A stretch of DNA of 64,000 nucleotides, taken from Thermoanaerobaculia bacterium. GTDB taxonomy: Bacteria; Acidobacteriota; Thermoanaerobaculia; Multivoradales; JAHZIX01. The DNA is taken from NCBI GenBank assembly GCA_027069135.1, contig JALXFE010000182.1:67175-131174 (forward strand). The letters run 5' to 3'. This document shows positions 1 through 64,000 of this stretch, one piece after another. The notes under the pieces were generated by a model. It made no database searches. It was not told where the DNA came from and worked only from the letters and a program-made list of their open reading frames with translations. The number at the start of each line of letters is the position of its first letter. Within the stretch, counting starts at the first letter, position 1. Made by a program: the position numbers and the translations under genes.

Positions 1-1186
1 CATCCTGTTGGGCAACTATTTCAAAGCCGAGAACCTCCTCGATCTCAAGACTCGGAATGTCCTGCCGAACGATCTGGACCGGGCGACCAACGGCGGCGGG
101 GTTACGTTCTGGCTCAACGTGGCGAAGGCCGAGGCCCCCGGTGGCCGAGCCTTCGAGGAACGAACCGTCGAGGCTGGATTGGCCCACCACACCGGGTGGA
201 CCCTGGATCTGGGCCACGGCGATCTGGACAACGATGGCGACCAGGATTTCTATCTGGCCGGGGATTACGGGACGGATCGGTTGTTTATGAACCGAGGGGA
301 CGGCCGATTCAAAGATGTGACGGCCACAGCGATCGGTTTTGATACCCGCAAGGGAATGAACGTCGACATGGGGGATTACAACCGGGACGGCTACCTCGAT
401 ATCTACGTGACCAACATCACGGACGAGTACATGAAGGAATGCAACATGCTGTGGCACAACAACGGGGACGGAACCTTCGTGGATCTGTCGAGGGAGACCG
501 GGACCTGCGACACGGATTGGGGGTGGGCCGGAAAGTTCGCGGATTTTGACAACGACGGCTGGGAAGATCTCTTCGTTGTGAACGGCCTTCGTTCCGCCGG
601 GGAGCGCAATTACATCCCGGCCCTCCTGGAAATGATCGTGACCCCGAACGTCGATTTTTCCGATATCGACAGCTATCCGGATATCGGGAATATGACCTGG
701 AGTGGCTATCAGAAGCAGCGGCTCTTTCACAATCTCTCGGACGGCACCTTCAAGGAGGTCGCCGGAGCGGCGGGGGTGGACAATGACCTCGACGGTCGGG
801 GTGTCGGCATCGGCGACTTCGACAACGACGGCCGGCTCGATATATACCAGACCAACGCCAACCAGCCCGCCTTGATGTTCCACAACATCGCCGAAAAAAG
901 CGGGCATTGGCTGCAGGTGCAGCTCCGAGGCACGGTGTCGAATCGCGACGCCATCGGAGCCCGGGTGACCCTACGCTCCGGCGGAGTGTCCCAACTGCGG
1001 GAGGTCAACGGTGGCAACGGGTATGCCAGTCAGGAGACCTCCCGACTGCATTTTGGCCTAGGAGCTGCAACCAAAATCGAGTCGTTGGAGATTCGCTGGC
1101 CTTCCGGGATCCTCCAGACCCTGCGGCCGACCCGGGTGGACACTCTCCTCATCATCGACGAAACGCGAAAGGCGGCGAGCTCCTGA
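1..1186 (+). CDS. FG-GAP/VCBS-repeat protein with C-terminal ASPIC/UnbV domain (CRTAC1-like). 5' end lies outside the window.
   Basis: Open frame from the window edge with no start inside. Repeated Dx[DN]xDGxxD calcium-binding-like motifs (DLDNDGDQD, DFDNDGWEDL, DFDNDGRLD). C-terminal '...RDAIGARVTL...GGNGYASQETSRLHFGLG...IRWPSG' is typical of the ASPIC/UnbV domain. Stop TGA at 1184-1186. Confidence 0.8.
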   Translation, partial: ILLGNYFKAENLLDLKTRNVLPNDLDRATNGGGVTFWLNVAKAEAPGGRAFEERTVEAGLAHHTGWTLDLGHGDLDNDGDQDFYLAGDYGTDRLFMNRGDGRFKDVTATAIGFDTRKGMNVDMGDYNRDGYLDIYVTNITDEYMKECNMLWHNNGDGTFVDLSRETGTCDTDWGWAGKFADFDNDGWEDLFVVNGLRSAGERNYIPALLEMIVTPNVDFSDIDSYPDIGNMTWSGYQKQRLFHNLSDGTFKEVAGAAGVDNDLDGRGVGIGDFDNDGRLDIYQTNANQPALMFHNIAEKSGHWLQVQLRGTVSNRDAIGARVTLRSGGVSQLREVNGGNGYASQETSRLHFGLGAATKIESLEIRWPSGILQTLRPTRVDTLLIIDETRKAASS

Positions 1187-4100
1187 TGGCTATCGATAGG
1201 GCTCGTTCCCAGAGGCTGTTTCTGGCCGTTGCATGCTTGGTCCTCGGGGCGACGGTAGGGCCGGTACTCAGGGTCGGGGCAACGAATTCTGTGGAAGAAA
1301 AGCTGTGGCAGCACCGCAATCTCGGAAAGGCCTTCTACGAGAATCCGGCGACGCAATACGAAGCCGTGAGTGAATTGCGCAAGGCTCTGGAGCTCGCACC
1401 GAGCTCGGCGATAGAGAGGGTCAACTACGGGCTCTCCCTGCTCCGGGCCGGCCAGGAAGCCGAAGGCATCGTGGAGTTGGAGAAAGCCCAGAAGCAGGAC
1501 CCTTCGATCCCCCATACCTGGTTCAACCTGGGGATTGCCTACAAGAAGGCCTCGCGCTATGACGATGCCCGCCGGCAACTCGAGGGGATGATCGCTCGGG
1601 TACCGGACGATGCCATCGCCCACTACAACCTCGGGATCCTCTTCAAGCTCGACGGCAATCTGGAGAAGGCCCTGTTCCACCTGCAGCGCGCCGCCCGCCT
1701 CGACCCGACGTTGGCGGGGCCCCATTTTCAGTTGGCGACGGCCTATCGTCAGGCGAAACGGCCGGAGGATACCCGGCGCGCCATGCAGCGCTTTCGTGAG
1801 ATCAAGGCGAAGAAAGGCGACACTACGGAAGATCTGGAGTGGAGCTTCTACTCGGAGCTGGCGGAGGCTCGGCTGCCGGAGCATGCCAAGGCGGTCGGCA
1901 AGGTGGTGTCCCTGCGCCTCGGGGCGGTGGAGGTCTCGGGCGGCTTCGACCCGGGCAGCTCAGGCCTCGTGATCCTGGACCTCGATGGCGACGGAGGCCG
2001 GGACCTGATCGCCTGGTCGAAGGCGGGTATCAAAGCCTTTCGGGACGCCGCGACGAAGGCCCAAGTCGGGCTCGGGAACCTCGAGGGGATTCTCGATATA
2101 GCACCGGCGGATTTCGACAACGACGGATTGACGGATCTCGCGGTGGTTCAAAAGAGTGGGCCGAAGCTGTGGGTCAATACGGGAGGTCGGTTTCGAGCCA
2201 GCCCGACGGAGATGCCCAAGGGCAGCTTTCGGCGTGTCCTTTGGCTGGATGACGATCACGACTACGATCTCGACCTGTTCCTGCTCGGTAGGAGCTCCGC
2301 CCGCTTACGCAACCGGGGGGCGGCCGGGTTTTCTGACGAGACGTCCGGCTTCCCCTTCGCTGCGGGCAACGCGACCGATGCTGTCGTCTTCGACCTCCTC
2401 GCCGACACCCAGGGCTTCGATCTGGCGGTGGTGTACTCCGACCGGCCGGCGGTTCTTTATCGGGACCGCCTAGGGGGTCGCTACGAACGTCAGGAGTTGG
2501 GAGCCGAGCTCCCGGCGGCACGTCGGATCATCGCCCACGACTACGACCACGACAGCTGGACCGACCTGATCGCCGCGGGGGAGCGGGGCCTGGTGCTGCT
2601 CCACAACCAGCAGGCCGGAGGGCTACACCATCGAAAGCTGGTGGCCGTCGCCGGGCCCGAGGTCACGACCTCGGCCCTGGGCTTCGCGGATCTGGAGAAC
2701 CGCGGCGTCAGCGACCTCCTGACGACCGCCGGAGTGCACCGCAACCAGGGCCTTGGCCGCTTCGCCGCGGTCGGCTCGGACCTGGAAGGGACATCCGCCG
2801 TTGCGAGTGCGGATTTCGACGGGGACGGGCGCATCGACCTTGCGACCATCGACGGACGCGGCTCCCTGAAAGTCTGGCGCAACACCACCGAGGGCGGCGG
2901 CTGGCTTGAGGTACGCCTCGAAGGCGTCAAGAACACCCTCCTGGCACAGGGTGCCGAAATCGAAGTCAAGGCCGGCACGCGGTACCAGAAGAAAAGCTAT
3001 CAGGGCACGGCTGTGCACTTCGGTCTGGGGGACGCGAGCCGTGCGGATACGGTGCGCATCACTTGGCCCAATGGCATGATCCAGAACGAAGCTCGCCAAC
3101 CGGGCAACCGGGCGTTCGTCTACAAGGAAGCCCAACGTCTCTCCGGTTCCTGCCCGATGGTCTTTACCTGGAACGGGAAGGGCTTCGAATTCATCACCGA
3201 CGTCCTGGGTGTCGCGCCCCTGGGGGCTGCGGCGGGGGACGGGGAGTACTTTCCCGTGGACCATGACGAATACATCTGGATTCCGGGCAGCTCCCTGGTT
3301 CCGAGAAATGATCGCTACGAGATCCGAATCACCGAGGAGCTTCGAGAGATCGCCTACCTGGACGAGATCCGGTTGATCCCCGTCGATCATCCCGAAGACG
3401 AGGAAATCTTTCATAACGATAAATTCAAGGGTCCTCCCTTTCCGGACTTCCGCCTCTTCGCCGCAGACGAGCGGATCTACCCGGTCGCCGCGCGGGATCA
3501 ACTGCGCCGGGAGGTCCGAGATCGCCTCCTGGCCGCCGACGGGGCCTACGTTGATGGCTTTCGGCGGAATTATTCCGGAATCGGTGAGATGCATACCTTG
3601 GAGCTGGATTTCGCTCCCACGACGGACGCGGCCTCAGCGGTCCTGATCCTCTCCGGTTGGGTCGACTGGGCCGACGGCAGTACCTTCCTGGGGCTGGCCC
3701 AGGAGCGGGGTGACGGCCTTGTGATGCCCTACCTGCAGGTGCGCACACACGAAGGGGGCTGGCAAACGGTGATCGAGGATATGGGAATCCCCGCCGGCAA
3801 ACCTAAAACGATCGCGGTAGACCTCTCCGAGGCCTGGAGCAAGGGGGGGCGGCAGTTTCGCATCGTGACCAATCTCTGCCTTTATTGGGACGAGGTGTTT
3901 CTGATCGACGCCCTTACCCCGTCGGTTCGTCTCGATCCGCTGCAGGCCCAGGAGGCGAAGCTGCGGTTTCGGGGATTCTCCCGGGCGGTGGTGCATGAGA
4001 AGAGATTGCAGCCGGAGCGCTTCGTCTATGCGGATCTTAGGGCCACTTCGATGTGGAATCCGACCCCCGGCCGCTATACCCGCTACGGGGAGGTTCGTTC

Positions 4101-4437
4101 CCTGCTGTGGGCCACCGACGACCGGATGGTCATCATGGGTTCGGGGGACGAGCTAGCCCTATCCTTCGACGCCACTGCCTTGCCTCCTTTGAAGCCAGGC
4201 TGGCGTCGTGATTTCCTCCTCTTTGTCGACGGCTGGGCCAAGGACGGTGATGCCAATACGGCTCACTCACAAACCGTGGAACCCCTTCCGTACCATCGCA
4301 TGCCCCAATATCCCTACGCCGAGCCCGACTCTTTTCCCGACGGCGAGCCCTACCGGCGATACCGGCGAGATTTTAATTCCCGACCCGCCCTCCGATTGAT
4401 TCGACCGTTGGCCGAAAGGAGAGCCCTCGAGCGATGA
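1186..4437 (+). CDS. Large secreted/membrane-anchored protein: N-terminal signal anchor, TPR repeats, FG-GAP repeats, ASPIC/UnbV domain, ~440-aa uncharacterised C-terminal extension.
   Basis: ATG at 1186 overlaps the upstream stop (TGATG). The ORF-track start at 907 would overlap gene 1 and is rejected. Hydrophobic N-terminus 'RLFLAVACLVLGATVG'. TPR-like helices (NLGIAYKKASRYDDARRQLE...AHYNLGILFKLDGNLEKA). FG-GAP motifs (DLDGDGGRD, DFDNDGLTD, DFDGDGRIDL). UnbV signature '...GAEIEVKAGTRYQKKSYQGTAVHFGLG...ITWPNG'. The stop overlaps the next start (ATGA). Confidence 0.8.
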   Translation: MAIDRARSQRLFLAVACLVLGATVGPVLRVGATNSVEEKLWQHRNLGKAFYENPATQYEAVSELRKALELAPSSAIERVNYGLSLLRAGQEAEGIVELEKAQKQDPSIPHTWFNLGIAYKKASRYDDARRQLEGMIARVPDDAIAHYNLGILFKLDGNLEKALFHLQRAARLDPTLAGPHFQLATAYRQAKRPEDTRRAMQRFREIKAKKGDTTEDLEWSFYSELAEARLPEHAKAVGKVVSLRLGAVEVSGGFDPGSSGLVILDLDGDGGRDLIAWSKAGIKAFRDAATKAQVGLGNLEGILDIAPADFDNDGLTDLAVVQKSGPKLWVNTGGRFRASPTEMPKGSFRRVLWLDDDHDYDLDLFLLGRSSARLRNRGAAGFSDETSGFPFAAGNATDAVVFDLLADTQGFDLAVVYSDRPAVLYRDRLGGRYERQELGAELPAARRIIAHDYDHDSWTDLIAAGERGLVLLHNQQAGGLHHRKLVAVAGPEVTTSALGFADLENRGVSDLLTTAGVHRNQGLGRFAAVGSDLEGTSAVASADFDGDGRIDLATIDGRGSLKVWRNTTEGGGWLEVRLEGVKNTLLAQGAEIEVKAGTRYQKKSYQGTAVHFGLGDASRADTVRITWPNGMIQNEARQPGNRAFVYKEAQRLSGSCPMVFTWNGKGFEFITDVLGVAPLGAAAGDGEYFPVDHDEYIWIPGSSLVPRNDRYEIRITEELREIAYLDEIRLIPVDHPEDEEIFHNDKFKGPPFPDFRLFAADERIYPVAARDQLRREVRDRLLAADGAYVDGFRRNYSGIGEMHTLELDFAPTTDAASAVLILSGWVDWADGSTFLGLAQERGDGLVMPYLQVRTHEGGWQTVIEDMGIPAGKPKTIAVDLSEAWSKGGRQFRIVTNLCLYWDEVFLIDALTPSVRLDPLQAQEAKLRFRGFSRAVVHEKRLQPERFVYADLRATSMWNPTPGRYTRYGEVRSLLWATDDRMVIMGSGDELALSFDATALPPLKPGWRRDFLLFVDGWAKDGDANTAHSQTVEPLPYHRMPQYPYAEPDSFPDGEPYRRYRRDFNSRPALRLIRPLAERRALER

Positions 4438-7391
4438 GCACACCAGAAAGTCCCAAGAGCCGCCCGAAGACCGCCGTCCGGGCCAAGAGGCCCAAGGCTT
4501 TACCGCCGGGCTTCAAGCGCCGCCGGCCCGCCCTGGGACGGCGTTTGACCAAGTTGCTCTCCTTCGTCTTCGCCCTCTTCGCGCTCTTGGCGATCAATTC
4601 CACCTACCTGGTGGGGGTGTCGGTGATGGAATGGTGGAACGGCGAGACCTACCAGAACTGGTTCTATCTGAATATGTTTCTTGTGCACCTGCTCCTGGGT
4701 GCCCTGATCCTGTTTCCCATCCTGGTGTTCGGTGTCTGGCATTTCCGGAACACCTACGAGCGGCCCAATCGGCGAGCCGTCAAGGTCGGCGTCGCTCTAT
4801 TTGGATGCTCCCTCGTCCTGCTCGCCAGCGGCATCGTCTTGACGAGGTTGGAAGGGTTGATCGTCGTCAAAGATCCACAGATTCGTTCCATCGCCTATTG
4901 GGCCCATGTGATCACTCCTATTCTCGTGGCCTGGCTTTTCGTCCTGCACCGTCTCGCGGGGAAACGGATTCGGTGGAAAGTCGGCCGGCGGTGGGCCACC
5001 GTGGCGGCGGTGTTTGCCGCCTCCATGCTGCTCTGGCAGGCCCAGGATCCTCGAAGTTGGAACGTCGAGGGGCCGGCTACCGGGGAACAGTATTTCTTCC
5101 CGTCTCTTTCGCGCACCGCGACAGGTGACTTCATTCCGGAAGAGGTCCTGATGAACGATCAATATTGTCTCGAATGTCACGAGGACAGCCATGAGACCTG
5201 GGCCGTTTCCGCGCATCGCTTCAGCTCATTCAATAACCCCGCCTATCTCTTTTCGGTACGCGAGACGAGACGGGTCGCTTTCGAGCGGGACGGTGATGTT
5301 CACGCTTCCCGATTTTGCGCCGGCTGCCACGACCCGGTGGTGTTTTTCTCAGGCAAGTTTGACGATCCGGAATTCGATGACGAGAGCGATCCGACGGGTC
5401 AAGCGGGGATCACTTGCACTGCCTGTCATGCGATCACCCATGTGAACAGTCCGCGGGGGAATTCCGACTACACGATCGAAGAACCGGTGCACTATCCCTT
5501 TGCCTTTGCGGAGAACAAGAGTCTGCGGTGGATCAACCGGCAGCTGGTCAAGGCCAAGCCGGAGTTCCACAAAAAGACTTTCTTGAAACCGCTGCACAAA
5601 TCGCCGGAGTTCTGCGGTACCTGTCATAAGGTCCATCTTCCCGAGGAGTTGAACAAGTACAAATGGCTGAGGGCTCAGAATCACTACGACTCCTATCATC
5701 TCTCGGGGGTCTCCGGGCACGGCGTCAGCAGCTTTTATTATCCCGAGAAGGCCGAGGAGAGCTGCAACGGCTGCCATATGGAGTTGCAGCCCTCGGAGCA
5801 ATTCGCCGCCGCGAGCTTCGACACCTCCGGGGAACGAACGATCCACGACCATCAATTCCCCAGCGCGAACTCGGCGATTCCTCACTTGCTCGACATGCCA
5901 AGTTGGGTCTTGGAGCGTCACCGCGCATTTAACGTCGGGGCCATGAGGCTCGATATCTTCGGCCTCCGGGAGGAGGGGCGGATCGACGGCGAACAGATGG
6001 CTCCATTACGCCCTGAGGTTCCGACTGTCAAGCCCGGCGAAACGTACCTTCTGGACGTCGTCATCCGGACCCTGAAGCTGGGCCATCATTTCACCCAGGG
6101 GACGACGGATTCAAACGAAATATGGCTTGACGTTCGGGTGACCGGTCAGCGTGCCACCGGCATCGAGACCTTTGGCCGGAGCGGTGGCCTGGGGGCGCGG
6201 AATCAAGTCGATCCCTGGTCTCATTTTGTAAACTCCTATGTTCTCGATCGTCATGGACATCGTATCGATCGGCGCAACGCTCAAGATATTTTCGTCTCCC
6301 TCTACAACCACCAAATTCCGCCGGGAGCTGCATCGACGATCCACTATCGTCTGGAGGTTCCGGAGGATGTCCGCGGACCGATCACCATCGAGGCGGACCT
6401 CTACTACCGCAAATTCGATACCCGGTTCATGGAGCATCTCTCAGACAGCGGCTCAGCCGTCAACGAGCTTCCAGTGTTGAGGCTGGCTTCCGACCGCATC
6501 GTTCTACCCGTCGCGGGAGTCGGAGTCGAGATCGCCGGATCTTCTTCTCCGATTCCCGAGTGGGAGCGCTGGAACGACTACGGGATCGGTCTGTTGCTCA
6601 AGGGGGGGAAGACCAAGGGGGAGCTGCGGCAGGCCGAGGAAGCCTTTCGACGGGTTGAAGCCCTGGGCCGTCCGGAGGGTCCGCTGAATCTCGCTCGGGT
6701 CTACATCGCCCAGGGTACGGTGCGAGACGAGGCCATTGAGGCTCTCGACCGTGCCGCGTCCTTCGATCCTCCAGCGCCACCGTGGACCGTCGCGTGGTTC
6801 ACGGGAATCGTCAACAAACAGAATGGATTCCTCGACAAGGCGATCGCGAACTTCGAATCCATCGTCGCTCTCGACACGGCGGAAACTCGGGATCGCGGGT
6901 TCGATTTTTCCCAGGACTACCGCCTTCTCAACGAGCTGGGGCAGACTCTATTCGAACGAGCCAAGGCGGAGCGGGGGGAGGCTAGAGCCGCCGCCCGGGC
7001 CAGCCTGTTGAACAAGGCGGCGCAACGATTCGAGCAGACGTTGGCGTTGGACCCGGAGAACACCACGGCTCTGTACAACCTCGACCTCGTCTACCGTCAG
7101 CTGGGCCAAGCCGAGGCGGCGGCCCGGTACCGCGATCTCTACCTGGTCTACAAGAGCGACGACAACGCCCGGGATCGGGTGCTGACCATCGCCCGGCGAC
7201 AGGATCCTGCGGCGAATCACAGCGCCGAGGCCATCGTGATTTATGACTTGCACCGCGAGGGTGCTTCGGAGCTGGGGGGGCTCAGTCGTCGGGTGGAGGC
7301 CTTCGTGCTCACGCCTACCGAGTCCCGTCGTACCGAAGAGCCGAAAGTGGCCTCCCTCGGTATCCGAGATCTGGAGGATTCTGAGCGATGA
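4434..7391 (+). CDS. Membrane-anchored multiheme (5x CxxCH) c-type cytochrome with C-terminal TPR repeats.
   Basis: Five predicted TM helices within the first ~200 aa. Five heme-binding motifs: CLECH, CAGCH, CTACH, CGTCH, CNGCH. C-terminal TPR-like region (NLARVYIAQG..., ALYNLDLVYRQLGQAEAA). ATGA overlaps with both neighbouring genes. Confidence 0.8.
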   Translation: MSTPESPKSRPKTAVRAKRPKALPPGFKRRRPALGRRLTKLLSFVFALFALLAINSTYLVGVSVMEWWNGETYQNWFYLNMFLVHLLLGALILFPILVFGVWHFRNTYERPNRRAVKVGVALFGCSLVLLASGIVLTRLEGLIVVKDPQIRSIAYWAHVITPILVAWLFVLHRLAGKRIRWKVGRRWATVAAVFAASMLLWQAQDPRSWNVEGPATGEQYFFPSLSRTATGDFIPEEVLMNDQYCLECHEDSHETWAVSAHRFSSFNNPAYLFSVRETRRVAFERDGDVHASRFCAGCHDPVVFFSGKFDDPEFDDESDPTGQAGITCTACHAITHVNSPRGNSDYTIEEPVHYPFAFAENKSLRWINRQLVKAKPEFHKKTFLKPLHKSPEFCGTCHKVHLPEELNKYKWLRAQNHYDSYHLSGVSGHGVSSFYYPEKAEESCNGCHMELQPSEQFAAASFDTSGERTIHDHQFPSANSAIPHLLDMPSWVLERHRAFNVGAMRLDIFGLREEGRIDGEQMAPLRPEVPTVKPGETYLLDVVIRTLKLGHHFTQGTTDSNEIWLDVRVTGQRATGIETFGRSGGLGARNQVDPWSHFVNSYVLDRHGHRIDRRNAQDIFVSLYNHQIPPGAASTIHYRLEVPEDVRGPITIEADLYYRKFDTRFMEHLSDSGSAVNELPVLRLASDRIVLPVAGVGVEIAGSSSPIPEWERWNDYGIGLLLKGGKTKGELRQAEEAFRRVEALGRPEGPLNLARVYIAQGTVRDEAIEALDRAASFDPPAPPWTVAWFTGIVNKQNGFLDKAIANFESIVALDTAETRDRGFDFSQDYRLLNELGQTLFERAKAERGEARAAARASLLNKAAQRFEQTLALDPENTTALYNLDLVYRQLGQAEAAARYRDLYLVYKSDDNARDRVLTIARRQDPAANHSAEAIVIYDLHREGASELGGLSRRVEAFVLTPTESRRTEEPKVASLGIRDLEDSER

Positions 7392-9286
7392 AACTCTTTG
7401 AGGAAGTCTCCGCCGAAACGTCCACCGACGGTCCACCGCCTGAAGCCTCCCTGCCCGGGGGCGAGGATTGGGAGGTGGTACCTGAGGACGAGGTCCAAGA
7501 TGACGAGATCATCGGCCGCGTCTTCAAGGCTTCTCTGTGGGTCATAGCCGCGGTCATCGTGGGCCTCGGGGCCTTTTTTCTCTTCAGCCAGGACGAGGCC
7601 CTCAGCGAGGAGCGCTCGATCACCGTGGCGGCGCCGGAGGCGATTGGTGAAATCTCGGCGACACCGACGATGCCTTTCAGCGACGTTACCCAAGAGGCTC
7701 GGATCGACTTTGTTCACAACAACGGCGCCTACGGAGACAAGTTGTTGCCGGAGTCTTTGGGCGGCGGCGTCGCCTTTCTGGATTTCGATTCCGACGGTGA
7801 CCAGGATCTCCTTTTTGTCGATAGCGGGGAGTGGGCTCACCAGTCGTCGGTCCTCGAGCCTCCGGTGGCTCTTTATCGCAATGAAGGCGGTTTTCGCTTC
7901 ACCGATGTGACTCGTAGGGCGGGCCTAGAGGATCTGACCTCCACCGGGTCCTATGGCATGGGGGTGGCAGTTGGTGATTACGACGGGGACGGCGATCCCG
8001 ATCTTTTCCTGACGGCCGTCGGATCCAACCGATTGCTGCGCAACGACAGCGGCAGATTTCTCGACGTGACGGACAAGGCCGGGGTTGCCGGCCTCGAGGA
8101 CGATTGGTCCACTTCCGCGGCGTTTCTGGATGTCGATGGCGATCGGGATCTCGACCTGGTGGTCTGTAACTATGTTCGCTGGTCCAAAGAGATCGACTTC
8201 GAACTCGATTTCCGTCTGACGGGAATCGGCCGCGCTTTCGGACCACCCCAGAGCTATGAGGGCTCCTACCCCTACCTTTACCGTAACGACGGGTCCGGGG
8301 TCTTCACGGAGTTCACCGCGGAGTCCGGCTTGAAGGTCGAGAATCCGGCGACGGGAGAGCCGATGGCGAAGTCACTGGCCCTGGCGCCGGCGGATGTCGA
8401 CGGCGACGGTTGGATGGATTTCATCGTCGCCAACGACACGGTGCGCAATTTCTTCTTCCACAACCAGGGTGGGACGTTCGAGGAGATTGGCGAGGTCCTG
8501 GGAGTCGCCTACGACCGCAACGGCAATGCCACCGGCGCTATGGGCGTCGACGTCGGGCACTACCGCAACGATGGCAACCTGGGTTTCCTGATCGGCAACT
8601 TCGCCAACGAGATGAGCACGGTCTATATGAGTCAGGACGACCCGTTGTTTTACGTCGATGAGGCGATCAGCGAAGGGATCGGTGCCCCCAGCCGTAGCGT
8701 CCTGACCTTCGGTCTGTTTCTCTTCGATGCCGATCTCGACGGTCGTCTGGATCTTTTCCAGGCCAACGGCCACCTCGAAAGCGAGATTCAGGCGGTGGAT
8801 CCCAGCCAGACCTACCGGCAGGCGGCACAGATTTTCTGGAATGGCGGCGACGAGGGCTTTCTTCCTCTGGACCCGGGGGCGACAGGGGATCTGAGCCAAC
8901 CGGTCGTCGGACGGGGAGCGGCCTATGCGGACCTCGACGACGATGGCGATCTGGATATCGTACTGACCCAGGTGGCCGGCCCACCGCTGCTGCTGCGCAA
9001 CGACCAGAATTCCGGTCACCATTGGCTGCGCCTACGGCTGGTGAATCCGGGCCCCAATTGGGATGCCATCGGAGCCTGGGTTACGGTGCGCGCTGACGGC
9101 ATCTCGCAGCGGCGCCAGGTAATGCCGACACGAAGCTATCTTTCCCAGGTAGAGTTGGCCCTCACGTTCGGTTTGGGGGACAGTCCAACGGTAGAATCCG
9201 TAACGATTCTCTGGCCCGACGGGCTGGAGGAAGACTTGGGATCCCTGCCGGTGGATCGCCTCCATCGGATAGAGCGGAAACTCTAG
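7388..9286 (+). CDS. FG-GAP/ASPIC-UnbV protein with N-terminal transmembrane anchor (CRTAC1-like).
   Basis: TM segment 'LWVIAAVIVGLGAFFLF' after an acidic cytoplasmic N-terminus. Motifs DFDSDGDQD, DYDGDGDPDL, DVDGDRDLD, DLDDDGDLD. UnbV tail 'NWDAIGAWVTVRADG...LTFGLGDS...ILWPDG'. Start ATGA-coupled to the upstream gene. Confidence 0.8.
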   Translation: MKLFEEVSAETSTDGPPPEASLPGGEDWEVVPEDEVQDDEIIGRVFKASLWVIAAVIVGLGAFFLFSQDEALSEERSITVAAPEAIGEISATPTMPFSDVTQEARIDFVHNNGAYGDKLLPESLGGGVAFLDFDSDGDQDLLFVDSGEWAHQSSVLEPPVALYRNEGGFRFTDVTRRAGLEDLTSTGSYGMGVAVGDYDGDGDPDLFLTAVGSNRLLRNDSGRFLDVTDKAGVAGLEDDWSTSAAFLDVDGDRDLDLVVCNYVRWSKEIDFELDFRLTGIGRAFGPPQSYEGSYPYLYRNDGSGVFTEFTAESGLKVENPATGEPMAKSLALAPADVDGDGWMDFIVANDTVRNFFFHNQGGTFEEIGEVLGVAYDRNGNATGAMGVDVGHYRNDGNLGFLIGNFANEMSTVYMSQDDPLFYVDEAISEGIGAPSRSVLTFGLFLFDADLDGRLDLFQANGHLESEIQAVDPSQTYRQAAQIFWNGGDEGFLPLDPGATGDLSQPVVGRGAAYADLDDDGDLDIVLTQVAGPPLLLRNDQNSGHHWLRLRLVNPGPNWDAIGAWVTVRADGISQRRQVMPTRSYLSQVELALTFGLGDSPTVESVTILWPDGLEEDLGSLPVDRLHRIERKL

Positions 9287-9380
9287 AGGTCTTACCTAGG
9301 GGGCAGGTGCCGGCTTCAGCGCTCAGACCCTCGGGTGGCGGAGTCGGGATCTGCCGGATCGGCATACCTGGAGGACATCG

Positions 9381-11174
9381 ATGAAAGTACCGGCCGCCTT
9401 GATGCTGGCCCTTTTCGCCCTGGGAGGCTGCGGCGCTGAGCCTCCCAGCGCTCCCGAAGCCGCCGACGAGGGCCGGGAGCTCGTCTCGGCCTTCCGTTTC
9501 GAGGAGGTCGGGCGAGAGTCAGGCCTCTCGTTTCACCATTTCTCCGCCGTGCGCGCAGCACTTCTACCGGAGGACAACGGGTCCGGTCTGGCCTTCGGCG
9601 ACTACGACAACGACGGCTACGACGACCTCTATCTCGCCAACCTGGCCGGCCCGGTATTGATGTCCCGCGACGAGCTCCAGGCGACCCGGGAAGGTGGCAA
9701 GCTGTACCGCAATCTGGGTGACGGAACCTTTGAAGATGTCACCGAGACGGCCGGTGTCGAGCATGTCGGGTGGGACGGCGGGGTCCTGTGGGCCGACTTC
9801 AATGGCGACGGTTGGCTCGATCTGCTGCTGACCGGGATCGACGAGATCGCCCTCTTCGAGAATCTGGGCGGCGGAACCTTCGAGGATCGAAGCGCCGCCG
9901 CCGGTCTGGGGGAGACTCCCTGCATGGCCATGGGGGCGACGGCCGGGGATTATGACCGCGATGGCGATCTCGACCTTTACGTACCCTGCTACGTGGAATT
10001 CCCCTGGGAGCGGGCGCGGGATCGCCCGTTGGTAGGGGGGCGCCCGTCCACCATGACGACACCGGCCAACTATCCACCCCAGGCCAATCGGCTTCTGCGC
10101 AACGACGGTGACGGCCGTTTCGAGGACGTTGCAGCTCCCGCCGGGGTCGCCGACCCCCAAGGGCGCGGGCTCCAGGGTACCTTCGTCGATTTCGACGGCG
10201 ACGGCTGGCAGGATCTCTATGTGGCCAACGATCAAAGCTTCGACCGGCTGTTTAGGAACTCCGCCGACGGAACCTTCGAGGACGTCACCATCCCGGCGGG
10301 CACCCGCGACCCGCGGGCGGGTATGGGGATCGGCCTGCACGACTTCGACGACAACGGCCAGGTGGACCTCTTCCTGACCCATTGGGTCGGAGAGCAGAAT
10401 GCCTTGTACCGCAATATGTCGGATGTGGGTGCCTTGCTCTTCGAGGATCGTGTCTACGAGGAGGGCCTAGGCCCCATCGCCGAAGCCCTGGTCGGTTGGG
10501 GAACGGGCTTTGCCGACTTCGATCTGGACGGATTCGAGGATCTCTTCATCGTCCATGGCTCGACGGTCGAAGACGAGTGGACCCTCGATGTTTTGAAGGA
10601 GCCGAAAATGATTCCTCAGGAGCTGATGGTCTTCGCCGGTAGCGACGATGGCTTCGAGGACGTGTCCGCCGCATCCGGAGCGATTTTCAGGGAGAGATTC
10701 GTCGGCCGAGGCATGTCCTTGGCGGATTACGACCGCGACGGGCGGGTGGATGTGGCGGTGCTGGTTCATAACGGGGAGCCCCTACTCTTGCACAACCGCT
10801 CCGAGCCCCGAGGTGGAGCCTGGCTGGGGATCCAACTGGCCAGCGGAGGCAAGAATCGCTGGGCCGTAGGGTCCAAAGTGACCGTTCACTCGACCACGGA
10901 GGACGGTTCCGCCCGCCGTCAGTCCGCCTGGCGGGTGGTGGGGGAGAGCTACGCCGGTACCCATTCGGCGACCTTGCATTTCGGTCTGGGCTCCGCCACC
11001 GCCGCTCGAGTGGAGGTACTATGGCCCGATGGCAAGATCGATCACTTCGGGCCCGTGCCCCTCGACCGAATCTTGGTGCTCCACAAGGGTTCTCCGACCT
11101 GGCATGAGCTACCCGAGGACCCCGTCGATCCCCGCCCCTGGGGGTCGCTTCCTCTCACTGAATTTGGAGACTGA
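9381..11174 (+). CDS. Lipoprotein FG-GAP/ASPIC-UnbV protein (CRTAC1-like).
   Basis: Lipobox signal 'LMLALFALGGC'. SD GGAGGA 5 nt upstream of ATG. Motifs DYDNDGYDDL, DFNGDGWLDL, DYDRDGDLDL, DFDGDGWQDL, DFDDNGQVDL. UnbV tail 'GSKVTVHS...HFGLGSATAARVEVLWPDG'. Confidence 0.8.
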   Translation: MKVPAALMLALFALGGCGAEPPSAPEAADEGRELVSAFRFEEVGRESGLSFHHFSAVRAALLPEDNGSGLAFGDYDNDGYDDLYLANLAGPVLMSRDELQATREGGKLYRNLGDGTFEDVTETAGVEHVGWDGGVLWADFNGDGWLDLLLTGIDEIALFENLGGGTFEDRSAAAGLGETPCMAMGATAGDYDRDGDLDLYVPCYVEFPWERARDRPLVGGRPSTMTTPANYPPQANRLLRNDGDGRFEDVAAPAGVADPQGRGLQGTFVDFDGDGWQDLYVANDQSFDRLFRNSADGTFEDVTIPAGTRDPRAGMGIGLHDFDDNGQVDLFLTHWVGEQNALYRNMSDVGALLFEDRVYEEGLGPIAEALVGWGTGFADFDLDGFEDLFIVHGSTVEDEWTLDVLKEPKMIPQELMVFAGSDDGFEDVSAASGAIFRERFVGRGMSLADYDRDGRVDVAVLVHNGEPLLLHNRSEPRGGAWLGIQLASGGKNRWAVGSKVTVHSTTEDGSARRQSAWRVVGESYAGTHSATLHFGLGSATAARVEVLWPDGKIDHFGPVPLDRILVLHKGSPTWHELPEDPVDPRPWGSLPLTEFGD

Positions 11175-11177
11175 CCT

Positions 11178-11906
11178 ATGAGATTTCCCCAAGTTTTTGT
11201 CCCGGGCGCCGAGGTGGCCCTCGTCGCCTTGAGTCTCGCCGCCTGCACTACCGCGGACAGCACGGCGCCCGGGCCCGGAACCGAGACCGCGGACACATCG
11301 AGCGCCAAGACCGTGACCGGCGGCAAGCCCTATCACGGTCTCTTGGAGTATCGGGCCAAGGACGCCAAACTCGCGTTGGTGCGCCCTACGCTGGTGACGG
11401 CCGCCGAGGCGGCCCTGGCCTCCGGAGTCCGCGTGGTCGGAGTGGCGGCGGACGGTGAGAGCCGTGCCTATCCCCTATATGTCTTGAAGAACCATCAGAT
11501 CGTCAACGATCAGGTAGGGGGAACGCCGATCGCGGCGTCCTGGTGAGCCTCCGAGCAATCGGTCGTGGTTCACGACCGCCGCGTCGGAGAGAAAGAACTG
11601 ACCCTCGGGGTCTCCGGAAAGCTGATCGATGGCAACCTCGTCATGTACGACACGGAGACGGATTCCTTATGGCACCAGGCCTCCGGGGAGGCCAAGGACG
11701 GTGAGTTAGAGGGCCAGCAGCTGGCCGAGCTACCCGCCGAGGAGTGGGGTGTGTATCGCTGGGGAGAGTGGCTCGAGCTCCATCCGGAGACCTTGGTCCT
11801 GACCTGCGCCCACTGCGAGGGTCGTGGGGAAGCCACCGGAACGATCGACGAGTTGCACCGAGAGAAGGCCGAGAGTGAGAAAGGTGATGGACATAAGGAG
11901 GGGTAG
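11178..11906 (+). CDS. DUF3179-family lipoprotein interrupted by a single in-frame TGA (11544-11546). Candidate selenoprotein or recently inactivated gene.
   Basis: Lipobox 'LSLAAC'. The two track ORFs 11178-11546 and 11565-11906 are in the same frame, separated only by the TGA. Sequence around the TGA (...YPLYVLKNHQIVNDQVGGTPIAASW*ASEQSVVVHDRRVGEKELTLGVSGKLIDGNLVMYDTETDSLWHQ...WLELHPETLVLT) matches the DUF3179 core as I recall it (...GGTPvavtYCPLCgtg..fdR.vdg..ltFgvSGlLynsNlvmyDreTeSlWsQ), with the TGA at the position of the first conserved Cys. Confidence 0.5.
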
Positions 11907-12534
11907 CTCCGGGAGGATCCCGGGAGCTCGGAGGCGTCTCGCCGGTCCTGTTCTTCTTCTGGCGGGGTTCCTCTTCGGGGGCCTGGGCTGTGGCGCCCCG
12001 CCGTCCGACGCTCTCCCCGACGCCGCCCAGCCTGCGTCTTCGGCGGCCCAGGTCGCCCGCACGCTGCCAGGCCCTGACTTTGAGCTCCTCGGCCTCGACG
12101 GCGAGCGGCATCGTCTTTCATCCTATCGGGGCCGGATCGTACTGGTGAATTATTGGGCCACCTGGTGCCTCTCCTGCCGTGACGAGATTCCGGTGCTCAA
12201 CCGTCTGCACGAAGAATTTGCCAACCGCGGTGTCGCCATCGTCGGCGTCGCCACCGACGAAGATGCCGAGACCAAAGTCGTGCCCTACGTCGAAAAGATG
12301 GCCATGGCCTATCCCGTCCTTCTGGATCCTCAGGCGGTCAGCGCGTCGATTTTCGGCGGCTTCGCCGGCTATCCCAGTACCTTTATCCTCGATCCCCAGG
12401 GCCTGATCTACTCCTCCTATCTGGGCGCACAGGAAGAGAAGACCTTCGCCGACGACCTTCGCTACCTCCTGCAAGCTGCACCCAGCGAAGGCGCCACCCT
12501 TCCCGCGGGAGCCATTTCACACCCGGTGGAATAG
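11887..12534 (+). CDS. TlpA/ResA-like periplasmic thiol:disulfide oxidoreductase (thioredoxin fold), lipoprotein.
   Basis: WCxxC active site 'YWATWCLSCRDEIP'. Lipobox 'LGCG'. The track ORF starts at 11824, but the internal ATG at 11887 (MDIRR...) gives the signal peptide. Overlaps the 3' end of the DUF3179 gene. Confidence 0.8.
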   Translation: MDIRRGSSGRIPGARRRLAGPVLLLAGFLFGGLGCGAPPSDALPDAAQPASSAAQVARTLPGPDFELLGLDGERHRLSSYRGRIVLVNYWATWCLSCRDEIPVLNRLHEEFANRGVAIVGVATDEDAETKVVPYVEKMAMAYPVLLDPQAVSASIFGGFAGYPSTFILDPQGLIYSSYLGAQEEKTFADDLRYLLQAAPSEGATLPAGAISHPVE

Positions 12535-12542
12535 GCCCTCAC

Positions 12543-12562
12543 CAGCCCGCGAACACGGGCTG
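12543..12562 (+). terminator. GC-rich hairpin about 10 nt after the tlpA-like stop. Possible terminator without a U-tract.
   Basis: cagcccg-cgaaca-cgggctg: 7-bp perfect stem with a 6-nt loop. No T-run follows, so weak. Confidence 0.25.
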
Positions 12563-12640
12563 CTAGACTCCACCCCAGCCCATCTACCTGCGTCCGCAGA
12601 GAAAAATCTGGATGCCGATGACCGGAAGGATAGCGAGAGC

Positions 12641-14794
12641 ATGAGCCGACACGCGTTTCAAATCCAAGGCCTCGATTGTGCCGAGGAGGTGGCGATTCTA
12701 AAGCGTGAGCTGGGGCCCTTGGTCGGCGAGGAGTCCCTGGCCTTCGACGTCCTCCGGGGCAAGTTGACGGTCTCCGACGGTTCCGTGACGGCCCTGGAGA
12801 TTCAGCAGGCGGTGGCCCGGACGGGAATGAAAGCCGAGCCTTGGCGCTCGACGGCGGAGCAGGATGGGGAGCGGACCCGGCACCGGACTCTGCAGGGTTC
12901 CCTCACCCTGGCCAGCGGATTGGCCATGATCACTGGCTTCGGTACCCATGCCTGGTTGGCCGGCAGCGTGGTCGAGGCCCTCGGTCACCACGGAGGGCAT
13001 GTCGACGAGGGCGTGCCATGGCTCGCGCGGTGGATCTACACCCTGGCCATCGTGACCGGCGGCTGGACGATCTTTCCCAAGGCCCTCTTGTCGCTGCGCC
13101 GCCGGCGCCCGGATATGAATCTCCTCATGACCGTCGCAGTCACCGGGGCGGTGGGCATCGGCGAATGGTTCGAAGCAGCGACGGTGGCCTTTCTCTTCGC
13201 CCTTTCCAACGCCCTCGAAGCCTGGAGCGTCGGGCGAGCCCGGCGCGCTGTCGAGTCTCTGATGAATCTCTCGCCGACGACGGCCCGAATTCGCGATGCT
13301 GCCGGTGAAGAGAAGGTGCTGCCGGCGGCGGAGGTCCCGATAGGCACCCTGCTCCTGGTACATCCTGGCGAAAAGATCCCTCTCGATGGGCGGGTGATCA
13401 CCGGCGTCAGTGAAGTGGATCAGGCTCCCATCACGGGCGAGAGCCAGCCGGTGGCCAAAGAGCCCGGCGATGATGTCTTCGCCGGCACGGTCAACGGCAG
13501 CGGCGTCCTGGAAGTCGAGGCGACCCGGACGGCGGAAGATACGACCTTGGCCCACATCGTGCGGCTGGTGGAAGAAGCACGATCTCAGCGAGCGCCGAGC
13601 GAGCGCTGGGTGGAGCGATTCGCCCGCATCTACACGCCGGTCGTCATGGGGCTGGCCTTGGCCGTGGCCCTGCTGCCGCCGTTGCTCCTCGGCGGGGCTT
13701 GGGGTGTTTGGTTTTACCGGGCCCTCGTGTTGTTGGTCATCGGCTGTCCCTGCGCCTTGGTCATCTCGACACCGGTCAGCGTGGTGGCTGCTCTGACCTC
13801 CGCCGCTCGCCACGGGATCCTGGTCAAAGGGGGAGCGTTCATCGAGCTGCCGGCGCGCCTCAAGGCCATTGCCTTCGACAAGACCGGAACCCTGACCCGG
13901 GGGGAGCCGTCGGTGGTGGAAGTCGTGCCCTTAGCAGAGCATGACGAGGCCGAGCTCTTGGCCCGAGCGGTGGCCCTCGAGGCCCGAAGCCCCCATCCCA
14001 TAGCCCGGGCCATCCTGCGCTACGCCCGGGAGAAAGGGGTCTCCGCCCAGCCGGCGGAAGAGGTCCAGGCGATCCCCGGCAAGGGCATCGGAGGACTTTT
14101 CGCAGGCAAACCCTTCTGGCTGGGCTCCCACCGGTATCTGGAGGAGCGGGAGCAGGAGACGGAGGAGATTCACCAGCGCCTGGAAGCCATGTCCGACGCC
14201 GGCCAGACGATCGTCGTGGTCGGCAACGACAGCCACGTCTGCGGTTTCATCGCCGTCGCCGATGGCCTGCGTCCGGAGGCCCGGGAAGTGGTCGCCCAAC
14301 TGCGCCGGCAGGGCATTGGCCAGCTCTTGCTCCTCACCGGCGACAACCGTGGCACGGCGGCCGCCGTCGCCCGGGAAGCAGGCCTGGACGACGTCAAGGC
14401 CGAGCTCTTACCGGCGGATAAGGTCGCTGCCGTCGAGGACCTGGCGAAGGCCTATGGAGAGGTCGCCATGGTCGGGGACGGCGTCAACGACGCCCCCGCC
14501 ATGGCCCGCGCCAGCCTGGGCATCGCCATGGGTTCAGCAGGCAGCGACGCCGCCATCGAGTCGGCGGATATCGCCCTGATGGCCGACGACCTCACCAAGC
14601 TCCCCTGGTTGGTGCGCCACTCCCACCGCACCCTCTCCACCATCCGCCAGAACATCGGCTTCGCCCTCGGCCTCAAGCTCGCCGTCTTCGTCCTCGCCAC
14701 CGTAGGCTACGCCTCCCTCTGGATGGCCATCGCCGCCGACATGGGAGCCTCCCTGATCGTCATCGCCAACGGGCTGCGATTGCTGAGGGGGTGA
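12641..14794 (+). CDS. P1B-type heavy-metal-translocating P-type ATPase (Cd/Zn/Cu family).
   Basis: N-terminal HMA-like domain (FQIQGLDCAEEVAILK). TM CPC motif 'VIGCPCALVISTP'. Phosphorylation site 'DKTGTLT'. 'SPHPIARAI' HP motif. 'GDGVNDAPAL' hinge. Confidence 0.9.
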   Translation: MSRHAFQIQGLDCAEEVAILKRELGPLVGEESLAFDVLRGKLTVSDGSVTALEIQQAVARTGMKAEPWRSTAEQDGERTRHRTLQGSLTLASGLAMITGFGTHAWLAGSVVEALGHHGGHVDEGVPWLARWIYTLAIVTGGWTIFPKALLSLRRRRPDMNLLMTVAVTGAVGIGEWFEAATVAFLFALSNALEAWSVGRARRAVESLMNLSPTTARIRDAAGEEKVLPAAEVPIGTLLLVHPGEKIPLDGRVITGVSEVDQAPITGESQPVAKEPGDDVFAGTVNGSGVLEVEATRTAEDTTLAHIVRLVEEARSQRAPSERWVERFARIYTPVVMGLALAVALLPPLLLGGAWGVWFYRALVLLVIGCPCALVISTPVSVVAALTSAARHGILVKGGAFIELPARLKAIAFDKTGTLTRGEPSVVEVVPLAEHDEAELLARAVALEARSPHPIARAILRYAREKGVSAQPAEEVQAIPGKGIGGLFAGKPFWLGSHRYLEEREQETEEIHQRLEAMSDAGQTIVVVGNDSHVCGFIAVADGLRPEAREVVAQLRRQGIGQLLLLTGDNRGTAAAVAREAGLDDVKAELLPADKVAAVEDLAKAYGEVAMVGDGVNDAPAMARASLGIAMGSAGSDAAIESADIALMADDLTKLPWLVRHSHRTLSTIRQNIGFALGLKLAVFVLATVGYASLWMAIAADMGASLIVIANGLRLLRG

Positions 14795-14878
14795 GGGTCG
14801 CGGTGACCTGGGGCCTCTCCTTGACAGAGGAAGAGCGAGATGTCATACAAGTATGACGACGAGCCAAGGAGGTCTGCC

Positions 14879-15091
14879 ATGCTCTCTATACGCCTAGATT
14901 CCGAAATAGAACATCGACTGGAAGCCCTAGCGTCCAAGACGGGGCGCACGAAGTCCTACTACGCCCGCAAGGCCATCACCGAGTCGCTCGCCGAATGGGA
15001 AGATATCGCGGAAGCCATCGAGCGCCTCGAGACGCCGGGGAAGCGTCTTTCGATGGCGGAAGTAGAGAGCCGGCTTGGCCTGGACGATTGA
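14879..15091 (+). CDS. relB: RelB/DinJ-type antitoxin (ribbon-helix-helix).
   Basis: Strong SD AAGGAGG 6 nt upstream of ATG 14879. The track's earlier start at 14840 is less likely. Small acidic protein 'MLSIRLDSEIEHRLEALASKTGRTKSYYARKAITESL...'. Its 3' end overlaps the downstream RelE-like gene by 17 nt. Confidence 0.7.
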   Translation: MLSIRLDSEIEHRLEALASKTGRTKSYYARKAITESLAEWEDIAEAIERLETPGKRLSMAEVESRLGLDD

Positions 15092-15341
15092 ATGGGATGA
15101 AAGAGCTGCCAAGGAGCTAGGCAAGCTCGACCGAGAAATCCAACGACGAATCCTTCGCTATCTCCGAACGCGAGTCGTCGGTCCGAGAGACCCTCGAAAG
15201 ACTGGCAAGTCCCTCGCGGGAGTCCTCTCCGGGCTCTGGCGTTACCGCGTAGGCGACTATCGGCTGATCTGTCGGCTCGAAGAACACCGGTTGGTCGTGC
15301 TGGTGATCAAAGTTGGGCATCGGCGAGGGGTGTATCGGTAG
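15075..15341 (+). CDS. relE: RelE/ParE-family toxin (mRNA interferase).
   Basis: '...LSGLWRYRVGDYRLICRLEEHRLVVLVIKVGHRRGVY' matches the RelE/ParE C-terminal signature (RvGdYRiiY...v.vl.igHRkdvY). TTG start overlapping the antitoxin. Confidence 0.8.
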   Translation: MAWTIEWDERAAKELGKLDREIQRRILRYLRTRVVGPRDPRKTGKSLAGVLSGLWRYRVGDYRLICRLEEHRLVVLVIKVGHRRGVYR

Positions 15342-15374
15342 GCCGTGTTGGGCGAGCCTGCCGGCGCAGAGCCC

Positions 15375-18300
15375 TTAACCCCTCCCGCCAGTGATTCGTC
15401 TCTCGACCTCTTTCCAGGCCTTGTCAATCTGCAGGTCGACGCCGATGAACTCCAGGCGGGTGGAGGTTTCCAGTCGGTGGTAGGGGTCGTTGGTGTCGCG
15501 GACGGCGCCGAGCCAGTTGAAGGAGCCGTCGATGTACCAGCGGCGGTCGACGGCCAGGAGCTTGGAGTGGATGCGGGGCACTGGGTGGACCTCGGCACCG
15601 CATTGCCTCAAGTCTTCGGCGACTTCGGCGGCGACCTCCGGGCGGCGGTGGAGGTCGACGCAGTAGAGGATTTTTACCTCGACGCCGCGGTGGTGGGCTT
15701 GCCGTAGCGCTGCGTCGATGCCGTCCGCTTCGATGGCCCGGCGGGTCAGGTAGGGGGAGACGATGAGAACCTGCTCCTGGCTTTCGCGGAGGGCCTCCCG
15801 GAGAGCCTCGCGATGATCTTCGAGGGTTAGGAGCTGGCGGGCCGGGAGCTTGCCCGCCTCGGCCTGCCTCCACAGGTCGGGAGAAGGCGCCACATCGCCG
15901 ATCTCATTCTCCGGGACCTCGAAAATATGAGTCGCCAGGACCCCGGAAGGGCCGGGGCTCATGGGGTCGAAGAGCTCCATGTCGCCGAAGACGAGGAAGG
16001 CGTCCTTGGCACGGGAGACGGCGACGTTGAGCATGTTCTTGCCATCGTCGAAGAAGCGTTTCTTCGGTGCGGTTTCGGCGCAGTAGACGGGGGAGAAGAT
16101 CATGATCTCCCGCTCCGCCCCCTGGAAGGTGTGGACGGTACCGATTTCGGCGATGGGGACAGCGTCCTTCTTCCCGGAGCCTCCTCCCTTGCCAGCGCCT
16201 TTCCCCTCCTTCCGCCGACCGGGGGATTTCGGGGTCAGGGCCTTGATGAGCTCCGTGCGCTGGGCGGAAAAGGGGGTCACCACACCGACCAGTTCCTCGA
16301 GGGGCCGGCCGTCGTAGAAGGCTTCGATTTCCTCCCGGCGCCCATGAAGCCAGCGGGCGATGGCCCAGGCCTCCCCGGCATTGGCCCAACTGCCCCGGAC
16401 CCGCTTCGCCTCGGATCGGACGTGGGCCCAGCCGAAAGCCGGCAAGGGGCTCGAGGGCAGCGCTTCCCGATGGGGTTCCAATTGGCCGCCGTAGACCAGC
16501 TGGTTGCAGTAGCTAATGATCTGAGGCACGCATCGTCGGTGCTCGCGCAGAAAGAGCCCGTCGCGGCGCGGAGAAGCGGTCCAGCGGGTGGCCCGTTGGG
16601 CGAGGCGCAAGAGGCTGCTCGAGCTACAGCGGAAGGGATCGAGATCCTGGGAGCCGGCGTCCAGACCTGCGGCGCGGAGATTTGCCGAGTCGACTCGGCG
16701 GTGGATGCCCCAGATGGGTTCGATCTGGTGCTCGTCGCCGATGACGATGGCTCGTTTGGCCAGCGGCAGCACGGCGGCTCCGATCTCCGGCGCCACCTGT
16801 CCCGCCTCATCTACGATCAACAGATCCAGGGCACCGATCAGAGGGAAGGCGCGGCCTTCCTCCCGGTCGTAGTAGTCGAAGACCCGGGGGGAGCGGAAGA
16901 GGGTCGAGACCAGGGCCGGCGTCAGCTTGGCAAGGCGCCGAAAGCGCAGGAGACGGGCCTGGTCGAGGGGCATGGGGGCGTGTTCGCTGGCGGAGAAGAG
17001 CTCTTCCATCTCCTGCAGCCAGCGGCCCTCCCAATAACGGGCGGCGAGCTGAAAGAGCCGGTGCCTCAGGCCCACGTCGAGGAAGAGGGGAACCGCCCGG
17101 ATCGGTGACGCCGTCGACGCCAATGCCTCCGACAACGGCGACTCGGGGTCCTGAGTCGTCAGCTGCATGCGGATCCACCGCAGGAGCTCGGCCTCTTCCT
17201 CCTCGGGGGCGAGGAGAATTCTTACGTGTCGGAGCAGGGTGGTCTCGAAATTCGAGGATCCGAGCTCCGGGGTGGGCAGCTCCCGTTCGATGAGGGGCCA
17301 GCCGAGCCACCGATCCCGGCGGCGGCGAACCGCCGGGAAGAAGTCGAAGAGCTCCAGGTACCAGGGCAGGTTCCGGCAAGCTCCGAGGAGCTCGGCCCGA
17401 AGCTTGCTCCGGTCCTGATGCAGGCCCTCGAGAGCCCCCAGGCGACGATCCAGGGAGCTCGGATCCCAGGCCTTGGTCACGTCCTTGGCGGCCCGGCGGG
17501 CGGTGGACTCCAGGCGCTGTTTCAGATCTGCGGCGGAGTCCCGAAGCTGCCGTCGAAGCTCCGTCACGACTTTGTCGACGGTGAGCCCGGTAGCGCTGAA
17601 CCCCAGGACCCCTTGCGCCCGGTCGAGGTAGTGGGAATGGGCTTCCTTCACGTAGCGGGAGGTCTCCATCTCGCCCAAGGAGCCCCGCAGGGTATTGCCG
17701 GCCAATTCCGCCGTTTGGTATTTCTTCTCCGGCTCGTTGCGGGTCTGGGATGCGGCGGGAAAGAAGAGTCCGTAGGAGCGGATCTCCGGCAGCCATCGGG
17801 TCGCGAGCCCTTCTTTTTCGTTCTCAGCGGCGGCGTCGAAGCTATCCAGGACATTGGTGACCGCCTGGTTGTTGGTGGAGCAGACGTGGATCAAGGGAGG
17901 TTCGCTACCCTCGAGGGCCCGCTGTACCCACAGGGACGCCACGATGCTCTGGACGAGGGTGGTCTTGCCGGTCCCCGGCGGCCCGTTGACCGCCAGGATC
18001 TCTCCGTCGCGAAGCTCGAGAGCGCAGGCCAGACTCTGGCGTTGGGACGGGCCCAGGGGAAAGCGGCCCGTCATCTGTCCCAGGTGGGAGAGCCCCCCGC
18101 CGGCCCCCGGATCGTCCGGCCCCGCGGCGGGCTTGGCCCCCGGCGCTCGAGCTAGGCTCTGAAGGACCGCCGGAGCCGGATCTATTCCGAGGACAAAGTC
18201 CGCCAGGTCGATGAGGGGCTTGCGAAAGCCTTTCTCGATTTGTTGGACCGCAAAGCGAGGCCCCAGAACTTCGAAATCCTCAAGCTGATACTCCGAGGGC

Positions 18301-18989
18301 ATCTCGCCGGAGACGGCTTGAAACAAATCTTGCGCATAGGTGAGGACCGCCGGCCACTCCTCATCGACGGGCGGCTCTTCCCGAGTCAGGAAGCTATCGA
18401 AGGCCTCGAGCATTCCCAGAGTCCAGGCGTCCCCGGTGACCGGCTCGAGGAATTGTCGAGGAATCCACGGCGGGTGCAGGGGATCACCGTACAGCCGGCC
18501 GCTGCGGTCGAGGAGGGCACAGATCCAAAGAGGGTAGAGGAGGGTTTCCTTGCGATCGGAGATCCAGCCGTGGAAAGCCCGGCGGGAAAGGACCAGCGGA
18601 GCGACCAAGAGGGGAGCCCGGCGCAGGGGCGGTAGCTTTTTCTTCGCCTTTGGAGGTAGCTTTCGGCGTCGATCCTCTTCCGCGATTTCGAAGGATCGGT
18701 CGACGAATTCCAAAGGCACGGTACCGGCCAGGAGGTGGCCCCGGGAGAGCTCGAAGACTTCCAGCGAGCGCAGATTGGGGTTGATCAGGTCCGCGTCGGC
18801 CAGGCAAGCCCGGAAATACTTGAGCAGCTTAGGGGGAGTGATGCGAGCTGTCACCGGCGAAGCCTGGGAGGGCGAGGGGTTGGCGGGCGACGGCATGGGC
18901 AGGATCATATCCTCCGCCCGAGTCAGTAGGGGGAGGCCAAGGCTAGCCGAAGTCCCCGTCTTTCCACCGGCCAACGATGTGATCGGCAC
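15375..18989 (-). CDS. Large SF1 (Upf1/DNA2-like, AAA_11/AAA_12) helicase fused to a C-terminal PLD/HKD nuclease domain, with a ~320-aa N-terminal domain of unknown function.
   Basis: Walker A 'VNGPPGTGKTT'. Motif II 'LIVDEAGQV'. 'VIGDEHQIEPI'. 'LREHRRCVPQIISYCNQLVYGGQL' (helicase motif IV of the DNA2/NAM7 type). 'VAVSRAKDAFLVFGD' (motif VI). C-terminal HKD 'RIHSKLLAVDRRWYIDGSFNW'. An alternative start at the internal Met (MILPMPS, ~18911) would remove the 47-nt overlap with the upstream GMC gene. Confidence 0.8.
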   Translation of the reverse strand: MPITSLAGGKTGTSASLGLPLLTRAEDMILPMPSPANPSPSQASPVTARITPPKLLKYFRACLADADLINPNLRSLEVFELSRGHLLAGTVPLEFVDRSFEIAEEDRRRKLPPKAKKKLPPLRRAPLLVAPLVLSRRAFHGWISDRKETLLYPLWICALLDRSGRLYGDPLHPPWIPRQFLEPVTGDAWTLGMLEAFDSFLTREEPPVDEEWPAVLTYAQDLFQAVSGEMPSEYQLEDFEVLGPRFAVQQIEKGFRKPLIDLADFVLGIDPAPAVLQSLARAPGAKPAAGPDDPGAGGGLSHLGQMTGRFPLGPSQRQSLACALELRDGEILAVNGPPGTGKTTLVQSIVASLWVQRALEGSEPPLIHVCSTNNQAVTNVLDSFDAAAENEKEGLATRWLPEIRSYGLFFPAASQTRNEPEKKYQTAELAGNTLRGSLGEMETSRYVKEAHSHYLDRAQGVLGFSATGLTVDKVVTELRRQLRDSAADLKQRLESTARRAAKDVTKAWDPSSLDRRLGALEGLHQDRSKLRAELLGACRNLPWYLELFDFFPAVRRRRDRWLGWPLIERELPTPELGSSNFETTLLRHVRILLAPEEEEAELLRWIRMQLTTQDPESPLSEALASTASPIRAVPLFLDVGLRHRLFQLAARYWEGRWLQEMEELFSASEHAPMPLDQARLLRFRRLAKLTPALVSTLFRSPRVFDYYDREEGRAFPLIGALDLLIVDEAGQVAPEIGAAVLPLAKRAIVIGDEHQIEPIWGIHRRVDSANLRAAGLDAGSQDLDPFRCSSSSLLRLAQRATRWTASPRRDGLFLREHRRCVPQIISYCNQLVYGGQLEPHREALPSSPLPAFGWAHVRSEAKRVRGSWANAGEAWAIARWLHGRREEIEAFYDGRPLEELVGVVTPFSAQRTELIKALTPKSPGRRKEGKGAGKGGGSGKKDAVPIAEIGTVHTFQGAEREIMIFSPVYCAETAPKKRFFDDGKNMLNVAVSRAKDAFLVFGDMELFDPMSPGPSGVLATHIFEVPENEIGDVAPSPDLWRQAEAGKLPARQLLTLEDHREALREALRESQEQVLIVSPYLTRRAIEADGIDAALRQAHHRGVEVKILYCVDLHRRPEVAAEVAEDLRQCGAEVHPVPRIHSKLLAVDRRWYIDGSFNWLGAVRDTNDPYHRLETSTRLEFIGVDLQIDKAWKEVERRITGGRG

Positions 18990-20472
18990 TGCGGAAGCTG
19001 TTGGCCAGGAGGGTCAGGGTCGGCGCGGCTCCGCCGGAAGTCGGCATGAAGCTGCCGTCGACCACGAAGAGATTCGCTACATCGTGGGCTTGGCAATAAC
19101 CGTTGAGCACCGAGGTGGTCGGGTCGTCACCAGCCCGGCAGGTGCCCTGGACAAGATAGGAGGAGGTACCGCCGATGTCGGTGGCGGCGAGATCCACACC
19201 CCCCAGGTCGTCCAAGAGCTCGAAGGCCCGGTCCAGCAGCCACCGTCCAGCCCGCCGGTGGTGTCCCGGAAGATCGAGGTGAATGCGGGCGACCGGTAAG
19301 CCCCGGGCGTCGCGGGTCTCCGGATCCAAGTCCACGAAGGTACGCGAGTTCGGGAGGAAATCGTGGAAGACCTCGCAGTAGAGGGTCAGAGGGTTCTCCT
19401 TGGGGACGATTCCGAAGCGCAGAACCCCACCCTTGGCCAGGTCGGATACGCCTTCGGGAAGAAAATAATGATCCATGACGGACACGCCCAAGAACGGTGC
19501 CGCCGATTCCGGGGCCCCCGCGAGCCGTCCCTGCCCCATCGAGACACCATGGAATTGCAAATGGCGCCCCACCCGGCCGCCGTTGTTGGCCAGGCCGTTC
19601 GGGAAACGCGGTGATTTGGAAAGGAGGAGAAGGCGGGCGGACTCGATGGCGGAGCAGCTGACACACACGATCTTGGCTCGGACCTCGACTTCCTCGCCGC
19701 TGCTGTTGAAGTACACGCAGCCGGAAGCGCGGCCACGGCGGTCGACGGTCACCTCTTTGACTTGCGAGTGAGGTCGGATCTCGCAGCGGCCGGTGGCTTC
19801 AGCGCGGGCCAGGAGAGCCTCCGGGCTGGTGCCTCGGGCGCCGATCGGGCATCCGAGACCAGCGCATTCCTCGCAATACCGACAGGCCGGGCGGCCCTGG
19901 TACGGATGGGAGTTCACGGCCCGAGGCGTCGCAAAGGGGTGGAGGCTGCGAGCTTGGCAAGTCTCTTTGAGAGCGCTGGCGATGGGATGAGCCTCGAGGG
20001 GGGGCAACGGGTAGGGGCGGGAGCGGCGGCCGGCGAAGGGATCCTCACCGGCCTGACCGGCAACCCCGATCTCCCACTCGGCCCGGCTCAGGTAGGGCTC
20101 CAGTTCCTCGTAGGCGTAGGGCCAATCAGCCAATTCTTCATAGTCTCCGAAACGACTCTGCATTCGGAAATCATCCGGGAGAAAGCGGTAGAAATAGCCT
20201 CCCATATGGACCGTACCGCCCCCGACACACACAGCGCCCCAACCCAGCCGGGTTCGGATCGGGGAGAGGGTCTTAGAGGTGACAACGGTGTGGGGATCGT
20301 CGTCTACCGAAGGAAAGAAGTCTTCGGCCAACAGACCGTCCGAGTGTTCGAAATCCCGCCGGGAATAGCGGGGGCCTCTCTCCAATACCAGGACCTGGGC
20401 TCCGGCTCGCGCCAGGGTCAGGGCCAGAGCACCTCCTCCCGCTCCACTTCCGATGATAACGGCATCATGCAT
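18943..20472 (-). CDS. GMC-family FAD-dependent oxidoreductase.
   Basis: N-terminal 'DAVIIGSGAGGGALALTLARAGAQVLVLERG' FAD-binding fold. C-terminal GMC signature '...GTCRAGDDPTTSVLNGYCQAHDVANLFVVDGSFMPTSGGAAPTLTL'. Confidence 0.85.
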   Translation of the reverse strand: MHDAVIIGSGAGGGALALTLARAGAQVLVLERGPRYSRRDFEHSDGLLAEDFFPSVDDDPHTVVTSKTLSPIRTRLGWGAVCVGGGTVHMGGYFYRFLPDDFRMQSRFGDYEELADWPYAYEELEPYLSRAEWEIGVAGQAGEDPFAGRRSRPYPLPPLEAHPIASALKETCQARSLHPFATPRAVNSHPYQGRPACRYCEECAGLGCPIGARGTSPEALLARAEATGRCEIRPHSQVKEVTVDRRGRASGCVYFNSSGEEVEVRAKIVCVSCSAIESARLLLLSKSPRFPNGLANNGGRVGRHLQFHGVSMGQGRLAGAPESAAPFLGVSVMDHYFLPEGVSDLAKGGVLRFGIVPKENPLTLYCEVFHDFLPNSRTFVDLDPETRDARGLPVARIHLDLPGHHRRAGRWLLDRAFELLDDLGGVDLAATDIGGTSSYLVQGTCRAGDDPTTSVLNGYCQAHDVANLFVVDGSFMPTSGGAAPTLTLLANSFRSADHIVGRWKDGDFG

Positions 20473-20518
20473 ATTTATATCTCGCCTAGGTTTTCAAGTC
20501 TAAAGTATACTGTGCGCG

Positions 20519-21541
20519 ATGGAAGCGGACCCGAAAACAATGTCCCCGGATCTCAAGCTCCGGCGACTGGCCAATGCCTATCAACTCTCCCGCGCCGTCC
20601 AGGTGGCCGCCCGCCTGGGCATCGGCCGGTTGTTACGGGATGGACCGATGTCCTGTCCCGACCTGGCCCGGGCGACGGCTACGGACGGTGGAGTGCTGAT
20701 CCGGCTCCTGCGCTTCCTGGCCGAGCTCCAAGTGGTGGAGGAGCTCCCGGGCAACGTCTTTGGTCCCACCCCTGTTTCCAATGTACTGCATCGGGTGGAC
20801 AACATCGGCCAGGGAGAGGAAGCCTGGGCTACCTGGAGCGCCTTGCCGGAGGCCCTCGAGTCAGGCCGTCCGGTCTTCTCCGAGGTCCACGGCCAGTCGT
20901 TCTATGAATATGCCCAGTCCCACCCGCAGCAGGGAGCCAACTGGCGGGAGTCCACCGAGGCCTTTGCCGCTGGCCTCGCCCCGTCCCTGGTCGACGCTCT
21001 GGATCTGTCCGGTGCTGCGTCCGTGGTCGACGTCGGTGGGGGGCAGGGCACTCTCCTGGCCGAGATTCTGCGGCGATATCCGGACTGCCGAGGCATTCTC
21101 TTGGATCTCCCGGAGGTTGTCCGCGGGGCCCCAGCGGTTCTGAAGAAGGCCGGTATTTCCCGGCGCTGCGAGGTCTCGCCGGGAGATGCCCTCGAGGGCG
21201 TACCCGTCGGCGCTGACGTCTATTTATTGAGCCGAGTGCTCTTCAATTGGCAGGACGAGCAGGCCGTCCGCTTGCTCTCTCGTTGCCGCGGCGCTGTTAA
21301 CCCCGGAGGTCGGGTGATGGTGGCCGAAGTGCTGAGCCCTCCGGAGGGGACACCGGAGCGCCGAGCCTTGGCCGGGGCCGACCTGCATCATTTCCTGCTT
21401 TGGGGCAGCAAGTTTCGTACCTTAGCGGAGTACGAGACTCTCTTCGGCCGTGCTGGCCTGGTTCTCGCTGAAGTCCGTGAAGTGGGGGCCGGCGACTGGA
21501 GAATCCTGGAAGGAAGGATCGACCTAGGCTCTCGCCGGTAG
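20519..21541 (+). CDS. Class I SAM-dependent O-methyltransferase (COMT/Methyltransf_2-like, with N-terminal dimerisation domain).
   Basis: SAM motif 'VVDVGGGQGTLLAEILRRYPDCRGILLDLPEVV'. Typical length (340 aa) and layout. Confidence 0.8.
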   Translation: MEADPKTMSPDLKLRRLANAYQLSRAVQVAARLGIGRLLRDGPMSCPDLARATATDGGVLIRLLRFLAELQVVEELPGNVFGPTPVSNVLHRVDNIGQGEEAWATWSALPEALESGRPVFSEVHGQSFYEYAQSHPQQGANWRESTEAFAAGLAPSLVDALDLSGAASVVDVGGGQGTLLAEILRRYPDCRGILLDLPEVVRGAPAVLKKAGISRRCEVSPGDALEGVPVGADVYLLSRVLFNWQDEQAVRLLSRCRGAVNPGGRVMVAEVLSPPEGTPERRALAGADLHHFLLWGSKFRTLAEYETLFGRAGLVLAEVREVGAGDWRILEGRIDLGSRR

Positions 21542-21580
21542 ACGTATTTCCTACAATTTTTTGGAGGTGTTGAGAAGCTC

Positions 21581-24500
21581 ATGACGGACTTTCGGGCGGA
21601 TTCCTGGTATCGAGCCCTCACCTGGAGAGAACGGCGAAGGATCTTGGGCGGTTCGGCTGCTGCTAGAGGGGAGGAGCCCCCGGGGGGAGACCTTCTCGAG
21701 AGATGGCACTCCCAGCCACCCTTCAACCGGGGGGAGTTTTTCGGGGAGAGATGGGTCCAGGAAGGGCTCACGGAGGAGGCTTTCGCCCGCATCCTTAGCG
21801 CTACCCTCGGCGAGCTGCGCAACGGATCTATGGATTCGCTGGCTTGGGTCGAGGAGCTCGAGCGGGCCTTTGAGTCTCCGGACGAACTCCTGCTTTCTGA
21901 TCTGCAGCCGAGCCGCGGGGAGGAGAGCAGCCCGTTCCTCGCCATCGTCCGTCCGTTGCTCGCTTCCGGGTATCGGCGCCTACAACGCAGTTTTGATCGC
22001 AGCCCCGACGAGGTTCCCTGGCAGCCGGAGCGGGTCGGCCGTACCCTTATCTCTCACGTCGCGGGCCGGCTCTCCATGTTTCTGCGCCGGGCTCTGGTCC
22101 TGGAGCTGAATATCGCCGGCCTCGAAGGAGGCCTTGAGGGAGAAAACCCGCAGGAACGTTTCGGAGATTTTGTCCGGCGGCTGGGGGAGGAGGAGTGGGC
22201 TCTCGAAATTCTAGAGAGATATCCCGTCCTGACTCGAAAGGTCATCGAGTGTATCGACCAGGGTGTGTCTTTGGGGGAGGAGTTCTTGGAGCGCTTCGCT
22301 CAAGATTGGCCGAGCCTGGAGCGGAGATTCGGTAAGACCGCTGGACCGTCGTTGGGCTCGAGCTTGGGACAGCTCGTGGAGGCTCGGCCCGGTGCCGGAG
22401 ATTCCCATCGCGATGGCCGTTCGGTGATCCTTCTTAAATTCTCCAGTGGCCGAAGGCTGGTCTACAAACCGCGCTCCCTGGCGGCGGAACGGTGCTTCGC
22501 GGAGCTCTTGGATTGGATCGATGAGAAGGGGGCCGAGCCGGCCTTAAAAACCCTCGGTATTTTGGACCGGGGGGAGTACGGTTGGACCGAATTTGTCGAA
22601 CCCGCCGGCTGCGGGAGCGAATCCGCAGTGCGGAGGTTCTACCGCAGGCAGGGGGGCTATCTGGCGCTCCTCTATCTCCTCGATGCCAACGATATCCACT
22701 TCGAGAATCTCATCGCCGCGGGTGAGCACCCGTTCCTGATCGACCTGGAGACTCTTTTTCACCCCCCCATCGACATCATGGAAGAAAGGTATCCCCTTCT
22801 ACTACCGGGCAACGGTCTCTACCGCAGCGTCCACAATATCGGGCTGCTGCCCCACCGGATCTGGGGCGGTGAGGGGCAAGAGGAAGGGGTGGATCTCAGC
22901 GCCCTGGCGTCGGAGGCTGGGCAGAGGACCGCCCAGCGATTGCTGGATATCGACGGGCCTGGCACCGACGGCATGCGCTTCGTGCGCAGACCCGCCGAGA
23001 TTCCCGAGATGGATCACGCTCCGCGATTGGACGGCCGAACTCTCGTGGCCGCCGACTACGCCGATGCCATCCGATCCGGGTTCGAGGGCATCTATCGGCT
23101 CCTTCTCGCCCATCGTCGGGAGCTCCTGGCCGAGGGCGGACCGCTGGCAGCCTTCGCCGGGGTGGAGGTACGGGTGATCTTCCGGCCGACCTTCTACTAC
23201 ACCAGCGTCCTGGAGGAGAGCTTCCATCCGGATGTTTTGCAGGATGCCCTGGAGCGGGATCTGCTCTTCGAGAGTCTGTGGGTGGAGGTCGAGAGCCGCC
23301 CGCGGTTGGCTGCGCTGATCGCGGAGGAGCAGCGGGATCTGGGCCGGACGGATATCCCGGTCTTCACAACCCGGCCCGACTCCCGGGATCTGTGGACCGG
23401 CTTCGGGAAACGTCTTCCGGACTATTGGCGGGAGACCCCGTTGAGCCGGGCGGAGGCGAAGCTCGAGGCCCTCGATGAAGCGGACCTGGGCCGGCAGACC
23501 TGGTTGATCGAGACGTCCCTCAAGACCGTTCGCCGTCCGGAAGAAACGCCCGAGCGGGAGACATATCCTTTTCAGCAAGCCCCCACGGAGGCCACGGCAG
23601 AAGAGCTCCTGAAAGGTGCCGTGGCCGCGGCGAGACGTTTGGAAGGGCTGGCCTTTCGCGGGCCCCAGGGCGACGCATCCTGGTCGATCGTGGCCCCGGT
23701 GGGCACCGGCCATTGGGTCTACGGCCCCGCGGAACCGGGGCTCTACCAGGGGTTGGCGGGGATCGCCCTTTTTCTCGCCTATCTCGGGGCGACAACGGGG
23801 GAGACGTGGTCCACGGATCTGGCCCGGGCTGCCTGGACCACCCTCCGGCACCAGCTGCGGTCCGGACAGATCGCCTTGCCCGGCGTCGGCGCCTTTACCG
23901 GCTGGGGAGGAATCCTCTACAGCGCGGTCCATCTGGGGGTGCTGTGGGACGACGAAGCACTGATTGAAGAGGCCGAAGAGATGGTGGCGGCTCTGCCCGA
24001 GAGAATCGCCCAGGACTCCTGGCACGATGTGGTCGGAGGAGCTGCTGGCTGCCTGCTGAGCCTGCTGAGCCTGCACCGGGTGCGGCCCTCCGAGGGCACC
24101 CGGCGGGCCGCGATCCTGTGCGGCGAGCGGCTGCTGGCCAACGCCAAGACCCTGGAGGTGGGATGCGGGTGGGTGGTGGAGGCCGCAGGTCCGCAGCCCC
24201 TTTCCGGGCTCTCCCACGGTGCCGCGGGCATCGCCCTGGCACTCTTCGAGCTCTCAGATCTGAGTGGGGAAGAGCGTTTCCGGGATCTGGCGCTGGGAGC
24301 CATCGACTACGAGCGCACCCTTTATTCGCCAGCCGATGAGAATTGGATCGACCTGCGGGAGGGGGAGCGCCCGGAAGGGACCTTTCATGGCTCCGGCCAT
24401 GATTTCGTGGTTGGTTGGTGCCATGGCGCACCGGGTATCGGTCTGGCCCGGTTGGCGGGTCTCCGGCATCTCGACGATGCCGCGGTACGCGAGGAAATCG

Positions 24501-24838
24501 CCATCGCGCTCAAGACCACCCGAGCGCTGGGTTTCGGCGCCAACCATAGCCTGTGTCATGGAGATCTCGGGAATCTGGACCTCCTGCTCATCGCCAGCCA
24601 GGTTCTCAAGGATTCCGATCTTCGGACGGCGACCTACCACCTCGCCGGAGGAACCCTCGCCGGCATAAGTCGGCACGGCTGGCTCTACGGTTATCCATCG
24701 AAAGTCGAGCCTTTGGGTCTGATGGTCGGGCTGGCGGGCATCGGATATCAGCTGCTCCGGCTAGCGGCGCCGTCCCGGGTACCGTCGGTTCTCATCTTGG
24801 AGCCGCCGGTGGGATCCGGAGGGGTTGCCGAGAATTGA
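21581..24838 (+). CDS. lanM: Class II lanthipeptide synthetase LanM (N-terminal dehydratase DUF4135 + C-terminal LanC-like cyclase).
   Basis: 1085 aa. Kinase-like dehydratase motif 'NDIHFENLIAAGEHPFLIDLETLFHPP'. LanC zinc-ligand motifs 'GWCHGAPGIGLA' and 'CHGDLGNLDLLL', plus 'SHGAAGIALALFE'. Confidence 0.9.
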   Translation: MTDFRADSWYRALTWRERRRILGGSAAARGEEPPGGDLLERWHSQPPFNRGEFFGERWVQEGLTEEAFARILSATLGELRNGSMDSLAWVEELERAFESPDELLLSDLQPSRGEESSPFLAIVRPLLASGYRRLQRSFDRSPDEVPWQPERVGRTLISHVAGRLSMFLRRALVLELNIAGLEGGLEGENPQERFGDFVRRLGEEEWALEILERYPVLTRKVIECIDQGVSLGEEFLERFAQDWPSLERRFGKTAGPSLGSSLGQLVEARPGAGDSHRDGRSVILLKFSSGRRLVYKPRSLAAERCFAELLDWIDEKGAEPALKTLGILDRGEYGWTEFVEPAGCGSESAVRRFYRRQGGYLALLYLLDANDIHFENLIAAGEHPFLIDLETLFHPPIDIMEERYPLLLPGNGLYRSVHNIGLLPHRIWGGEGQEEGVDLSALASEAGQRTAQRLLDIDGPGTDGMRFVRRPAEIPEMDHAPRLDGRTLVAADYADAIRSGFEGIYRLLLAHRRELLAEGGPLAAFAGVEVRVIFRPTFYYTSVLEESFHPDVLQDALERDLLFESLWVEVESRPRLAALIAEEQRDLGRTDIPVFTTRPDSRDLWTGFGKRLPDYWRETPLSRAEAKLEALDEADLGRQTWLIETSLKTVRRPEETPERETYPFQQAPTEATAEELLKGAVAAARRLEGLAFRGPQGDASWSIVAPVGTGHWVYGPAEPGLYQGLAGIALFLAYLGATTGETWSTDLARAAWTTLRHQLRSGQIALPGVGAFTGWGGILYSAVHLGVLWDDEALIEEAEEMVAALPERIAQDSWHDVVGGAAGCLLSLLSLHRVRPSEGTRRAAILCGERLLANAKTLEVGCGWVVEAAGPQPLSGLSHGAAGIALALFELSDLSGEERFRDLALGAIDYERTLYSPADENWIDLREGERPEGTFHGSGHDFVVGWCHGAPGIGLARLAGLRHLDDAAVREEIAIALKTTRALGFGANHSLCHGDLGNLDLLLIASQVLKDSDLRTATYHLAGGTLAGISRHGWLYGYPSKVEPLGLMVGLAGIGYQLLRLAAPSRVPSVLILEPPVGSGGVAEN

Positions 24839-24862
24839 CATTGAAAATATCTACGGTATAAA
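24835..24862 (+). promoter_or_regulatory. Sigma70-like promoter (TTGACA-16 nt-TATAAA) immediately after, and overlapping, the lanM stop, positioned to drive the precursor gene.
   Basis: TTGACA at 24835-24840, TATAAA at 24857-24862, 16-nt spacer, in an AT-rich 170-bp intergenic region. Confidence 0.4.
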
Positions 24863-24965
24863 ATTAGCTTATTGTGATCTGTCGACTAATCTGACGCCTG
24901 AATGGTCGCCTGGGCGGGCGATAGGCGGACGATTGGACGACGTGAAGTTTCTGTCGGGAGGAATC

Positions 24966-25005
24966 CCTCCTTCTGGCGAGAACCTTCGCACTATCTAGAA
25001 GGAGG
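24966..25005 (+). promoter_or_regulatory. Hairpin that pairs the lanA Shine-Dalgarno (GAAGGAGG) with an upstream anti-SD (CCTCCTTCTGG).
   Basis: 24966-24976 cctccttctgg pairs with 24995-25005 ctagaaggagg: an 11-bp stem with one G.U pair and an 18-nt loop. ATG of lanA is at 25011. Confidence 0.45.
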
Positions 25006-25010
25006 CTTGG

Positions 25011-25235
25011 ATGAAGAAACAGGAAATCGCTCGTGCGTGGAGAGATCCCAAGTACCGCCGGAGCCTGAGCACCGAGCAGAAGGCTCAGCTACCGACCCAT
25101 CCGGCAGAGTGGATGGTGGGGGTCGAGGACGACGTCCTCGCGAGCGTCACCGGTGGCTGTTGCTACCCGGGGAACAATACCGTCACGTTGTGTACCGGCA
25201 TCTGTTCCCCTTGCCCGCCGGTGCATTGCTACTAG
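25011..25235 (+). CDS. lanA: Lanthipeptide precursor (LanA) with an NHLP-like leader ending in a double-glycine and a Cys-rich 25-aa core.
   Basis: 74 aa: MKKQEIARAWRDPKYRRSLSTEQKAQLPTHPAEWMVGVEDDVLASVTGG | CCYPGNNTVTLCTGICSPCPPVHCY. 'ARAWRDPKYRRSL' resembles the NHLP leader motif (AKAWKDPaFkqeL). GG precedes the core. SD GAAGGAGG sits 5 nt upstream. Located between lanM and a C39-peptidase ABC transporter. Confidence 0.8.
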   Translation: MKKQEIARAWRDPKYRRSLSTEQKAQLPTHPAEWMVGVEDDVLASVTGGCCYPGNNTVTLCTGICSPCPPVHCY

Positions 25236-25265
25236 GCTCTTGAGGCTTTAGCTTTCGGCGGGTAA

Positions 25266-25300
25266 GACCACTGACGGGCCTTACCCGCCGGAGTCGGAGC
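25266..25300. terminator. Hairpin between convergent lanA and lanT. Candidate bidirectional terminator.
   Basis: cggcgggtaag (25266-25276) pairs with cttacccgccg (25290-25300): an 11-bp stem with a 13-nt loop. No clear U-tract. Confidence 0.35.
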
Positions 25301-25313
25301 CACGCCAGGGCCC

Positions 25314-27542
25314 TCAACTTCCAGAGTCCTCCCGCCTGCGCAGCTGCGCATCGACCAGGCGGGCGTAGGCTCCCGGTCTCTCCATCAACTCCTGATGGGT
25401 TCCCCTCTCGACGATCCTCCCTCCCTCCATTACCAGAATCTGATCGGCGGCCATGATGGTGCTGAGCCGATGGGCGATGACGATGCGGGTACAGCGCAGC
25501 TCGGCCAAAGCACTTTGGATCCGTGATTCAGTGAGGGCATCGAGGTTGCTGGTGGCTTCGTCGAGGAGCAGAATGGCGGGGCGATGAAGGAGGGCGCGGG
25601 CGAGGGCGAGGCGCTGGCGCTGGCCGCCGGAAAGGGAAGCGCCGCCGTCCGGCAGCATGGTGTCGAAGCCCATGGGCATGGCCAGGATTTCTTCTTCGAT
25701 CTGGGCCGTTCGGGCGGCTTCCCGGACCCGGTCCAAGGACGCCTCGGGATCTGCCAGGGCGATGTTCTCCCGGATCGATCCACCGAAGAGAAAGGGGTGC
25801 TGGAGGACGACGCCGAGCCGCGAGCGCAACGCCTGCAAATCGAGGCCCGCCAGGTCTTGTCCGTCGTAGAGGATCCGTCCCGAGGTCGGTCGGTAGAGCC
25901 CGACGCAGAGATGGGCGAGGGTTGATTTTCCGGCCCCGGAGGAACCCACCAACGCGACGAAGCTTCCGGGCTCGATGTCGACGGATACTTCCTGCACCAC
26001 CTTCGGCGCCTCGGCGCTATAACGGAAGCTGACGGTCTCCAAGAGGATGCCGCCGCGAAGCTTGGCAACGGCCGCCCCCTTTTGTCCGTCTCGCTCCCTA
26101 GGGGTTTCCATGACGTCCTGGATGCGTTCCAGATAGCTCCCCAGGAGTTGTAGCTGAACGCCGGTCGAGACCAGGGTAGAAAGGGGGCCGAGGAAGCCCA
26201 CCGCCAGGGCGTTGAGAGCCAGCATCGTGCCCAGAGTGAGCTCACCCTCGAGGACCAGGAATCCCCCGAAGACCAGGACGATCAGGGGCGAGGCGGTGGC
26301 CAGGGCGGAGAGCAGGGAGTCAAAGAGGGCGTTCAGGCGGCCCCGGGCCAGGGAGACGTTGAGCTCGTCGGTGAAAAGGCCGGACCAATGCTCCACCGCT
26401 CTGCGCTCTGCCCCTACGGTCTTGAGGGTTTCAATCCCCGTCAACATCTGCACCTGAAAGGCCCGGGACCGGGCCTCGGTGCTGAGAGATTCCGCCATGA
26501 GAGCCCGTTGCCGGCGACGGGTAGCCAGGAACAATCCGACCCGCAGAGCTCCGAGGAAGAGCACCAGGAGCGCGATGGGCACGTGAGTCAGAAACATCAG
26601 GACGAGGTAGAGACCGACGAGCACACCGTCGAGGATCCCCGAGAGGGCGCCGGAGGTGAGAATCTCCCGGATGGTCGAGTTGCTGTTGAGGCGCATCATG
26701 AGATCGCCAGCGGAGCGCTGCTGAAAAAAGGCGTAGGGGAGCTCGACCAGATGATCGAGAAACTCCAACGTCATTCGCCAATCGAGCTGAGTGCGCAGCT
26801 GGAGGAGCAAGTAGGCGCGGACGAGAGAAGAGAGAAAGTCGAAGACGACGATGGCTCCAAGGCCGACGGCAGCCACCGTCAGCAGGCCGTAATCTCCCCG
26901 GGGCACAACCCGGTCCACCAGCAAGGCGGTCCAGAGAGGAAGGGCCAAAGCCAAGAGCTGGAGGAGTACCGACATCACCAGGAGGCGCGAGAGAAGCCCG
27001 GAGTGCTCGAGGATCCGACGCAGGTAGCGCCCGACACCTCGGGAGCGGGGGCCGGAAGTCTCGAAGTCCTCTCCCGGTCGCAGGGTCAATGCGATGCCGG
27101 TGAAGGATCGTTCCAGCTCCCCGCGGGAGACGGTCCGTTTCCCGGCCGTCGGATCGACGATCCGGGCGCCCTTGCCGGTCAGTTTTTCCAGAACCACGAA
27201 ATGATCCATCTGCCAGTGAAGGATCGATCCCGGCTCGAGGAACTCGAGATCTCCGACTTCCTCGATGCGGACCCCCCGGCCCTGCAACCCGAATCGACGG
27301 GCGGTCTCGAGGAGAGTCCGGGCGTCCGCGCCGTCGCGGCCGATGCCGCAGGCATTCCGGACTTCGTCCAGGCCCACCGGCTTTCCGAAGTAGGCCAGGA
27401 CCATGGCCAGGCAGGCGGGCCCACAGTCGGTGGCGGAGGTCTGCAGGATCGGCAGAAGGGTCCGACGGCGCCGAGCACCCAGGCCCATGAGGAGGGGGAA
27501 TCGCCTCGCCAGGGCGTCGAAGAAGCGGGAGCTACTCTTCAT
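25314..27542 (-). CDS. lanT: Bifunctional peptidase-C39/ABC transporter (LanT/SunT-type bacteriocin processing-export protein).
   Basis: N-terminal C39 domain 'QTSATDCGPACLAMVLAYFG' (catalytic Cys) with downstream 'HFVVLE'. Six-TM domain. Walker A 'GSSGAGKST'. Signature 'LSGGQRQRLALARAL'. Walker B 'ILLLDEATS'. Confidence 0.9.
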   Translation of the reverse strand: MKSSSRFFDALARRFPLLMGLGARRRRTLLPILQTSATDCGPACLAMVLAYFGKPVGLDEVRNACGIGRDGADARTLLETARRFGLQGRGVRIEEVGDLEFLEPGSILHWQMDHFVVLEKLTGKGARIVDPTAGKRTVSRGELERSFTGIALTLRPGEDFETSGPRSRGVGRYLRRILEHSGLLSRLLVMSVLLQLLALALPLWTALLVDRVVPRGDYGLLTVAAVGLGAIVVFDFLSSLVRAYLLLQLRTQLDWRMTLEFLDHLVELPYAFFQQRSAGDLMMRLNSNSTIREILTSGALSGILDGVLVGLYLVLMFLTHVPIALLVLFLGALRVGLFLATRRRQRALMAESLSTEARSRAFQVQMLTGIETLKTVGAERRAVEHWSGLFTDELNVSLARGRLNALFDSLLSALATASPLIVLVFGGFLVLEGELTLGTMLALNALAVGFLGPLSTLVSTGVQLQLLGSYLERIQDVMETPRERDGQKGAAVAKLRGGILLETVSFRYSAEAPKVVQEVSVDIEPGSFVALVGSSGAGKSTLAHLCVGLYRPTSGRILYDGQDLAGLDLQALRSRLGVVLQHPFLFGGSIRENIALADPEASLDRVREAARTAQIEEEILAMPMGFDTMLPDGGASLSGGQRQRLALARALLHRPAILLLDEATSNLDALTESRIQSALAELRCTRIVIAHRLSTIMAADQILVMEGGRIVERGTHQELMERPGAYARLVDAQLRRREDSGS

Positions 27543-28176
27543 CGCCGTCCAAGAATTCCGCGAGCGGGGGCAACAGGCGCGACAGGATGCGCTCGGAACG
27601 AATCAGGATCTCGACGGTTCCCTGGAGCCCATGGTGGTACGGGAGAGAATCGTTGCCGATCTCGAAGCTCTCCCCCGGAAGCCGGGCGAAGGCGATAGCC
27701 AAGGGACCTGAAAGGGTCATGGCGTCGGCAAGGTCGGTGTCCAGGAGGCGGTCCAGCTCAAGAGGTCCTAGAATCCGCTCCTCGACCCGGTCTACGGTCA
27801 GTCGCTGGTAGCTGGTGCCGTAGCCTCGCAGGCTCAGATGCAGGGGCATACCAGGGCCGAGGACGGGACGATAGTGGCCGGGAAACACAGCGATGAGGGT
27901 GGGGCTCGAAACCTTGCTCCGGTCCGGCATTAGCACCATAGCGGTGCCCTGGGCATATTCCCCGATTGTCCCCAAGACCCCGAAGAGTATCGCGCTGGCC
28001 ACCACCAGGAGCACAAGCCCTTCGACCCAGCGGATCCAGCGGGGAGAAATCTCCAACGGACCGGTCAAGCGGCGATGCCCGGCAGCATGGGCCGCGACCG
28101 CTTGGCGGCGGAAGAGGCCCTGGCGCGGCTTTTCCGGAGCAGAGCTTGTTGCCGGACGAGATCGCTGTTCCATCAT
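27532..28176 (-). CDS. Short HlyD/CvaA-like secretion accessory protein (membrane fusion protein partner of LanT).
   Basis: 'LFRRQAVAAHAAGHRRLTGPLEISPRWIRW' resembles the CvaA/LcnD N-terminal motif (FRqEAl...). Single TM 'GLVLLVVASAILFGVLG'. Only 214 aa, lacking a long coiled coil. 11-nt overlap with the lanT start. Confidence 0.6.
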   Translation of the reverse strand: MMEQRSRPATSSAPEKPRQGLFRRQAVAAHAAGHRRLTGPLEISPRWIRWVEGLVLLVVASAILFGVLGTIGEYAQGTAMVLMPDRSKVSSPTLIAVFPGHYRPVLGPGMPLHLSLRGYGTSYQRLTVDRVEERILGPLELDRLLDTDLADAMTLSGPLAIAFARLPGESFEIGNDSLPYHHGLQGTVEILIRSERILSRLLPPLAEFLDGDEE

Positions 28177-28484
28177 TGATGAGCTTATCCTAATCTCTCG
28201 AGTAAATAGAGAAGACTTGGCGGTGGGCGGAGCCTTGCGTACCCCATCTTGCTAGAGTACAGTCCTTATCACCCCTCCTTATCTTTGGAAGCCGGGTTTC
28301 GGCTTCGAGAGGCTACCCAGAAGATTGTTTGACCGAAAGCTGAGTGTGCGCTTGCGCACGTCTGTATGTCGCTATACACTCGGCCAACAGATTTCAGAGA
28401 GCTCGTAGAGCCGGAGAAGCGGCGGTGGATTTCTTACGAGCCGCAAGATCATGCCGCAGTCCTTAGCGGCGGGAAGGGGAGGAG

Positions 28485-30203
28485 ATGACGGAACCCACAA
28501 GACGGGTGAAACGTGATCGGCGCAGCCTGTTTTCTGCTGTGACGACCGGCTTGGCTCAGCGCTTGGATTCACGCTCCGCCAACGCGCAGCGTCGCCATTT
28601 CATGCGCACACCGCTCAATCCGGAATGGCCGAACGGGGAAGACCAGCGAGCGGTGCCGGGCCCGCCGTCGGCGGCGGTGATCGCCCTCAACCGGATGGGC
28701 TTCGGGCCGAGACCGGGGGACTTGGATGCCTTCAACGTTTTAGGCGCCGACGACACCCAGCGGATGCAAGCCTACGTCGCCCAGCAATTGGATCCCGACA
28801 GCCTTACGGATACCGATCTCGAGACCCGCCTTGCAGCGGCGAATTACACCACCCTCAACAAGACTCTCCTGGAGCTCTGGACTGATCATGTCGTCGCGGA
28901 TCCACCATACGAGGAACGGATCCGTCCCATGACGGAGACCGAGAGCATGACCTTTCTACGAGGGATCTTCAGCAAGAAGCAGCTCTTCGAAGTCATGGTT
29001 GAGTTCTGGCATAACCACTTCAGTATTTTCGGCCGGGAATTTGAGATCGCCCCTGTGTGGGTGCATTACGATCGGGACGTCATCCGCGCCAACGCGTTGG
29101 GCAACTTTCGTCAGATGCTGGGCGCCGACGCCGCCAGCACGGCCATGTTGCTCTACCTGGACAACTACGCCAACTCCGCCGACGGCCCCAACGAAAACTA
29201 TGCTCGGGAGCTCTTCGAGCTACATACCCTTGGCGCTGAGAATTATTACGGCCTGATCCCGCGCTCCCAGGTACCCACGGACGGCAACGGTGTCCCCGTG
29301 GGGTTCGTGGACGAAGATATCTTCGATGCGACCCGGGCGCTGACCGGTTGGACCGTGCGCAACCGGGATTGGGATCCGGATTTCGGCGACACCGGGGAGT
29401 TCTTTTACTACGCTCCCTGGCATGACGACGGTCCGAAAGCCTTCTTGAATGTCGTGATCGGTGGCGCTCAGCCTCCCATGAAGGACGGCCTGGACCTTTT
29501 GGATGCCCTGGCGGCCCATCCCGGGACCGGCCGATTCATCGCCCGCAAGTTGTGCCGCAGATTGATCGGGGACAGCCCGCCCCAGAGTCTCATCGACCAG
29601 GCGGCGGCGGTGTTCACCGCTCAGAAAGACGCACCGGATCAGATCAAACAGGTGCTGCAGACCATTCTGCTTTCGCCGGACTTTCTTTCTGCCTGGGGGG
29701 ATAAGGTCAAGCGGCCCTTCGAGATCGCCGTCAGCGCCTTGCGCATCGGTGACTCCCAGCTCAATTTCCACCTGGATGACGGAGATTCCGGAACCTTCCA
29801 ATGGCTCTTCCGGCAGACCGGCCATCACCTCTTCGACTGGCATCCTCCGAACGGCTATCCGGATTTCAAAGTGGCCTGGCAGAGCACGACCCCCCGGGTC
29901 ATGAGCTGGCGCTTGGTCAACTGGCTGGTGGACTCCGAGGACGACCTGGCCAATTACTACATGGACCTGGTGGGGGCGACGCCGGTGGGTGTGCGTTCCG
30001 CCAACGCCATAGTCGATTTTTGGGTAGACCGTGTCTTCGGTCGCACCATCGAACCGGTGAATCGTGCTGAGTTCGTCGATTTTATGGCCCAGGGTTTCCT
30101 CCCGAATTTGGATTTGCCCTTGGACACCGACGCCGACACCCAGAGCCGCCTGAGATCTCTCGTCGCTCTCATGTTCATGTCGCCGGAGTTTCTCTGGCGA
30201 TGA
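28485..30203 (+). CDS. DUF1800-family protein.
   Basis: ~570 aa, placed directly upstream of a DUF1501 gene (the canonical DUF1800/DUF1501 pair). Assignment rests on family resemblance and pairing. Confidence 0.7.
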   Translation: MTEPTRRVKRDRRSLFSAVTTGLAQRLDSRSANAQRRHFMRTPLNPEWPNGEDQRAVPGPPSAAVIALNRMGFGPRPGDLDAFNVLGADDTQRMQAYVAQQLDPDSLTDTDLETRLAAANYTTLNKTLLELWTDHVVADPPYEERIRPMTETESMTFLRGIFSKKQLFEVMVEFWHNHFSIFGREFEIAPVWVHYDRDVIRANALGNFRQMLGADAASTAMLLYLDNYANSADGPNENYARELFELHTLGAENYYGLIPRSQVPTDGNGVPVGFVDEDIFDATRALTGWTVRNRDWDPDFGDTGEFFYYAPWHDDGPKAFLNVVIGGAQPPMKDGLDLLDALAAHPGTGRFIARKLCRRLIGDSPPQSLIDQAAAVFTAQKDAPDQIKQVLQTILLSPDFLSAWGDKVKRPFEIAVSALRIGDSQLNFHLDDGDSGTFQWLFRQTGHHLFDWHPPNGYPDFKVAWQSTTPRVMSWRLVNWLVDSEDDLANYYMDLVGATPVGVRSANAIVDFWVDRVFGRTIEPVNRAEFVDFMAQGFLPNLDLPLDTDADTQSRLRSLVALMFMSPEFLWR

Positions 30204-30248
30204 ACCGCCCGACATCCAGATGAAAGAGTTGAGAGGAAGGGGAGAGAA

Positions 30249-31607
30249 ATGACCGAGATCACCCGACGCGGATTCGTCGCCGGCTGTTGCGCAGGGATTG
30301 CAGCCATGTCCGGCTCTCGTTTTAACACCATGGCCTTCGCGGATCCGGCCTTGAATCAGGAAACCCTGGTCGTCCTTTTTCTGCGGGGCGGGGTCGATGG
30401 CCTGAATCTCATCCCCCCCATCGGCGGGGCGGATCGGGGGCATTACGAGACGGCCCGGCCGCAGCTAGCGGTCCCTGATACGGGAGCCGGGGCCGCCCTA
30501 CCCTTGGGCGCGGAGCCCTTCGGCCTGCATCCCTCGGCGGCACCGTTGCACGAGCTCTATCAGGACGGTCGCTTGGCATTGGTGCATGGTGTCGGCCAGG
30601 GAGAACCGAACCGTAGTCATTTTGACGCCATGCAATTTATCGAGCTCGGAACCCCGGGGCAGAAGGGTACGCCGACGGGCTGGCTGGCCCGCTATCTGGC
30701 GACCGCTTCGAACCTCCCGGCGGAGATCATCATGCCGTCTTTGGCCGTCGGCAATCTGCAGACGACCTCGTTGCTGGGCGATTTCGAGACGGTGAACATG
30801 AGTAGTGCTGATCAATTCAACATGAATATCGGTCCGTGGCGGTGGCGCCCGTCCCAGCGTCAATCGCTCCGTCACCTCTACGAGGCGGATACCACTTGGC
30901 TCCATGCTTCCGGTCTCCAATCGCTCAACGCTCTGGACGTCGTGGAGCTCAACGTCAGCGGTGATTACACGCCGTCAAACGGTGCCGTATATCCCACCGG
31001 TCAGTTTGGCGATCATCTCCAGCTGATCGCCCGGATGATCAAGCTCGACCTGGGGTTGACCGTAGGTACTCTGGATCTGGGGGGTTGGGATACCCACAAC
31101 CAGCAGGGCCAGGGATCCGGTGGTTACTTCGCGGGCATCGTTCAAGAGCTGGCGGAGGGCCTGGCAGCCTTCTACGCCGACCTTGACGGCAATGGTGCCG
31201 AGAACTTCACCAGCCGCCTGACGGTGGTGGTGCAGAGTGAATTCGGCCGCCGGGTTGCCCAGAACGCGGACAACGGCACCGACCATGGCTTCGGCAATCC
31301 GATGATGGTCTTGGGCGGCAACGTCAACGGCGGTCTCCACGGAACCTTCCCGGGTCTGGCACCGGGCCAGCTCTACGAAGGGATCGACGTCGCCGTCACC
31401 ACGAATTACCGTCGGATCCTGAGTGAGATTCTCATACGACGCATGTGCAACCCCAACCTCGGCGCCATCTTCCCCGGGTACACCGGGTACGCGCCGCTGG
31501 GAGTGGTCCAGGGTACGGACTTGCCACCGGTCCTCGGCGACACGATCTTTGCCGACGGTTTTGAAAGCGGCGACACTTCCGGCTGGAGCGGGGCCATCGG
31601 CGGCTGA
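30249..31607 (+). CDS. DUF1501-family protein (sulfatase-like fold) with Tat signal.
   Basis: Twin-arginine signal 'TRRGFVAGCCAGIAAMSG'. 'GGWDTHNQQ' motif. C-terminal 'DGFESGDTSGW' tail. Confidence 0.8.
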   Translation: MTEITRRGFVAGCCAGIAAMSGSRFNTMAFADPALNQETLVVLFLRGGVDGLNLIPPIGGADRGHYETARPQLAVPDTGAGAALPLGAEPFGLHPSAAPLHELYQDGRLALVHGVGQGEPNRSHFDAMQFIELGTPGQKGTPTGWLARYLATASNLPAEIIMPSLAVGNLQTTSLLGDFETVNMSSADQFNMNIGPWRWRPSQRQSLRHLYEADTTWLHASGLQSLNALDVVELNVSGDYTPSNGAVYPTGQFGDHLQLIARMIKLDLGLTVGTLDLGGWDTHNQQGQGSGGYFAGIVQELAEGLAAFYADLDGNGAENFTSRLTVVVQSEFGRRVAQNADNGTDHGFGNPMMVLGGNVNGGLHGTFPGLAPGQLYEGIDVAVTTNYRRILSEILIRRMCNPNLGAIFPGYTGYAPLGVVQGTDLPPVLGDTIFADGFESGDTSGWSGAIGG

Positions 31608-31615
31608 GGGCGCCT

Positions 31616-33715
31616 TCAGCTCGGAAGAGTCGACGGTTCTGTCGGCCGCAGGATCCAGGCCAGCACCACCGCCGCCAGGGCCAGGGAGAGGAGGCCCCGG
31701 AGAGGGTGCCCGAGCAGGAGATCTCCAATTCCTGCTAAGGGGGCGAAGACGACGATCACTCCGCCTAAGAAGCGCAGCACCATGGGGCGTACCGGGTCCG
31801 CGGGAGAGTCCAGGTAAGGGCGGAAGCTGGGGCCTGGGGGACGCACTCGCCGAGCGAAGCTTCGGAGCGTGTGTTCCGAATTTCGAGGCCCCGCCAAGGA
31901 GACCGTGACCCAGGTGATCAGACTGGAGCCGGCGACCAGGAGAATCTTGGTCCACGGTTCGATGGCACCGAAAAAGAGCGGGTTGGCGGCGCCCAAGAGG
32001 GTGGGGGCGTCGAGGAGTTCGAGACCTAAAGCGACGGTGGTCGTCATCCCCAGAGCTGCGAATTCCGCCTGGGGCGTGACCCGGGCCCAATACCATCGGG
32101 CCGCGGCGACGCTGCCCAATCCTGCTCCCAAGGTGATGAGGAAACGCCACACGGAAGCGATATTGCCGATGAAAAGGGCGGTGATCCCTGCCAATAGGGC
32201 GATGAGGATGATGGCGATTCGGCTGACGGCGACGTAATGCTCGGCAGAGGCCTGGGGTCGCAAGAACCGGCGGTAGACATCTTGGACGAGGTAGGAAGCC
32301 CCCCAATTGGTGTGGGTGTCGATGGTGCTCATGAAGGCCGCGAGCAGGCTCACCACGACGAGTCCCAACAAACCCGGCGGTAGGGTACGGCCGAGAATCA
32401 GCGGATAGGCCATCTCCCGGTCGACGAGCTCGACTCGGAGGCCTGGGATCGAGAGATCTCCTTCGGCGCAGCGCAGACGAAGGTCGTAGGTGCCGGATTG
32501 ATCGAAGCCCTGGAATCGGAGGGTCGCCGCGGGGCCTGGATGTAGTGAGCCGGCGGCAGCAGGCTCCAGGGGAACCGTCTGGCCACCGGCATCGGCGTCG
32601 GTACAGCCGGGAGGTAGGCCGCGGATCTCTAGTTCGCCCCCGGTCGCCACGTCCAGGCTGGCGGGGGTCACAAAGAGGCTCCTCTCCGAGCTGCCGGGAG
32701 GTGCGAATGTCAGATTCTCCAGAGCTTCCCCGGGGAGGCGTGGGTAGATCACCAAGGCTGCCAGCCCCACCAGGAGCCAGGGCCAGGGCCTCAGGGAATT
32801 GTGCGCGACCGAAAACCAGAGGCTGGCCCCCTGGGCGTGGGCTTCGTTGCGACAGGCGGCGAACCGTTGCACCAGGTAGCCGGTGCCTTCCGCATATCGC
32901 CACCAGCCGGCCATGAGGAGCACGGCGAAGTACAGGGGGGGCAGGGTCGGATGATCCGGGGGCGGTAGGAGGTCCAGGACATCGGCCAAGGTCCGTCCCC
33001 CTTCCGCCTCGACGGCGCTCGCCAAGGAGCCCAGGAGTCCGCTGCCTTCCGTCCCGTCGGCAGGATTCGGGGCTTGGCCGATCCCTCCGAAGCTCTGGAC
33101 GACGAGGACCGCCAACAGAATGGCGCCGCCCATCCCCAAGGCGAATTGCACAAAGTCCGTGACCACGACGGATCGAAACCCACCCAGGAGGGTGTAGGCG
33201 ACGGAGACGATCACACAACCCGCCACCACCCAGGCGGGTTGCACATCGAAGAAGGCGCGGGCGATCTTGATCATGGCGGCGATCACCCAGGCCATGGTCA
33301 GGCAGTTGATGAAGATCCCGAAATAGATCGCCTTGACCCCTCGTAGCACCGCCGCTGGGCGTCCGCTGTAGCGAACCTCCGTGATCTCGGCGTCGGTGAT
33401 CACTCCGGAGCGGCGCCAGAGCCGGGCGAAGAAGAAAGTCGCCGTCAGGTGGGCGATGGCCCAGCTCCACCAGATCCAATTGCCGCTGATTCCGTCCGCC
33501 GCCACGATCCCCGTGACTGCCAGCGGGGTATCCGCGGCGAAGGTCGTGGCCACCATGGAAGTACCCGCCAACCACCAAGGCAGACGTCGGTCGCCGACGA
33601 AAAAGGACTCGAGCCCCTTCTTCGCCGACCGGGCGAAAAAGAACCCGACGGCCAAAGCGAAGACAACATAGCCAGCGATGACCGCGAAATCGACGGGATT
33701 GAGGGTGGGACGCAC
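31616..33715 (-). CDS. Sodium:solute symporter family (SSF) transporter carrying a ~110-aa extramembrane insertion.
   Basis: N-terminus 'NPVDFAVIAGYVVFALAVGFFFARSAKKGLESFFVGDRRLPWWLAGTSMVATTFAADTPLAVTG' is typical of SSF. Multiple TM segments. The insert 'ENLTFAPPGSSERSLFVTPASLDVATGGELEIRGLPPGCTDADAGGQTVPLEP...LRCAEGDLSIPGLRVELVD' lies between TM helices. Confidence 0.8.
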   Translation of the reverse strand: MRPTLNPVDFAVIAGYVVFALAVGFFFARSAKKGLESFFVGDRRLPWWLAGTSMVATTFAADTPLAVTGIVAADGISGNWIWWSWAIAHLTATFFFARLWRRSGVITDAEITEVRYSGRPAAVLRGVKAIYFGIFINCLTMAWVIAAMIKIARAFFDVQPAWVVAGCVIVSVAYTLLGGFRSVVVTDFVQFALGMGGAILLAVLVVQSFGGIGQAPNPADGTEGSGLLGSLASAVEAEGGRTLADVLDLLPPPDHPTLPPLYFAVLLMAGWWRYAEGTGYLVQRFAACRNEAHAQGASLWFSVAHNSLRPWPWLLVGLAALVIYPRLPGEALENLTFAPPGSSERSLFVTPASLDVATGGELEIRGLPPGCTDADAGGQTVPLEPAAAGSLHPGPAATLRFQGFDQSGTYDLRLRCAEGDLSIPGLRVELVDREMAYPLILGRTLPPGLLGLVVVSLLAAFMSTIDTHTNWGASYLVQDVYRRFLRPQASAEHYVAVSRIAIILIALLAGITALFIGNIASVWRFLITLGAGLGSVAAARWYWARVTPQAEFAALGMTTTVALGLELLDAPTLLGAANPLFFGAIEPWTKILLVAGSSLITWVTVSLAGPRNSEHTLRSFARRVRPPGPSFRPYLDSPADPVRPMVLRFLGGVIVVFAPLAGIGDLLLGHPLRGLLSLALAAVVLAWILRPTEPSTLPS

Positions 33716-33911
33716 CGGGGCATTGTATGCGGTGGAGTCTCCGGGGGGAAACCTTGGCGGGCTTTGCGCCGAGGCGGCAACCGTTTGGATTCTGCCCGAG
33801 CCATTTCGATGGCAGGTATTCCTTGATGTATTATCAGGCTGTGTAGAGAAATTCGAAGAGGTGACCGCAAGGGATGAGGGCCTCCGCCGTCTTCATCGGA
33901 GGTGCCGAACA

Positions 33912-36464
33912 ATGGCCTACCGTCGAAGGGCACTCGAGATCCTCGCCGTCGTGATCGTGACGGCTTGCGGCGGTCCCGGGGAAGGAACCGGCGTCGGCGC
34001 GGGAGATCCACTGGCGGACTGCGACCGAAGATACGCCCTTGCGCCCGCAGCTAGAAAGTCGGTCGACTGCTTCTACCAGTACGCCAAGAAGGCTTCCGCC
34101 AACTCGGAGCGAGCCCGGATTCGCCTGGAGAAGCTCATCGGTGAATCTCCCGGTGGCCCATGGCTCCGCTTCTACCTTGGGAATGTGCTCTGGGGCCACA
34201 GTGACTTGGAAGGAGCGGAGCAGCGCTACCGCGAGGCAGCGAAGCTCTTCAAGGAAAAAGGCGATAGAACTGGCGAAGTCGAGGCACGGACAACCTTGAT
34301 CCGACTCCTACAGTCACAGCCGCGACAAGATTGGCAGTGGCTCTGGGAAGAGCTCGAGATTCTCTCAGAGACCGCCCAAACCAGCGGCGACCCTGTCCTC
34401 CGAGCTCGGGCAGATATCAGAGAGGCAAATCAGCTACTGATCGAAGGGCGTGACCTCGAGCGGGCCTACAACCTGCTGCTGGCCGGGGAGACTCGAGTGA
34501 AAACGGCCCGAGATCGAGATCGCTATCTCGGCCGGTGGCTCGAGACCATGGTCAAGACGAGCTACTCCCTGGATCGTCTGCAAATCACGCAAGGGTATCT
34601 CCATGATTGGAAGGAGTTCCTCGCAGCGTCGGGCAGGAATCCCCAGCAATGGGCTACAGCTCTACATCTCGAGTTGGCGGTCTACGTCACCCTGGCCCCA
34701 CCTTCCGCGAAGGCTGGAGAACACGCTTTGGAGCTCGCCTACGAAGCCCTGGAAGCCGCCAGAGAAGCCAGGAGCTTCGAGAACTTCGTCCAGGTTCAGC
34801 GCCTCCTCGGAATGCTCGAGGGAGGGGAACGAGGGCGGAAGGCCCTCGAGGACTCAGTCGAGCGTATCGGCGATTTGCATCCCGAGATCGCGAGGCTCTG
34901 CCGAAGTGCATTGGCGGTCAACCTTGCGGCTCATCAACCGGAGGAAGCTCGGAGTCAAATGGGGGAAGTCCTGACCTCGGCAAGGGCTGCCGAGGACTCA
35001 TGGTCGCTACTCTTTGCCCTCGAGGACTCGGTCAAGATCGACTGGAAGATTCTGGAACGCGACCACGCTCTCGAGCGAACACAGGAGGCTCTCGACGCCA
35101 TAGAGGCCTTGAGAGCACGGCAGAAAGGAGACCTCGGGCGTGGGGGAGTCTTCTCCGCTTGGATGGGCCTCTTCGAGCTACAAGCTGGACGGCTTCTCTC
35201 CGGCACCGGCGGTGTTCCTTCCCGGCTCGATCTGGAGAGGGCTTTCGCGGTGCTGGAAAAGAAACGCGCTCGGGTGCTTCTCGAAACTCTTCAGGCATCC
35301 GGGGCCGAAGATGTCCGGCTCCCTACCTTCCCTTCCCTTGCCGAGGTAGAGGGGAGCCTGAGGGAGAACGAAGCCATGCTCTCGTATCAACTCGCCTACG
35401 ATGAGGACCTCTTTCGGGAGTTTGTAGGTGGGTCATGGATTCTCGTGTCGACCCGGGGAGGAACGCGGGCCTACAGGTTGCCGAACCTCCTCGAACTACA
35501 AGAACCCTTCGAGGGACTCAGGAGGCTCGATGACCCCGGCGATGATCCAGGCCTGCTAGCCTACCTCCATAGGCAACTCCTGGACAAAGCTCTGGAGAAG
35601 CTGCCTCGGGGTATCGCGCGCCTCATTCTCGTCTCCGACGGAGCCCTCCACCAACTTCCCTTCGCCGGCCTTCGGGAATCAGCAAAGGGGCCGCCGCTGA
35701 TCGCCCGATTCGAGCTCTCGACCGTACCGTCGGCGACCCTATGGTGGCAGTGGCGGCAGAGTGAGGACGTCCAGGGCAGCCTCCCGGCTCTGATCCTCGC
35801 CGACCCGGACATGGCTGACCTCGAAGAGGCGGGAAACCACCGGCGGCCGGACGAAAAATCAAAGAAAATTCTGGGCTCCCTGCCCTATGCTCGCGTGGAG
35901 GGGCAGCTGGCCTTTCGCTACCTTCGAGGGGACAATCGACTCCTTCTCGGGGCAGAGGCTTCGGAGCATGGCCTCAAGGAGAAGCTCCTACAAGGGGACT
36001 TCGGGGCGATCCATTTCAGCGCTCACGCCTGGGCTGACGAGAGGTTTCCGGAACGATCCGCGATCTACCTGAGCTCTGGAGACGGCGAGGACGGCTTGTT
36101 GCATCCTGAAGAGATCGCCAACTTGAACCTCCGAGGCTTCCTCGTCGTCCTCGCGGCCTGCGACACCGGAGCGGGCGAGGTGCTTCGAGGAGAAGGAACC
36201 CTAAGCCTCGCGAGGTACTTTCTCAAGGCAGGTGCTGACAGCGTCTTAGCGAGCCACCGGAAACTGCCAGATCGGGAGGCGGCGGAGTTCTTCGCCTCTT
36301 TCTACCGCCTGGTTGGAGAAGGAGATAGCGTTCAGGCAGCCCTGGCAAGCGCACAGCGAGAAGCTCGCGAGAAGGGAGTCTCAGAAGGAGTGTGGGCCAA
36401 TATCGTCCTCTTCGGCGACGGCTCGTTGGTACTTCGCCCTCGGACCGAGGGGCCACGTCTGTAG
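33912..36464 (+). CDS. Lipoprotein with N-terminal TPR region and C-terminal CHAT (caspase-like) protease domain.
   Basis: Lipobox 'AVVIVTACGG' at the internal ATG 33912. The track start at 33678 overlaps the convergent SSF gene and is rejected. CHAT dyad regions 'IHFSAHAWAD' (His) and 'LVVLAACDTGAG' (Cys). Confidence 0.8.
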   Translation: MAYRRRALEILAVVIVTACGGPGEGTGVGAGDPLADCDRRYALAPAARKSVDCFYQYAKKASANSERARIRLEKLIGESPGGPWLRFYLGNVLWGHSDLEGAEQRYREAAKLFKEKGDRTGEVEARTTLIRLLQSQPRQDWQWLWEELEILSETAQTSGDPVLRARADIREANQLLIEGRDLERAYNLLLAGETRVKTARDRDRYLGRWLETMVKTSYSLDRLQITQGYLHDWKEFLAASGRNPQQWATALHLELAVYVTLAPPSAKAGEHALELAYEALEAAREARSFENFVQVQRLLGMLEGGERGRKALEDSVERIGDLHPEIARLCRSALAVNLAAHQPEEARSQMGEVLTSARAAEDSWSLLFALEDSVKIDWKILERDHALERTQEALDAIEALRARQKGDLGRGGVFSAWMGLFELQAGRLLSGTGGVPSRLDLERAFAVLEKKRARVLLETLQASGAEDVRLPTFPSLAEVEGSLRENEAMLSYQLAYDEDLFREFVGGSWILVSTRGGTRAYRLPNLLELQEPFEGLRRLDDPGDDPGLLAYLHRQLLDKALEKLPRGIARLILVSDGALHQLPFAGLRESAKGPPLIARFELSTVPSATLWWQWRQSEDVQGSLPALILADPDMADLEEAGNHRRPDEKSKKILGSLPYARVEGQLAFRYLRGDNRLLLGAEASEHGLKEKLLQGDFGAIHFSAHAWADERFPERSAIYLSSGDGEDGLLHPEEIANLNLRGFLVVLAACDTGAGEVLRGEGTLSLARYFLKAGADSVLASHRKLPDREAAEFFASFYRLVGEGDSVQAALASAQREAREKGVSEGVWANIVLFGDGSLVLRPRTEGPRL

Positions 36465-36557
36465 CCGCCCTCCGACTCTGAAGAATCTTGGGATCGTTCG
36501 GGAAGCTCTACTGGCACCGAGGTCTCGGCCTTAGCCCGGGCAGTCATCGACTACCGG

Positions 36558-37241
36558 TCACTCCAGCTCGACGATTCCACTCTTTGATGAGATCTCCAAG
36601 CCGCGGTGGAAGGCGACTACGGTGTACCGAAGCCTGCTTCCCGTCGAGAGAACCCTCAGCTTCTCTTCGGGCACCAGATATTCGGCAGCGTGCAGATCCT
36701 CCACCTCGTCTACCAGCTCTTGATCTTCCTCGGTGCTCCAGACCACTCTCACTTCGCAACGGACCCCATCGGGAATCTCTCCCCAACGGAGTAGAAAGTT
36801 TCTTCTTGGCAGGGTTTTCGGCGTCGACAACCGCAGCGAGAATCCTTCGACTCCACGCAATGTAGTAATTTCCGTATCCTCGGAAGGAGCCCAGAGGCGA
36901 ACGGCAAACAGGCCGACGGCTACGATCAAGAGAGCTGCTGCAAGGCGGCCGTAGCGCCACCAAAGATGCGTGTCTCGGCGAGGGCTCGGACCTTGTAGGA
37001 CCACGGGAGGGCTCTGCGGCTCTTCTCGAAGCTCCCGAGCGACCTCCCAAAGCTGCCCACAAAGCAAGCAGGATGCCACGTGATCCGTGAGCTCACCGAC
37101 TTCTTTGGGGGAGAGCTCGCCGGCCACCGCCTCCCAGAGTCGAGCCCCGGGCGGACAATCCGCTCTCGGGACCTGCTCCCCAGCGGCGGCCCGTAGTGAA
37201 ACTCGGATTCGCTCAATGGCCTGCTGGGGTTCACGGTTCAA
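36558..37241 (-). CDS. Anti-sigma factor (zf-HC2 type) partner of the upstream ECF sigma.
   Basis: 'LTDHVASCLLCGQLWEV' HxxxCxxC zinc-finger motif followed by a TM segment 'LAAALLIVAVGLFAV'. Proposed TTG start at 37241 overlaps the sigma stop (TTGA). The track start at 37325 would overlap the sigma gene by 88 nt. Confidence 0.55.
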   Translation of the reverse strand: MNREPQQAIERIRVSLRAAAGEQVPRADCPPGARLWEAVAGELSPKEVGELTDHVASCLLCGQLWEVARELREEPQSPPVVLQGPSPRRDTHLWWRYGRLAAALLIVAVGLFAVRLWAPSEDTEITTLRGVEGFSLRLSTPKTLPRRNFLLRWGEIPDGVRCEVRVVWSTEEDQELVDEVEDLHAAEYLVPEEKLRVLSTGSRLRYTVVAFHRGLEISSKSGIVELE

Positions 37242-37759
37242 AACGTGAAGTCCTTCTTCGAGAGGCAGAGGCGAAGATCGGCCAATCCACGGTAGATGCG
37301 GTTCCGCGCCTGTTTCAGACCCCATCCCAAGAGGTCGGCGACCTCCTGAGCATTGTGGCCGAGCCTCCGAAGAGTCAGGGCTCGACAGCGATTCCTGTTC
37401 ATGCTTCCCATACAGTCGACAATCGCACGGCCCATTTCTCGGCTAGCCAAGTGTTGATCCGGCCCGAGAGCCGTTGACGCGCCAGTGGGTGGCTCTCCTT
37501 CAACATCCAGGGGCTCTTCCTTCCTTCGTACAGTCCGTCGAATCTCGTCCACGAGGACGCTATAGGCGACCTTCCTCAGGTAGAACGATGAGAACGTCCG
37601 ATCTTGCTCACTGCGTTGTTGAATCTCCCAAACCCGTAGCACAGCCTCCTGAGCAAGGTCATCCACGCTGCCGCGAAGCCACCCCGGGCATTTTCGCCGC
37701 AAGATCGAGACGAGTTCCCTGCGCAGGACACGATAGCTGATCGGTGGCTCGGCTTCCAA
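37238..37759 (-). CDS. ECF (sigma-70 family group IV) RNA polymerase sigma factor.
   Basis: Region 2 'LAQEAVLRVWE'. Region 4 HTH 'AQEVADLLGWGLKQARNRIYRGLADLR'. Confidence 0.8.
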   Translation of the reverse strand: MEAEPPISYRVLRRELVSILRRKCPGWLRGSVDDLAQEAVLRVWEIQQRSEQDRTFSSFYLRKVAYSVLVDEIRRTVRRKEEPLDVEGEPPTGASTALGPDQHLASREMGRAIVDCMGSMNRNRCRALTLRRLGHNAQEVADLLGWGLKQARNRIYRGLADLRLCLSKKDFTF

Positions 37760-38088
37760 GAGATGCTCCGGATCGGCGGCCGTAGGTCCCCATCGCGAGC
37801 TTCTCCCGATGACCGCCGAATGATCTGATTAGAGACTTCTTCTGCAATCGAAATATTAGCACAGCTCTCCTCATTGGCTGAGAGTGCCGCGACAAGAATG
37901 AAAACCAGAAAAGCTGGCGAGAAAGTGAGCATCCTCTGCGCCGGGGTCGTTATTCACCATGATCGGCAACAAGACCGGGTCGATGCATCGATCGACGAAC
38001 TGCAACGTCCTGCCGGACCTCTATGCCTCCGAATACTTGGTGGCTGGAGAGGTCTTAGTTTTCAAGGGTCACAACGAGGAGAGCCGTC

Positions 38089-39087
38089 ATGACATCTTTT
38101 CAGCGATTGAATCGGGTACTTGGAGTTACCGTTTTCGCAGTACCTATCCTCTCATTTCCTCTCTCGGCGCAGAATTCGTGTAGAGGGAGGTGTGACGAAG
38201 AAAATCCAAGACATCTACCAGATATCTGTATGCACTCCGCATTTGACAACTCTTCCGGTACCACCCATGTGAGTGTAACTTTATCTTGTCCAGCAGGCTC
38301 AAAGACCGGACGGATAGAGATTGGCGAGGGAACAGAACTACAAGGCAAGGTTGGCCCTGTGATCGCGGGGAACGCACTCATGGAGTTCGACATCGTCAAC
38401 GATCCTCCCGTGAAATCGATCCCAGTCCGGGGGACTTGCCTGAATACGAGAGAGGGAAGAGAGGCTTTCATTACGCGGGATTTCTGTGTGGATTACGAAT
38501 CAAGTGGCGAGAACTTAGATCCTGGCGAGAACCTAGGTCCGCAGCCGGTAATCTGGACGGGCTCCGGCCCCGACGGACTCGAAGGGTTCGATTTTCAGGT
38601 TGCTCTCGTCTGGATCGACGGTGCCCCCGATCACGAGACCGCCTATCGCATCGAAGTCATCAAGCGCTTGAGTGATCGGTCCTCCTACCGCATCGGCTTG
38701 ACCCGGGCGGAAAGCGTCGAGCAGATTCTTGTCGCTGGAGGCCAGGCCCAAAGCATAAGGGCATCGAGGGATCACCTCCTCGCCGACTTCTCCTATGACC
38801 TGGATCTCTGGGGATACAGGAGGCTCGAAACATCAGCATTCTTTGGCCCCGGCTGGGCGTTTGTCTCCGGCGATGACCACGTAGCCCAAGGCGGCGGGAG
38901 TCTAACGAACCTTGAGGATAGCGAGGGCCTGACCGCTCACTTCGGTTTGGGACTGAAGGCGAGGCTGAGCGATCGGGTTTATTGGAGTGCCACGGCAAGA
39001 GCCCGGTGGTTCGAGGCCCGTGTCGATGACGAGCTCGACACGGAGATCGCCATCGGAGTCGGCTTCCGCTTCGGTGGACAGCAGTAG
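38089..39087 (+). CDS. Secreted protein with Cys-containing N-terminal domain and C-terminal beta-barrel-like (OMP-like) domain.
   Basis: Signal peptide 'VLGVTVFAVPILSFPLSAQ'. C-terminal alternating-hydrophobic segments ending '...EIAIGVGFRFGGQQ'. SD GAGGAGAG upstream. Lower GC than surrounding genes. Confidence 0.45.
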   Translation: MTSFQRLNRVLGVTVFAVPILSFPLSAQNSCRGRCDEENPRHLPDICMHSAFDNSSGTTHVSVTLSCPAGSKTGRIEIGEGTELQGKVGPVIAGNALMEFDIVNDPPVKSIPVRGTCLNTREGREAFITRDFCVDYESSGENLDPGENLGPQPVIWTGSGPDGLEGFDFQVALVWIDGAPDHETAYRIEVIKRLSDRSSYRIGLTRAESVEQILVAGGQAQSIRASRDHLLADFSYDLDLWGYRRLETSAFFGPGWAFVSGDDHVAQGGGSLTNLEDSEGLTAHFGLGLKARLSDRVYWSATARARWFEARVDDELDTEIAIGVGFRFGGQQ

Positions 39088-39119
39088 ATAGAAACGAATC
39101 AAACAGAAAGGAGACAGCG

Positions 39120-40070
39120 ATGGCTACGAGAGATGCACAGAGCCAGCTTGCCGTGGTCCAGGAGGCCCGGGAGGCGAATGAACGGGAGATCCTTGCTTTA
39201 CCGAATGTGGCCGGAGTGGGGGTCGGATACAAAGTCACCAAGGGAAAGGAGACGAAGGAGCTCTGCGTGGTGACCTATGTGGAGACCCGAGTCGATGCCA
39301 CCGAGCTGAAGAAATCGGACATCGTGCCGAAGACCGTCAAAGCTTCGGAGGCTGCGGTGCGGGTGAAAACCGACGTCGTCGAGGTCGGCAAGATTGAAGC
39401 GCATGCCTTTACGGCACGAATCCGTCCTGCAAAGCCCGGCTACAGTATCGGTCACCCTCTGGTAACGGCAGGTACCTTCGGCTGCCTGGTGCGGGAGAAG
39501 TGCGGCCGGTGCCGGGTCTTGATGTTGAGCAATAACCATGTCATGGCCAACTCGAACTCCGCCTCCATCGGCGATCCCATTTTTCAGCCCGGGCGAGTGG
39601 ACGGGGGCCTGCCGGCGGCAAACCGAATCGCTCGGCTGCGGCGCTTCGTGCCGATCCGATTCAACGATCCGAACAAGCACAACCTGGTAGACGCCGCGAC
39701 GGCCCGGCCCCGAAATCTACGCGATGTCGTCGCGTCCATCACCGGCCTGGGGATTCCGAAGGGAACCGTCGAGGCCACTCTCGGGATGCGGGTGACGAAG
39801 AGTGGGCGAACGACCGAGGTGACGACCGGCCGGGTGATCGGTATCGATGCGACGCTGGCGGTGGGCTATGGCTCCATGGGGGTCGCCTTCTTCCGCAATC
39901 AGATCGTGACTACGGGGATGTCTGCCGGTGGTGATTCCGGCTCCCTTCTGCTCAGTGAGAGTGGCAGGGAAGGCACAGGGCTTCTCTTCGCAGGCTCTTC
40001 CGCCGTGACCCTTCACAACAACCTCAACAATGTCCTGATGGCTCTGGGAGTAGAGCTCATCACCGCCTGA
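39120..40070 (+). CDS. Chymotrypsin-fold (S1 family) serine protease without recognisable signal peptide, with an N-terminal pro-domain-like region.
   Basis: Catalytic motif 'GDSGS' (MSAGGDSGSLLL). Candidate His in 'LSNNHVMAN' and Asp in 'HNLVDAATA'. SD AAAGGAGA upstream. Confidence 0.6.
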   Translation: MATRDAQSQLAVVQEAREANEREILALPNVAGVGVGYKVTKGKETKELCVVTYVETRVDATELKKSDIVPKTVKASEAAVRVKTDVVEVGKIEAHAFTARIRPAKPGYSIGHPLVTAGTFGCLVREKCGRCRVLMLSNNHVMANSNSASIGDPIFQPGRVDGGLPAANRIARLRRFVPIRFNDPNKHNLVDAATARPRNLRDVVASITGLGIPKGTVEATLGMRVTKSGRTTEVTTGRVIGIDATLAVGYGSMGVAFFRNQIVTTGMSAGGDSGSLLLSESGREGTGLLFAGSSAVTLHNNLNNVLMALGVELITA

Positions 40071-40097
40071 ATTCAACCCCTATTGAAAGGAGAAGCC

Positions 40098-41024
40098 ATG
40101 CTTAATTTTTCGAAGCTCCCCGACCGTAACTGGCTGGACGAGGAGGCCGAACGAGAACCCGAGAAAGAGTACGCCGAAGAAGAAAGGGCGATCGCCGCGC
40201 ATAAGGAGGCCCGCAAACGGACGGAGGCTCAGACCTCGGACTTTCTCTCCCGCCTTCGGTTCAAGGCCTCCGACCTCGAGAAGGAGAACCGTGAGGAGAA
40301 CGCCTACGCGGATGAGTCCTTGAAGGTCGCGGAAGAGGACCTCGCCAGCCGTGAAGAGGTGGACGAGACGGAGACTATGGAGCTCCTCAGCCTCGACATG
40401 AACATCGCTCCGCAAACCGTGGCCGGGACGGGTCCGGGCCATTACTATGATTCCAATCCCTACCATTGTTGGTGGCGTAGGTACACTCACAATGAGGGTG
40501 GAGTCACGACCGGCCGGGCCGGCTGCAGCCGTTCCGCCCGAAAGATGTACCTCGATGCCTATGCCCGGGGCGACGGCGCCGGCTTTCGGGACGACAACTA
40601 CACGACCTGTTGGTCGAAGCTCTACTTCGCCTTCTGGCCCCGGCGCAACGGTCACGTTCGGGCGTTTGTACCGTTCACCACCCGCGGCTGGTATCGTATC
40701 TACGCCAACGACAAGTGGTACAACTCGAAGTCCGCGAAGATCGATCTGGACGTTCAGGTACAGCTCTATCAGAACTATTGGGGCGGCTACGTCAAGGACG
40801 ACGTCTTCCGTATCAGTAGGGGCAACGTCAATCGCAGCGGGCGGATCGATAGGTCTCGGAGCCTTTACAGCGGAGGTATCCCAGTGGGGGCCAATAAGTG
40901 GGTCATCGCCGAGGTGACGACCCGGGCCCACGCCTACACCTCCGGCGGCGGCTCGACGGCGAAGCTGGGCTTCTGGCCTCCGGACAATGTTTTCGCGCCC
41001 TACGTCCGTTTCGACTTCTCGTAA
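40098..41024 (+). CDS. Hypothetical protein: acidic coiled-coil N-terminus plus Trp/Tyr-rich C-terminal domain. No signal peptide.
   Basis: ATG at 40098 preceded by SD AAAGGAG. The track TTG start at 40083 is rejected. No motif recognised. C-terminal '...WYRIYANDKWYNSKSAKIDLDVQVQLYQNYWGGYVKDD...'. Confidence 0.45.
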   Translation: MLNFSKLPDRNWLDEEAEREPEKEYAEEERAIAAHKEARKRTEAQTSDFLSRLRFKASDLEKENREENAYADESLKVAEEDLASREEVDETETMELLSLDMNIAPQTVAGTGPGHYYDSNPYHCWWRRYTHNEGGVTTGRAGCSRSARKMYLDAYARGDGAGFRDDNYTTCWSKLYFAFWPRRNGHVRAFVPFTTRGWYRIYANDKWYNSKSAKIDLDVQVQLYQNYWGGYVKDDVFRISRGNVNRSGRIDRSRSLYSGGIPVGANKWVIAEVTTRAHAYTSGGGSTAKLGFWPPDNVFAPYVRFDFS

Positions 41025-41143
41025 TCCAGGTCGGGAGATTCGGCCTCTTCCGGGCCGAGTCTCCCGTTTCCCGGTGATTCTCACGGGGAAGCGGGAGGGA
41101 CCATAAAGATCTCGGTATCATTGTCCGGAGGAGGAAATCGGCT

Positions 41144-41551
41144 GTGAAGAAGTACCAGGGGGTTCTCTGCCATCGGATCCCGATCCCACCGGTTGCGCTG
41201 GCCTCTTTGGGTCCGGTGGCCCTGATGGGTCTGCTGGCCTGTAGCGGCGGCTCGCGGCCGGAGGATCCCAGCCATTCCGAAAGAGCCGCGAAAACTACCC
41301 TCGAGGAGTCGGGAGATCCGATGGGAGAAGAAGAAGTGAGCACGATCGAATCGATACGGGCCGAGTACGAGGCCCTCTTGATGGCCATTCCAGGAGTCGT
41401 GCTGGTCGGCACTGGTCTCGGTGCGGACGAAAAGCCCTGCCTGATGATCGGCACCTCCCGGCCGGTAGACGAGGTCCGTGAGCAGCTGCCGGAGGAGATC
41501 TTCCAGGTCCCCGTTGAGTTGAATTACCTGGGGGACATCGAGGCCCAATAG
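41144..41551 (+). CDS. Small lipoprotein of unknown function.
   Basis: GTG start with GGAGGAGG SD. Lipobox 'LMGLLACSGG'. Confidence 0.45.
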   Translation: MKKYQGVLCHRIPIPPVALASLGPVALMGLLACSGGSRPEDPSHSERAAKTTLEESGDPMGEEEVSTIESIRAEYEALLMAIPGVVLVGTGLGADEKPCLMIGTSRPVDEVREQLPEEIFQVPVELNYLGDIEAQ

Positions 41552-41597
41552 CCGACGCTCAACCCGAGACCCGTCGCTGCGCCGTCACCCCGAACGA

Positions 41598-42647
41598 TCA
41601 GCCTCGTAGCCCAAGTCGCTCCAGGCGTGCGTGGCGGGCTTCTTGGGAGAGGGCCGCGAGCCCTTCTACGGCCCCGTAGAAACAGGGGAGATCCCCGGAA
41701 CAGCTTTCGAGGAGGCGCCGCAGGGCCGGGACCTGGTCATGGTAGGCGCCGACGGATGCGAGGTGAGCGTTGTTGAGGCCGGATTGGAAGAAAGCATCAT
41801 AGCCCCCGTAGCCGCCCCAACTGTCTCGAAGGGCGCGATACTCCCGCGCGAGAGATCGGAAAATCTCCTTTTTCCGCCGTCGCTTGGCGTCGGTCGAAGT
41901 AGCCTCGGAGTACGCTTCCCGGAGCTTGTCACGGCAATTCCTGAGCAGTTGGGCCATCTGCTGCTGACGCCCTCGAGCCTCGAGGTAGCCAGCGAGCAGA
42001 TCGCTTCGGCCTCCCGAGACGAGCCATCGCCGTACTCCTTCTTCCTCGACCACCGTCGCGAAGGATTCGTTGAGGACCGTATCTCCCTTCTGGTAGAAGC
42101 GCTGATGGGCCAGCTCGTGGAAGAGAATGCCCGCGAGAGAGGCGGGGGGGAGGTCGATGAAGGTGGAGAGTACCGGGTCTTTGAAGAAACCGAGGGTGGA
42201 GTAGGTCGTCGCTCCGGAGACCTGGACATCGAGGCCGTCTTTCTCGAGGCGGGCGGCGAAGCGCTTCGCCCGGTCCGGAGCAAAGTACCCCCGGTAGGAA
42301 ACACAGCCGGCGAAAGGGAAGCACCAATGCACCGGCGTGACGGAGAGCTCCGGAGCAGCGACGACATTCCACACGGCGTAGGGCCGATCGAGGTGCGTGT
42401 AGTGTCGGTAGCTACCGTTGTCCGGCAGGCTCAGGTCGTGGATCGCGAATTCCCGAGCCTCGTTGATGAGTCGCAGCCGCCGGACCAGATCTTCGGAAGC
42501 CTCCGGATCCTTGAGGATCTTTTCGATGGGCCGGCGCTCGCGAAGGATCTCCAGACCACCACGGATTCCCTGGGAGTAGAAGCAGCCCGTCGAGCTCAGG
42601 ATCGGCAGCACGAGGCCCAGGATGAGGCAAGGGATGCTTCGGTGCAT
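41598..42647 (-). CDS. Lipoprotein Zn-metallopeptidase (HExxH; predicted aminopeptidase, COG4324-like).
   Basis: 'ILFHELAHQRFY' HExxH motif. Lipobox 'LPILSSTGC' at the internal Met. The track start at 42767 is an extended, unlikely N-terminus. Confidence 0.6.
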   Translation of the reverse strand: MHRSIPCLILGLVLPILSSTGCFYSQGIRGGLEILRERRPIEKILKDPEASEDLVRRLRLINEAREFAIHDLSLPDNGSYRHYTHLDRPYAVWNVVAAPELSVTPVHWCFPFAGCVSYRGYFAPDRAKRFAARLEKDGLDVQVSGATTYSTLGFFKDPVLSTFIDLPPASLAGILFHELAHQRFYQKGDTVLNESFATVVEEEGVRRWLVSGGRSDLLAGYLEARGRQQQMAQLLRNCRDKLREAYSEATSTDAKRRRKKEIFRSLAREYRALRDSWGGYGGYDAFFQSGLNNAHLASVGAYHDQVPALRRLLESCSGDLPCFYGAVEGLAALSQEARHARLERLGLRG

Positions 42648-42798
42648 GGCGGGGATTCTATCGTGGCCCGGAGTCCCGGCGGGACGAGTGGATTCTCGAC
42701 GCGGTCCGGCGGGCGCTTGCGCTGCGTCCGGCGGGCAGGCATGATTTAGCCCTATGTGCGTACTCACCGTCGTGTCTCAGGAACACCAGGCTACCGCT

Positions 42799-44688
42799 AT
42801 GACCCGATGGGGCTTTAGGGTCGCCCAAGCCAAAGAGCAGGACCTCATCATCCTGTGGGTGGAAAAGGGGGATGAAGCGGCTCGGGCCGAGGAGGTGAGC
42901 CTGGAGGACACGGCGGATCCGCAGCGCCAGATCGGTGGCATCCCGGAGATCCTTGCGACCTTGGCCGAACTTCAGGACGCCTTGCCGGCGGGGGTCGAAG
43001 GGCCCTCCCTGGAGCTCAAGGTGCTGGCCCACCCGGAACGGTTGGAGGGGGTCTTACGAGAGGTTGAGCTCTCAGCCGCTCGTTGGTTGGTGGTCGCTCA
43101 GCCCCGGGGCCCGAGAGGCCAGGGCCGGCGATTGGGGCGTCGATTGTTCCGTCGGGTGCGTTGCTCCGCTCTATTGCTTCGCCCGGGGAGTTCCGAAGAA
43201 CAACCCTTTCGCCGAATCCTCGTCCCCGCCGCCGGGGGGCCAAGCTCCCTGCGCGCCCTCGACCTGGGGGCTCGTCTGGCTCGGAAGGACGGTGGGAAGG
43301 TCGTGGCTCTCTACGTCGAACAGGGCTCCGATCAGCTCGCCGAAGCCGTCGGGCAGAAGATTCTGGGAGACGCGCTGCGGGCAGCCGGCCTCGAAAGCTC
43401 AACCGACCTGACGGTAGAGTCTCGGGTCGAGTTGGCGAACTCGGAGGTCGCGGGTATTGAAGGTGTCCTCGAGGATGGCTGGGATCTGGTGATCGTTGGC
43501 GCTTCGGGCCGAGGTCTCCTACGCCGGAAGTTGTTCAGAACCGTTCCGGAGCGCCTCCTCACCGGAAACGAAAGTGCCACGGTTGGGGTCGTTAGAGGAC
43601 CGAGGCCCCCGTCGGCGCGTCTGCGGGAGGGCTTCGAACAGGCTCTCGATCTTTCGGTCCCTCAGCTCGAGCGGGACGACCGGGTCAGCCTGGTGGAGAA
43701 GCTGCAACTCCAATCCCGCTGGAGCTTCGATTTTCTCGCCCTCATCGCCCTCTCGACGACCATCGCGGCCCTGGGTCTCCTGCAGGATAGTGCTGCGGTG
43801 GTCATCGGCGCGATGCTCGTCGCCCCCTTGATGACCCCGTTGTTGGGCGCCGGGCTGGCCCTCGTCCAGGGCAACCTACCGTTGATGAGGACGGCATCCC
43901 AAGCCATCGTCCTCGGTTTCCTGACGGCCGTCGCGATCAGTTTCGGAGCGGGCGCTCTTGTGCCCTTACCGCAGTTGACCTCCCAACTTGCCGCCCGCGG
44001 CCAGCCGACTCTGTTGGATCTCGGCGTTGCCTTCTTCTCGGGAATTGCCGCGGCCTATTGCCTCGGTCGTCCGAACTTGAGCGCAGCCCTTCCCGGGGTG
44101 GCGATCGCCGCAGCTCTGGTTCCTCCCATCGCGACTTTGGGAATTTCTTTGGCCATGGGTGAAAGGGAGGTGGCCCGGGGTGCGGGAATCCTCTTCGGAA
44201 CGAACGTCTTTACGATCATCCTCGGCGCCGCAACGAGTTTTTTCTTTTCTGGAATTCGCCCTAATCGTGGCTTGAATCGTGCCAATCGATGGGCTCGGAC
44301 GATGTTGGTGGTTCTGGTCCTTGCAGTGGCTGGGCTGGCGATTCCCTTGGGGTCCTTCCTGGTATCGCAGCTCCGGGCGGTAAGGCAGCCCGGTGGGGTG
44401 ACTCAGGAGCTGCATAGATCTCTGGAAGAGGGCCTCGCCACTCAAGGCTACGAGCTGACGAGCGCCCTTTGGAACCGTCGAGGGTCGCAGCCGGTGGAGC
44501 TGGTCCTACGGGTCGTCGGGGCAGACCCTCCGAGAGAAGATCTCGTCGAGGAATTAGCGCAGCGTGCGGCAGCCATCCTCAAGGGTCCGGTGGACCTGCG
44601 CCTGCACACCGAGTTGGTTGCGGAATCCCAGGCAGCTCCCACCGCTCCCACCGCGCCCGCCGACGAGCCGAGCCATTTCATCCCTTGA
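42799..44688 (+). CDS. Universal-stress-protein-like N-terminal domain fused to a DUF389-type polytopic membrane domain.
   Basis: USP-like region with 'LVIVGASGRGLLRRKLFRTVPERLL'. Membrane domain with 'VVIGAMLVAPLMTPLLGAGLAL' (DUF389-like AMLIAPLMgP motif). Start uncertain (42754 or 42799). Confidence 0.55.
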   Translation: MTRWGFRVAQAKEQDLIILWVEKGDEAARAEEVSLEDTADPQRQIGGIPEILATLAELQDALPAGVEGPSLELKVLAHPERLEGVLREVELSAARWLVVAQPRGPRGQGRRLGRRLFRRVRCSALLLRPGSSEEQPFRRILVPAAGGPSSLRALDLGARLARKDGGKVVALYVEQGSDQLAEAVGQKILGDALRAAGLESSTDLTVESRVELANSEVAGIEGVLEDGWDLVIVGASGRGLLRRKLFRTVPERLLTGNESATVGVVRGPRPPSARLREGFEQALDLSVPQLERDDRVSLVEKLQLQSRWSFDFLALIALSTTIAALGLLQDSAAVVIGAMLVAPLMTPLLGAGLALVQGNLPLMRTASQAIVLGFLTAVAISFGAGALVPLPQLTSQLAARGQPTLLDLGVAFFSGIAAAYCLGRPNLSAALPGVAIAAALVPPIATLGISLAMGEREVARGAGILFGTNVFTIILGAATSFFFSGIRPNRGLNRANRWARTMLVVLVLAVAGLAIPLGSFLVSQLRAVRQPGGVTQELHRSLEEGLATQGYELTSALWNRRGSQPVELVLRVVGADPPREDLVEELAQRAAAILKGPVDLRLHTELVAESQAAPTAPTAPADEPSHFIP

Positions 44689-45099
44689 CGCTTGCCCTCC
44701 GCCCGACTCGGAAGCCCACGGTGGAGCCGAAGAAATAGATACAGGAAACATTTCAAGATATTGGGTGTGTCAAACTTAATTTTCATGAATGTTTGATGGT
44801 CCCTGGGTTGTGTATTCGATCCCTGCAAAGCTTTCGTTCAAATCGAGGAGGGGGACACGGTTTGGAGCGTTTGCAGAGCATTTCTCTCCCTCGGATCCCG
44901 CCCGTAAAGGGCCCGATCAATAGAAAACTTTTGTTGTTTAGAAGTCTTTGTGCATATTGCCCCGTGTCGATCTTTCGTTCCTTGCTTCAGATTAGAAATA
45001 TATCCATAATCGTGAGGCGATATTTTCTGTTCCTGTGCGTTTCATTCAGCAGCCGGCGAGAGGACTGTTTGGCCCACCTACAAGTTCTGGTGGTGCAAC

Positions 45100-47181
45100 T
45101 TGAAGAACAGGAGGATGAGTATGTCTAAGGAGTTTCTTTGGTTCGGGAGATGTGGTAGTTTCTGTTCGTCCCTTCTAGTGATCTGTCTTCTAGGACTCGG
45201 TCTACTTACGCCAACTCCAGGCGCCGGCCAGGACATTTCTTTTCGGAATCGTTCCGAGGAGGTAGGTGTCGCCGGCTATCAGAGACAGCGGTCGGTTACG
45301 GCCGCCAGGGCGGAAGCTGTGTTTGCACTCGGAACGGTTACCATGAATGATTTCATCGGAAGCTATCCCATCAAGCCCTGGGGGGCCCCCGGCGTTGCGA
45401 TCCTGGACTTCGATGGAGACGGTGACGAGGATATCTACGTTACCAATGGTCCTGGTGCGGCCAACAGCCTCTACTCAAACCAGCTCCTCGAGAGTGGAAC
45501 CCTGAGCTTTCTTGACGTTGCGGCCCTGGCCGGAGTGACGTTGACAGATCAGGACAGCACCGGTGTCTGTCTGGGCGATACCGACAACGATGGCGACCCG
45601 GACCTCTACGTTCTCGGGCGCAGCGAGGCGAACCGTTTCCTCGAAAATTTAGGGAATGGAACGTTCGACGACCGGACGGTGCCGAGTGGCCTCGGTGGGG
45701 GAGATCGTTCCTCTAGCTCATGTGCAATGGGGGATGTCGACGGCGACGGACTGCTGGATATTGCCGTAGCCAATAATTTTGATATGAGGTCCAATTTTGC
45801 GATTTTCGTAGAACCATTTGCTCTCAACCAGATGAATGAACTGTTCCTCAACGAGGGTGGAAACAGTTTCACCGCTTCCGGGGTTGAGTCCGGCTTTGCC
45901 AACGTTCAAGAGATCACTTGGGCCATCGCGATGGTGGACCTGGATCTTGACGGGGATATGGATATTGTCACCGCGAGCGACAACGGCGGTATTCCGTTTG
46001 CCGTTTTCGGCGGCGTCGACCGGGGTTTCCTGCGGTTCTACAGCAATGACGGTGGGGGGCGGTTCACGGACCTTACGGCTCCAGCGGGCCTGTTAAACCC
46101 TGGAGACTGGATGGGTTTGGCCTTCGGAGACTTTGATGGCAACGGCCGCTTGGACATTTTTGGCTCGAATACCGGGGACTACTTCGAACCCTTTTTCGGA
46201 ATACCAGGAGGACTCGGGGACCAGGCGAGCCGTTGGTTTCTTCAAGGGGAGAACGGTGTCTTCAGTGATCCCGGTGTGGGGTCCACCGTCGCTTCACCCT
46301 TCGGCTGGGGTGCCGCCGCCGTGGACTATGACAATGATGGCCGCACAGACCTTATGTATTTCGGCGGCCTGGACGCCGGAGCCATCGTCGATTCATCCAA
46401 CCCCGGCATCGTCCTGCACAATACCGGCGGCGCGGTCTTTGACTATGACAGCCAGGCCCTGGCGGGCTCCGTCGATCACTCCCTGAGGGTCGAACATGGG
46501 GTCGCGGTCGGGGATTTGAATCGGGACGGCTTTCCGGACATCGTTTCTGTCGCCTCGAGTCGTTTGGGCCCGAACCTGCCGCCTGGGTTGATTCCGTATC
46601 CTTTCGAATACGGCTCTCCCTTCGACGGGACCGCGGCTTTCTTTCCTACCTTTCTTCCCGGAGAAAATCCAGGGGAATTGATCTATAGCGGTGCTTCGTT
46701 TCCCCGGGGTGATCTGGCGGTGGAGATCAGCAGTGGCAATGGCAATCGGTGGGTGAGAGCCGAGGCCTTGGGGACGATCGGTCTCACCTCCGCTGGTGTC
46801 ACCAATCGGAGTGGGATCGGTGCCGTGTTCAGCTTTACACCGAGCCGAGGGAATCAGTCCATCCAGCCGGTGGTGGGCGGTGGAAGCTATGCATCCCAAC
46901 ACTCTCTGGCCCAGATCTTCGGCTTGGGGCAGGCCCGGCGGGGAACCCTGGAGGTGCTATGGCCCGGCGGAGTTCGAAACCGACTCTATGGCGTCGGTAG
47001 CCGGGAAGAAATTCTCTTTCCGGAGATCCCTTGCAGTTTCGAGGACAGGTCCCAATCCTTTTTCTCTTATGTCGGCTGCCTTCATCTCTCGCTTCATGAG
47101 CTCAGAGCCGAGGGCGTCTTGAACAACAGACAGAAGGCCCGCTTCTTTCGCAGCGCGCTGTTGGCCTTTTTCTATCCTTGA
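45100..47181 (+). CDS. Secreted FG-GAP/ASPIC-UnbV protein (CRTAC1-like).
   Basis: Signal peptide 'LLVICLLGLGLLTPTPGAGQ'. Motifs DFDGDGDEDIYV, DTDNDGDPDLYV, DVDGDGLLDI, DLDLDGDMDI, DFDGNGRLDI, DYDNDGRTDL. UnbV tail 'GIGAVFSFTPSRGNQSIQPVVGGGSYASQHSLAQIFGLG...VLWPGG'. Alternative start at 45122 (AGGAGG + 6 nt). Confidence 0.8.
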   Translation: MKNRRMSMSKEFLWFGRCGSFCSSLLVICLLGLGLLTPTPGAGQDISFRNRSEEVGVAGYQRQRSVTAARAEAVFALGTVTMNDFIGSYPIKPWGAPGVAILDFDGDGDEDIYVTNGPGAANSLYSNQLLESGTLSFLDVAALAGVTLTDQDSTGVCLGDTDNDGDPDLYVLGRSEANRFLENLGNGTFDDRTVPSGLGGGDRSSSSCAMGDVDGDGLLDIAVANNFDMRSNFAIFVEPFALNQMNELFLNEGGNSFTASGVESGFANVQEITWAIAMVDLDLDGDMDIVTASDNGGIPFAVFGGVDRGFLRFYSNDGGGRFTDLTAPAGLLNPGDWMGLAFGDFDGNGRLDIFGSNTGDYFEPFFGIPGGLGDQASRWFLQGENGVFSDPGVGSTVASPFGWGAAAVDYDNDGRTDLMYFGGLDAGAIVDSSNPGIVLHNTGGAVFDYDSQALAGSVDHSLRVEHGVAVGDLNRDGFPDIVSVASSRLGPNLPPGLIPYPFEYGSPFDGTAAFFPTFLPGENPGELIYSGASFPRGDLAVEISSGNGNRWVRAEALGTIGLTSAGVTNRSGIGAVFSFTPSRGNQSIQPVVGGGSYASQHSLAQIFGLGQARRGTLEVLWPGGVRNRLYGVGSREEILFPEIPCSFEDRSQSFFSYVGCLHLSLHELRAEGVLNNRQKARFFRSALLAFFYP

Positions 47182-47282
47182 GAATTCAAAGCTTCAGATT
47201 TTTCTTCCCCCTAGGCCGGACGAGGCTTAGGGGGATTTTTGTGTTAGTGCTCGTCAATATTATGGTAAGAGAGGGAGGTTCT

Positions 47283-48629
47283 ATGATGTTTCTATTACGA
47301 ACGGGGCACCGGTTTCGCCGGCCTGTTCAAAGGGCGGAGGGGGTGCTCCGAGGAGCCCGGCTGCTCCTGGCTTGGGTGTTCCTTTCAGCGCTACCGGTGG
47401 CCGCCGGCAACGGCCATTTCCTCCATGGTGTGGGAGCTGTGAATAGCTCTCTCGGTGGAGCGGGAGTTGCATTCGCGGCAGACGGCTTAGGGGCCATCAA
47501 TCTGAACCCGGCGTTGCTCACGGCCTTTGAGGGATCCCGGGTAGATTTCGGCGTAGAGTTTCTGACTCAGGATCTCTCGGTGGAGAGCTCGGTGGGTCCG
47601 TTCTCGGGTTCGACGAACGATGACACCGATCTCGCTGCGTTGCCCGCTTTCGCTTGGATTTGGCATCCTAAAGGGAGTCGCCTGGCCTTTGGGTTCGGAT
47701 TCTTGGCTCTGGCAGGATTTCAGACCGACTACCCTCAGGATTCGACGAATCCGGTCCTCCTACCCCAGCCGCTGGGGTTTGGTCGAACCTTGGCGGACTA
47801 CCAATTCGCCCGCATTCCCTTGGCTTTGGCCTATCAGGCCACCGACAAGCTGAGCGTGGGGGCGAGTTTCAGCCTGGGACGGGCTGCCCTGGACTCTTCT
47901 CCTTTTGCCGGGGCCAGTCCCGATTGCACCTCGCCGGTGAGCTGCTTTTACCCGGCCGCGACCCCGCAGGACTCAGCCCTGGGTTTTGCCGTCCAGGTGG
48001 GGCTCTTCTTCGAGCCCTCGGAGAAGCTCTCTTTCGGTGTGTCTTACACGACGGCTCATGATTTCGAGAGTTTCAAATGGAATTCCACCGTCGCCCATCC
48101 GGACCTGCCCAACTTTGGCGAGAACCGTAGCTTCGAATTCACCCTGGATGCCCCTCAACGACTCACCTTGGGGCTCGGCTTTGCGCCCGCCAAGGACTGG
48201 AACCTGGCCTTGGATGTCACCTGGATCAACTATTCCGATACCGAGGGCTTTTCCGGTGGCAACCTCGATCCGCGAACGGGCGCTATCGACGGTCTCGGCT
48301 GGGAAGACATCGTCGTGATCGCCGGGGGTGTGGAGCATCGCAGACCGGGGGGACTCGCCCTGCGGGGCGGATTCAATATCTCCGAATCGGCAGTCCCGGA
48401 GGATCTGGCGTTCTTCAATATTCAGGCTCCCGCGATTCAGGAAAACCACCTGACGGTGGGCTTGGGCATTCCTACGGGGCCTGTGGAAGTGAACCTGGCG
48501 TATTACCACGTCTTCAAGGCCGATATCAGCGGGCCGTTTCTGTCGCCGGCGGGTCCGGTGCCCGGAAGCCGAGTCACGAGCGAGATCAGCATCGATTCTT
48601 TGCTGCTCTCCCTCTCGTTCACCCGATAA
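47283..48629 (+). CDS. FadL/TodX-family outer-membrane hydrophobic-compound transporter (putative).
   Basis: Signal peptide. N-terminal 'GVGAVNSSLGGAGVAFAADGLGAINLNPALLT' resembles the FadL N-terminal hatch motif (G.ga.a.ggA..A.Add.sAi.yNPAgL). ~450 aa with beta-strand-like alternation. Internal ATG 47283 preceded by GGAGG. Confidence 0.6.
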   Translation: MMFLLRTGHRFRRPVQRAEGVLRGARLLLAWVFLSALPVAAGNGHFLHGVGAVNSSLGGAGVAFAADGLGAINLNPALLTAFEGSRVDFGVEFLTQDLSVESSVGPFSGSTNDDTDLAALPAFAWIWHPKGSRLAFGFGFLALAGFQTDYPQDSTNPVLLPQPLGFGRTLADYQFARIPLALAYQATDKLSVGASFSLGRAALDSSPFAGASPDCTSPVSCFYPAATPQDSALGFAVQVGLFFEPSEKLSFGVSYTTAHDFESFKWNSTVAHPDLPNFGENRSFEFTLDAPQRLTLGLGFAPAKDWNLALDVTWINYSDTEGFSGGNLDPRTGAIDGLGWEDIVVIAGGVEHRRPGGLALRGGFNISESAVPEDLAFFNIQAPAIQENHLTVGLGIPTGPVEVNLAYYHVFKADISGPFLSPAGPVPGSRVTSEISIDSLLLSLSFTR

Positions 48630-48695
48630 GGATTCGAGACTCGTCCCGGTGAATCTCGTGCCGGGCGCAATTTGGTCAAGGAGAAAATCAGGAAA

Positions 48696-49088
48696 ATGTA
48701 CACGATTGAAAATAAGGACTATGGACTCTTGGTCACCATCGTCGGAGGCCTAGACCGCTCGGACGCAGAGGGTTGGCTCAAGAGCATGGAGAAAGCTCTC
48801 GAGAAGGTAGAGCGGCCCTTCGGCATCCTGGTCGACGTGCGGGAAGCGAAGCTTTTTCAGCAGGAGGCTCAGGCATCGCTGAAGCAAGGGATGGAGGCCT
48901 GTGCCAAGGCAGGCATGGAACGCGCCGCCGTCGCCCTCAACGGAGCCGTCGCGACCTTGCAGGCCCGGAGGCTTGCCCGGGAGACGGAGATCGATTCTTG
49001 GCAACGCTATGTCGATGCGGCTTCCGATCCCTCTTGGCGTCAGAAAGCCTTGGGCTGGATCATGCATGGGCGAGATCCCGAGACCTAG
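48696..49088 (+). CDS. Hypothetical small cytoplasmic protein (possibly STAS-like).
   Basis: ORF only. Weak resemblance to SpoIIAA/STAS folds. Start uncertain (TTG 48672 or ATG 48696). Confidence 0.35.
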   Translation: MYTIENKDYGLLVTIVGGLDRSDAEGWLKSMEKALEKVERPFGILVDVREAKLFQQEAQASLKQGMEACAKAGMERAAVALNGAVATLQARRLARETEIDSWQRYVDAASDPSWRQKALGWIMHGRDPET

Positions 49089-49363
49089 GATTCGGAGATC
49101 TAAGATCTCAGTCCAAAGATGACCCTAATCCCGCGGTGGGCCGGAGCTCCAAACTTCGGTCCACCCCTTCGAACCCCCGTCTTTTCTCCCCGTCTATCGT
49201 ATACATTCTGCTACTAAAATATCCCCTTAGATAGCTAGCTTTCGCCTCAGCGTATTCCCGGCCGGGAGAGCCTTCCTTCCTCGGCAGGGAGATGCTGTCT
49301 CTAGAAAATCGATCATGCCTGGCGGAGGGCTGCTATGGTCTGCTATGAATTGCTCTAGAGATC

Positions 49364-50608
49364 ATGAAAAAGCTTGGAGAGATACTACGGAGCGTGCTCC
49401 TACCCGAATTAAGCCCTCGCAGTCGCCGCGAGGTCGAACAAGTTATGGGGGAGCTTGAAAGCCTTCGCCGTCGCTATCGGCGGCTGCGACCACGTCTACG
49501 CCGACAACGGGAGGAGGCGGTGATCCTCTGCGAGGACTTGCTCTCTTACGGACCGGACGAACGGTTTCGACGGATCCGACTGACTCGACATCGGCTTCGC
49601 AGCCGGCCCTTGGTGGAAGAGCTTCTCCGTCGAAGCTTCGTCGCTGGCTTCGAAGACCCTTGGGAAGCCCGTCATCTGGCGGAGCTGGCCTCTCAGGTGA
49701 CGATCTCTTTATTCGGAGCCAAAGAGCTCGCCGGGGGTACCCGGGGTTTGAACGATCTCCAGGGCTCGGCGCTGGCCCATCGGGGGCATGCCTGCCGTCG
49801 CGACGGTCGTCCGGCGGAGGCGAAGGACTTTTTCGAAAGGTCATTGCAATTCCTGGGATTGGGGACGGGAAGCCGTCGGAGGTTGGCGGAAGCTCAGTTG
49901 TTCCACGGTCAATTCTTGCGGGATTTGCGGCAGTGGGAGGAGGCGAGGAAGGTCTTGGAGGAGGCCCGGAAAACCTTCGAGGAGCTGGGGGATGACCCTG
50001 CCCAGGGACGAGCTCTCGTCCTGCTGGCCTCGGTTCTCTGTGGCCGCGGAGATGACTCCGGGGCCATAGCGGCGCTCCTGAAGGCCTGTGTCCTGGTCGA
50101 CGAGACTCGGGATCCCCTTCTGACCCGGTCCTGCTGGAACCAGGTCGCCGCGATCTACGCAGAGGTGGGCCATGAAGACGCTGCCAACGGGCTGTTGGAG
50201 GAGTCGGAGGCGTATTTCGAGAACCTCGGCGGGGGTTCTGCCGCCGCTGCCCGTCGATCCTGGGCTGTAGCTCGAATGCGGATCGCTGGGCAGCATTGGG
50301 AGGAGGCGCGGGTCGCCCTCAAGGAAGCTCGGGCCTCTCTACTCGACCGAGGGTTTCGGATCGAAGGGGCCCTTGCGAGCCTGGATCTGGGGGTAGCTCT
50401 CACGGCTTTGGGAAGGAGTCGCGAGCTCAAATCCGTGGCGGAAGAGACCTGTCGCCGGGTAGCGGGGGAGTCCCTCGGGCGGGAGCTGTCTGCGGCCATG
50501 GGGGCCTTCCTCGAAGCCTGCCGAGAAGGTCTGCCAGCTGAGCGGGTGTTGCTTCAGTTGCGAGGCGCGAGTCGGAGATATCGGTATTTGGGAGATTGGG
50601 GAGGGTAA
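49364..50608 (+). CDS. TPR-like helical repeat protein, translationally coupled to the downstream ECF sigma.
   Basis: Repeated helix-turn-helix TPR-like segments (ALAHRGHACRRDGRPAEAKDFFERSLQF..., AQLFHGQFLRDLRQWEEARKVLEEARKTFEELGD...). Stop TAA overlaps the sigma ATG (TAATG). Confidence 0.5.
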   Translation: MKKLGEILRSVLLPELSPRSRREVEQVMGELESLRRRYRRLRPRLRRQREEAVILCEDLLSYGPDERFRRIRLTRHRLRSRPLVEELLRRSFVAGFEDPWEARHLAELASQVTISLFGAKELAGGTRGLNDLQGSALAHRGHACRRDGRPAEAKDFFERSLQFLGLGTGSRRRLAEAQLFHGQFLRDLRQWEEARKVLEEARKTFEELGDDPAQGRALVLLASVLCGRGDDSGAIAALLKACVLVDETRDPLLTRSCWNQVAAIYAEVGHEDAANGLLEESEAYFENLGGGSAAAARRSWAVARMRIAGQHWEEARVALKEARASLLDRGFRIEGALASLDLGVALTALGRSRELKSVAEETCRRVAGESLGRELSAAMGAFLEACREGLPAERVLLQLRGASRRYRYLGDWGG

Positions 50609-51180
50609 TGAAGAGCCCAAAGGAAGAACGACGCAACCCTGTTGATCGGGTCTCTAAGATCCCCGCGCCGGACAAGAGAGCTGTAGCAGCTCTAGGAGAG
50701 GTGGAGCCGCAGCTGCGCCAGATCTTGGCGCGGCATTCCATTCCTACCCAAGATGGGAAGGACTTGATCCAAGATGCCTTCCTCGTTCTTCTTGGCCGAT
50801 TGAGAAGCGCCGATCGACCGGTGGAGCGACCGGCGGGTTTTCTTCTGGGAATCCTGCGGCGCCTCTGTGTCGGTTACTGGCGCCGAAAGCGGGCGCGGCC
50901 GGAAGATCCGCTCGAGGATTTCGAGTTGGGATATCCACCCCATCAATTGCAGGTGGACCACCAGCGTCTCCTGCGGCGGCTGCTCGAAGAGGTCAACGTT
51001 CGCCATCGGCGGCTGGTCTTGCTGAGGCTGGTCGGGGGCTACGAGGCGGTGGAGGTCGCGCAGGGGAGCGGCCTCGCGCCGGGAAGCGTGCGTAAGAGTA
51101 TTCTGCGAGCCTGCCAGAGGATGCAGGCGAAGGCGAGAGAGGACAATGCCGCCCTGCGCCGCATCGTCTCGGGTCGCTGA
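50608..51180 (+). CDS. ECF-type sigma factor.
   Basis: Region 2 'DLIQDAFLVLLGRL'. Region 4 'LVLLRLVGGYEAVEVAQGSGLAPGSVRKSILRACQRMQ'. Confidence 0.7.
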   Translation: MKSPKEERRNPVDRVSKIPAPDKRAVAALGEVEPQLRQILARHSIPTQDGKDLIQDAFLVLLGRLRSADRPVERPAGFLLGILRRLCVGYWRRKRARPEDPLEDFELGYPPHQLQVDHQRLLRRLLEEVNVRHRRLVLLRLVGGYEAVEVAQGSGLAPGSVRKSILRACQRMQAKAREDNAALRRIVSGR

Positions 51181-51238
51181 GGTCTCGGGTTGCTGAAGTC
51201 TCGGGTCGCTGAGGTCTCAGGTTGCTGAGGTCTCAGGG
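51167..51238. repeat. ~4.5 tandem copies of a 16-bp unit TCTC(G/A)GGT(C/T)GCTGA(G/A)G, spanning the sigma-factor stop codon and the convergent intergenic region.
   Basis: tctcgggtcgctgagg / tctcgggttgctgaag / tctcgggtcgctgagg / tctcaggttgctgagg / tctcaggg, read directly from the sequence. Confidence 0.85.
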
Positions 51239-52278
51239 AGAAGGGCGGGGAGAAGGGTGGCGCCAAGACTGCCACGATCATCCCCGAGCTCGGCGGCAAC
51301 GAGGCACTCCTCACGCTTTTTTTCGCCGTCCGGGGTCGGGGGCAGGCGAGCGTGGAAGCCTTGGCGTAACTTCTCGAGGTACCCAGGGGCCTTGAGAGCG
51401 ATCGAGCCACCGACGATGATCCGCCGCAAGGGTCGGCCGTTGCTCGAGGCTTCTACGGCAAGCTGCCCTAAGGAGACGGCGACCAGGTTCGCAGAATGAG
51501 CCAGCCATCGACGGCTGTAGTCATCTCCGGCCGCCGCGGCCCGGCTCAGATCCCGGGCCGCCACGGCTTTTACGCGCTGGGCTACCCTTCGCGGGGAGAG
51601 CTCCGGGGTCGCGAAGAGCCGGGTCCTTTCCTCGAGGGCACTCAAGCCTCCGGTTTCGAGCAGAGCGGTCAATTCCTCGCCCACCCGCCGGGCCAAGGCT
51701 GCCCCGCTGGCCAGGCGGTCCAGGCAGAGGTCCGGCCATCGGGGATCCGGAAAGGTATTCTTGCCGGGTTCGATATTGACCGCTCGGGCGGTCCCGCCGG
51801 CCTGTTCGAGTCGGGCGCCGCCGATGCCGGTACTGACGGTGAGATAGAGGAAGCTCCCACAACCTCGGCCGGCACCCCACCGAGCTTCCGCCAAGGCCGC
51901 GGCACAGGCGTCGTTGCCGAGGGCCACCGTGCCTCTATATCCGAGCCGACGCCGCAGGGCATGGACCAGCAACCGATGAGGATCGAGGCCCACGAAGAGG
52001 GGCAGGTTGGGTGCGGTCAAGACAATGCCCGTCGTGGTCTCGAAATCCGCTGGAAATCCCATCCCGACGGCCTCCAGCCGAGGAAGCTCGGCGCCCACCT
52101 CCGCCAGCAGGGATTCGACGTTCTGCGCCAGCATCGCCATGAGCTCTTCCGGGCGGGCGGGCTTGGGGGTTGCGAAGGTGGAGGAGGCCAATGCCTCTCC
52201 ACCCTCGGTCACCAGGCTGAGGGCGACCTTGGTGCCGCCGACATCGATGCCGCAGCGCATGCCTCTAGCCTTGCCCAT
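51217..52278 (-). CDS. ROK/BadF-type sugar kinase (glucokinase / N-acetylglucosamine-kinase-like ASKHA ATPase).
   Basis: N-terminal 'MRCGIDVGGTKVALSLV' phosphate-1 motif. '...GNDACAAALAE...LTVSTGIGGA'. The track start at 52521 would extend into the divergent malQ gene, so the internal Met is preferred. Confidence 0.6.
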   Translation of the reverse strand: MGKARGMRCGIDVGGTKVALSLVTEGGEALASSTFATPKPARPEELMAMLAQNVESLLAEVGAELPRLEAVGMGFPADFETTTGIVLTAPNLPLFVGLDPHRLLVHALRRRLGYRGTVALGNDACAAALAEARWGAGRGCGSFLYLTVSTGIGGARLEQAGGTARAVNIEPGKNTFPDPRWPDLCLDRLASGAALARRVGEELTALLETGGLSALEERTRLFATPELSPRRVAQRVKAVAARDLSRAAAAGDDYSRRWLAHSANLVAVSLGQLAVEASSNGRPLRRIIVGGSIALKAPGYLEKLRQGFHARLPPTPDGEKKREECLVAAELGDDRGSLGATLLPALLPETSAT

Positions 52279-52369
52279 GATCTGGGATCGTACCCGATCC
52301 CACGCCCTCCGGGATTTCCCGGATCGCCGGATTTCTCGGATTCCGAGGCCTCCGATACCATGCTCGACC

Positions 52370-53875
52370 ATGAGCTCCCGTAGGGCAGGCGTTCTCCTGC
52401 ACCCGACTTCGTTGCCTGGTCCCGGTGGCGCCGGCGACTTGGGCCCGGCGGCGTCGACATTCCTCGGCTGGCTGTCCCGAGCCGGGCAGAGCGTCTGGCA
52501 GGTCTTACCCCTGGGCCCCACGGATTCCCAAGGATCTCCTTATGGTGGCCTCTCGGCTTTTGCCGGCAATCCCCTCCTCATCTCGCCGGATCGGCTCCTG
52601 TCTTCCGGCTTGTTGCGTACCGAAGACTTCGACCTTCTTCCCAGGACCCGAGAGGAAAAGCCGGTCGACTTCACCGCGGTCGGTGCATCGAAGGATCGCC
52701 TGTTGCGCCGGGCTTTTGAGCGTTTCGAGGCGGAGGGGGAGGGGGAGCTTCAAGATCGGTTCCGGATCTTCCGGCAAGCCCCGGAGCAGCGGTTCTGGCT
52801 CGAGGACTGGACTTTGTTTTCGGCCCTTCGAAGGCTCCACCGGGGGAAGGCCTGGTGGGCCTGGCCCCGGTCCCTGGCGGACCGGGATGAGGCGTCTCTC
52901 GGCAAGGCCCTCGAAGAGCACCGCCGGGAGGTCAGGTATCACGGATTCGTACAATTCCTTTTCGAGGCTCAGTGGCAGCAGATCCGCCGTGAAGCGGGGA
53001 AGCGGGGAATCCTTCTGCTGGGGGATGTGCCCATCTATCCTTCCCTGGACAGCGCCGACGTCTGGGCCCATCGCCGCCTCTTTCAGTTGGACGAGCGGGG
53101 GCAGCCCGAAGCAGTGGCCGGGGTACCCCCGGATGATTTTTCCGTCACTGGGCAGCGGTGGGGAAATCCTCTCTACGATTGGCAAGCCTGTCGCAGCGAG
53201 GGGTTTTCCTGGTGGGTGGAGCGCGTTGCGGCAGATCTTCGGCGAGTGGACCGGCTGCGCATCGACCATTTCCGGGGCTTTGCGGCCTATTGGCGGATTC
53301 CCGCCGATGCCGAGACCGCCGAGACGGGGACCTGGGAACCCGGCCCCGGGAGTTCTCTTTTTGACGCCCTCGAGGAACGTCTCGGTTCTTTGCCCCTGCT
53401 GGCGGAGAATCTGGGCGTCATCACCCCGCAGGTGGAGGAGCTGCGTCAACGCTACCACCTGCCGGGAATGGCCGTTCTCCAATTCGCCTTCTCCGGCCAC
53501 GGGATGGCCCCGGAGCACACTCCCCACGAGCTCGCTGCGGATACCGTCGTCTACACCGGCACCCACGACAACCCCACCACCGCCAGCTGGTACCGGGACC
53601 TCTCGGAGGCCACCCGGCGCCAGGTCGAGAGCTATTGTTCAGCCCACGGCCTAGAGATCCCCTGGGCCATGATCCGCCTCGCCCACCACTCGGCTGCCGA
53701 CTTGGCCATCATCCCCGTCCAGGACCTCCTCGCCCTAGGCGACGATGGCCGCATGAACACCCCCGGCACCCTCGGCGGCAACTGGCAGTGGCGCCTAAAA
53801 GAGGGGGCTCTGACCCCGGAGCTCGCAGAGCGTTTGGGCCAGCTGACGGCGGAGTCCGGACGGCGGTCCGGCTGA
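52370..53875 (+). CDS. malQ: 4-alpha-glucanotransferase (amylomaltase, GH77).
   Basis: N-terminus 'MSSRRAGVLLHPTSLPGPGGAGDLG' is the classic MalQ start. 'LGDVPIYPSLDSADVWAHRRLFQLDE' and 'GTHDNPT' motifs. Start at ATG 52370, not the track's 52007. Confidence 0.9.
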   Translation: MSSRRAGVLLHPTSLPGPGGAGDLGPAASTFLGWLSRAGQSVWQVLPLGPTDSQGSPYGGLSAFAGNPLLISPDRLLSSGLLRTEDFDLLPRTREEKPVDFTAVGASKDRLLRRAFERFEAEGEGELQDRFRIFRQAPEQRFWLEDWTLFSALRRLHRGKAWWAWPRSLADRDEASLGKALEEHRREVRYHGFVQFLFEAQWQQIRREAGKRGILLLGDVPIYPSLDSADVWAHRRLFQLDERGQPEAVAGVPPDDFSVTGQRWGNPLYDWQACRSEGFSWWVERVAADLRRVDRLRIDHFRGFAAYWRIPADAETAETGTWEPGPGSSLFDALEERLGSLPLLAENLGVITPQVEELRQRYHLPGMAVLQFAFSGHGMAPEHTPHELAADTVVYTGTHDNPTTASWYRDLSEATRRQVESYCSAHGLEIPWAMIRLAHHSAADLAIIPVQDLLALGDDGRMNTPGTLGGNWQWRLKEGALTPELAERLGQLTAESGRRSG

Positions 53876-54049
53876 GACTGAGCCCGCCATTTCCATTTCG
53901 AAATCAGGGTATTCCTATGTCCGCATCTCACAGCCCCACTGGCTTCAGAGTGGCGGTGCTTCGAGCCGGCAACCCAGATGGGAAGTGGTGTGATAATCTT
54001 CAAGGCACGCTTCTGTTAGAAAAATCGACAAGGTGAGAGCTAGAAACAG

Positions 54050-56350
54050 GTGGCACTGCAGCAGAGCAAGCGTCTGGCGGGAGAGGGGACGGAGGACTCT
54101 CCGAAGAAGGCCCGGCAAATTTCCGGGCGCACAGTCATCGCTCATATTTCGGATCTTCATCTGGACAGCGCAAGCAGGACCGACAAGGGGATTTGGGAAG
54201 CCTTGCGCCAGAGCCTGAAGGAACAGTGCGGCCGTGTCGATCTTCTGGTTGTCAGCGGGGACCTCGTGGAATTGCCGGCCTGGGGTTCGAAAAAGGTCTT
54301 CGAGAGGGCCAAGAAGTATCTGTTGGAGTTGTCCAAAGTGCTGGATATCGATTCCGGAAATCGACTTCTGGTGGTACCGGGGAACCACGACGTCCGGTGG
54401 CTGCGGGGCTCACTACGACATCGGTCTAAGGCCCTGGAGAATTTCAAAGAGGTCTTCAAGGAGCAGATGCCGGCGTATCGGTTCTTCAGGCCTTTGAAGC
54501 TATTCGCTTTTCTCTTCGACTCGAATCCGAAGGGCTTCTGGCCAGATCTCGCTGCCGGTTTCGTCGAAGGGGATGAGTTGGTACGTCTACGGAAGCTGGT
54601 CCAAGAGATTCGTAAAGATTTCCCGCAGGAATGGCAAGAGGCCGCGCGAATCGCTGTCGTCCACCACCATCCCATGCCGATCGCTGCGACCCAGGTCGAA
54701 GCGCGCAAGTTGATCGGCGGTGAGCCCTACATGTTGCTCAAGAATGCCAGTGTTTTCATGACGGAAGTCCTTCGCTCGGACCTCGAGTTGGTCCTCCATG
54801 GGCACCGCCACTACCCGGCGGTATCCCGCGCTCACTTTCAGGAAGGTGGCAGCTTGAATCGTGCTCTTACCGTGGTCGGGGCGGGAAGTGTCGGCAAGGA
54901 AGATGATTGCAAACGCTCTTACGGGGTGTTGACTCTCGAGGATTCCGGTGAGGTGACCCTCCAAGAGTACCGTCTGGAAGCTGCTACCTACAGTGCCCTA
55001 AAGCCCGCTCGTCGGCTGATCACCTATGAAGAATCCCGCCCAGCGCGAATTCGCCGCCTGCTCGAGAAGAAGGCGCCTCCCTTGAGGGTTGGACGGTACT
55101 CCTGCCATTGGTCGATTCAAGCAGGATCCGGAGATGTCGACATTCGCTGGACCGTCGAGCAAGCCCAGGCCTTCGGCGAGATCCCGGTACCCTCTATTCG
55201 TCGGGAGTTCACTTCTCGCTCGGGGTATGTCCAACCACCGGTCTACTCGTGCGAAAGTGCAACGCAGGAGGTAGGCTTCCAGCCTGGAAACTCGCCTTCG
55301 AATGGTCTCGTGGAGTACAAACCGTCGGTGGGGGAGGATCCCATCTCCTATTCCGCCGAGATCCAGGTCTTCAACGCTTTTCATTTCAACCAGCGGGATC
55401 GGCTGGATGCAACGGCGGAAAAGAGTGACCGTGAGTACGTCTCGGCTGGCGCCGCACAGTGTTGCGAGACCCTCGCCCTTTCGGTCGCATTCCCGGAGCG
55501 CCATTTCCCTCGATCCTTTCAAGCCAGGGTGCGGAGACCGAATCCGGCAGGGGGGATGATTCCCGCCGAAACGGAGTCCAAGTACGCTGCGAGATTCCTC
55601 ACTCTAGCTATCCGGAATTGCGTTGCGACCCTCGTGGTGCCCAAGCCGCTGCCAGGTTACCGCTACGAGATTTCCTGGGCCCTACCGAAGAGCGAGTTCG
55701 ATGAGACCGAGCTTGAGGCGAATGTTAAGAAGCACGCGGAGGAAATCCGTCATCGCCTCCGGGAACGCGGGAGTAGGCAAAAGGTGCGGAACGCTCTGAG
55801 CGGACTCAAGGAATCACTTGAGCGAATCGATGAATGTGAGCAGGAGCTCGATGCAGCGGTCTTCGTCTATCGAGCGGGGAGGCTCCACCCGGTAGTGTCC
55901 GTGGGATCCGATTCTTTCTTGAAAGGTTTGGTGGGTCGGTCGGTCGGTGTCGGCCAAACCCACGTTGGACAGGCCCACCGACGCCGTGAGATCCAGACGG
56001 GGGTCCGCCATGAGATGGCGACAGACGCGGAGTTCTATTTCGATGCCGAGAGAGATCCCGGAGTCCTCGTCGAAGGGAAAGAGGCGTGGCTAGCGGTTCC
56101 TCTGATGTACCCCATCTCTAAGCAGCTCTCCGTGGGGTTGCGGGTCGCCGTTGTTTGGTGCGGTACTGATTCCCGCCTGTCAGTCCTCAATTGCCTCGAA
56201 GACAAGGCTACCGGCGGAAAGATTCAGAAAGCCTGGGGCAAGGCCATCTTGTCCTGGTACGGAAATACGCTTCTTCCCGCTCTGGGCCTCGAACCTGCTC
56301 TGGAGCTCGAAGTTGACGGAAAAGAGGGCAAACAGGTAAGATCCGAATGA
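54050..56350 (+). CDS. Calcineurin-like metallophosphoesterase (CpdA / class III phosphodiesterase-like) with a ~450-aa uncharacterised C-terminal extension (possibly GAF-like at the end).
   Basis: Motifs 'IAHISDLHLD', 'LLVVSGDLVE', 'LLVVPGNHD', 'VVHHHP', 'LVLHGHRHY' (D-x-H / GD / GNHD / GHxH). C-terminal '...GKEAWLAVPLMYPISKQLSVGLRVAVVWC' resembles a GAF core. GTG start. Confidence 0.7.
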   Translation: MALQQSKRLAGEGTEDSPKKARQISGRTVIAHISDLHLDSASRTDKGIWEALRQSLKEQCGRVDLLVVSGDLVELPAWGSKKVFERAKKYLLELSKVLDIDSGNRLLVVPGNHDVRWLRGSLRHRSKALENFKEVFKEQMPAYRFFRPLKLFAFLFDSNPKGFWPDLAAGFVEGDELVRLRKLVQEIRKDFPQEWQEAARIAVVHHHPMPIAATQVEARKLIGGEPYMLLKNASVFMTEVLRSDLELVLHGHRHYPAVSRAHFQEGGSLNRALTVVGAGSVGKEDDCKRSYGVLTLEDSGEVTLQEYRLEAATYSALKPARRLITYEESRPARIRRLLEKKAPPLRVGRYSCHWSIQAGSGDVDIRWTVEQAQAFGEIPVPSIRREFTSRSGYVQPPVYSCESATQEVGFQPGNSPSNGLVEYKPSVGEDPISYSAEIQVFNAFHFNQRDRLDATAEKSDREYVSAGAAQCCETLALSVAFPERHFPRSFQARVRRPNPAGGMIPAETESKYAARFLTLAIRNCVATLVVPKPLPGYRYEISWALPKSEFDETELEANVKKHAEEIRHRLRERGSRQKVRNALSGLKESLERIDECEQELDAAVFVYRAGRLHPVVSVGSDSFLKGLVGRSVGVGQTHVGQAHRRREIQTGVRHEMATDAEFYFDAERDPGVLVEGKEAWLAVPLMYPISKQLSVGLRVAVVWCGTDSRLSVLNCLEDKATGGKIQKAWGKAILSWYGNTLLPALGLEPALELEVDGKEGKQVRSE

Positions 56351-56365
56351 GAGGAGAATAACGAC

Positions 56366-56533
56366 GTGGTCCTGAAGAAAACGCGCCTTACACCGTCCAC
56401 TTGTAGCTTCCAGTTGACCCTCGATTCCCTCCCGGACAAAGATCCAGAGCATTATTTCCAGGAGCTCAAGCGGCTGAGCAAGGCCGCTCGCGCTTCTTCT
56501 GAAGAGGTAAGCCGCGGGGACTCTGAGGGCTGA
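56366..56533 (+). CDS. Small ORF (55 aa, GTG start) immediately downstream of the phosphoesterase. Not in the ORF track.
   Basis: SD GAGGAGA 8 nt upstream of GTG. Frame open to TGA 56531-56533. No similarity recognised. Confidence 0.25.
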   Translation: MVLKKTRLTPSTCSFQLTLDSLPDKDPEHYFQELKRLSKAARASSEEVSRGDSEG

Positions 56534-56685
56534 CAACCCGACGATCTGGAATCCTGCCGGCTGCACCATCGAGTGGTCGAGGCTCCTTTTCTGTTTTTTT
56601 CAGTTCTGCGACACTCCTACCTAAGTCCTTGTTAGATTTCTCGGCCTCTCCACCCATACCTACAATTCTCGACTCTTGTCGGCTG

Positions 56686-57735
56686 CTATGGCCCTTCCAG
56701 CCACGCCGTGCGGCCGAGCAGGCTCTTAAGGTCGACCCGCTGTTCGAGCTGTTGCTCCGGGGTGATGGGCGGTAGGTAGCGCAGGGCCGTAAAGCCCGGG
56801 TCTTCGGCGAGGAGAAGCTCGTCGGCGGGCCTCGGGTGGGTGAAGAAGAGGTTGGCCGTTTTCTCGAGGCTGGTGTGGGGCAGGAGGCGGTAGACCGCGG
56901 CGGTGGGTTTGCCGGAAGGATCCCGTTCGAGCTCGAGGCTCAGATGGAGAAGGCCGTGGGGCTCGCCTAAGGTCCGTAGGTCGAGTCGATAGGTATCGAG
57001 GTGCAGATTCCGGAAGATCGTAAGGGCTGTGTCGTAGCAGGGGCTGCCGGTGATTCGAAGATCGTCGCAGACGCGGGCTCGCAGAATGCGCGTCAAGAGC
57101 TCGAAAGTGCGAAGATCTTCCAAGGTAAATCTACAGTGGAGGCCCTGGACCATCCGCCCCAAGCTGGGCCGGTGGGCTGCGGCGCTGGGCGAGGCATGGG
57201 GGCCCACGAGATTGTCGATGCGCAGGGCCGGCGCGTCGGCGACGGCGGGAATGCCCTGGTCGCTGAGCTCCAGGAAAAGGGCGTTGCCCTCCCCATCCGG
57301 TACCAGGTCCGAAGCCAACGGGTCTCGGACCGCCACCACGACATCCCGCAGCATCTCCGAGGGATCGCGGGGTGCTCGGACCCCGGCGCTCAGGGAGAAC
57401 CAGAGTTGCGTCTCCGGCGAGGTTCGGCGGTTGTCTCGGGTGATCTGCCCGAGGACGGCAAGTCCCAGCGGTGAGCCGCAGCGGTCCCGGACGGCGTAGG
57501 TCACCTGGAGCGCTCCCGGCGCGTCACTCGAAATATGAGTTCTGGCGGTCAGACCCGCGAGCCGAAAGGCGTCGTTCTCGCGCTCTCGAGGATGAAGCAC
57601 TCCCGCGGGCCGGCGGGTCGCTAGAAGCAAGAGGTTGGCGACCACCAGGATTGCCGCAAGGAATATCAACGCAGCGACCCCGGGGGAGCGGCCGTCTTTC
57701 CTCTTCGTACTCTTTTTCTTCGTAGCTGTCTTCAT
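56686..57735 (-). CDS. Hypothetical membrane-anchored protein.
   Basis: Internal start 'MKTATKKKSTKRKDGRSPGVAALIFLAAILVVANLLLLA' (signal anchor) is ATGA-coupled to the upstream OpgC-like gene. The track's long N-terminal extension is rejected. Confidence 0.5.
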   Translation of the reverse strand: MKTATKKKSTKRKDGRSPGVAALIFLAAILVVANLLLLATRRPAGVLHPRERENDAFRLAGLTARTHISSDAPGALQVTYAVRDRCGSPLGLAVLGQITRDNRRTSPETQLWFSLSAGVRAPRDPSEMLRDVVVAVRDPLASDLVPDGEGNALFLELSDQGIPAVADAPALRIDNLVGPHASPSAAAHRPSLGRMVQGLHCRFTLEDLRTFELLTRILRARVCDDLRITGSPCYDTALTIFRNLHLDTYRLDLRTLGEPHGLLHLSLELERDPSGKPTAAVYRLLPHTSLEKTANLFFTHPRPADELLLAEDPGFTALRYLPPITPEQQLEQRVDLKSLLGRTAWLEGP

Positions 57736-58865
57736 CTCGGTACCCAACCAAAAAGGATCCGTCGCCGGACCATCCACCACAGGAGTCCGATGAGAAGGAT
57801 ATCTGCTGGCACAAACCACCAGAGGCCGGCAGTGGGCTCGACGCCGAGCCGCGCTATCCCTTCCTTGCTCCACCAGACGACTGGAATATGCATCAGGAAG
57901 ACGTAGAGAGAGCTCTGCCCGAAGGCGAGGAGGAGGTTCCCGGTGGCAGACTTCAAGGGCCGCCAGAAGCGGTCCGTCAGCTCGAAGAGAAGGGCGAACG
58001 TCACGAAGAGGTTGACGAGCCGTAGCGGTCCCAGGTGTTCCCGGCCGAAAGACCAATAAATCCACGGGCTCGGAATCCGGAGGAGATGTAAATCTTGGCC
58101 TCTGCGGAGAAGAACGAAGAACAGCGTCGCCAAGACGAGGGTCACAATCCCGAGGGGGCCTCGAGCGTGCCGCCACCATCGGGCCACTCGCTGCCGGTGG
58201 AATCCGAGTAGCAGGCCGACAAAGAAGAGAAGTTGCCAGGAGGCGATTGGAAAGTCGGAGACCTGTTCGAGAAACGGCACCCGCAGCCGTTGCCCGAGCG
58301 CAAGATTAGCGCCCCAGATTCCGAAGGTCGCCGCCACCAGCCAGAGACTGCGGCCTCGCACCAGGGCCCAGAGAGCCAAAGGGGTCAGGGCCAGGAAGGC
58401 CACATATCGGGGCAGGACGCTCAGGAAATAGGGCTGGTCGAAGCCGAAGAGGGATGGCCAATGGAAATCACCGATCCACAACTCCAGGAACCAGCCGTTA
58501 CTCAGTGCTCCCATGGCCTCGAGGGAGACGAAAAGGAACACCAGCCCCAAGTTGGCAAGGTAGAGCTGCAAGGCTCGGGTCAAGATCTTTCGGCTGGTAG
58601 GTCCGAGGCCCTCTTCCAGGGCTCGCCGGCCATGGACGATGCCGACGACGGCTCCGGAAATGAAGAAGAAAGCTTCCGCCGCGGTGACATACCCCAGCCA
58701 CTGCTGGACGACGTGGAGGGGGGTATGCAAGAGGTGGTTGAAAATCATCTTCAACAGGCATAGACCCCGGAGCAAGTCGAGGCGCAGGTCGCGCCGACTC
58801 TCGGACGGCCGATAGCGTCGGGAAAGGGCGCTATCTTCCTGTGATCGATGGTGCTCCGGCTTCAT
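57732..58865 (-). CDS. OpgC-like / acyltransferase-3-family polytopic membrane protein.
   Basis: 'RLDLLRGLCLLKMIFNHL' N-terminal motif typical of OpgC/acyltransferase_3. About 10 TM helices. Confidence 0.6.
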   Translation of the reverse strand: MKPEHHRSQEDSALSRRYRPSESRRDLRLDLLRGLCLLKMIFNHLLHTPLHVVQQWLGYVTAAEAFFFISGAVVGIVHGRRALEEGLGPTSRKILTRALQLYLANLGLVFLFVSLEAMGALSNGWFLELWIGDFHWPSLFGFDQPYFLSVLPRYVAFLALTPLALWALVRGRSLWLVAATFGIWGANLALGQRLRVPFLEQVSDFPIASWQLLFFVGLLLGFHRQRVARWWRHARGPLGIVTLVLATLFFVLLRRGQDLHLLRIPSPWIYWSFGREHLGPLRLVNLFVTFALLFELTDRFWRPLKSATGNLLLAFGQSSLYVFLMHIPVVWWSKEGIARLGVEPTAGLWWFVPADILLIGLLWWMVRRRILFGWVPR

Positions 58866-59139
58866 GATGGTCCGCTGATCTCGGCGCGAATTCTTGTGTT
58901 GGATTCCCTAAGACCATCTTAGCGAAACGGCAGCCGGTGCTGACTCTTCCCCCGAAAAATCACCGCCGAGGCGACTCTGGCGATGTCCTGCAAGACAAGG
59001 GCATTGCCGGGCCGCGATTTTCTTTCGTGGTAGAATTTGAAACGTGTATCCCCTTTTTCTCGTAGTGCTCGGGGAACGCCTGACATCGGACCGGTAGATT
59101 CGTCTCCGGTATTTGAAGCGGAGGAAAGCTGACATCAGC

Positions 59140-59952
59140 GTGAGCAGTTTTTGGCACACCATCATCTCGTTTCCCACGGTAGTTCTTACCGTACCGCTGG
59201 CATTGGTGGTGGCCTATTGGGGAGCGGTGTTCTCCGGCCTGCTGGATTTTGGTGAGGGCGGTGGGGGAGACCTGGATGGCGCCCTCGAAGGAAGTCTGGA
59301 AGGAGCATTGGAGGTCGCAGATCTGGACTTCGACGTGGACGCCGGCTTGGAAGGGGCACTGGACGGCGACGCCGCCTTGGATGCCGACGGTCTCTTCGAC
59401 GGCCCCTTGAGCGTCCTGCGGGCTCCGTTGGGTTGCATCGGCTCAGTGCTCGGCACTTTCGGCTTGGTGGGGGTTCCCCTCACCATGGTGTTGTCGCTTC
59501 TTCTCTTCTTCGGCTGGCTCCTGAGCTTCGGCGGCACGCGCCTCCTGGCCAAGGTGGGGATCGGAGTGGCCGCCGTCGGGGGGTTGACCCTCCTCGCAAG
59601 CCTCTCGGTCCTGGGGGGGGCCGTCTTCCTGGGGCTGGCCCTGACCTCTGTTGCGGTGCGGCCTCTCAAGCCTCTTTTTAAGATTCATACAGCTCGGTCT
59701 CGCCAGGAGTGGGTCGGCTCTGTCTGTACTATCCGTACCGGCAGTGTCGATAAGGACTTCGGCCAGGGCGAGATCGACGACGGCGGCGCCGGCCTTCTGC
59801 TCGATGTGCGCTGCCTCGAACCCAACACATTGCGGCGCGGCAGCCCGGCTCTGATCTACGATCATGACGCAAAGCGGGATGTCTACCTGGTCAATAGCCG
59901 GGGTGCCGAGATCCAACGAAACCTCGATTCGGAAAATAGGGAGTCAATATGA
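59140..59952 (+). CDS. NfeD/YqiJ-like membrane protein (partner of the flotillin gene), with an acidic D/E/G/L-rich linker.
   Basis: TM helices. Low-complexity acidic segment 'GGGGDLDGALEGSLEGALEVADLDFDVDAGLEGALDGDAALDADGLFDG'. C-terminal OB-fold-like 'GQGEIDDGGAGLLLDVRC'. Stop overlaps the flotillin ATG (ATGA). GTG 59140 with GCGGAGGAAAG SD. Alternative TTG at 59113. Confidence 0.55.
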   Translation: MSSFWHTIISFPTVVLTVPLALVVAYWGAVFSGLLDFGEGGGGDLDGALEGSLEGALEVADLDFDVDAGLEGALDGDAALDADGLFDGPLSVLRAPLGCIGSVLGTFGLVGVPLTMVLSLLLFFGWLLSFGGTRLLAKVGIGVAAVGGLTLLASLSVLGGAVFLGLALTSVAVRPLKPLFKIHTARSRQEWVGSVCTIRTGSVDKDFGQGEIDDGGAGLLLDVRCLEPNTLRRGSPALIYDHDAKRDVYLVNSRGAEIQRNLDSENRESI

Positions 59953-61871
59953 TCGGTAGATACCTCAGGAAAGTAGAGCAAGGCCAAGCGTTGATCGTCA
60001 ACAAAGGCGGAGCTGATCCCGTCGTGACCTTCACGAGGGCCTTCGTACTGCCGGTGGTACATAAAGCCGAGATCATGGATATTTCGGTCAAGACGATCGA
60101 GATCGATCGTCGAGGCTCCGAAGGGCTGATCTGCCGCGACAACATCCGGGCGGATATCAAAGTGACTTTTTTCGTTCGGGTCAACAAGACCCGGGAGGAT
60201 GTCGTCAAGGTCGCCCAGAGCATCGGCTGTATCCGAGCCTCGAGCGTCCAGGCTCTAGAAGAGCTCTTCAGCGCCAAGTTTTCGGAAGCCTTGAAGACCG
60301 TGGGCAAACAGCTCGATTTTGTGGATCTCTACACCCGTCGAGAAGAGTTCCGGGACGCCATCATCAAAGTCATCGGCAGAGACTTGAACGGATTCGTCTT
60401 GGAAGACGCCGCTATCGACTACCTGGAACAGACCCCCCTGGGGGCTCTGGACAACAGCAATATTCTTGACGCTCAGGGCATTCGCAAGATCACCGAGCTC
60501 ACCTCCATAGAGCACGTCCGCACCAACGAGTTTGAGAACAACGAGCAGAAGCTGATCCGCAAGCAGGATGTGGCGCGTCAAGAGACCATCTTCGAGCTCG
60601 ATCGGCAGGAAGCCGACGCACTGGCCAAGCAGCAGCGGGAGATCAATTCCGTCAAGGCCCGGGAGGGAGCGGAGACCCTTCGGATCCAGGCGGAGGAACG
60701 CCTCAAGTCGGAGAACGCTCGCATCAAGGCCGACGAAGAAATCGCCATCAACGAAGAGAATAAGGAACGCCAGGTGGAAGTGGCCCGCAAGAACCGCGAG
60801 AGGGTGGTCGCCGTCGAGACGGAGCGGGTCGAGAAGGATCGCCTGGTGGAGGTCATCGCCCGGGAGCGGGAGGTCGAGCTGCAGCGTATCTCCAAGGATA
60901 AGGCCCTGGAGGTCGAGCGCAAGGAGATCGCGGAGGTCATCCGTGAGCGTATCGCGGTCGAGAAGACCGTGGCCGAAGAAGAAGAGCGCATCAAGCGGCT
61001 GCGGGTGGTGGAGGAAGCCAACCGTACCAAGGAGGCCACCATCATTACCGCGGAGGCGGAGGCCGAGGAGCTTCTGGTCAAGGACATCAAAGCGGCCGAG
61101 GCGGGAGAGAAGGCGGCGGCTTTCAAGGCCCGGGAGAGGCTGGTCTTGGCCGATGCAGAGCTCGATGCCGCAGACCGCGAGGCCAAGGGCATGATTCGCC
61201 GAGCCGAGGGTGTCCAGGCGGAGGCGGCGGCTTCCGGGCTGGCCGAGGCCCGGGTCCGGGAAGCCGATGCCTTGGCTCTCGAGAAGGTCGGCCTGGCGGA
61301 GGTTCGGGTCAAGGAAGCCGATGCCTTGGCTCTCGAGAAGGTCGGTCGTGCGGAGGCCTCCGTCACGAGGGATCGGGGGCTCGCCGATGGGGATGCGACC
61401 CGTGCCCGGTTGGAAGGCGAAGCCGCCGGTTTGACGGAGAAAGCCCAGGCCATGAAGGTCCTGGATGAATCCAGCCGCGGTCACGAGGAGTTCCGTCTGC
61501 GTTTGGAAATGGAGCGTGCCGTCGAGCTCGAAGGCATCGCAGCCCGCAAAGCCGTGGCGCAAGCGCAGGCCGAGGTGCTGGCAGAGGCGCTCAAGGAAGC
61601 CAAGATCGAGATCGTCGGTGGCGAGGGGGTTTTCCTCGATCGATTGGTCAACGCCATCAGCATGGGCAAGTCCGTCGACCGCTTCGTGGGCAACAGCGAG
61701 AGCGCTCAGAAGCTCTTTGCGGGGTATCTCACGGGAGAGGCCAGCCTGCCGGAAGATGTCCGCAAGATCCTCGAGAGCGCTGTCGGCGGCGGTGGCGATG
61801 CCGGCAAGGTCGCCCTCGGCGCCTTGTTGGCCAAGAAAATGGGGGATGGCAGTGAGCGGGAGGAGGAGTAG
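59949..61871 (+). CDS. Flotillin-like SPFH/band-7 protein (YqiK/FloT-type) with a long Ala/Glu/Arg-rich coiled coil.
   Basis: N-terminal SPFH core 'EQGQALIVNKGGADPVVTFTRAFVLPVVHKAEIMDISVKTIEIDRRGSEGLICRDNIRADIKVTFFVRV'. ~250 aa of EA-rich coiled coil. Confidence 0.85.
   Translation: MIGRYLRKVEQGQALIVNKGGADPVVTFTRAFVLPVVHKAEIMDISVKTIEIDRRGSEGLICRDNIRADIKVTFFVRVNKTREDVVKVAQSIGCIRASSVQALEELFSAKFSEALKTVGKQLDFVDLYTRREEFRDAIIKVIGRDLNGFVLEDAAIDYLEQTPLGALDNSNILDAQGIRKITELTSIEHVRTNEFENNEQKLIRKQDVARQETIFELDRQEADALAKQQREINSVKAREGAETLRIQAEERLKSENARIKADEEIAINEENKERQVEVARKNRERVVAVETERVEKDRLVEVIAREREVELQRISKDKALEVERKEIAEVIRERIAVEKTVAEEEERIKRLRVVEEANRTKEATIITAEAEAEELLVKDIKAAEAGEKAAAFKARERLVLADAELDAADREAKGMIRRAEGVQAEAAASGLAEARVREADALALEKVGLAEVRVKEADALALEKVGRAEASVTRDRGLADGDATRARLEGEAAGLTEKAQAMKVLDESSRGHEEFRLRLEMERAVELEGIAARKAVAQAQAEVLAEALKEAKIEIVGGEGVFLDRLVNAISMGKSVDRFVGNSESAQKLFAGYLTGEASLPEDVRKILESAVGGGGDAGKVALGALLAKKMGDGSEREEE
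61251..61358 (+). repeat. Two tandem copies of a 54-nt unit inside the flotillin coiled-coil region, including a 32-nt exact duplicate.
   Basis: gaagccgatgccttggctctcgagaaggtcgg occurs at 61260-61291 and again at 61314-61345. It encodes READALALEKVGLAEVRV / KEADALALEKVGRAEASV. Confidence 0.85.
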
Positions 61872-61992
61872 GCGCAGGCCTTCCCGGGCATGAATGCCCG
61901 GGCTGGTTGCGAGCCCGCCTAAAGGCGGCCGGTTTGCGGGCGTTGGTCTTGTGTGACCGGTGACCGCCCCTGCGACTGGGCGCCTGGAAAAT

Positions 61993-64000
61993 ATGATGTC
62001 CGAAGAGAACCAAGAATCCACCGCCACCGTCGAGCGGGGCACCTACGAGATCATCCGCGACCGCTTGCGGGGGCAGGCGGGGGAGCTGCGGACCCGGGCG
62101 GACACGCTCAACCAAGATCGCCTGGAGCTTTTCGGTAGCTCCGAGCTTTCGGTGATCGGCAACGAGAGGATCCGCACCGAGAACAACTGTCTGCCTCGGG
62201 ACATCATCCAGGTCGCCGGTAAGCTTCTTTTCGGCTACAAAGTTTTCTTGGGGCTCAAGACGGAAACCTCCATCGAAGATGTCCTGAGCCTCCATCGGTT
62301 CGAGAAGACCGCCGACGGGTTCAGCTTCGAGACGGTCCCCCCGGGGCCGGAACGGGACATGCTGGACGATTGTCGCTTTGCCGAGGATTTCCACGAGCTC
62401 TACCGCTACTACAAGAACGCCCGTCTCCTGCAGCTGCGGCATCTCGAAGGGGGCAAGGTTCTCGCCGTCTTTCAGATCGGCGCTTCCGTCGATGATATCC
62501 GGGTCTTTCGCTGGGCGGTGTCTCCTTCGGGGGAGGTGACCTACATCGACAATCGGGGCGAGCGGGACCACACCTTCCCGCCGACCCACGATTTCGAATG
62601 GACTCCGACCCGGCGCGAAGACCATGTGCCGGGGCGCCACCCGCATATCAATATTCTGAACGAGGTCTTTGTCGAGACCGTCGGCGGCGACCTGACGATC
62701 AAGGTGGAAGACAACACCGAGGACGGCCGGGGAATTTACCGGGAGCCGGTGGAGGACGCCGATCAAAGTCTCGACGACGCCGAGTTCCTATTCGCCAAGC
62801 TCGGGATTCTGATCCTGCTGAAGATCCGGCCCTACCGGGAGGACGATTGGCGGTACCTGGTCTTCAACACCCGGACCCAAGCGGTCTCCCGCATCGACGC
62901 CATCGGTCATAGCTGCGTGCAATTGCCGGAAGACCACGGCATCATTTTCCCCGGCGGCTACTACCTCCAGAGCGGGGAGACCAAGAGCTTTGCCGCCGAC
63001 GTGGAGGAGCTCAAATTCAAGCGGCGGATCCGTTCCGCCAACGGTGAGGATGTCCTTTATCTCTTCTACCATTTGGCGCAGGGCCGCTTCATCATGCTGC
63101 CCTACAACATGATCCGCAAGGCCGTCGCCAACCCCATCGAAGGCCACGGCTTCAGCCTCTTCGACGATGGCAAGATGGTGGTTTTCAGAGCCACCTCGGA
63201 GGAGCCCACCCGGGTTCACTCCATGCAGATCTGGCAAACGCCCTTCGGCAGTGAGGAGTTGGTCGCGGCGCCGGCCACCGGTTCCTACCTTGAAAAAATC
63301 GGCAATGCGGAGCTGGTGCGGGGTATCTCCGACGCCTTCTCTCTCTGCGCTGCCATTGAAGATCAGCAGCCGACGGTGCAGATCTATGAAGATCTGATCG
63401 CCGCCGCCATGCGGGTGATGGACAGCTACCACTGGCTGGGTCGAGAGGAAGTGGGGGATCTGCTCTCGACGCTCGAGGAGATCCACTCCACAGCAGAGCT
63501 CATCGTCGATGAATTCGAGAAGGTGGAATCCATTCGGCGGCAGGCGAAGCGAGCCGTCGCGGAGGCGGAGGGGCAGCTTGAGAAGCTATTCTCGAGCCTC
63601 CGTCCCGATAGTTGGAACCGCGTCGATGCCTTTGTCGAGGGACTCGCCCAGCTACGCCGCCAGCAGGGGCATCTGATCACTCTCCGGGAGCTGCGCTACG
63701 TCGATCGGGACCACCTGGCGGTTCTTGAGTCCCGGGTCGTCGATCGCTTCGACGAGCTCAGCCAGGACACGACGGGTTTTCTCGTAGGCGACGGGGCTCT
63801 CGTCCCCTATCGGGAGACGGTGAAGGAGATCGAGGGTCGCCTCGAGGGCATCGGGAAAGTCAGCGACGCCGTGCCGGTGCGCTCGGACCTCGATCAACTG
63901 GGCGAGCAGCTGGACCTACTGGCGGATGTGGTGTCGAGTCTCAAGATCGAGGACGCCACGGTGCGGACCCGAATTCTGGAGGAAATCTCTGAAAGTCTGG
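61993..64000 (+). CDS. Large uncharacterised protein. The 3' end lies beyond the window. Absent from the ORF track because no stop codon occurs in-window.
   Basis: Translated by hand from ATG 61993: MMSEENQESTATVERGTYEIIRDRLRGQAGELRTRADTLNQDRLELFGSSELSVIGNERIRTENNCLPRDIIQVAGKLLFGYKVFLGLK... The frame is uninterrupted for 2008 nt with a GC3-rich codon pattern like the neighbouring genes. Follows the NfeD-flotillin pair on the same strand. Confidence 0.6.
   Translation, partial: MMSEENQESTATVERGTYEIIRDRLRGQAGELRTRADTLNQDRLELFGSSELSVIGNERIRTENNCLPRDIIQVAGKLLFGYKVFLGLKTETSIEDVLSLHRFEKTADGFSFETVPPGPERDMLDDCRFAEDFHELYRYYKNARLLQLRHLEGGKVLAVFQIGASVDDIRVFRWAVSPSGEVTYIDNRGERDHTFPPTHDFEWTPTRREDHVPGRHPHINILNEVFVETVGGDLTIKVEDNTEDGRGIYREPVEDADQSLDDAEFLFAKLGILILLKIRPYREDDWRYLVFNTRTQAVSRIDAIGHSCVQLPEDHGIIFPGGYYLQSGETKSFAADVEELKFKRRIRSANGEDVLYLFYHLAQGRFIMLPYNMIRKAVANPIEGHGFSLFDDGKMVVFRATSEEPTRVHSMQIWQTPFGSEELVAAPATGSYLEKIGNAELVRGISDAFSLCAAIEDQQPTVQIYEDLIAAAMRVMDSYHWLGREEVGDLLSTLEEIHSTAELIVDEFEKVESIRRQAKRAVAEAEGQLEKLFSSLRPDSWNRVDAFVEGLAQLRRQQGHLITLRELRYVDRDHLAVLESRVVDRFDELSQDTTGFLVGDGALVPYRETVKEIEGRLEGIGKVSDAVPVRSDLDQLGEQLDLLADVVSSLKIEDATVRTRILEEISESL

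Follow-up and report, generated by a model that had tools for sequence, protein, structure and literature searches.

We examine four open reading frames, P1 to P4, at positions 37760-41551 of a 64,000-nucleotide stretch of DNA (the window), together with the genes that precede them. All four frames are found where they had been predicted, and the features to which we refer are these:

33678-36464, + strand: TPR-CHAT (caspase-like) protein (Pfam CHAT 6e-50), adjoining the sigma/anti-sigma pair and kept in sister locus L091
36558-37325, - strand: zf-HC2-like anti-sigma factor (Pfam zf-HC2 15.7 bits), divergent from P1
37238-37759, - strand: ECF sigma factor (Pfam Sigma70_r2 25 bits, r4_2 21.5 bits), divergent from P1
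37925-37951, + strand: candidate ECF-type promoter, GTGAGCA-N16-CGTT, ~140 nt upstream of P1
38089-39087, + strand: P1, 332 aa, signal peptide, weakly OMP-barrel-like C-terminus; lowest GC of the block
39120-40070, + strand: P2, leaderless NAL1-like S1 protease; best fold match rice NAL1
39120-39404, + strand: P2 N-domain (aa 1-95), one helix and four strands; counterpart of the NAL1 'ATP-binding domain'
39405-39443, + strand: P2 inter-domain linker (aa 96-108), AFTARIRPAKPGY; sequence conserved, predicted disordered
39444-40070, + strand: P2 catalytic domain (aa 109-316), chymotrypsin fold; triad H140, D191, S273
40098-41024, + strand: P3, 308 aa, acidic helical N-region and basic, aromatic-rich jelly-roll
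40098-40406, + strand: P3 N-region (aa 1-103), four acidic helices with a net charge of -15; may serve as a removable pro-region
40407-40436, + strand: P3 linker (aa 104-113); candidate cleavage region, sequence varies
40437-41024, + strand: P3 C-domain (aa 114-308), jelly-roll beta-sandwich, basic (+13), 18% aromatic
41042-41135, + strand: structured P3-P4 spacer; hairpin 41061-41097 within a longer stem
41144-41551, + strand: P4, 135 aa, lipoprotein-type signal, lipobox LLAC (L30-L-A-C33); residues 57-135 paralogous to the P2 N-domain

Base composition, P1 and the upstream regulators

The locus had been described as a lower-GC four-gene block. We find that the dip is real, with a GC content of 0.536 at 37501-38500 where the window averages 0.624 (sd 0.031, 1-kb segments), second only to the lowest value of the window at 44701, but that it is restricted to the 329-nt intergenic region between the ECF gene and P1 (0.547) and to P1 itself (0.564, GC3 0.61). 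P2, P3 and P4 are host-like and resemble their neighbours (GC 0.605-0.623, GC3 0.74-0.78), the block as a whole (0.590) lies below only 92.5% of segments of equal size, and its tetranucleotide distance is equalled or exceeded by 22% of them; the description is an overstatement because P2-P4 are normal in composition and this distance is unremarkable. The Shine-Dalgarno (SD) sites and short spacers are present as predicted: P2 has a strong SD (AAAGGAG ahead of ATG 39120) in the 32-nt spacer after P1, and P3 has AAAGGAG ahead of ATG 40098, 27 nt after P2, where the alternative start TTG 40083 falls within the SD and 40098 is therefore taken as the start.

The prediction that P1 is a barrel-like secreted protein stands as far as the signal peptide is concerned, whereas every barrel match, in Pfam or NCBIfam, is below threshold (the best, OMP_b-brl, has E 0.043 and 14 bits for a cut-off of 28.7). 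A single relative exists among 5.8 billion proteins, 40% identical and in the same synteny, and P1 is missing from all other cassettes, so the idea of a four-gene unit fails: the conserved unit is P2-P3-P4, and P1 is a lineage-specific orphan or accessory gene outside it. The order CHAT, anti-sigma, ECF, P1, protease is kept in one sister metagenome (L091) along with the upstream motif. This motif has its sole exact copy within the window ahead of P1 and recurs at the corresponding position of sister loci L091 and L092, with an unconserved spacer; its count by itself is not above chance (0.81 expected, one mismatch allowed), and we regard it as a candidate ECF promoter. Beside other cassettes the regulators are sigma-54 activators, BTAD or AraC instead of ECF.

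The P2-P3-P4 cassette

P2 is the S1 protease without a signal peptide that the original prediction described: GDSGS occupies residues 271-275, the triad is invariant in 50 homologues, and a hydrophobic N-terminus is found in 0 of 152 family proteases. Its N-terminal ~100 residues are, as proposed, a separate domain with pro-domain-like features. Pfam (NAL1_N, 27.3 bits, cut-off 27), the structural model (helix 2-25; strands 30-40, 43-54, 72-74 and 81-88), Foldseek and hhalign agree on this. The catalytic domain matches Pfam Nal1_C (27 bits, cut-off 26.1), the Glu-specific streptogrisin 1hpg (1e-4) and NAL1 come nearest to it among PDB sequences, and Foldseek of P2 returns NAL1 over both domains (E 2e-17), then streptogrisin and alpha-lytic proteases; P2 also matches phrog_20754 'protease' (2e-69). 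Between the domains lies a linker with pLDDT <50 at residues 97-107 in which R102, P103, P106 and G107 are invariant in the homologue alignment, and the position after H95 is a candidate autoprocessing site.

P4 repeats the P2 N-domain as a separate protein and ends exactly at the P2 domain boundary ('...GDIEAQ'). Aligning 20 small partners against 50 proteases with hhalign gives a probability of 98.2% (E 5e-14) over P2 residues 7-97, and the exact 'AQ' C-terminus, conserved across phyla, is present in 27 of 61 distinct small partners. In the wider protease family an adjacent small partner occurs in 54 of 80 genomes, with a 4-nt overlap in 18 of these. P4 itself, predicted to be a small lipoprotein, has a good SD (GGAGGAGG ahead of GTG 41144) and a lipobox with Cys33, and the counterpart at the sister locus has the lipobox TWAC. 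Signal-like N-termini are found in 18 of 60 small partners (70% are leaderless), and those that bear a signal keep a Met exactly where the domain begins, so that a cytoplasmic isoform could be made.

The spacer between P3 and P4 is strongly structured (folding energy -59.9 kcal/mol, z -3.3; none of 200 shuffled sequences is as stable), and its stem pairs CCUCUUCCGG (41044-41053) with the P4 Shine-Dalgarno sequence CCGGAGGAGG (41126-41135). GC hairpins stand directly 3' of the P3 stop at L004 and L007 and, with U-tracts and terminator-like, at L001, L006 and L009; a structured or terminator-like spacer follows P3 in 6/6 loci folded.

P3 has the predicted acidic N-region and aromatic-rich C-domain and, also as predicted, lacks recognisable features: the sequence family has no match in Pfam, NCBIfam, PADLOC or PDB, and 57 family members searched against Pfam give none. 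The AF2 model (pLDDT 87.8, pTM 0.86) has helices at 10-34, 36-52, 57-82 and 91-103 (pLDDT up to 94), and the lowest-confidence segment between the helical region and the beta-domain is at residues 91-110 (pLDDT 60-62). Foldseek of the C-domain returns only generic beta-sandwiches, Bd1399/DUF4360 being the best (E 1e-8, TM 0.53) and CBMs, TNF/C1q and phage fibre tips weaker; such a generic match carries no information on activity. Conserved Gly/Asp/Asn loops (HNEGG, ARGDGSG..DDN, NDKWYNSK, DDNIN, EGSGS) probably cluster at one apex of the jelly-roll. The net charges of N-region and beta-domain are anticorrelated, with r = -0.78 over 153 sequences and r = -0.65 over 114 representatives at 50% identity, both computed without phylogenetic correction, and this could reflect a constraint on whole-protein pI.

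P2-P3-P4 is a rare, horizontally scattered cassette, found in at least six phyla and each time with unrelated flanks. Protease, P3 and small protein follow one another in this order in Marimonas, Deferrisoma, Hydrogenimonas, Thermosulfuriphilus, Trueperaceae, Campylobacterales, Thermodesulfobacteriales, Rhizobiaceae and Agaribacter, a metagenome scan adds 17 P3 loci with the protease upstream and the small protein downstream, and the downstream genes differ even in a relative that is 91% identical. Comparative genomics thus shows protease and P3 recurring together across phyla, and horizontal acquisition, which had been suggested, is supported by the patchy distribution with unrelated flanks and not by composition. 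PADLOC gives no match, and neither this window nor the other loci inspected have the character of defence islands.

Remoter members of the P3 family share the helical and jelly-roll build and have no signal peptide and no NAL1-like protease neighbour. They adjoin a leaderless subtilase S8 at 4 loci (Pfam 7e-23) and an astacin/M12-like metalloprotease at 7 loci; at 3 P3-like loci a 1,100-aa BNR/sortilin-repeat protein takes the place of the protease, and at L184, L187 and L188 no Pfam-recognisable protease is among the neighbours scanned. A family standing beside three mechanistically unrelated protease classes is what one predicts of a dedicated substrate, since a substrate is independent of the catalytic mechanism on which an inhibitor or adaptor depends. 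Together with the anticorrelated charges, this swapping points to a dedicated protease/proprotein pair, in line with the maturation pair first suggested, and to P3 as a protein that is probably latent and switched on by cleavage.

Proposed mechanism and its rivals

We put at about one half the probability that P2-P3-P4 is a self-contained cytoplasmic protease and proprotein cassette in which P3 is masked and P4 is regulatory. By homology with NAL1, P2 would probably assemble through contacts of its N-domain with a neighbouring catalytic domain, and P3 would be its dedicated substrate. The acidic helical N-region (~residues 1-103) may electrostatically mask the basic, aromatic-rich jelly-roll, and P2 would cut it off, the likeliest place being the flexible linker 104-113 or its vicinity, and so free the jelly-roll. 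The sequence of this linker is variable and offers only a candidate region for the cleavage site, which counts against the scheme. The apex of the jelly-roll, with its conserved Gly/Asp/Asn/aromatic loops, resembles a site for binding a ligand, a metal or a membrane, and the freed domain would be, as a best guess by analogy with prokaryotic protease-effector modules, harmful to the cell or an effector of cell fate. The free C-terminus of P4 ('...x-A-Q') could fill the surface of P2 on which its N-domain docks, or the active site, in the manner of a cleaved pro-domain, and would thereby tune or inhibit P2. Its expression would be insulated from that of P2-P3 by the hairpin or terminator, in this window also by the anti-SD stem, and in this lineage the cassette stands behind the orphan envelope protein P1 and would probably be under the ECF sigma factor. 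Were P4 exported, it would be out of reach of a cytoplasmic P2, so that its regulatory role would require use of the internal start ATG 41312; a lipoprotein signal on P4 and on the minority of partners noted above, with none on the proteases, also counts against the scheme, as do the P3-like loci that have a BNR/sortilin-repeat protein or no recognisable protease nearby, the negative PADLOC search, contexts unlike defence islands and proteases with no sensor domain.

P3 might instead be an unconsumed cofactor or adaptor in housekeeping or stress-related regulated proteolysis, its apex delivering a ligand or client to a NAL1-like cage protease of which P4 is a structural subunit; we consider this possible but unlikely. 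Across phyla P2 and P3 keep 45-68% identity, an unusually high level that is typical of housekeeping more than of fast-evolving conflict genes and counts against a masked effector. The contexts are not defence-like, with dedicated transcription factors (ECF, sigma-54 activators, BTAD) frequent nearby, the jelly-roll has a conserved loop cluster of the sort typical of binding sites, and NAL1 itself is a cage protease with specific regulators as targets (PMC12012508). It is hard, however, to picture a single adaptor family for S1, S8 and M12 proteases of unrelated architecture, and the anticorrelated charges of the two halves suit intramolecular masking better.

Rather improbable is an ECF-controlled envelope or secreted effector module in which P1 (outer membrane) and P4 (lipoprotein) bracket a P2 and P3 exported non-classically. 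Envelope functions are usually governed by ECF sigma factors, the synteny and candidate promoter are kept in the sister genome, and the signals on P1 (with its weak barrel matches), on P4 and its sister counterpart and on some small partners would fit. The secreted effector module of the original prediction nevertheless finds no export signal in any P2 or P3 homologue examined, most small partners are leaderless, the retained Met permits a cytoplasmic isoform in the others, and P1 belongs to no other cassette.

It is very doubtful that P3 is a self-assembling structural protein (capsid-like, fibre or inclusion) with a helical scaffold or delta domain that a maturation protease trims, as happens to the prohead of phages. 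A jelly-roll with ~100 aa of helices ahead of it, encoded just after a protease, does resemble phage protease/capsid gene order, 63 viral contigs carry the protease family, which is also met in a tail/baseplate module (L093) and in an archaeal virus, and fold matches include phage fibre tips and viral jelly-rolls, but these matches are low in TM score and probability, no P3 homologue is on the viral contigs or plasmids searched, and no virion, portal, terminase or integrase gene stands beside any cassette.

Comparison with known systems

The best PDB fold match of the P3 C-domain, Bd1399/DUF4360 (PDB 8okh), is an elongated two-sheet beta-sandwich at ~10% identity, with no Pfam DUF4360 match for P3 and no known protease association; unlike P3 it is secreted, disulfide-locked, 165 aa long and without a helical N-region.

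Alpha-lytic protease and the streptogrisins resemble the P2 catalytic domain in sequence and fold (1hpg, 3sgb, 2sfa and alpha-lytic protease, TM 0.73-0.79 to target), and P2 also shares with them an alpha/beta domain at the N-terminus, ahead of a conserved junction. In this family the cleaved pro-region binds like a product, and the free P4 C-terminus at the junction recalls such binding. These enzymes are, however, secreted and disulfide-bonded, with a pro-region that is removed and degraded, whereas P2 is leaderless; the P2 N-domain matches NAL1_N and not the alpha-lytic pro-region Pfam family, and a separately encoded pro-domain is not known as a feature of theirs.

The rice serine protease NARROW LEAF 1 (NAL1; PDB 7y77, 8pmm, 8has; Pfam PF25608/PF25819) has, like P2, an N-domain of one helix and four strands ahead of a chymotrypsin-fold domain with a His/Asp/Ser triad. 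It is the best full-length structural match (TM 0.72) although sequence identity is only 18-19% and both Pfam models are barely above cut-off. The NAL1 counterpart of the N-domain has been described as an 'ATP-binding domain', and its contacts with the protease domain build the trimer (PMC12012508); in the sequence alignment, the P2 residues at the positions of the ATP ligands (K38, R/K57, D85) are conserved as basic or acidic. P2 is without the plant C-terminal extension and without the extra N-terminal domain of NAL1 (residues 1-88), whose strand is exchanged when hexamers form, while NAL1 has neither a separate N-domain copy (P4) nor a dedicated neighbour (P3).

Several prokaryotic modules are known to release latent effectors by site-specific proteolysis (Evans et al. 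2025 preprint, PMC12642450), among them bacterial gasdermin, Pepco/Trypco, EACC1, and MBL and alpha/beta-hydrolase zymogens. As in the cassette, the protease gene lies in tight linkage with that of a partner which does not look enzymatic and has a removable inhibitory segment (proposed here for P3), and one partner family meets different protease classes in different genomes. P3 differs from all of these families in sequence, size and fold (Pepco has 117 aa and EACC1 ~13 kDa, and the fold of gasdermin is a different one), its family also has metalloprotease partners, its contexts are not defence islands, and the proteases, which in known defence modules are fused to sensors (STAND/Avs and others), stand alone without a sensor. 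If P3 is indeed released by cleavage, the cassette would follow the protease-effector logic already known, and both its effector family and its regulator would be new.

The gene block, its composition and its regulators

The ORF list and a direct reading of the DNA agree with what had been predicted originally: four co-directional genes with Shine-Dalgarno sites. These encode a protein with a signal-like N-terminus (P1), a protease of the S1 class related to rice NARROW LEAF 1, or NAL1 (P2), a protein with helical and jelly-roll parts (P3) and a small lipoprotein-type protein (P4). We call P2-P3-P4 the cassette, and P4 and its homologues the small partners.

Table. The block and the genes upstream of it (window coordinates; upstream genes from Pfam, P1-P4 from the ORF list)
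33678-36464, upstream of P1: TPR-CHAT protein
36558-37325, divergent side, upstream of P1: zf-HC2-like anti-sigma factor
37238-37759, divergent from P1: ECF sigma factor
38089-39087, + strand: P1, 332 aa
39120-40070, + strand: P2, 316 aa
40098-41024, + strand: P3, 308 aa
41144-41551, + strand: P4, 135 aa

In the DNA, AAAGGAG stands 5-7 nt ahead of the ATG of both P2 and P3, and GGAGGAGG precedes the GTG start of P4 at 41144. Because a TTG at 40083 falls within the P3 Shine-Dalgarno site, 40098 is the correct P3 start. The Pfam search of the window places a PF10023 aminopeptidase and a Usp-DUF389 protein downstream of the block. About 12 kb upstream, a class II lanthipeptide synthetase gene (DUF4135 + LANC_like, LanM type; 21581-24838, + strand) lies beside a C39-peptidase ABC exporter gene (LanT type; 25314-27542, - strand), and the two look like a lanthipeptide gene cluster.

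The block had also been described as low in GC and possibly horizontally acquired. The drop in GC is real (0.536 over 37501-38500, where the window averages 0.624) but is confined to P1 (0.564) and the 329 nt of intergenic DNA before it (0.547), while P2, P3 and P4 have GC of 0.605-0.623 and GC3 of 0.74-0.78, similar to the flanking genes. Taken whole, the block has a GC below that of 92.5% of equal-sized windows and an ordinary tetranucleotide profile. Since the composition of P2-P4 is host-like in GC, GC3 and tetranucleotides, it gives no mark of foreign origin, and we reject composition as evidence for a recent horizontal transfer of these genes. Around the block we found no tRNA, Rfam element or significant promoter or terminator excess. 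The lowest-GC kilobase of the window (0.533-0.542), with the largest tetranucleotide deviation, is 44500-45500, between the Usp-DUF389 gene and a gene (45100-47181) for an FG-GAP/ASPIC repeat protein; beyond the latter comes a FadL-type outer-membrane transporter.

Comparative evidence removes P1 from the unit. Its barrel-model scores are weak (OMP_b-brl 14.4 bits, cut-off 28.7; TIGR04565 14.3 bits, cut-off 60); its N-terminus is signal-like and its C-terminus, ...FRFGGQQ, ends on a non-aromatic residue. It has a single relative, at 40% identity, in a sister metagenome that keeps the order CHAT, anti-sigma, ECF, P1, protease, and it is absent from all other cassettes. We therefore regard P1 as a lineage-specific addition and reject it as a cassette component, so that the proposed four-gene unit is not supported. 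The trio of TPR-CHAT protein, anti-sigma factor and ECF sigma factor is common to the window (33678-37759) and the sister locus L091 (148-3888); the CHAT protein may be a protease that inactivates the anti-sigma factor.

The window's sigma factor scores 25 bits for Sigma70_r2 (cut-off 24) and 21.5 bits, under the cut-off of 25.7, for r4_2; its anti-sigma factor scores 15.7 bits for zf-HC2, under the cut-off of 22.2. Upstream of P1 stands a bipartite GTGAGCA-N16-CGTT, conserved in the sister locus only, which we read as just a putative ECF promoter. Regulators adjoining the cassettes vary: ECF in the window, a BTAD protein in Deferrisoma, and sigma-54-dependent activators (GAF or other sensor domain, AAA+ and HTH, assigned by reading the sequences) at L009 (323-1882, -), L011 (2762-4450, -), L015 (7271-8875, +) and L016 (4556-5980, +). 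Histidine kinases adjoin other family members, the kind of regulator changing between loci. With dedicated regulators beside so many cassettes, the trigger of the cassette may be transcriptional.

A NAL1-like protease and a separate copy of its N-domain

The two Pfam matches of P2 are both marginal (NAL1_N 27.3 bits, cut-off 27; Nal1_C 27.0 bits, cut-off 26.1), and the precomputed Pfam labels of its homologues agree with a NAL1-like assignment. Among PDB sequences it is closest to the Glu-specific streptogrisin 1hpg and to rice NAL1, and it matches phrog_20754, annotated 'protease', over its full length (2e-69). In the AlphaFold2 model (pLDDT 81, pTM 0.84), residues 1-95 form an N-domain with a single helix and four strands; a linker (97-107), disordered in the model and conserved in sequence, comes next, and then a chymotrypsin-fold domain. 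The best 34 Foldseek matches in the PDB are NAL1 chains, aligned over about 360 columns and both domains (E 2e-17, TM ~0.72); streptogrisins and alpha-lytic proteases come next, matching only the catalytic domain. The triad H140/D191/S273 is invariant among 50 P2 homologues. Judged by its profiles and predicted fold, P2 is thus a new member of the known NAL1-like protease family. A hydrophobic N-terminus occurs in none of the 152 family members examined, which bears out the prediction of a leaderless protease. The description of a low-GC, secreted four-gene block finds no support.

This is a large family, with more than 5,690 of 8,000 scored candidates matching at E <= 0.001, and there are at least 595 matches among species-representative genomes of bacteria and archaea. 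A homologue is also encoded on 63 viral contigs (IMG/VR, L093-L155), where it stands alone, at 32-44% identity, with neither small partner nor P3; at L093 (4992-5957) its neighbours are a baseplate-hub/tail-lysozyme-like gene on one side and a tail protein gene on the other. A homologue is likewise present in Aeropyrum coil-shaped virus.

The counterpart of the N-domain in NAL1 binds ATP and contacts a neighbouring protease domain, a contact that gives rise to trimers, two of which stack into a hexameric cage (PMC12012508). In alignment, the P2 residues corresponding to the NAL1 ATP ligands are conserved; P2 differs in not having the NAL1 N-terminal domain that provides the exchanged strand.

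The last ~75 residues of P4 are a paralogue of this N-domain. Aligning 20 small partners with 50 proteases in hhalign gives a probability of 98.2% (E 5e-14) over P2 residues 7-97; the 20-partner alignment leaves out an unrelated Deferrisoma ORF (L002:8998-9423), and the match is stronger than with that ORF included. Small partners terminate where the N-domain terminates: 27 of 61 distinct sequences end in '...G-x-[IV]-x-A-Q', and most others in A-E, A-L, A-R, A-G or A-Q plus a few residues. In the protease, the counterpart of the A-Q motif continues into the disordered linker. A small partner adjoins the protease in 54 of 80 genomes, with a 4-nt overlap in 18 of these, and the ancestral unit is accordingly protease plus small partner; nine further proteases in the 80 genomes, of at least 400 aa, have no separate one. 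The small partners thus form a widespread unannotated gene family, often missed by gene callers or given a wrong start.

No protease has a signal-like N-terminal extension, whereas 18 of 60 partners (~30%) do, including P4 (lipobox LLAC) and its sister (TWAC). These signal-bearing partners comprise window 41144-41551 and those at L089, L001, L010, L039, L043, L059, L065, L070, L075 and other loci, and they keep a Met precisely at the domain start, which makes it conceivable that exported and cytoplasmic isoforms are both produced. After the P3 stop, a strong GC hairpin was found in all six loci folded, with U-tracts in three, and in the window RNA folding pairs an anti-SD sequence in the outer stem with the P4 Shine-Dalgarno site; P4 expression would thus be uncoupled from P2-P3. 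In Deferrisoma (L002/L003, 8998-12580) the unrelated ORF, of 141 aa, separates P3 from the true small partner (9569-9808), beyond which come a further three small ORFs and a protein of 653 aa with a weak Peptidase_C1 match, so that the cassette is extended in this genus.

One P3 family beside several protease classes

That P3 was not recognised from sequence is upheld by the searches: neither its sequence nor its profile matches anything in Pfam, NCBIfam, PADLOC, PHROGs or the PDB sequences, and 57 divergent members likewise give no Pfam family. Among 5.8 billion proteins it has only 44 clusters at 90% identity, all full length, at identities of 28-91% (mostly 45-62%), from Alphaproteobacteria, Deferrisoma, Campylobacterota, Thermosulfuriphilus and others. 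Searching 1.84 billion representatives with its profile gives 207 relatives, mostly of ~300 aa. The AlphaFold2 model (pLDDT 87.8, pTM 0.86) has four helices (10-103), a low-confidence linker and a long-stranded all-beta domain (114-308), for which Foldseek returns only generic beta-sandwich and jelly-roll matches (Bd1399/DUF4360 on top, then carbohydrate-binding modules, TNF/C1q and phage fibre tips). Loops rich in Gly, Asp, Asn and aromatics (HNEGG, ARGDGSG..DDN, NDKWYNSK, DDNIN, EGSGS) hold the invariant residues and, as strand direction alternates along the chain, should come together at a single apex of the modelled domain.

In every genome examined, protease, P3 and small partner stand in this order among wholly different neighbours, and even beside a 91%-identical relative the downstream genes already differ. 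P3 is confined to the window's protease subclade, of which one member (L050) lacks it. Co-occurrence of the pair is seen in 17 of 80 related genome loci (L009-L088) and in 17 of the 47 metagenome loci with at least 150 nt upstream, where the NAL1-like protease precedes P3 and 16 of the 17 have a small partner downstream; the metagenome scan, with a divergent P3 alignment narrower than the most diverse P3 set, found 58 loci. On a long metagenome contig (L008, 7056-7916) the protease is split into ORFs of 84 and 201 aa beside an intact P3, which could reflect decay of the cassette or a fault in the assembly. On IMG/VR viral contigs and PLSDB plasmids we found no P3.

More distant genes of the P3 family keep the architecture, carry no signal peptide and have no NAL1-like protease. 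In 11 further metagenome loci, a protease of another class is present: the neighbour is a leaderless subtilase (S8) for four of these genes and an astacin/M12-like metalloprotease for seven. The form of P3 thus stays constant while the protease changes from serine, in two folds, to metallo, as would be expected of a dedicated protease substrate rather than of an inhibitor or adaptor, and this swapping among S1, S8 and M12 proteases supports the earlier idea of a protease/substrate pair. At three P3-like loci a BNR/sortilin-Vps10-repeat protein of about 1,100 aa (1,117-1,171) lies downstream instead of a protease (L179 1256-4607; L209 2790-6302; L210 2964-6476); a small AraC-type regulator precedes the P3-like gene in L209 and L210, and L178 has a weak homologue of it. 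Among the neighbours scanned at L184, L187 and L188, Pfam finds no protease.

The net charges of the P3 N-region and beta-domain are anticorrelated (r = -0.78 over 153 sequences and -0.65 over 114 representatives at 50% identity, neither corrected for phylogeny), with -15 and +13 in the window's P3, a pattern that fits electrostatic masking of the beta-domain by the N-region. We also considered an 'E-A-Q' cleavage motif shared by the P2 junction, the P4 C-terminus and P3 helix 2 (TEAQ, 45-48). Only the close P3 clade conserves this motif, and the divergent P3s that go with the same type of protease do not; we set it aside as a weak lead.

A possible mechanism and its known counterparts

We put at roughly one in two the probability that P2-P3 is a protease-licensed latent effector, in which P2 would cut P3 in or near the linker and release the basic, aromatic-rich jelly-roll. 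For a site-specific cut that would release a toxic activity, the only support is indirect: the flexible linker of the P3 model and the charge complementarity of its two parts. P4 would tune P2 by filling the docking face of the N-domain; alternatively, its free A-Q carboxy-terminus would fill the P2 active site.

A broader proposal, which we hold only tentatively and consider less likely than not as a whole, joins two claims: that P3 is an unrecognised class of proteolysis-licensed effectors, and that a separately encoded copy of the N-domain controls bacterial NAL1-like proteases in trans. Under this proposal the counter-charged helical pro-region would keep a cytoplasmic jelly-roll inactive, serine (S1, S8) and metallo (M12) proteases would have recruited P3 independently, and the free '...A-Q' C-terminus of the N-domain copy would serve as a product-mimic plug. 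We know of no description of such trans control by a separate N-domain copy for S1 proteases.

What is new here is the P3 family, its exchange of proteases and the separately encoded N-domain partner; the protease itself belongs to a known family. NAL1 has agronomic importance in rice; its relatives in prokaryotes, which reach at least 595 species representatives, archaea included, as well as phage contigs, are to our knowledge uncharacterised. If the proposal is true, the cassette gives the prokaryotic ancestors of this plant yield gene their first functional context. If our main reading is correct, the three proteins of the cassette, worth experiment because they are small and soluble, are a concrete, testable system for the regulation of NAL1-type cage proteases.

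As for the role of the cassette, no infection sensor domain was found in P2 or in the S8 and M12 partners, PADLOC has no match in the window, and the neighbours of the cassettes are metabolic, transport and regulatory genes, with no defence-island context found. The usual hallmarks of defence being missing, cell fate, stress response and defence are all left as candidates.

Proteases that unleash a latent protein are documented for gasdermin, Pepco, EACC1 and the MBL and alpha/beta-hydrolase zymogens (PMC12642450), and P3 is a member of none of these families. P3 and P4 have no PADLOC, Pfam or NCBIfam match to the gasdermin, Pepco or EACC1 families, and P3, a 308-aa jelly-roll, is unlike Pepco (117 aa) and EACC1 (~13 kDa; PMC12642450) in size, while P4 is instead homologous to the protease N-domain. 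The proposed logic of P2-P3 is that of the documented prokaryotic modules (PMC12642450): effector and protease are adjacent across distant taxa in both, and in both one effector family goes with several protease classes, here S1, S8 and M12. If our reading is true, these modules gain an additional effector family and a branch coupled to metalloproteases, and, as the cassette branch has none of their usual sensor fusions, its trigger must differ from theirs, lying in transcriptional control or in the small partner.
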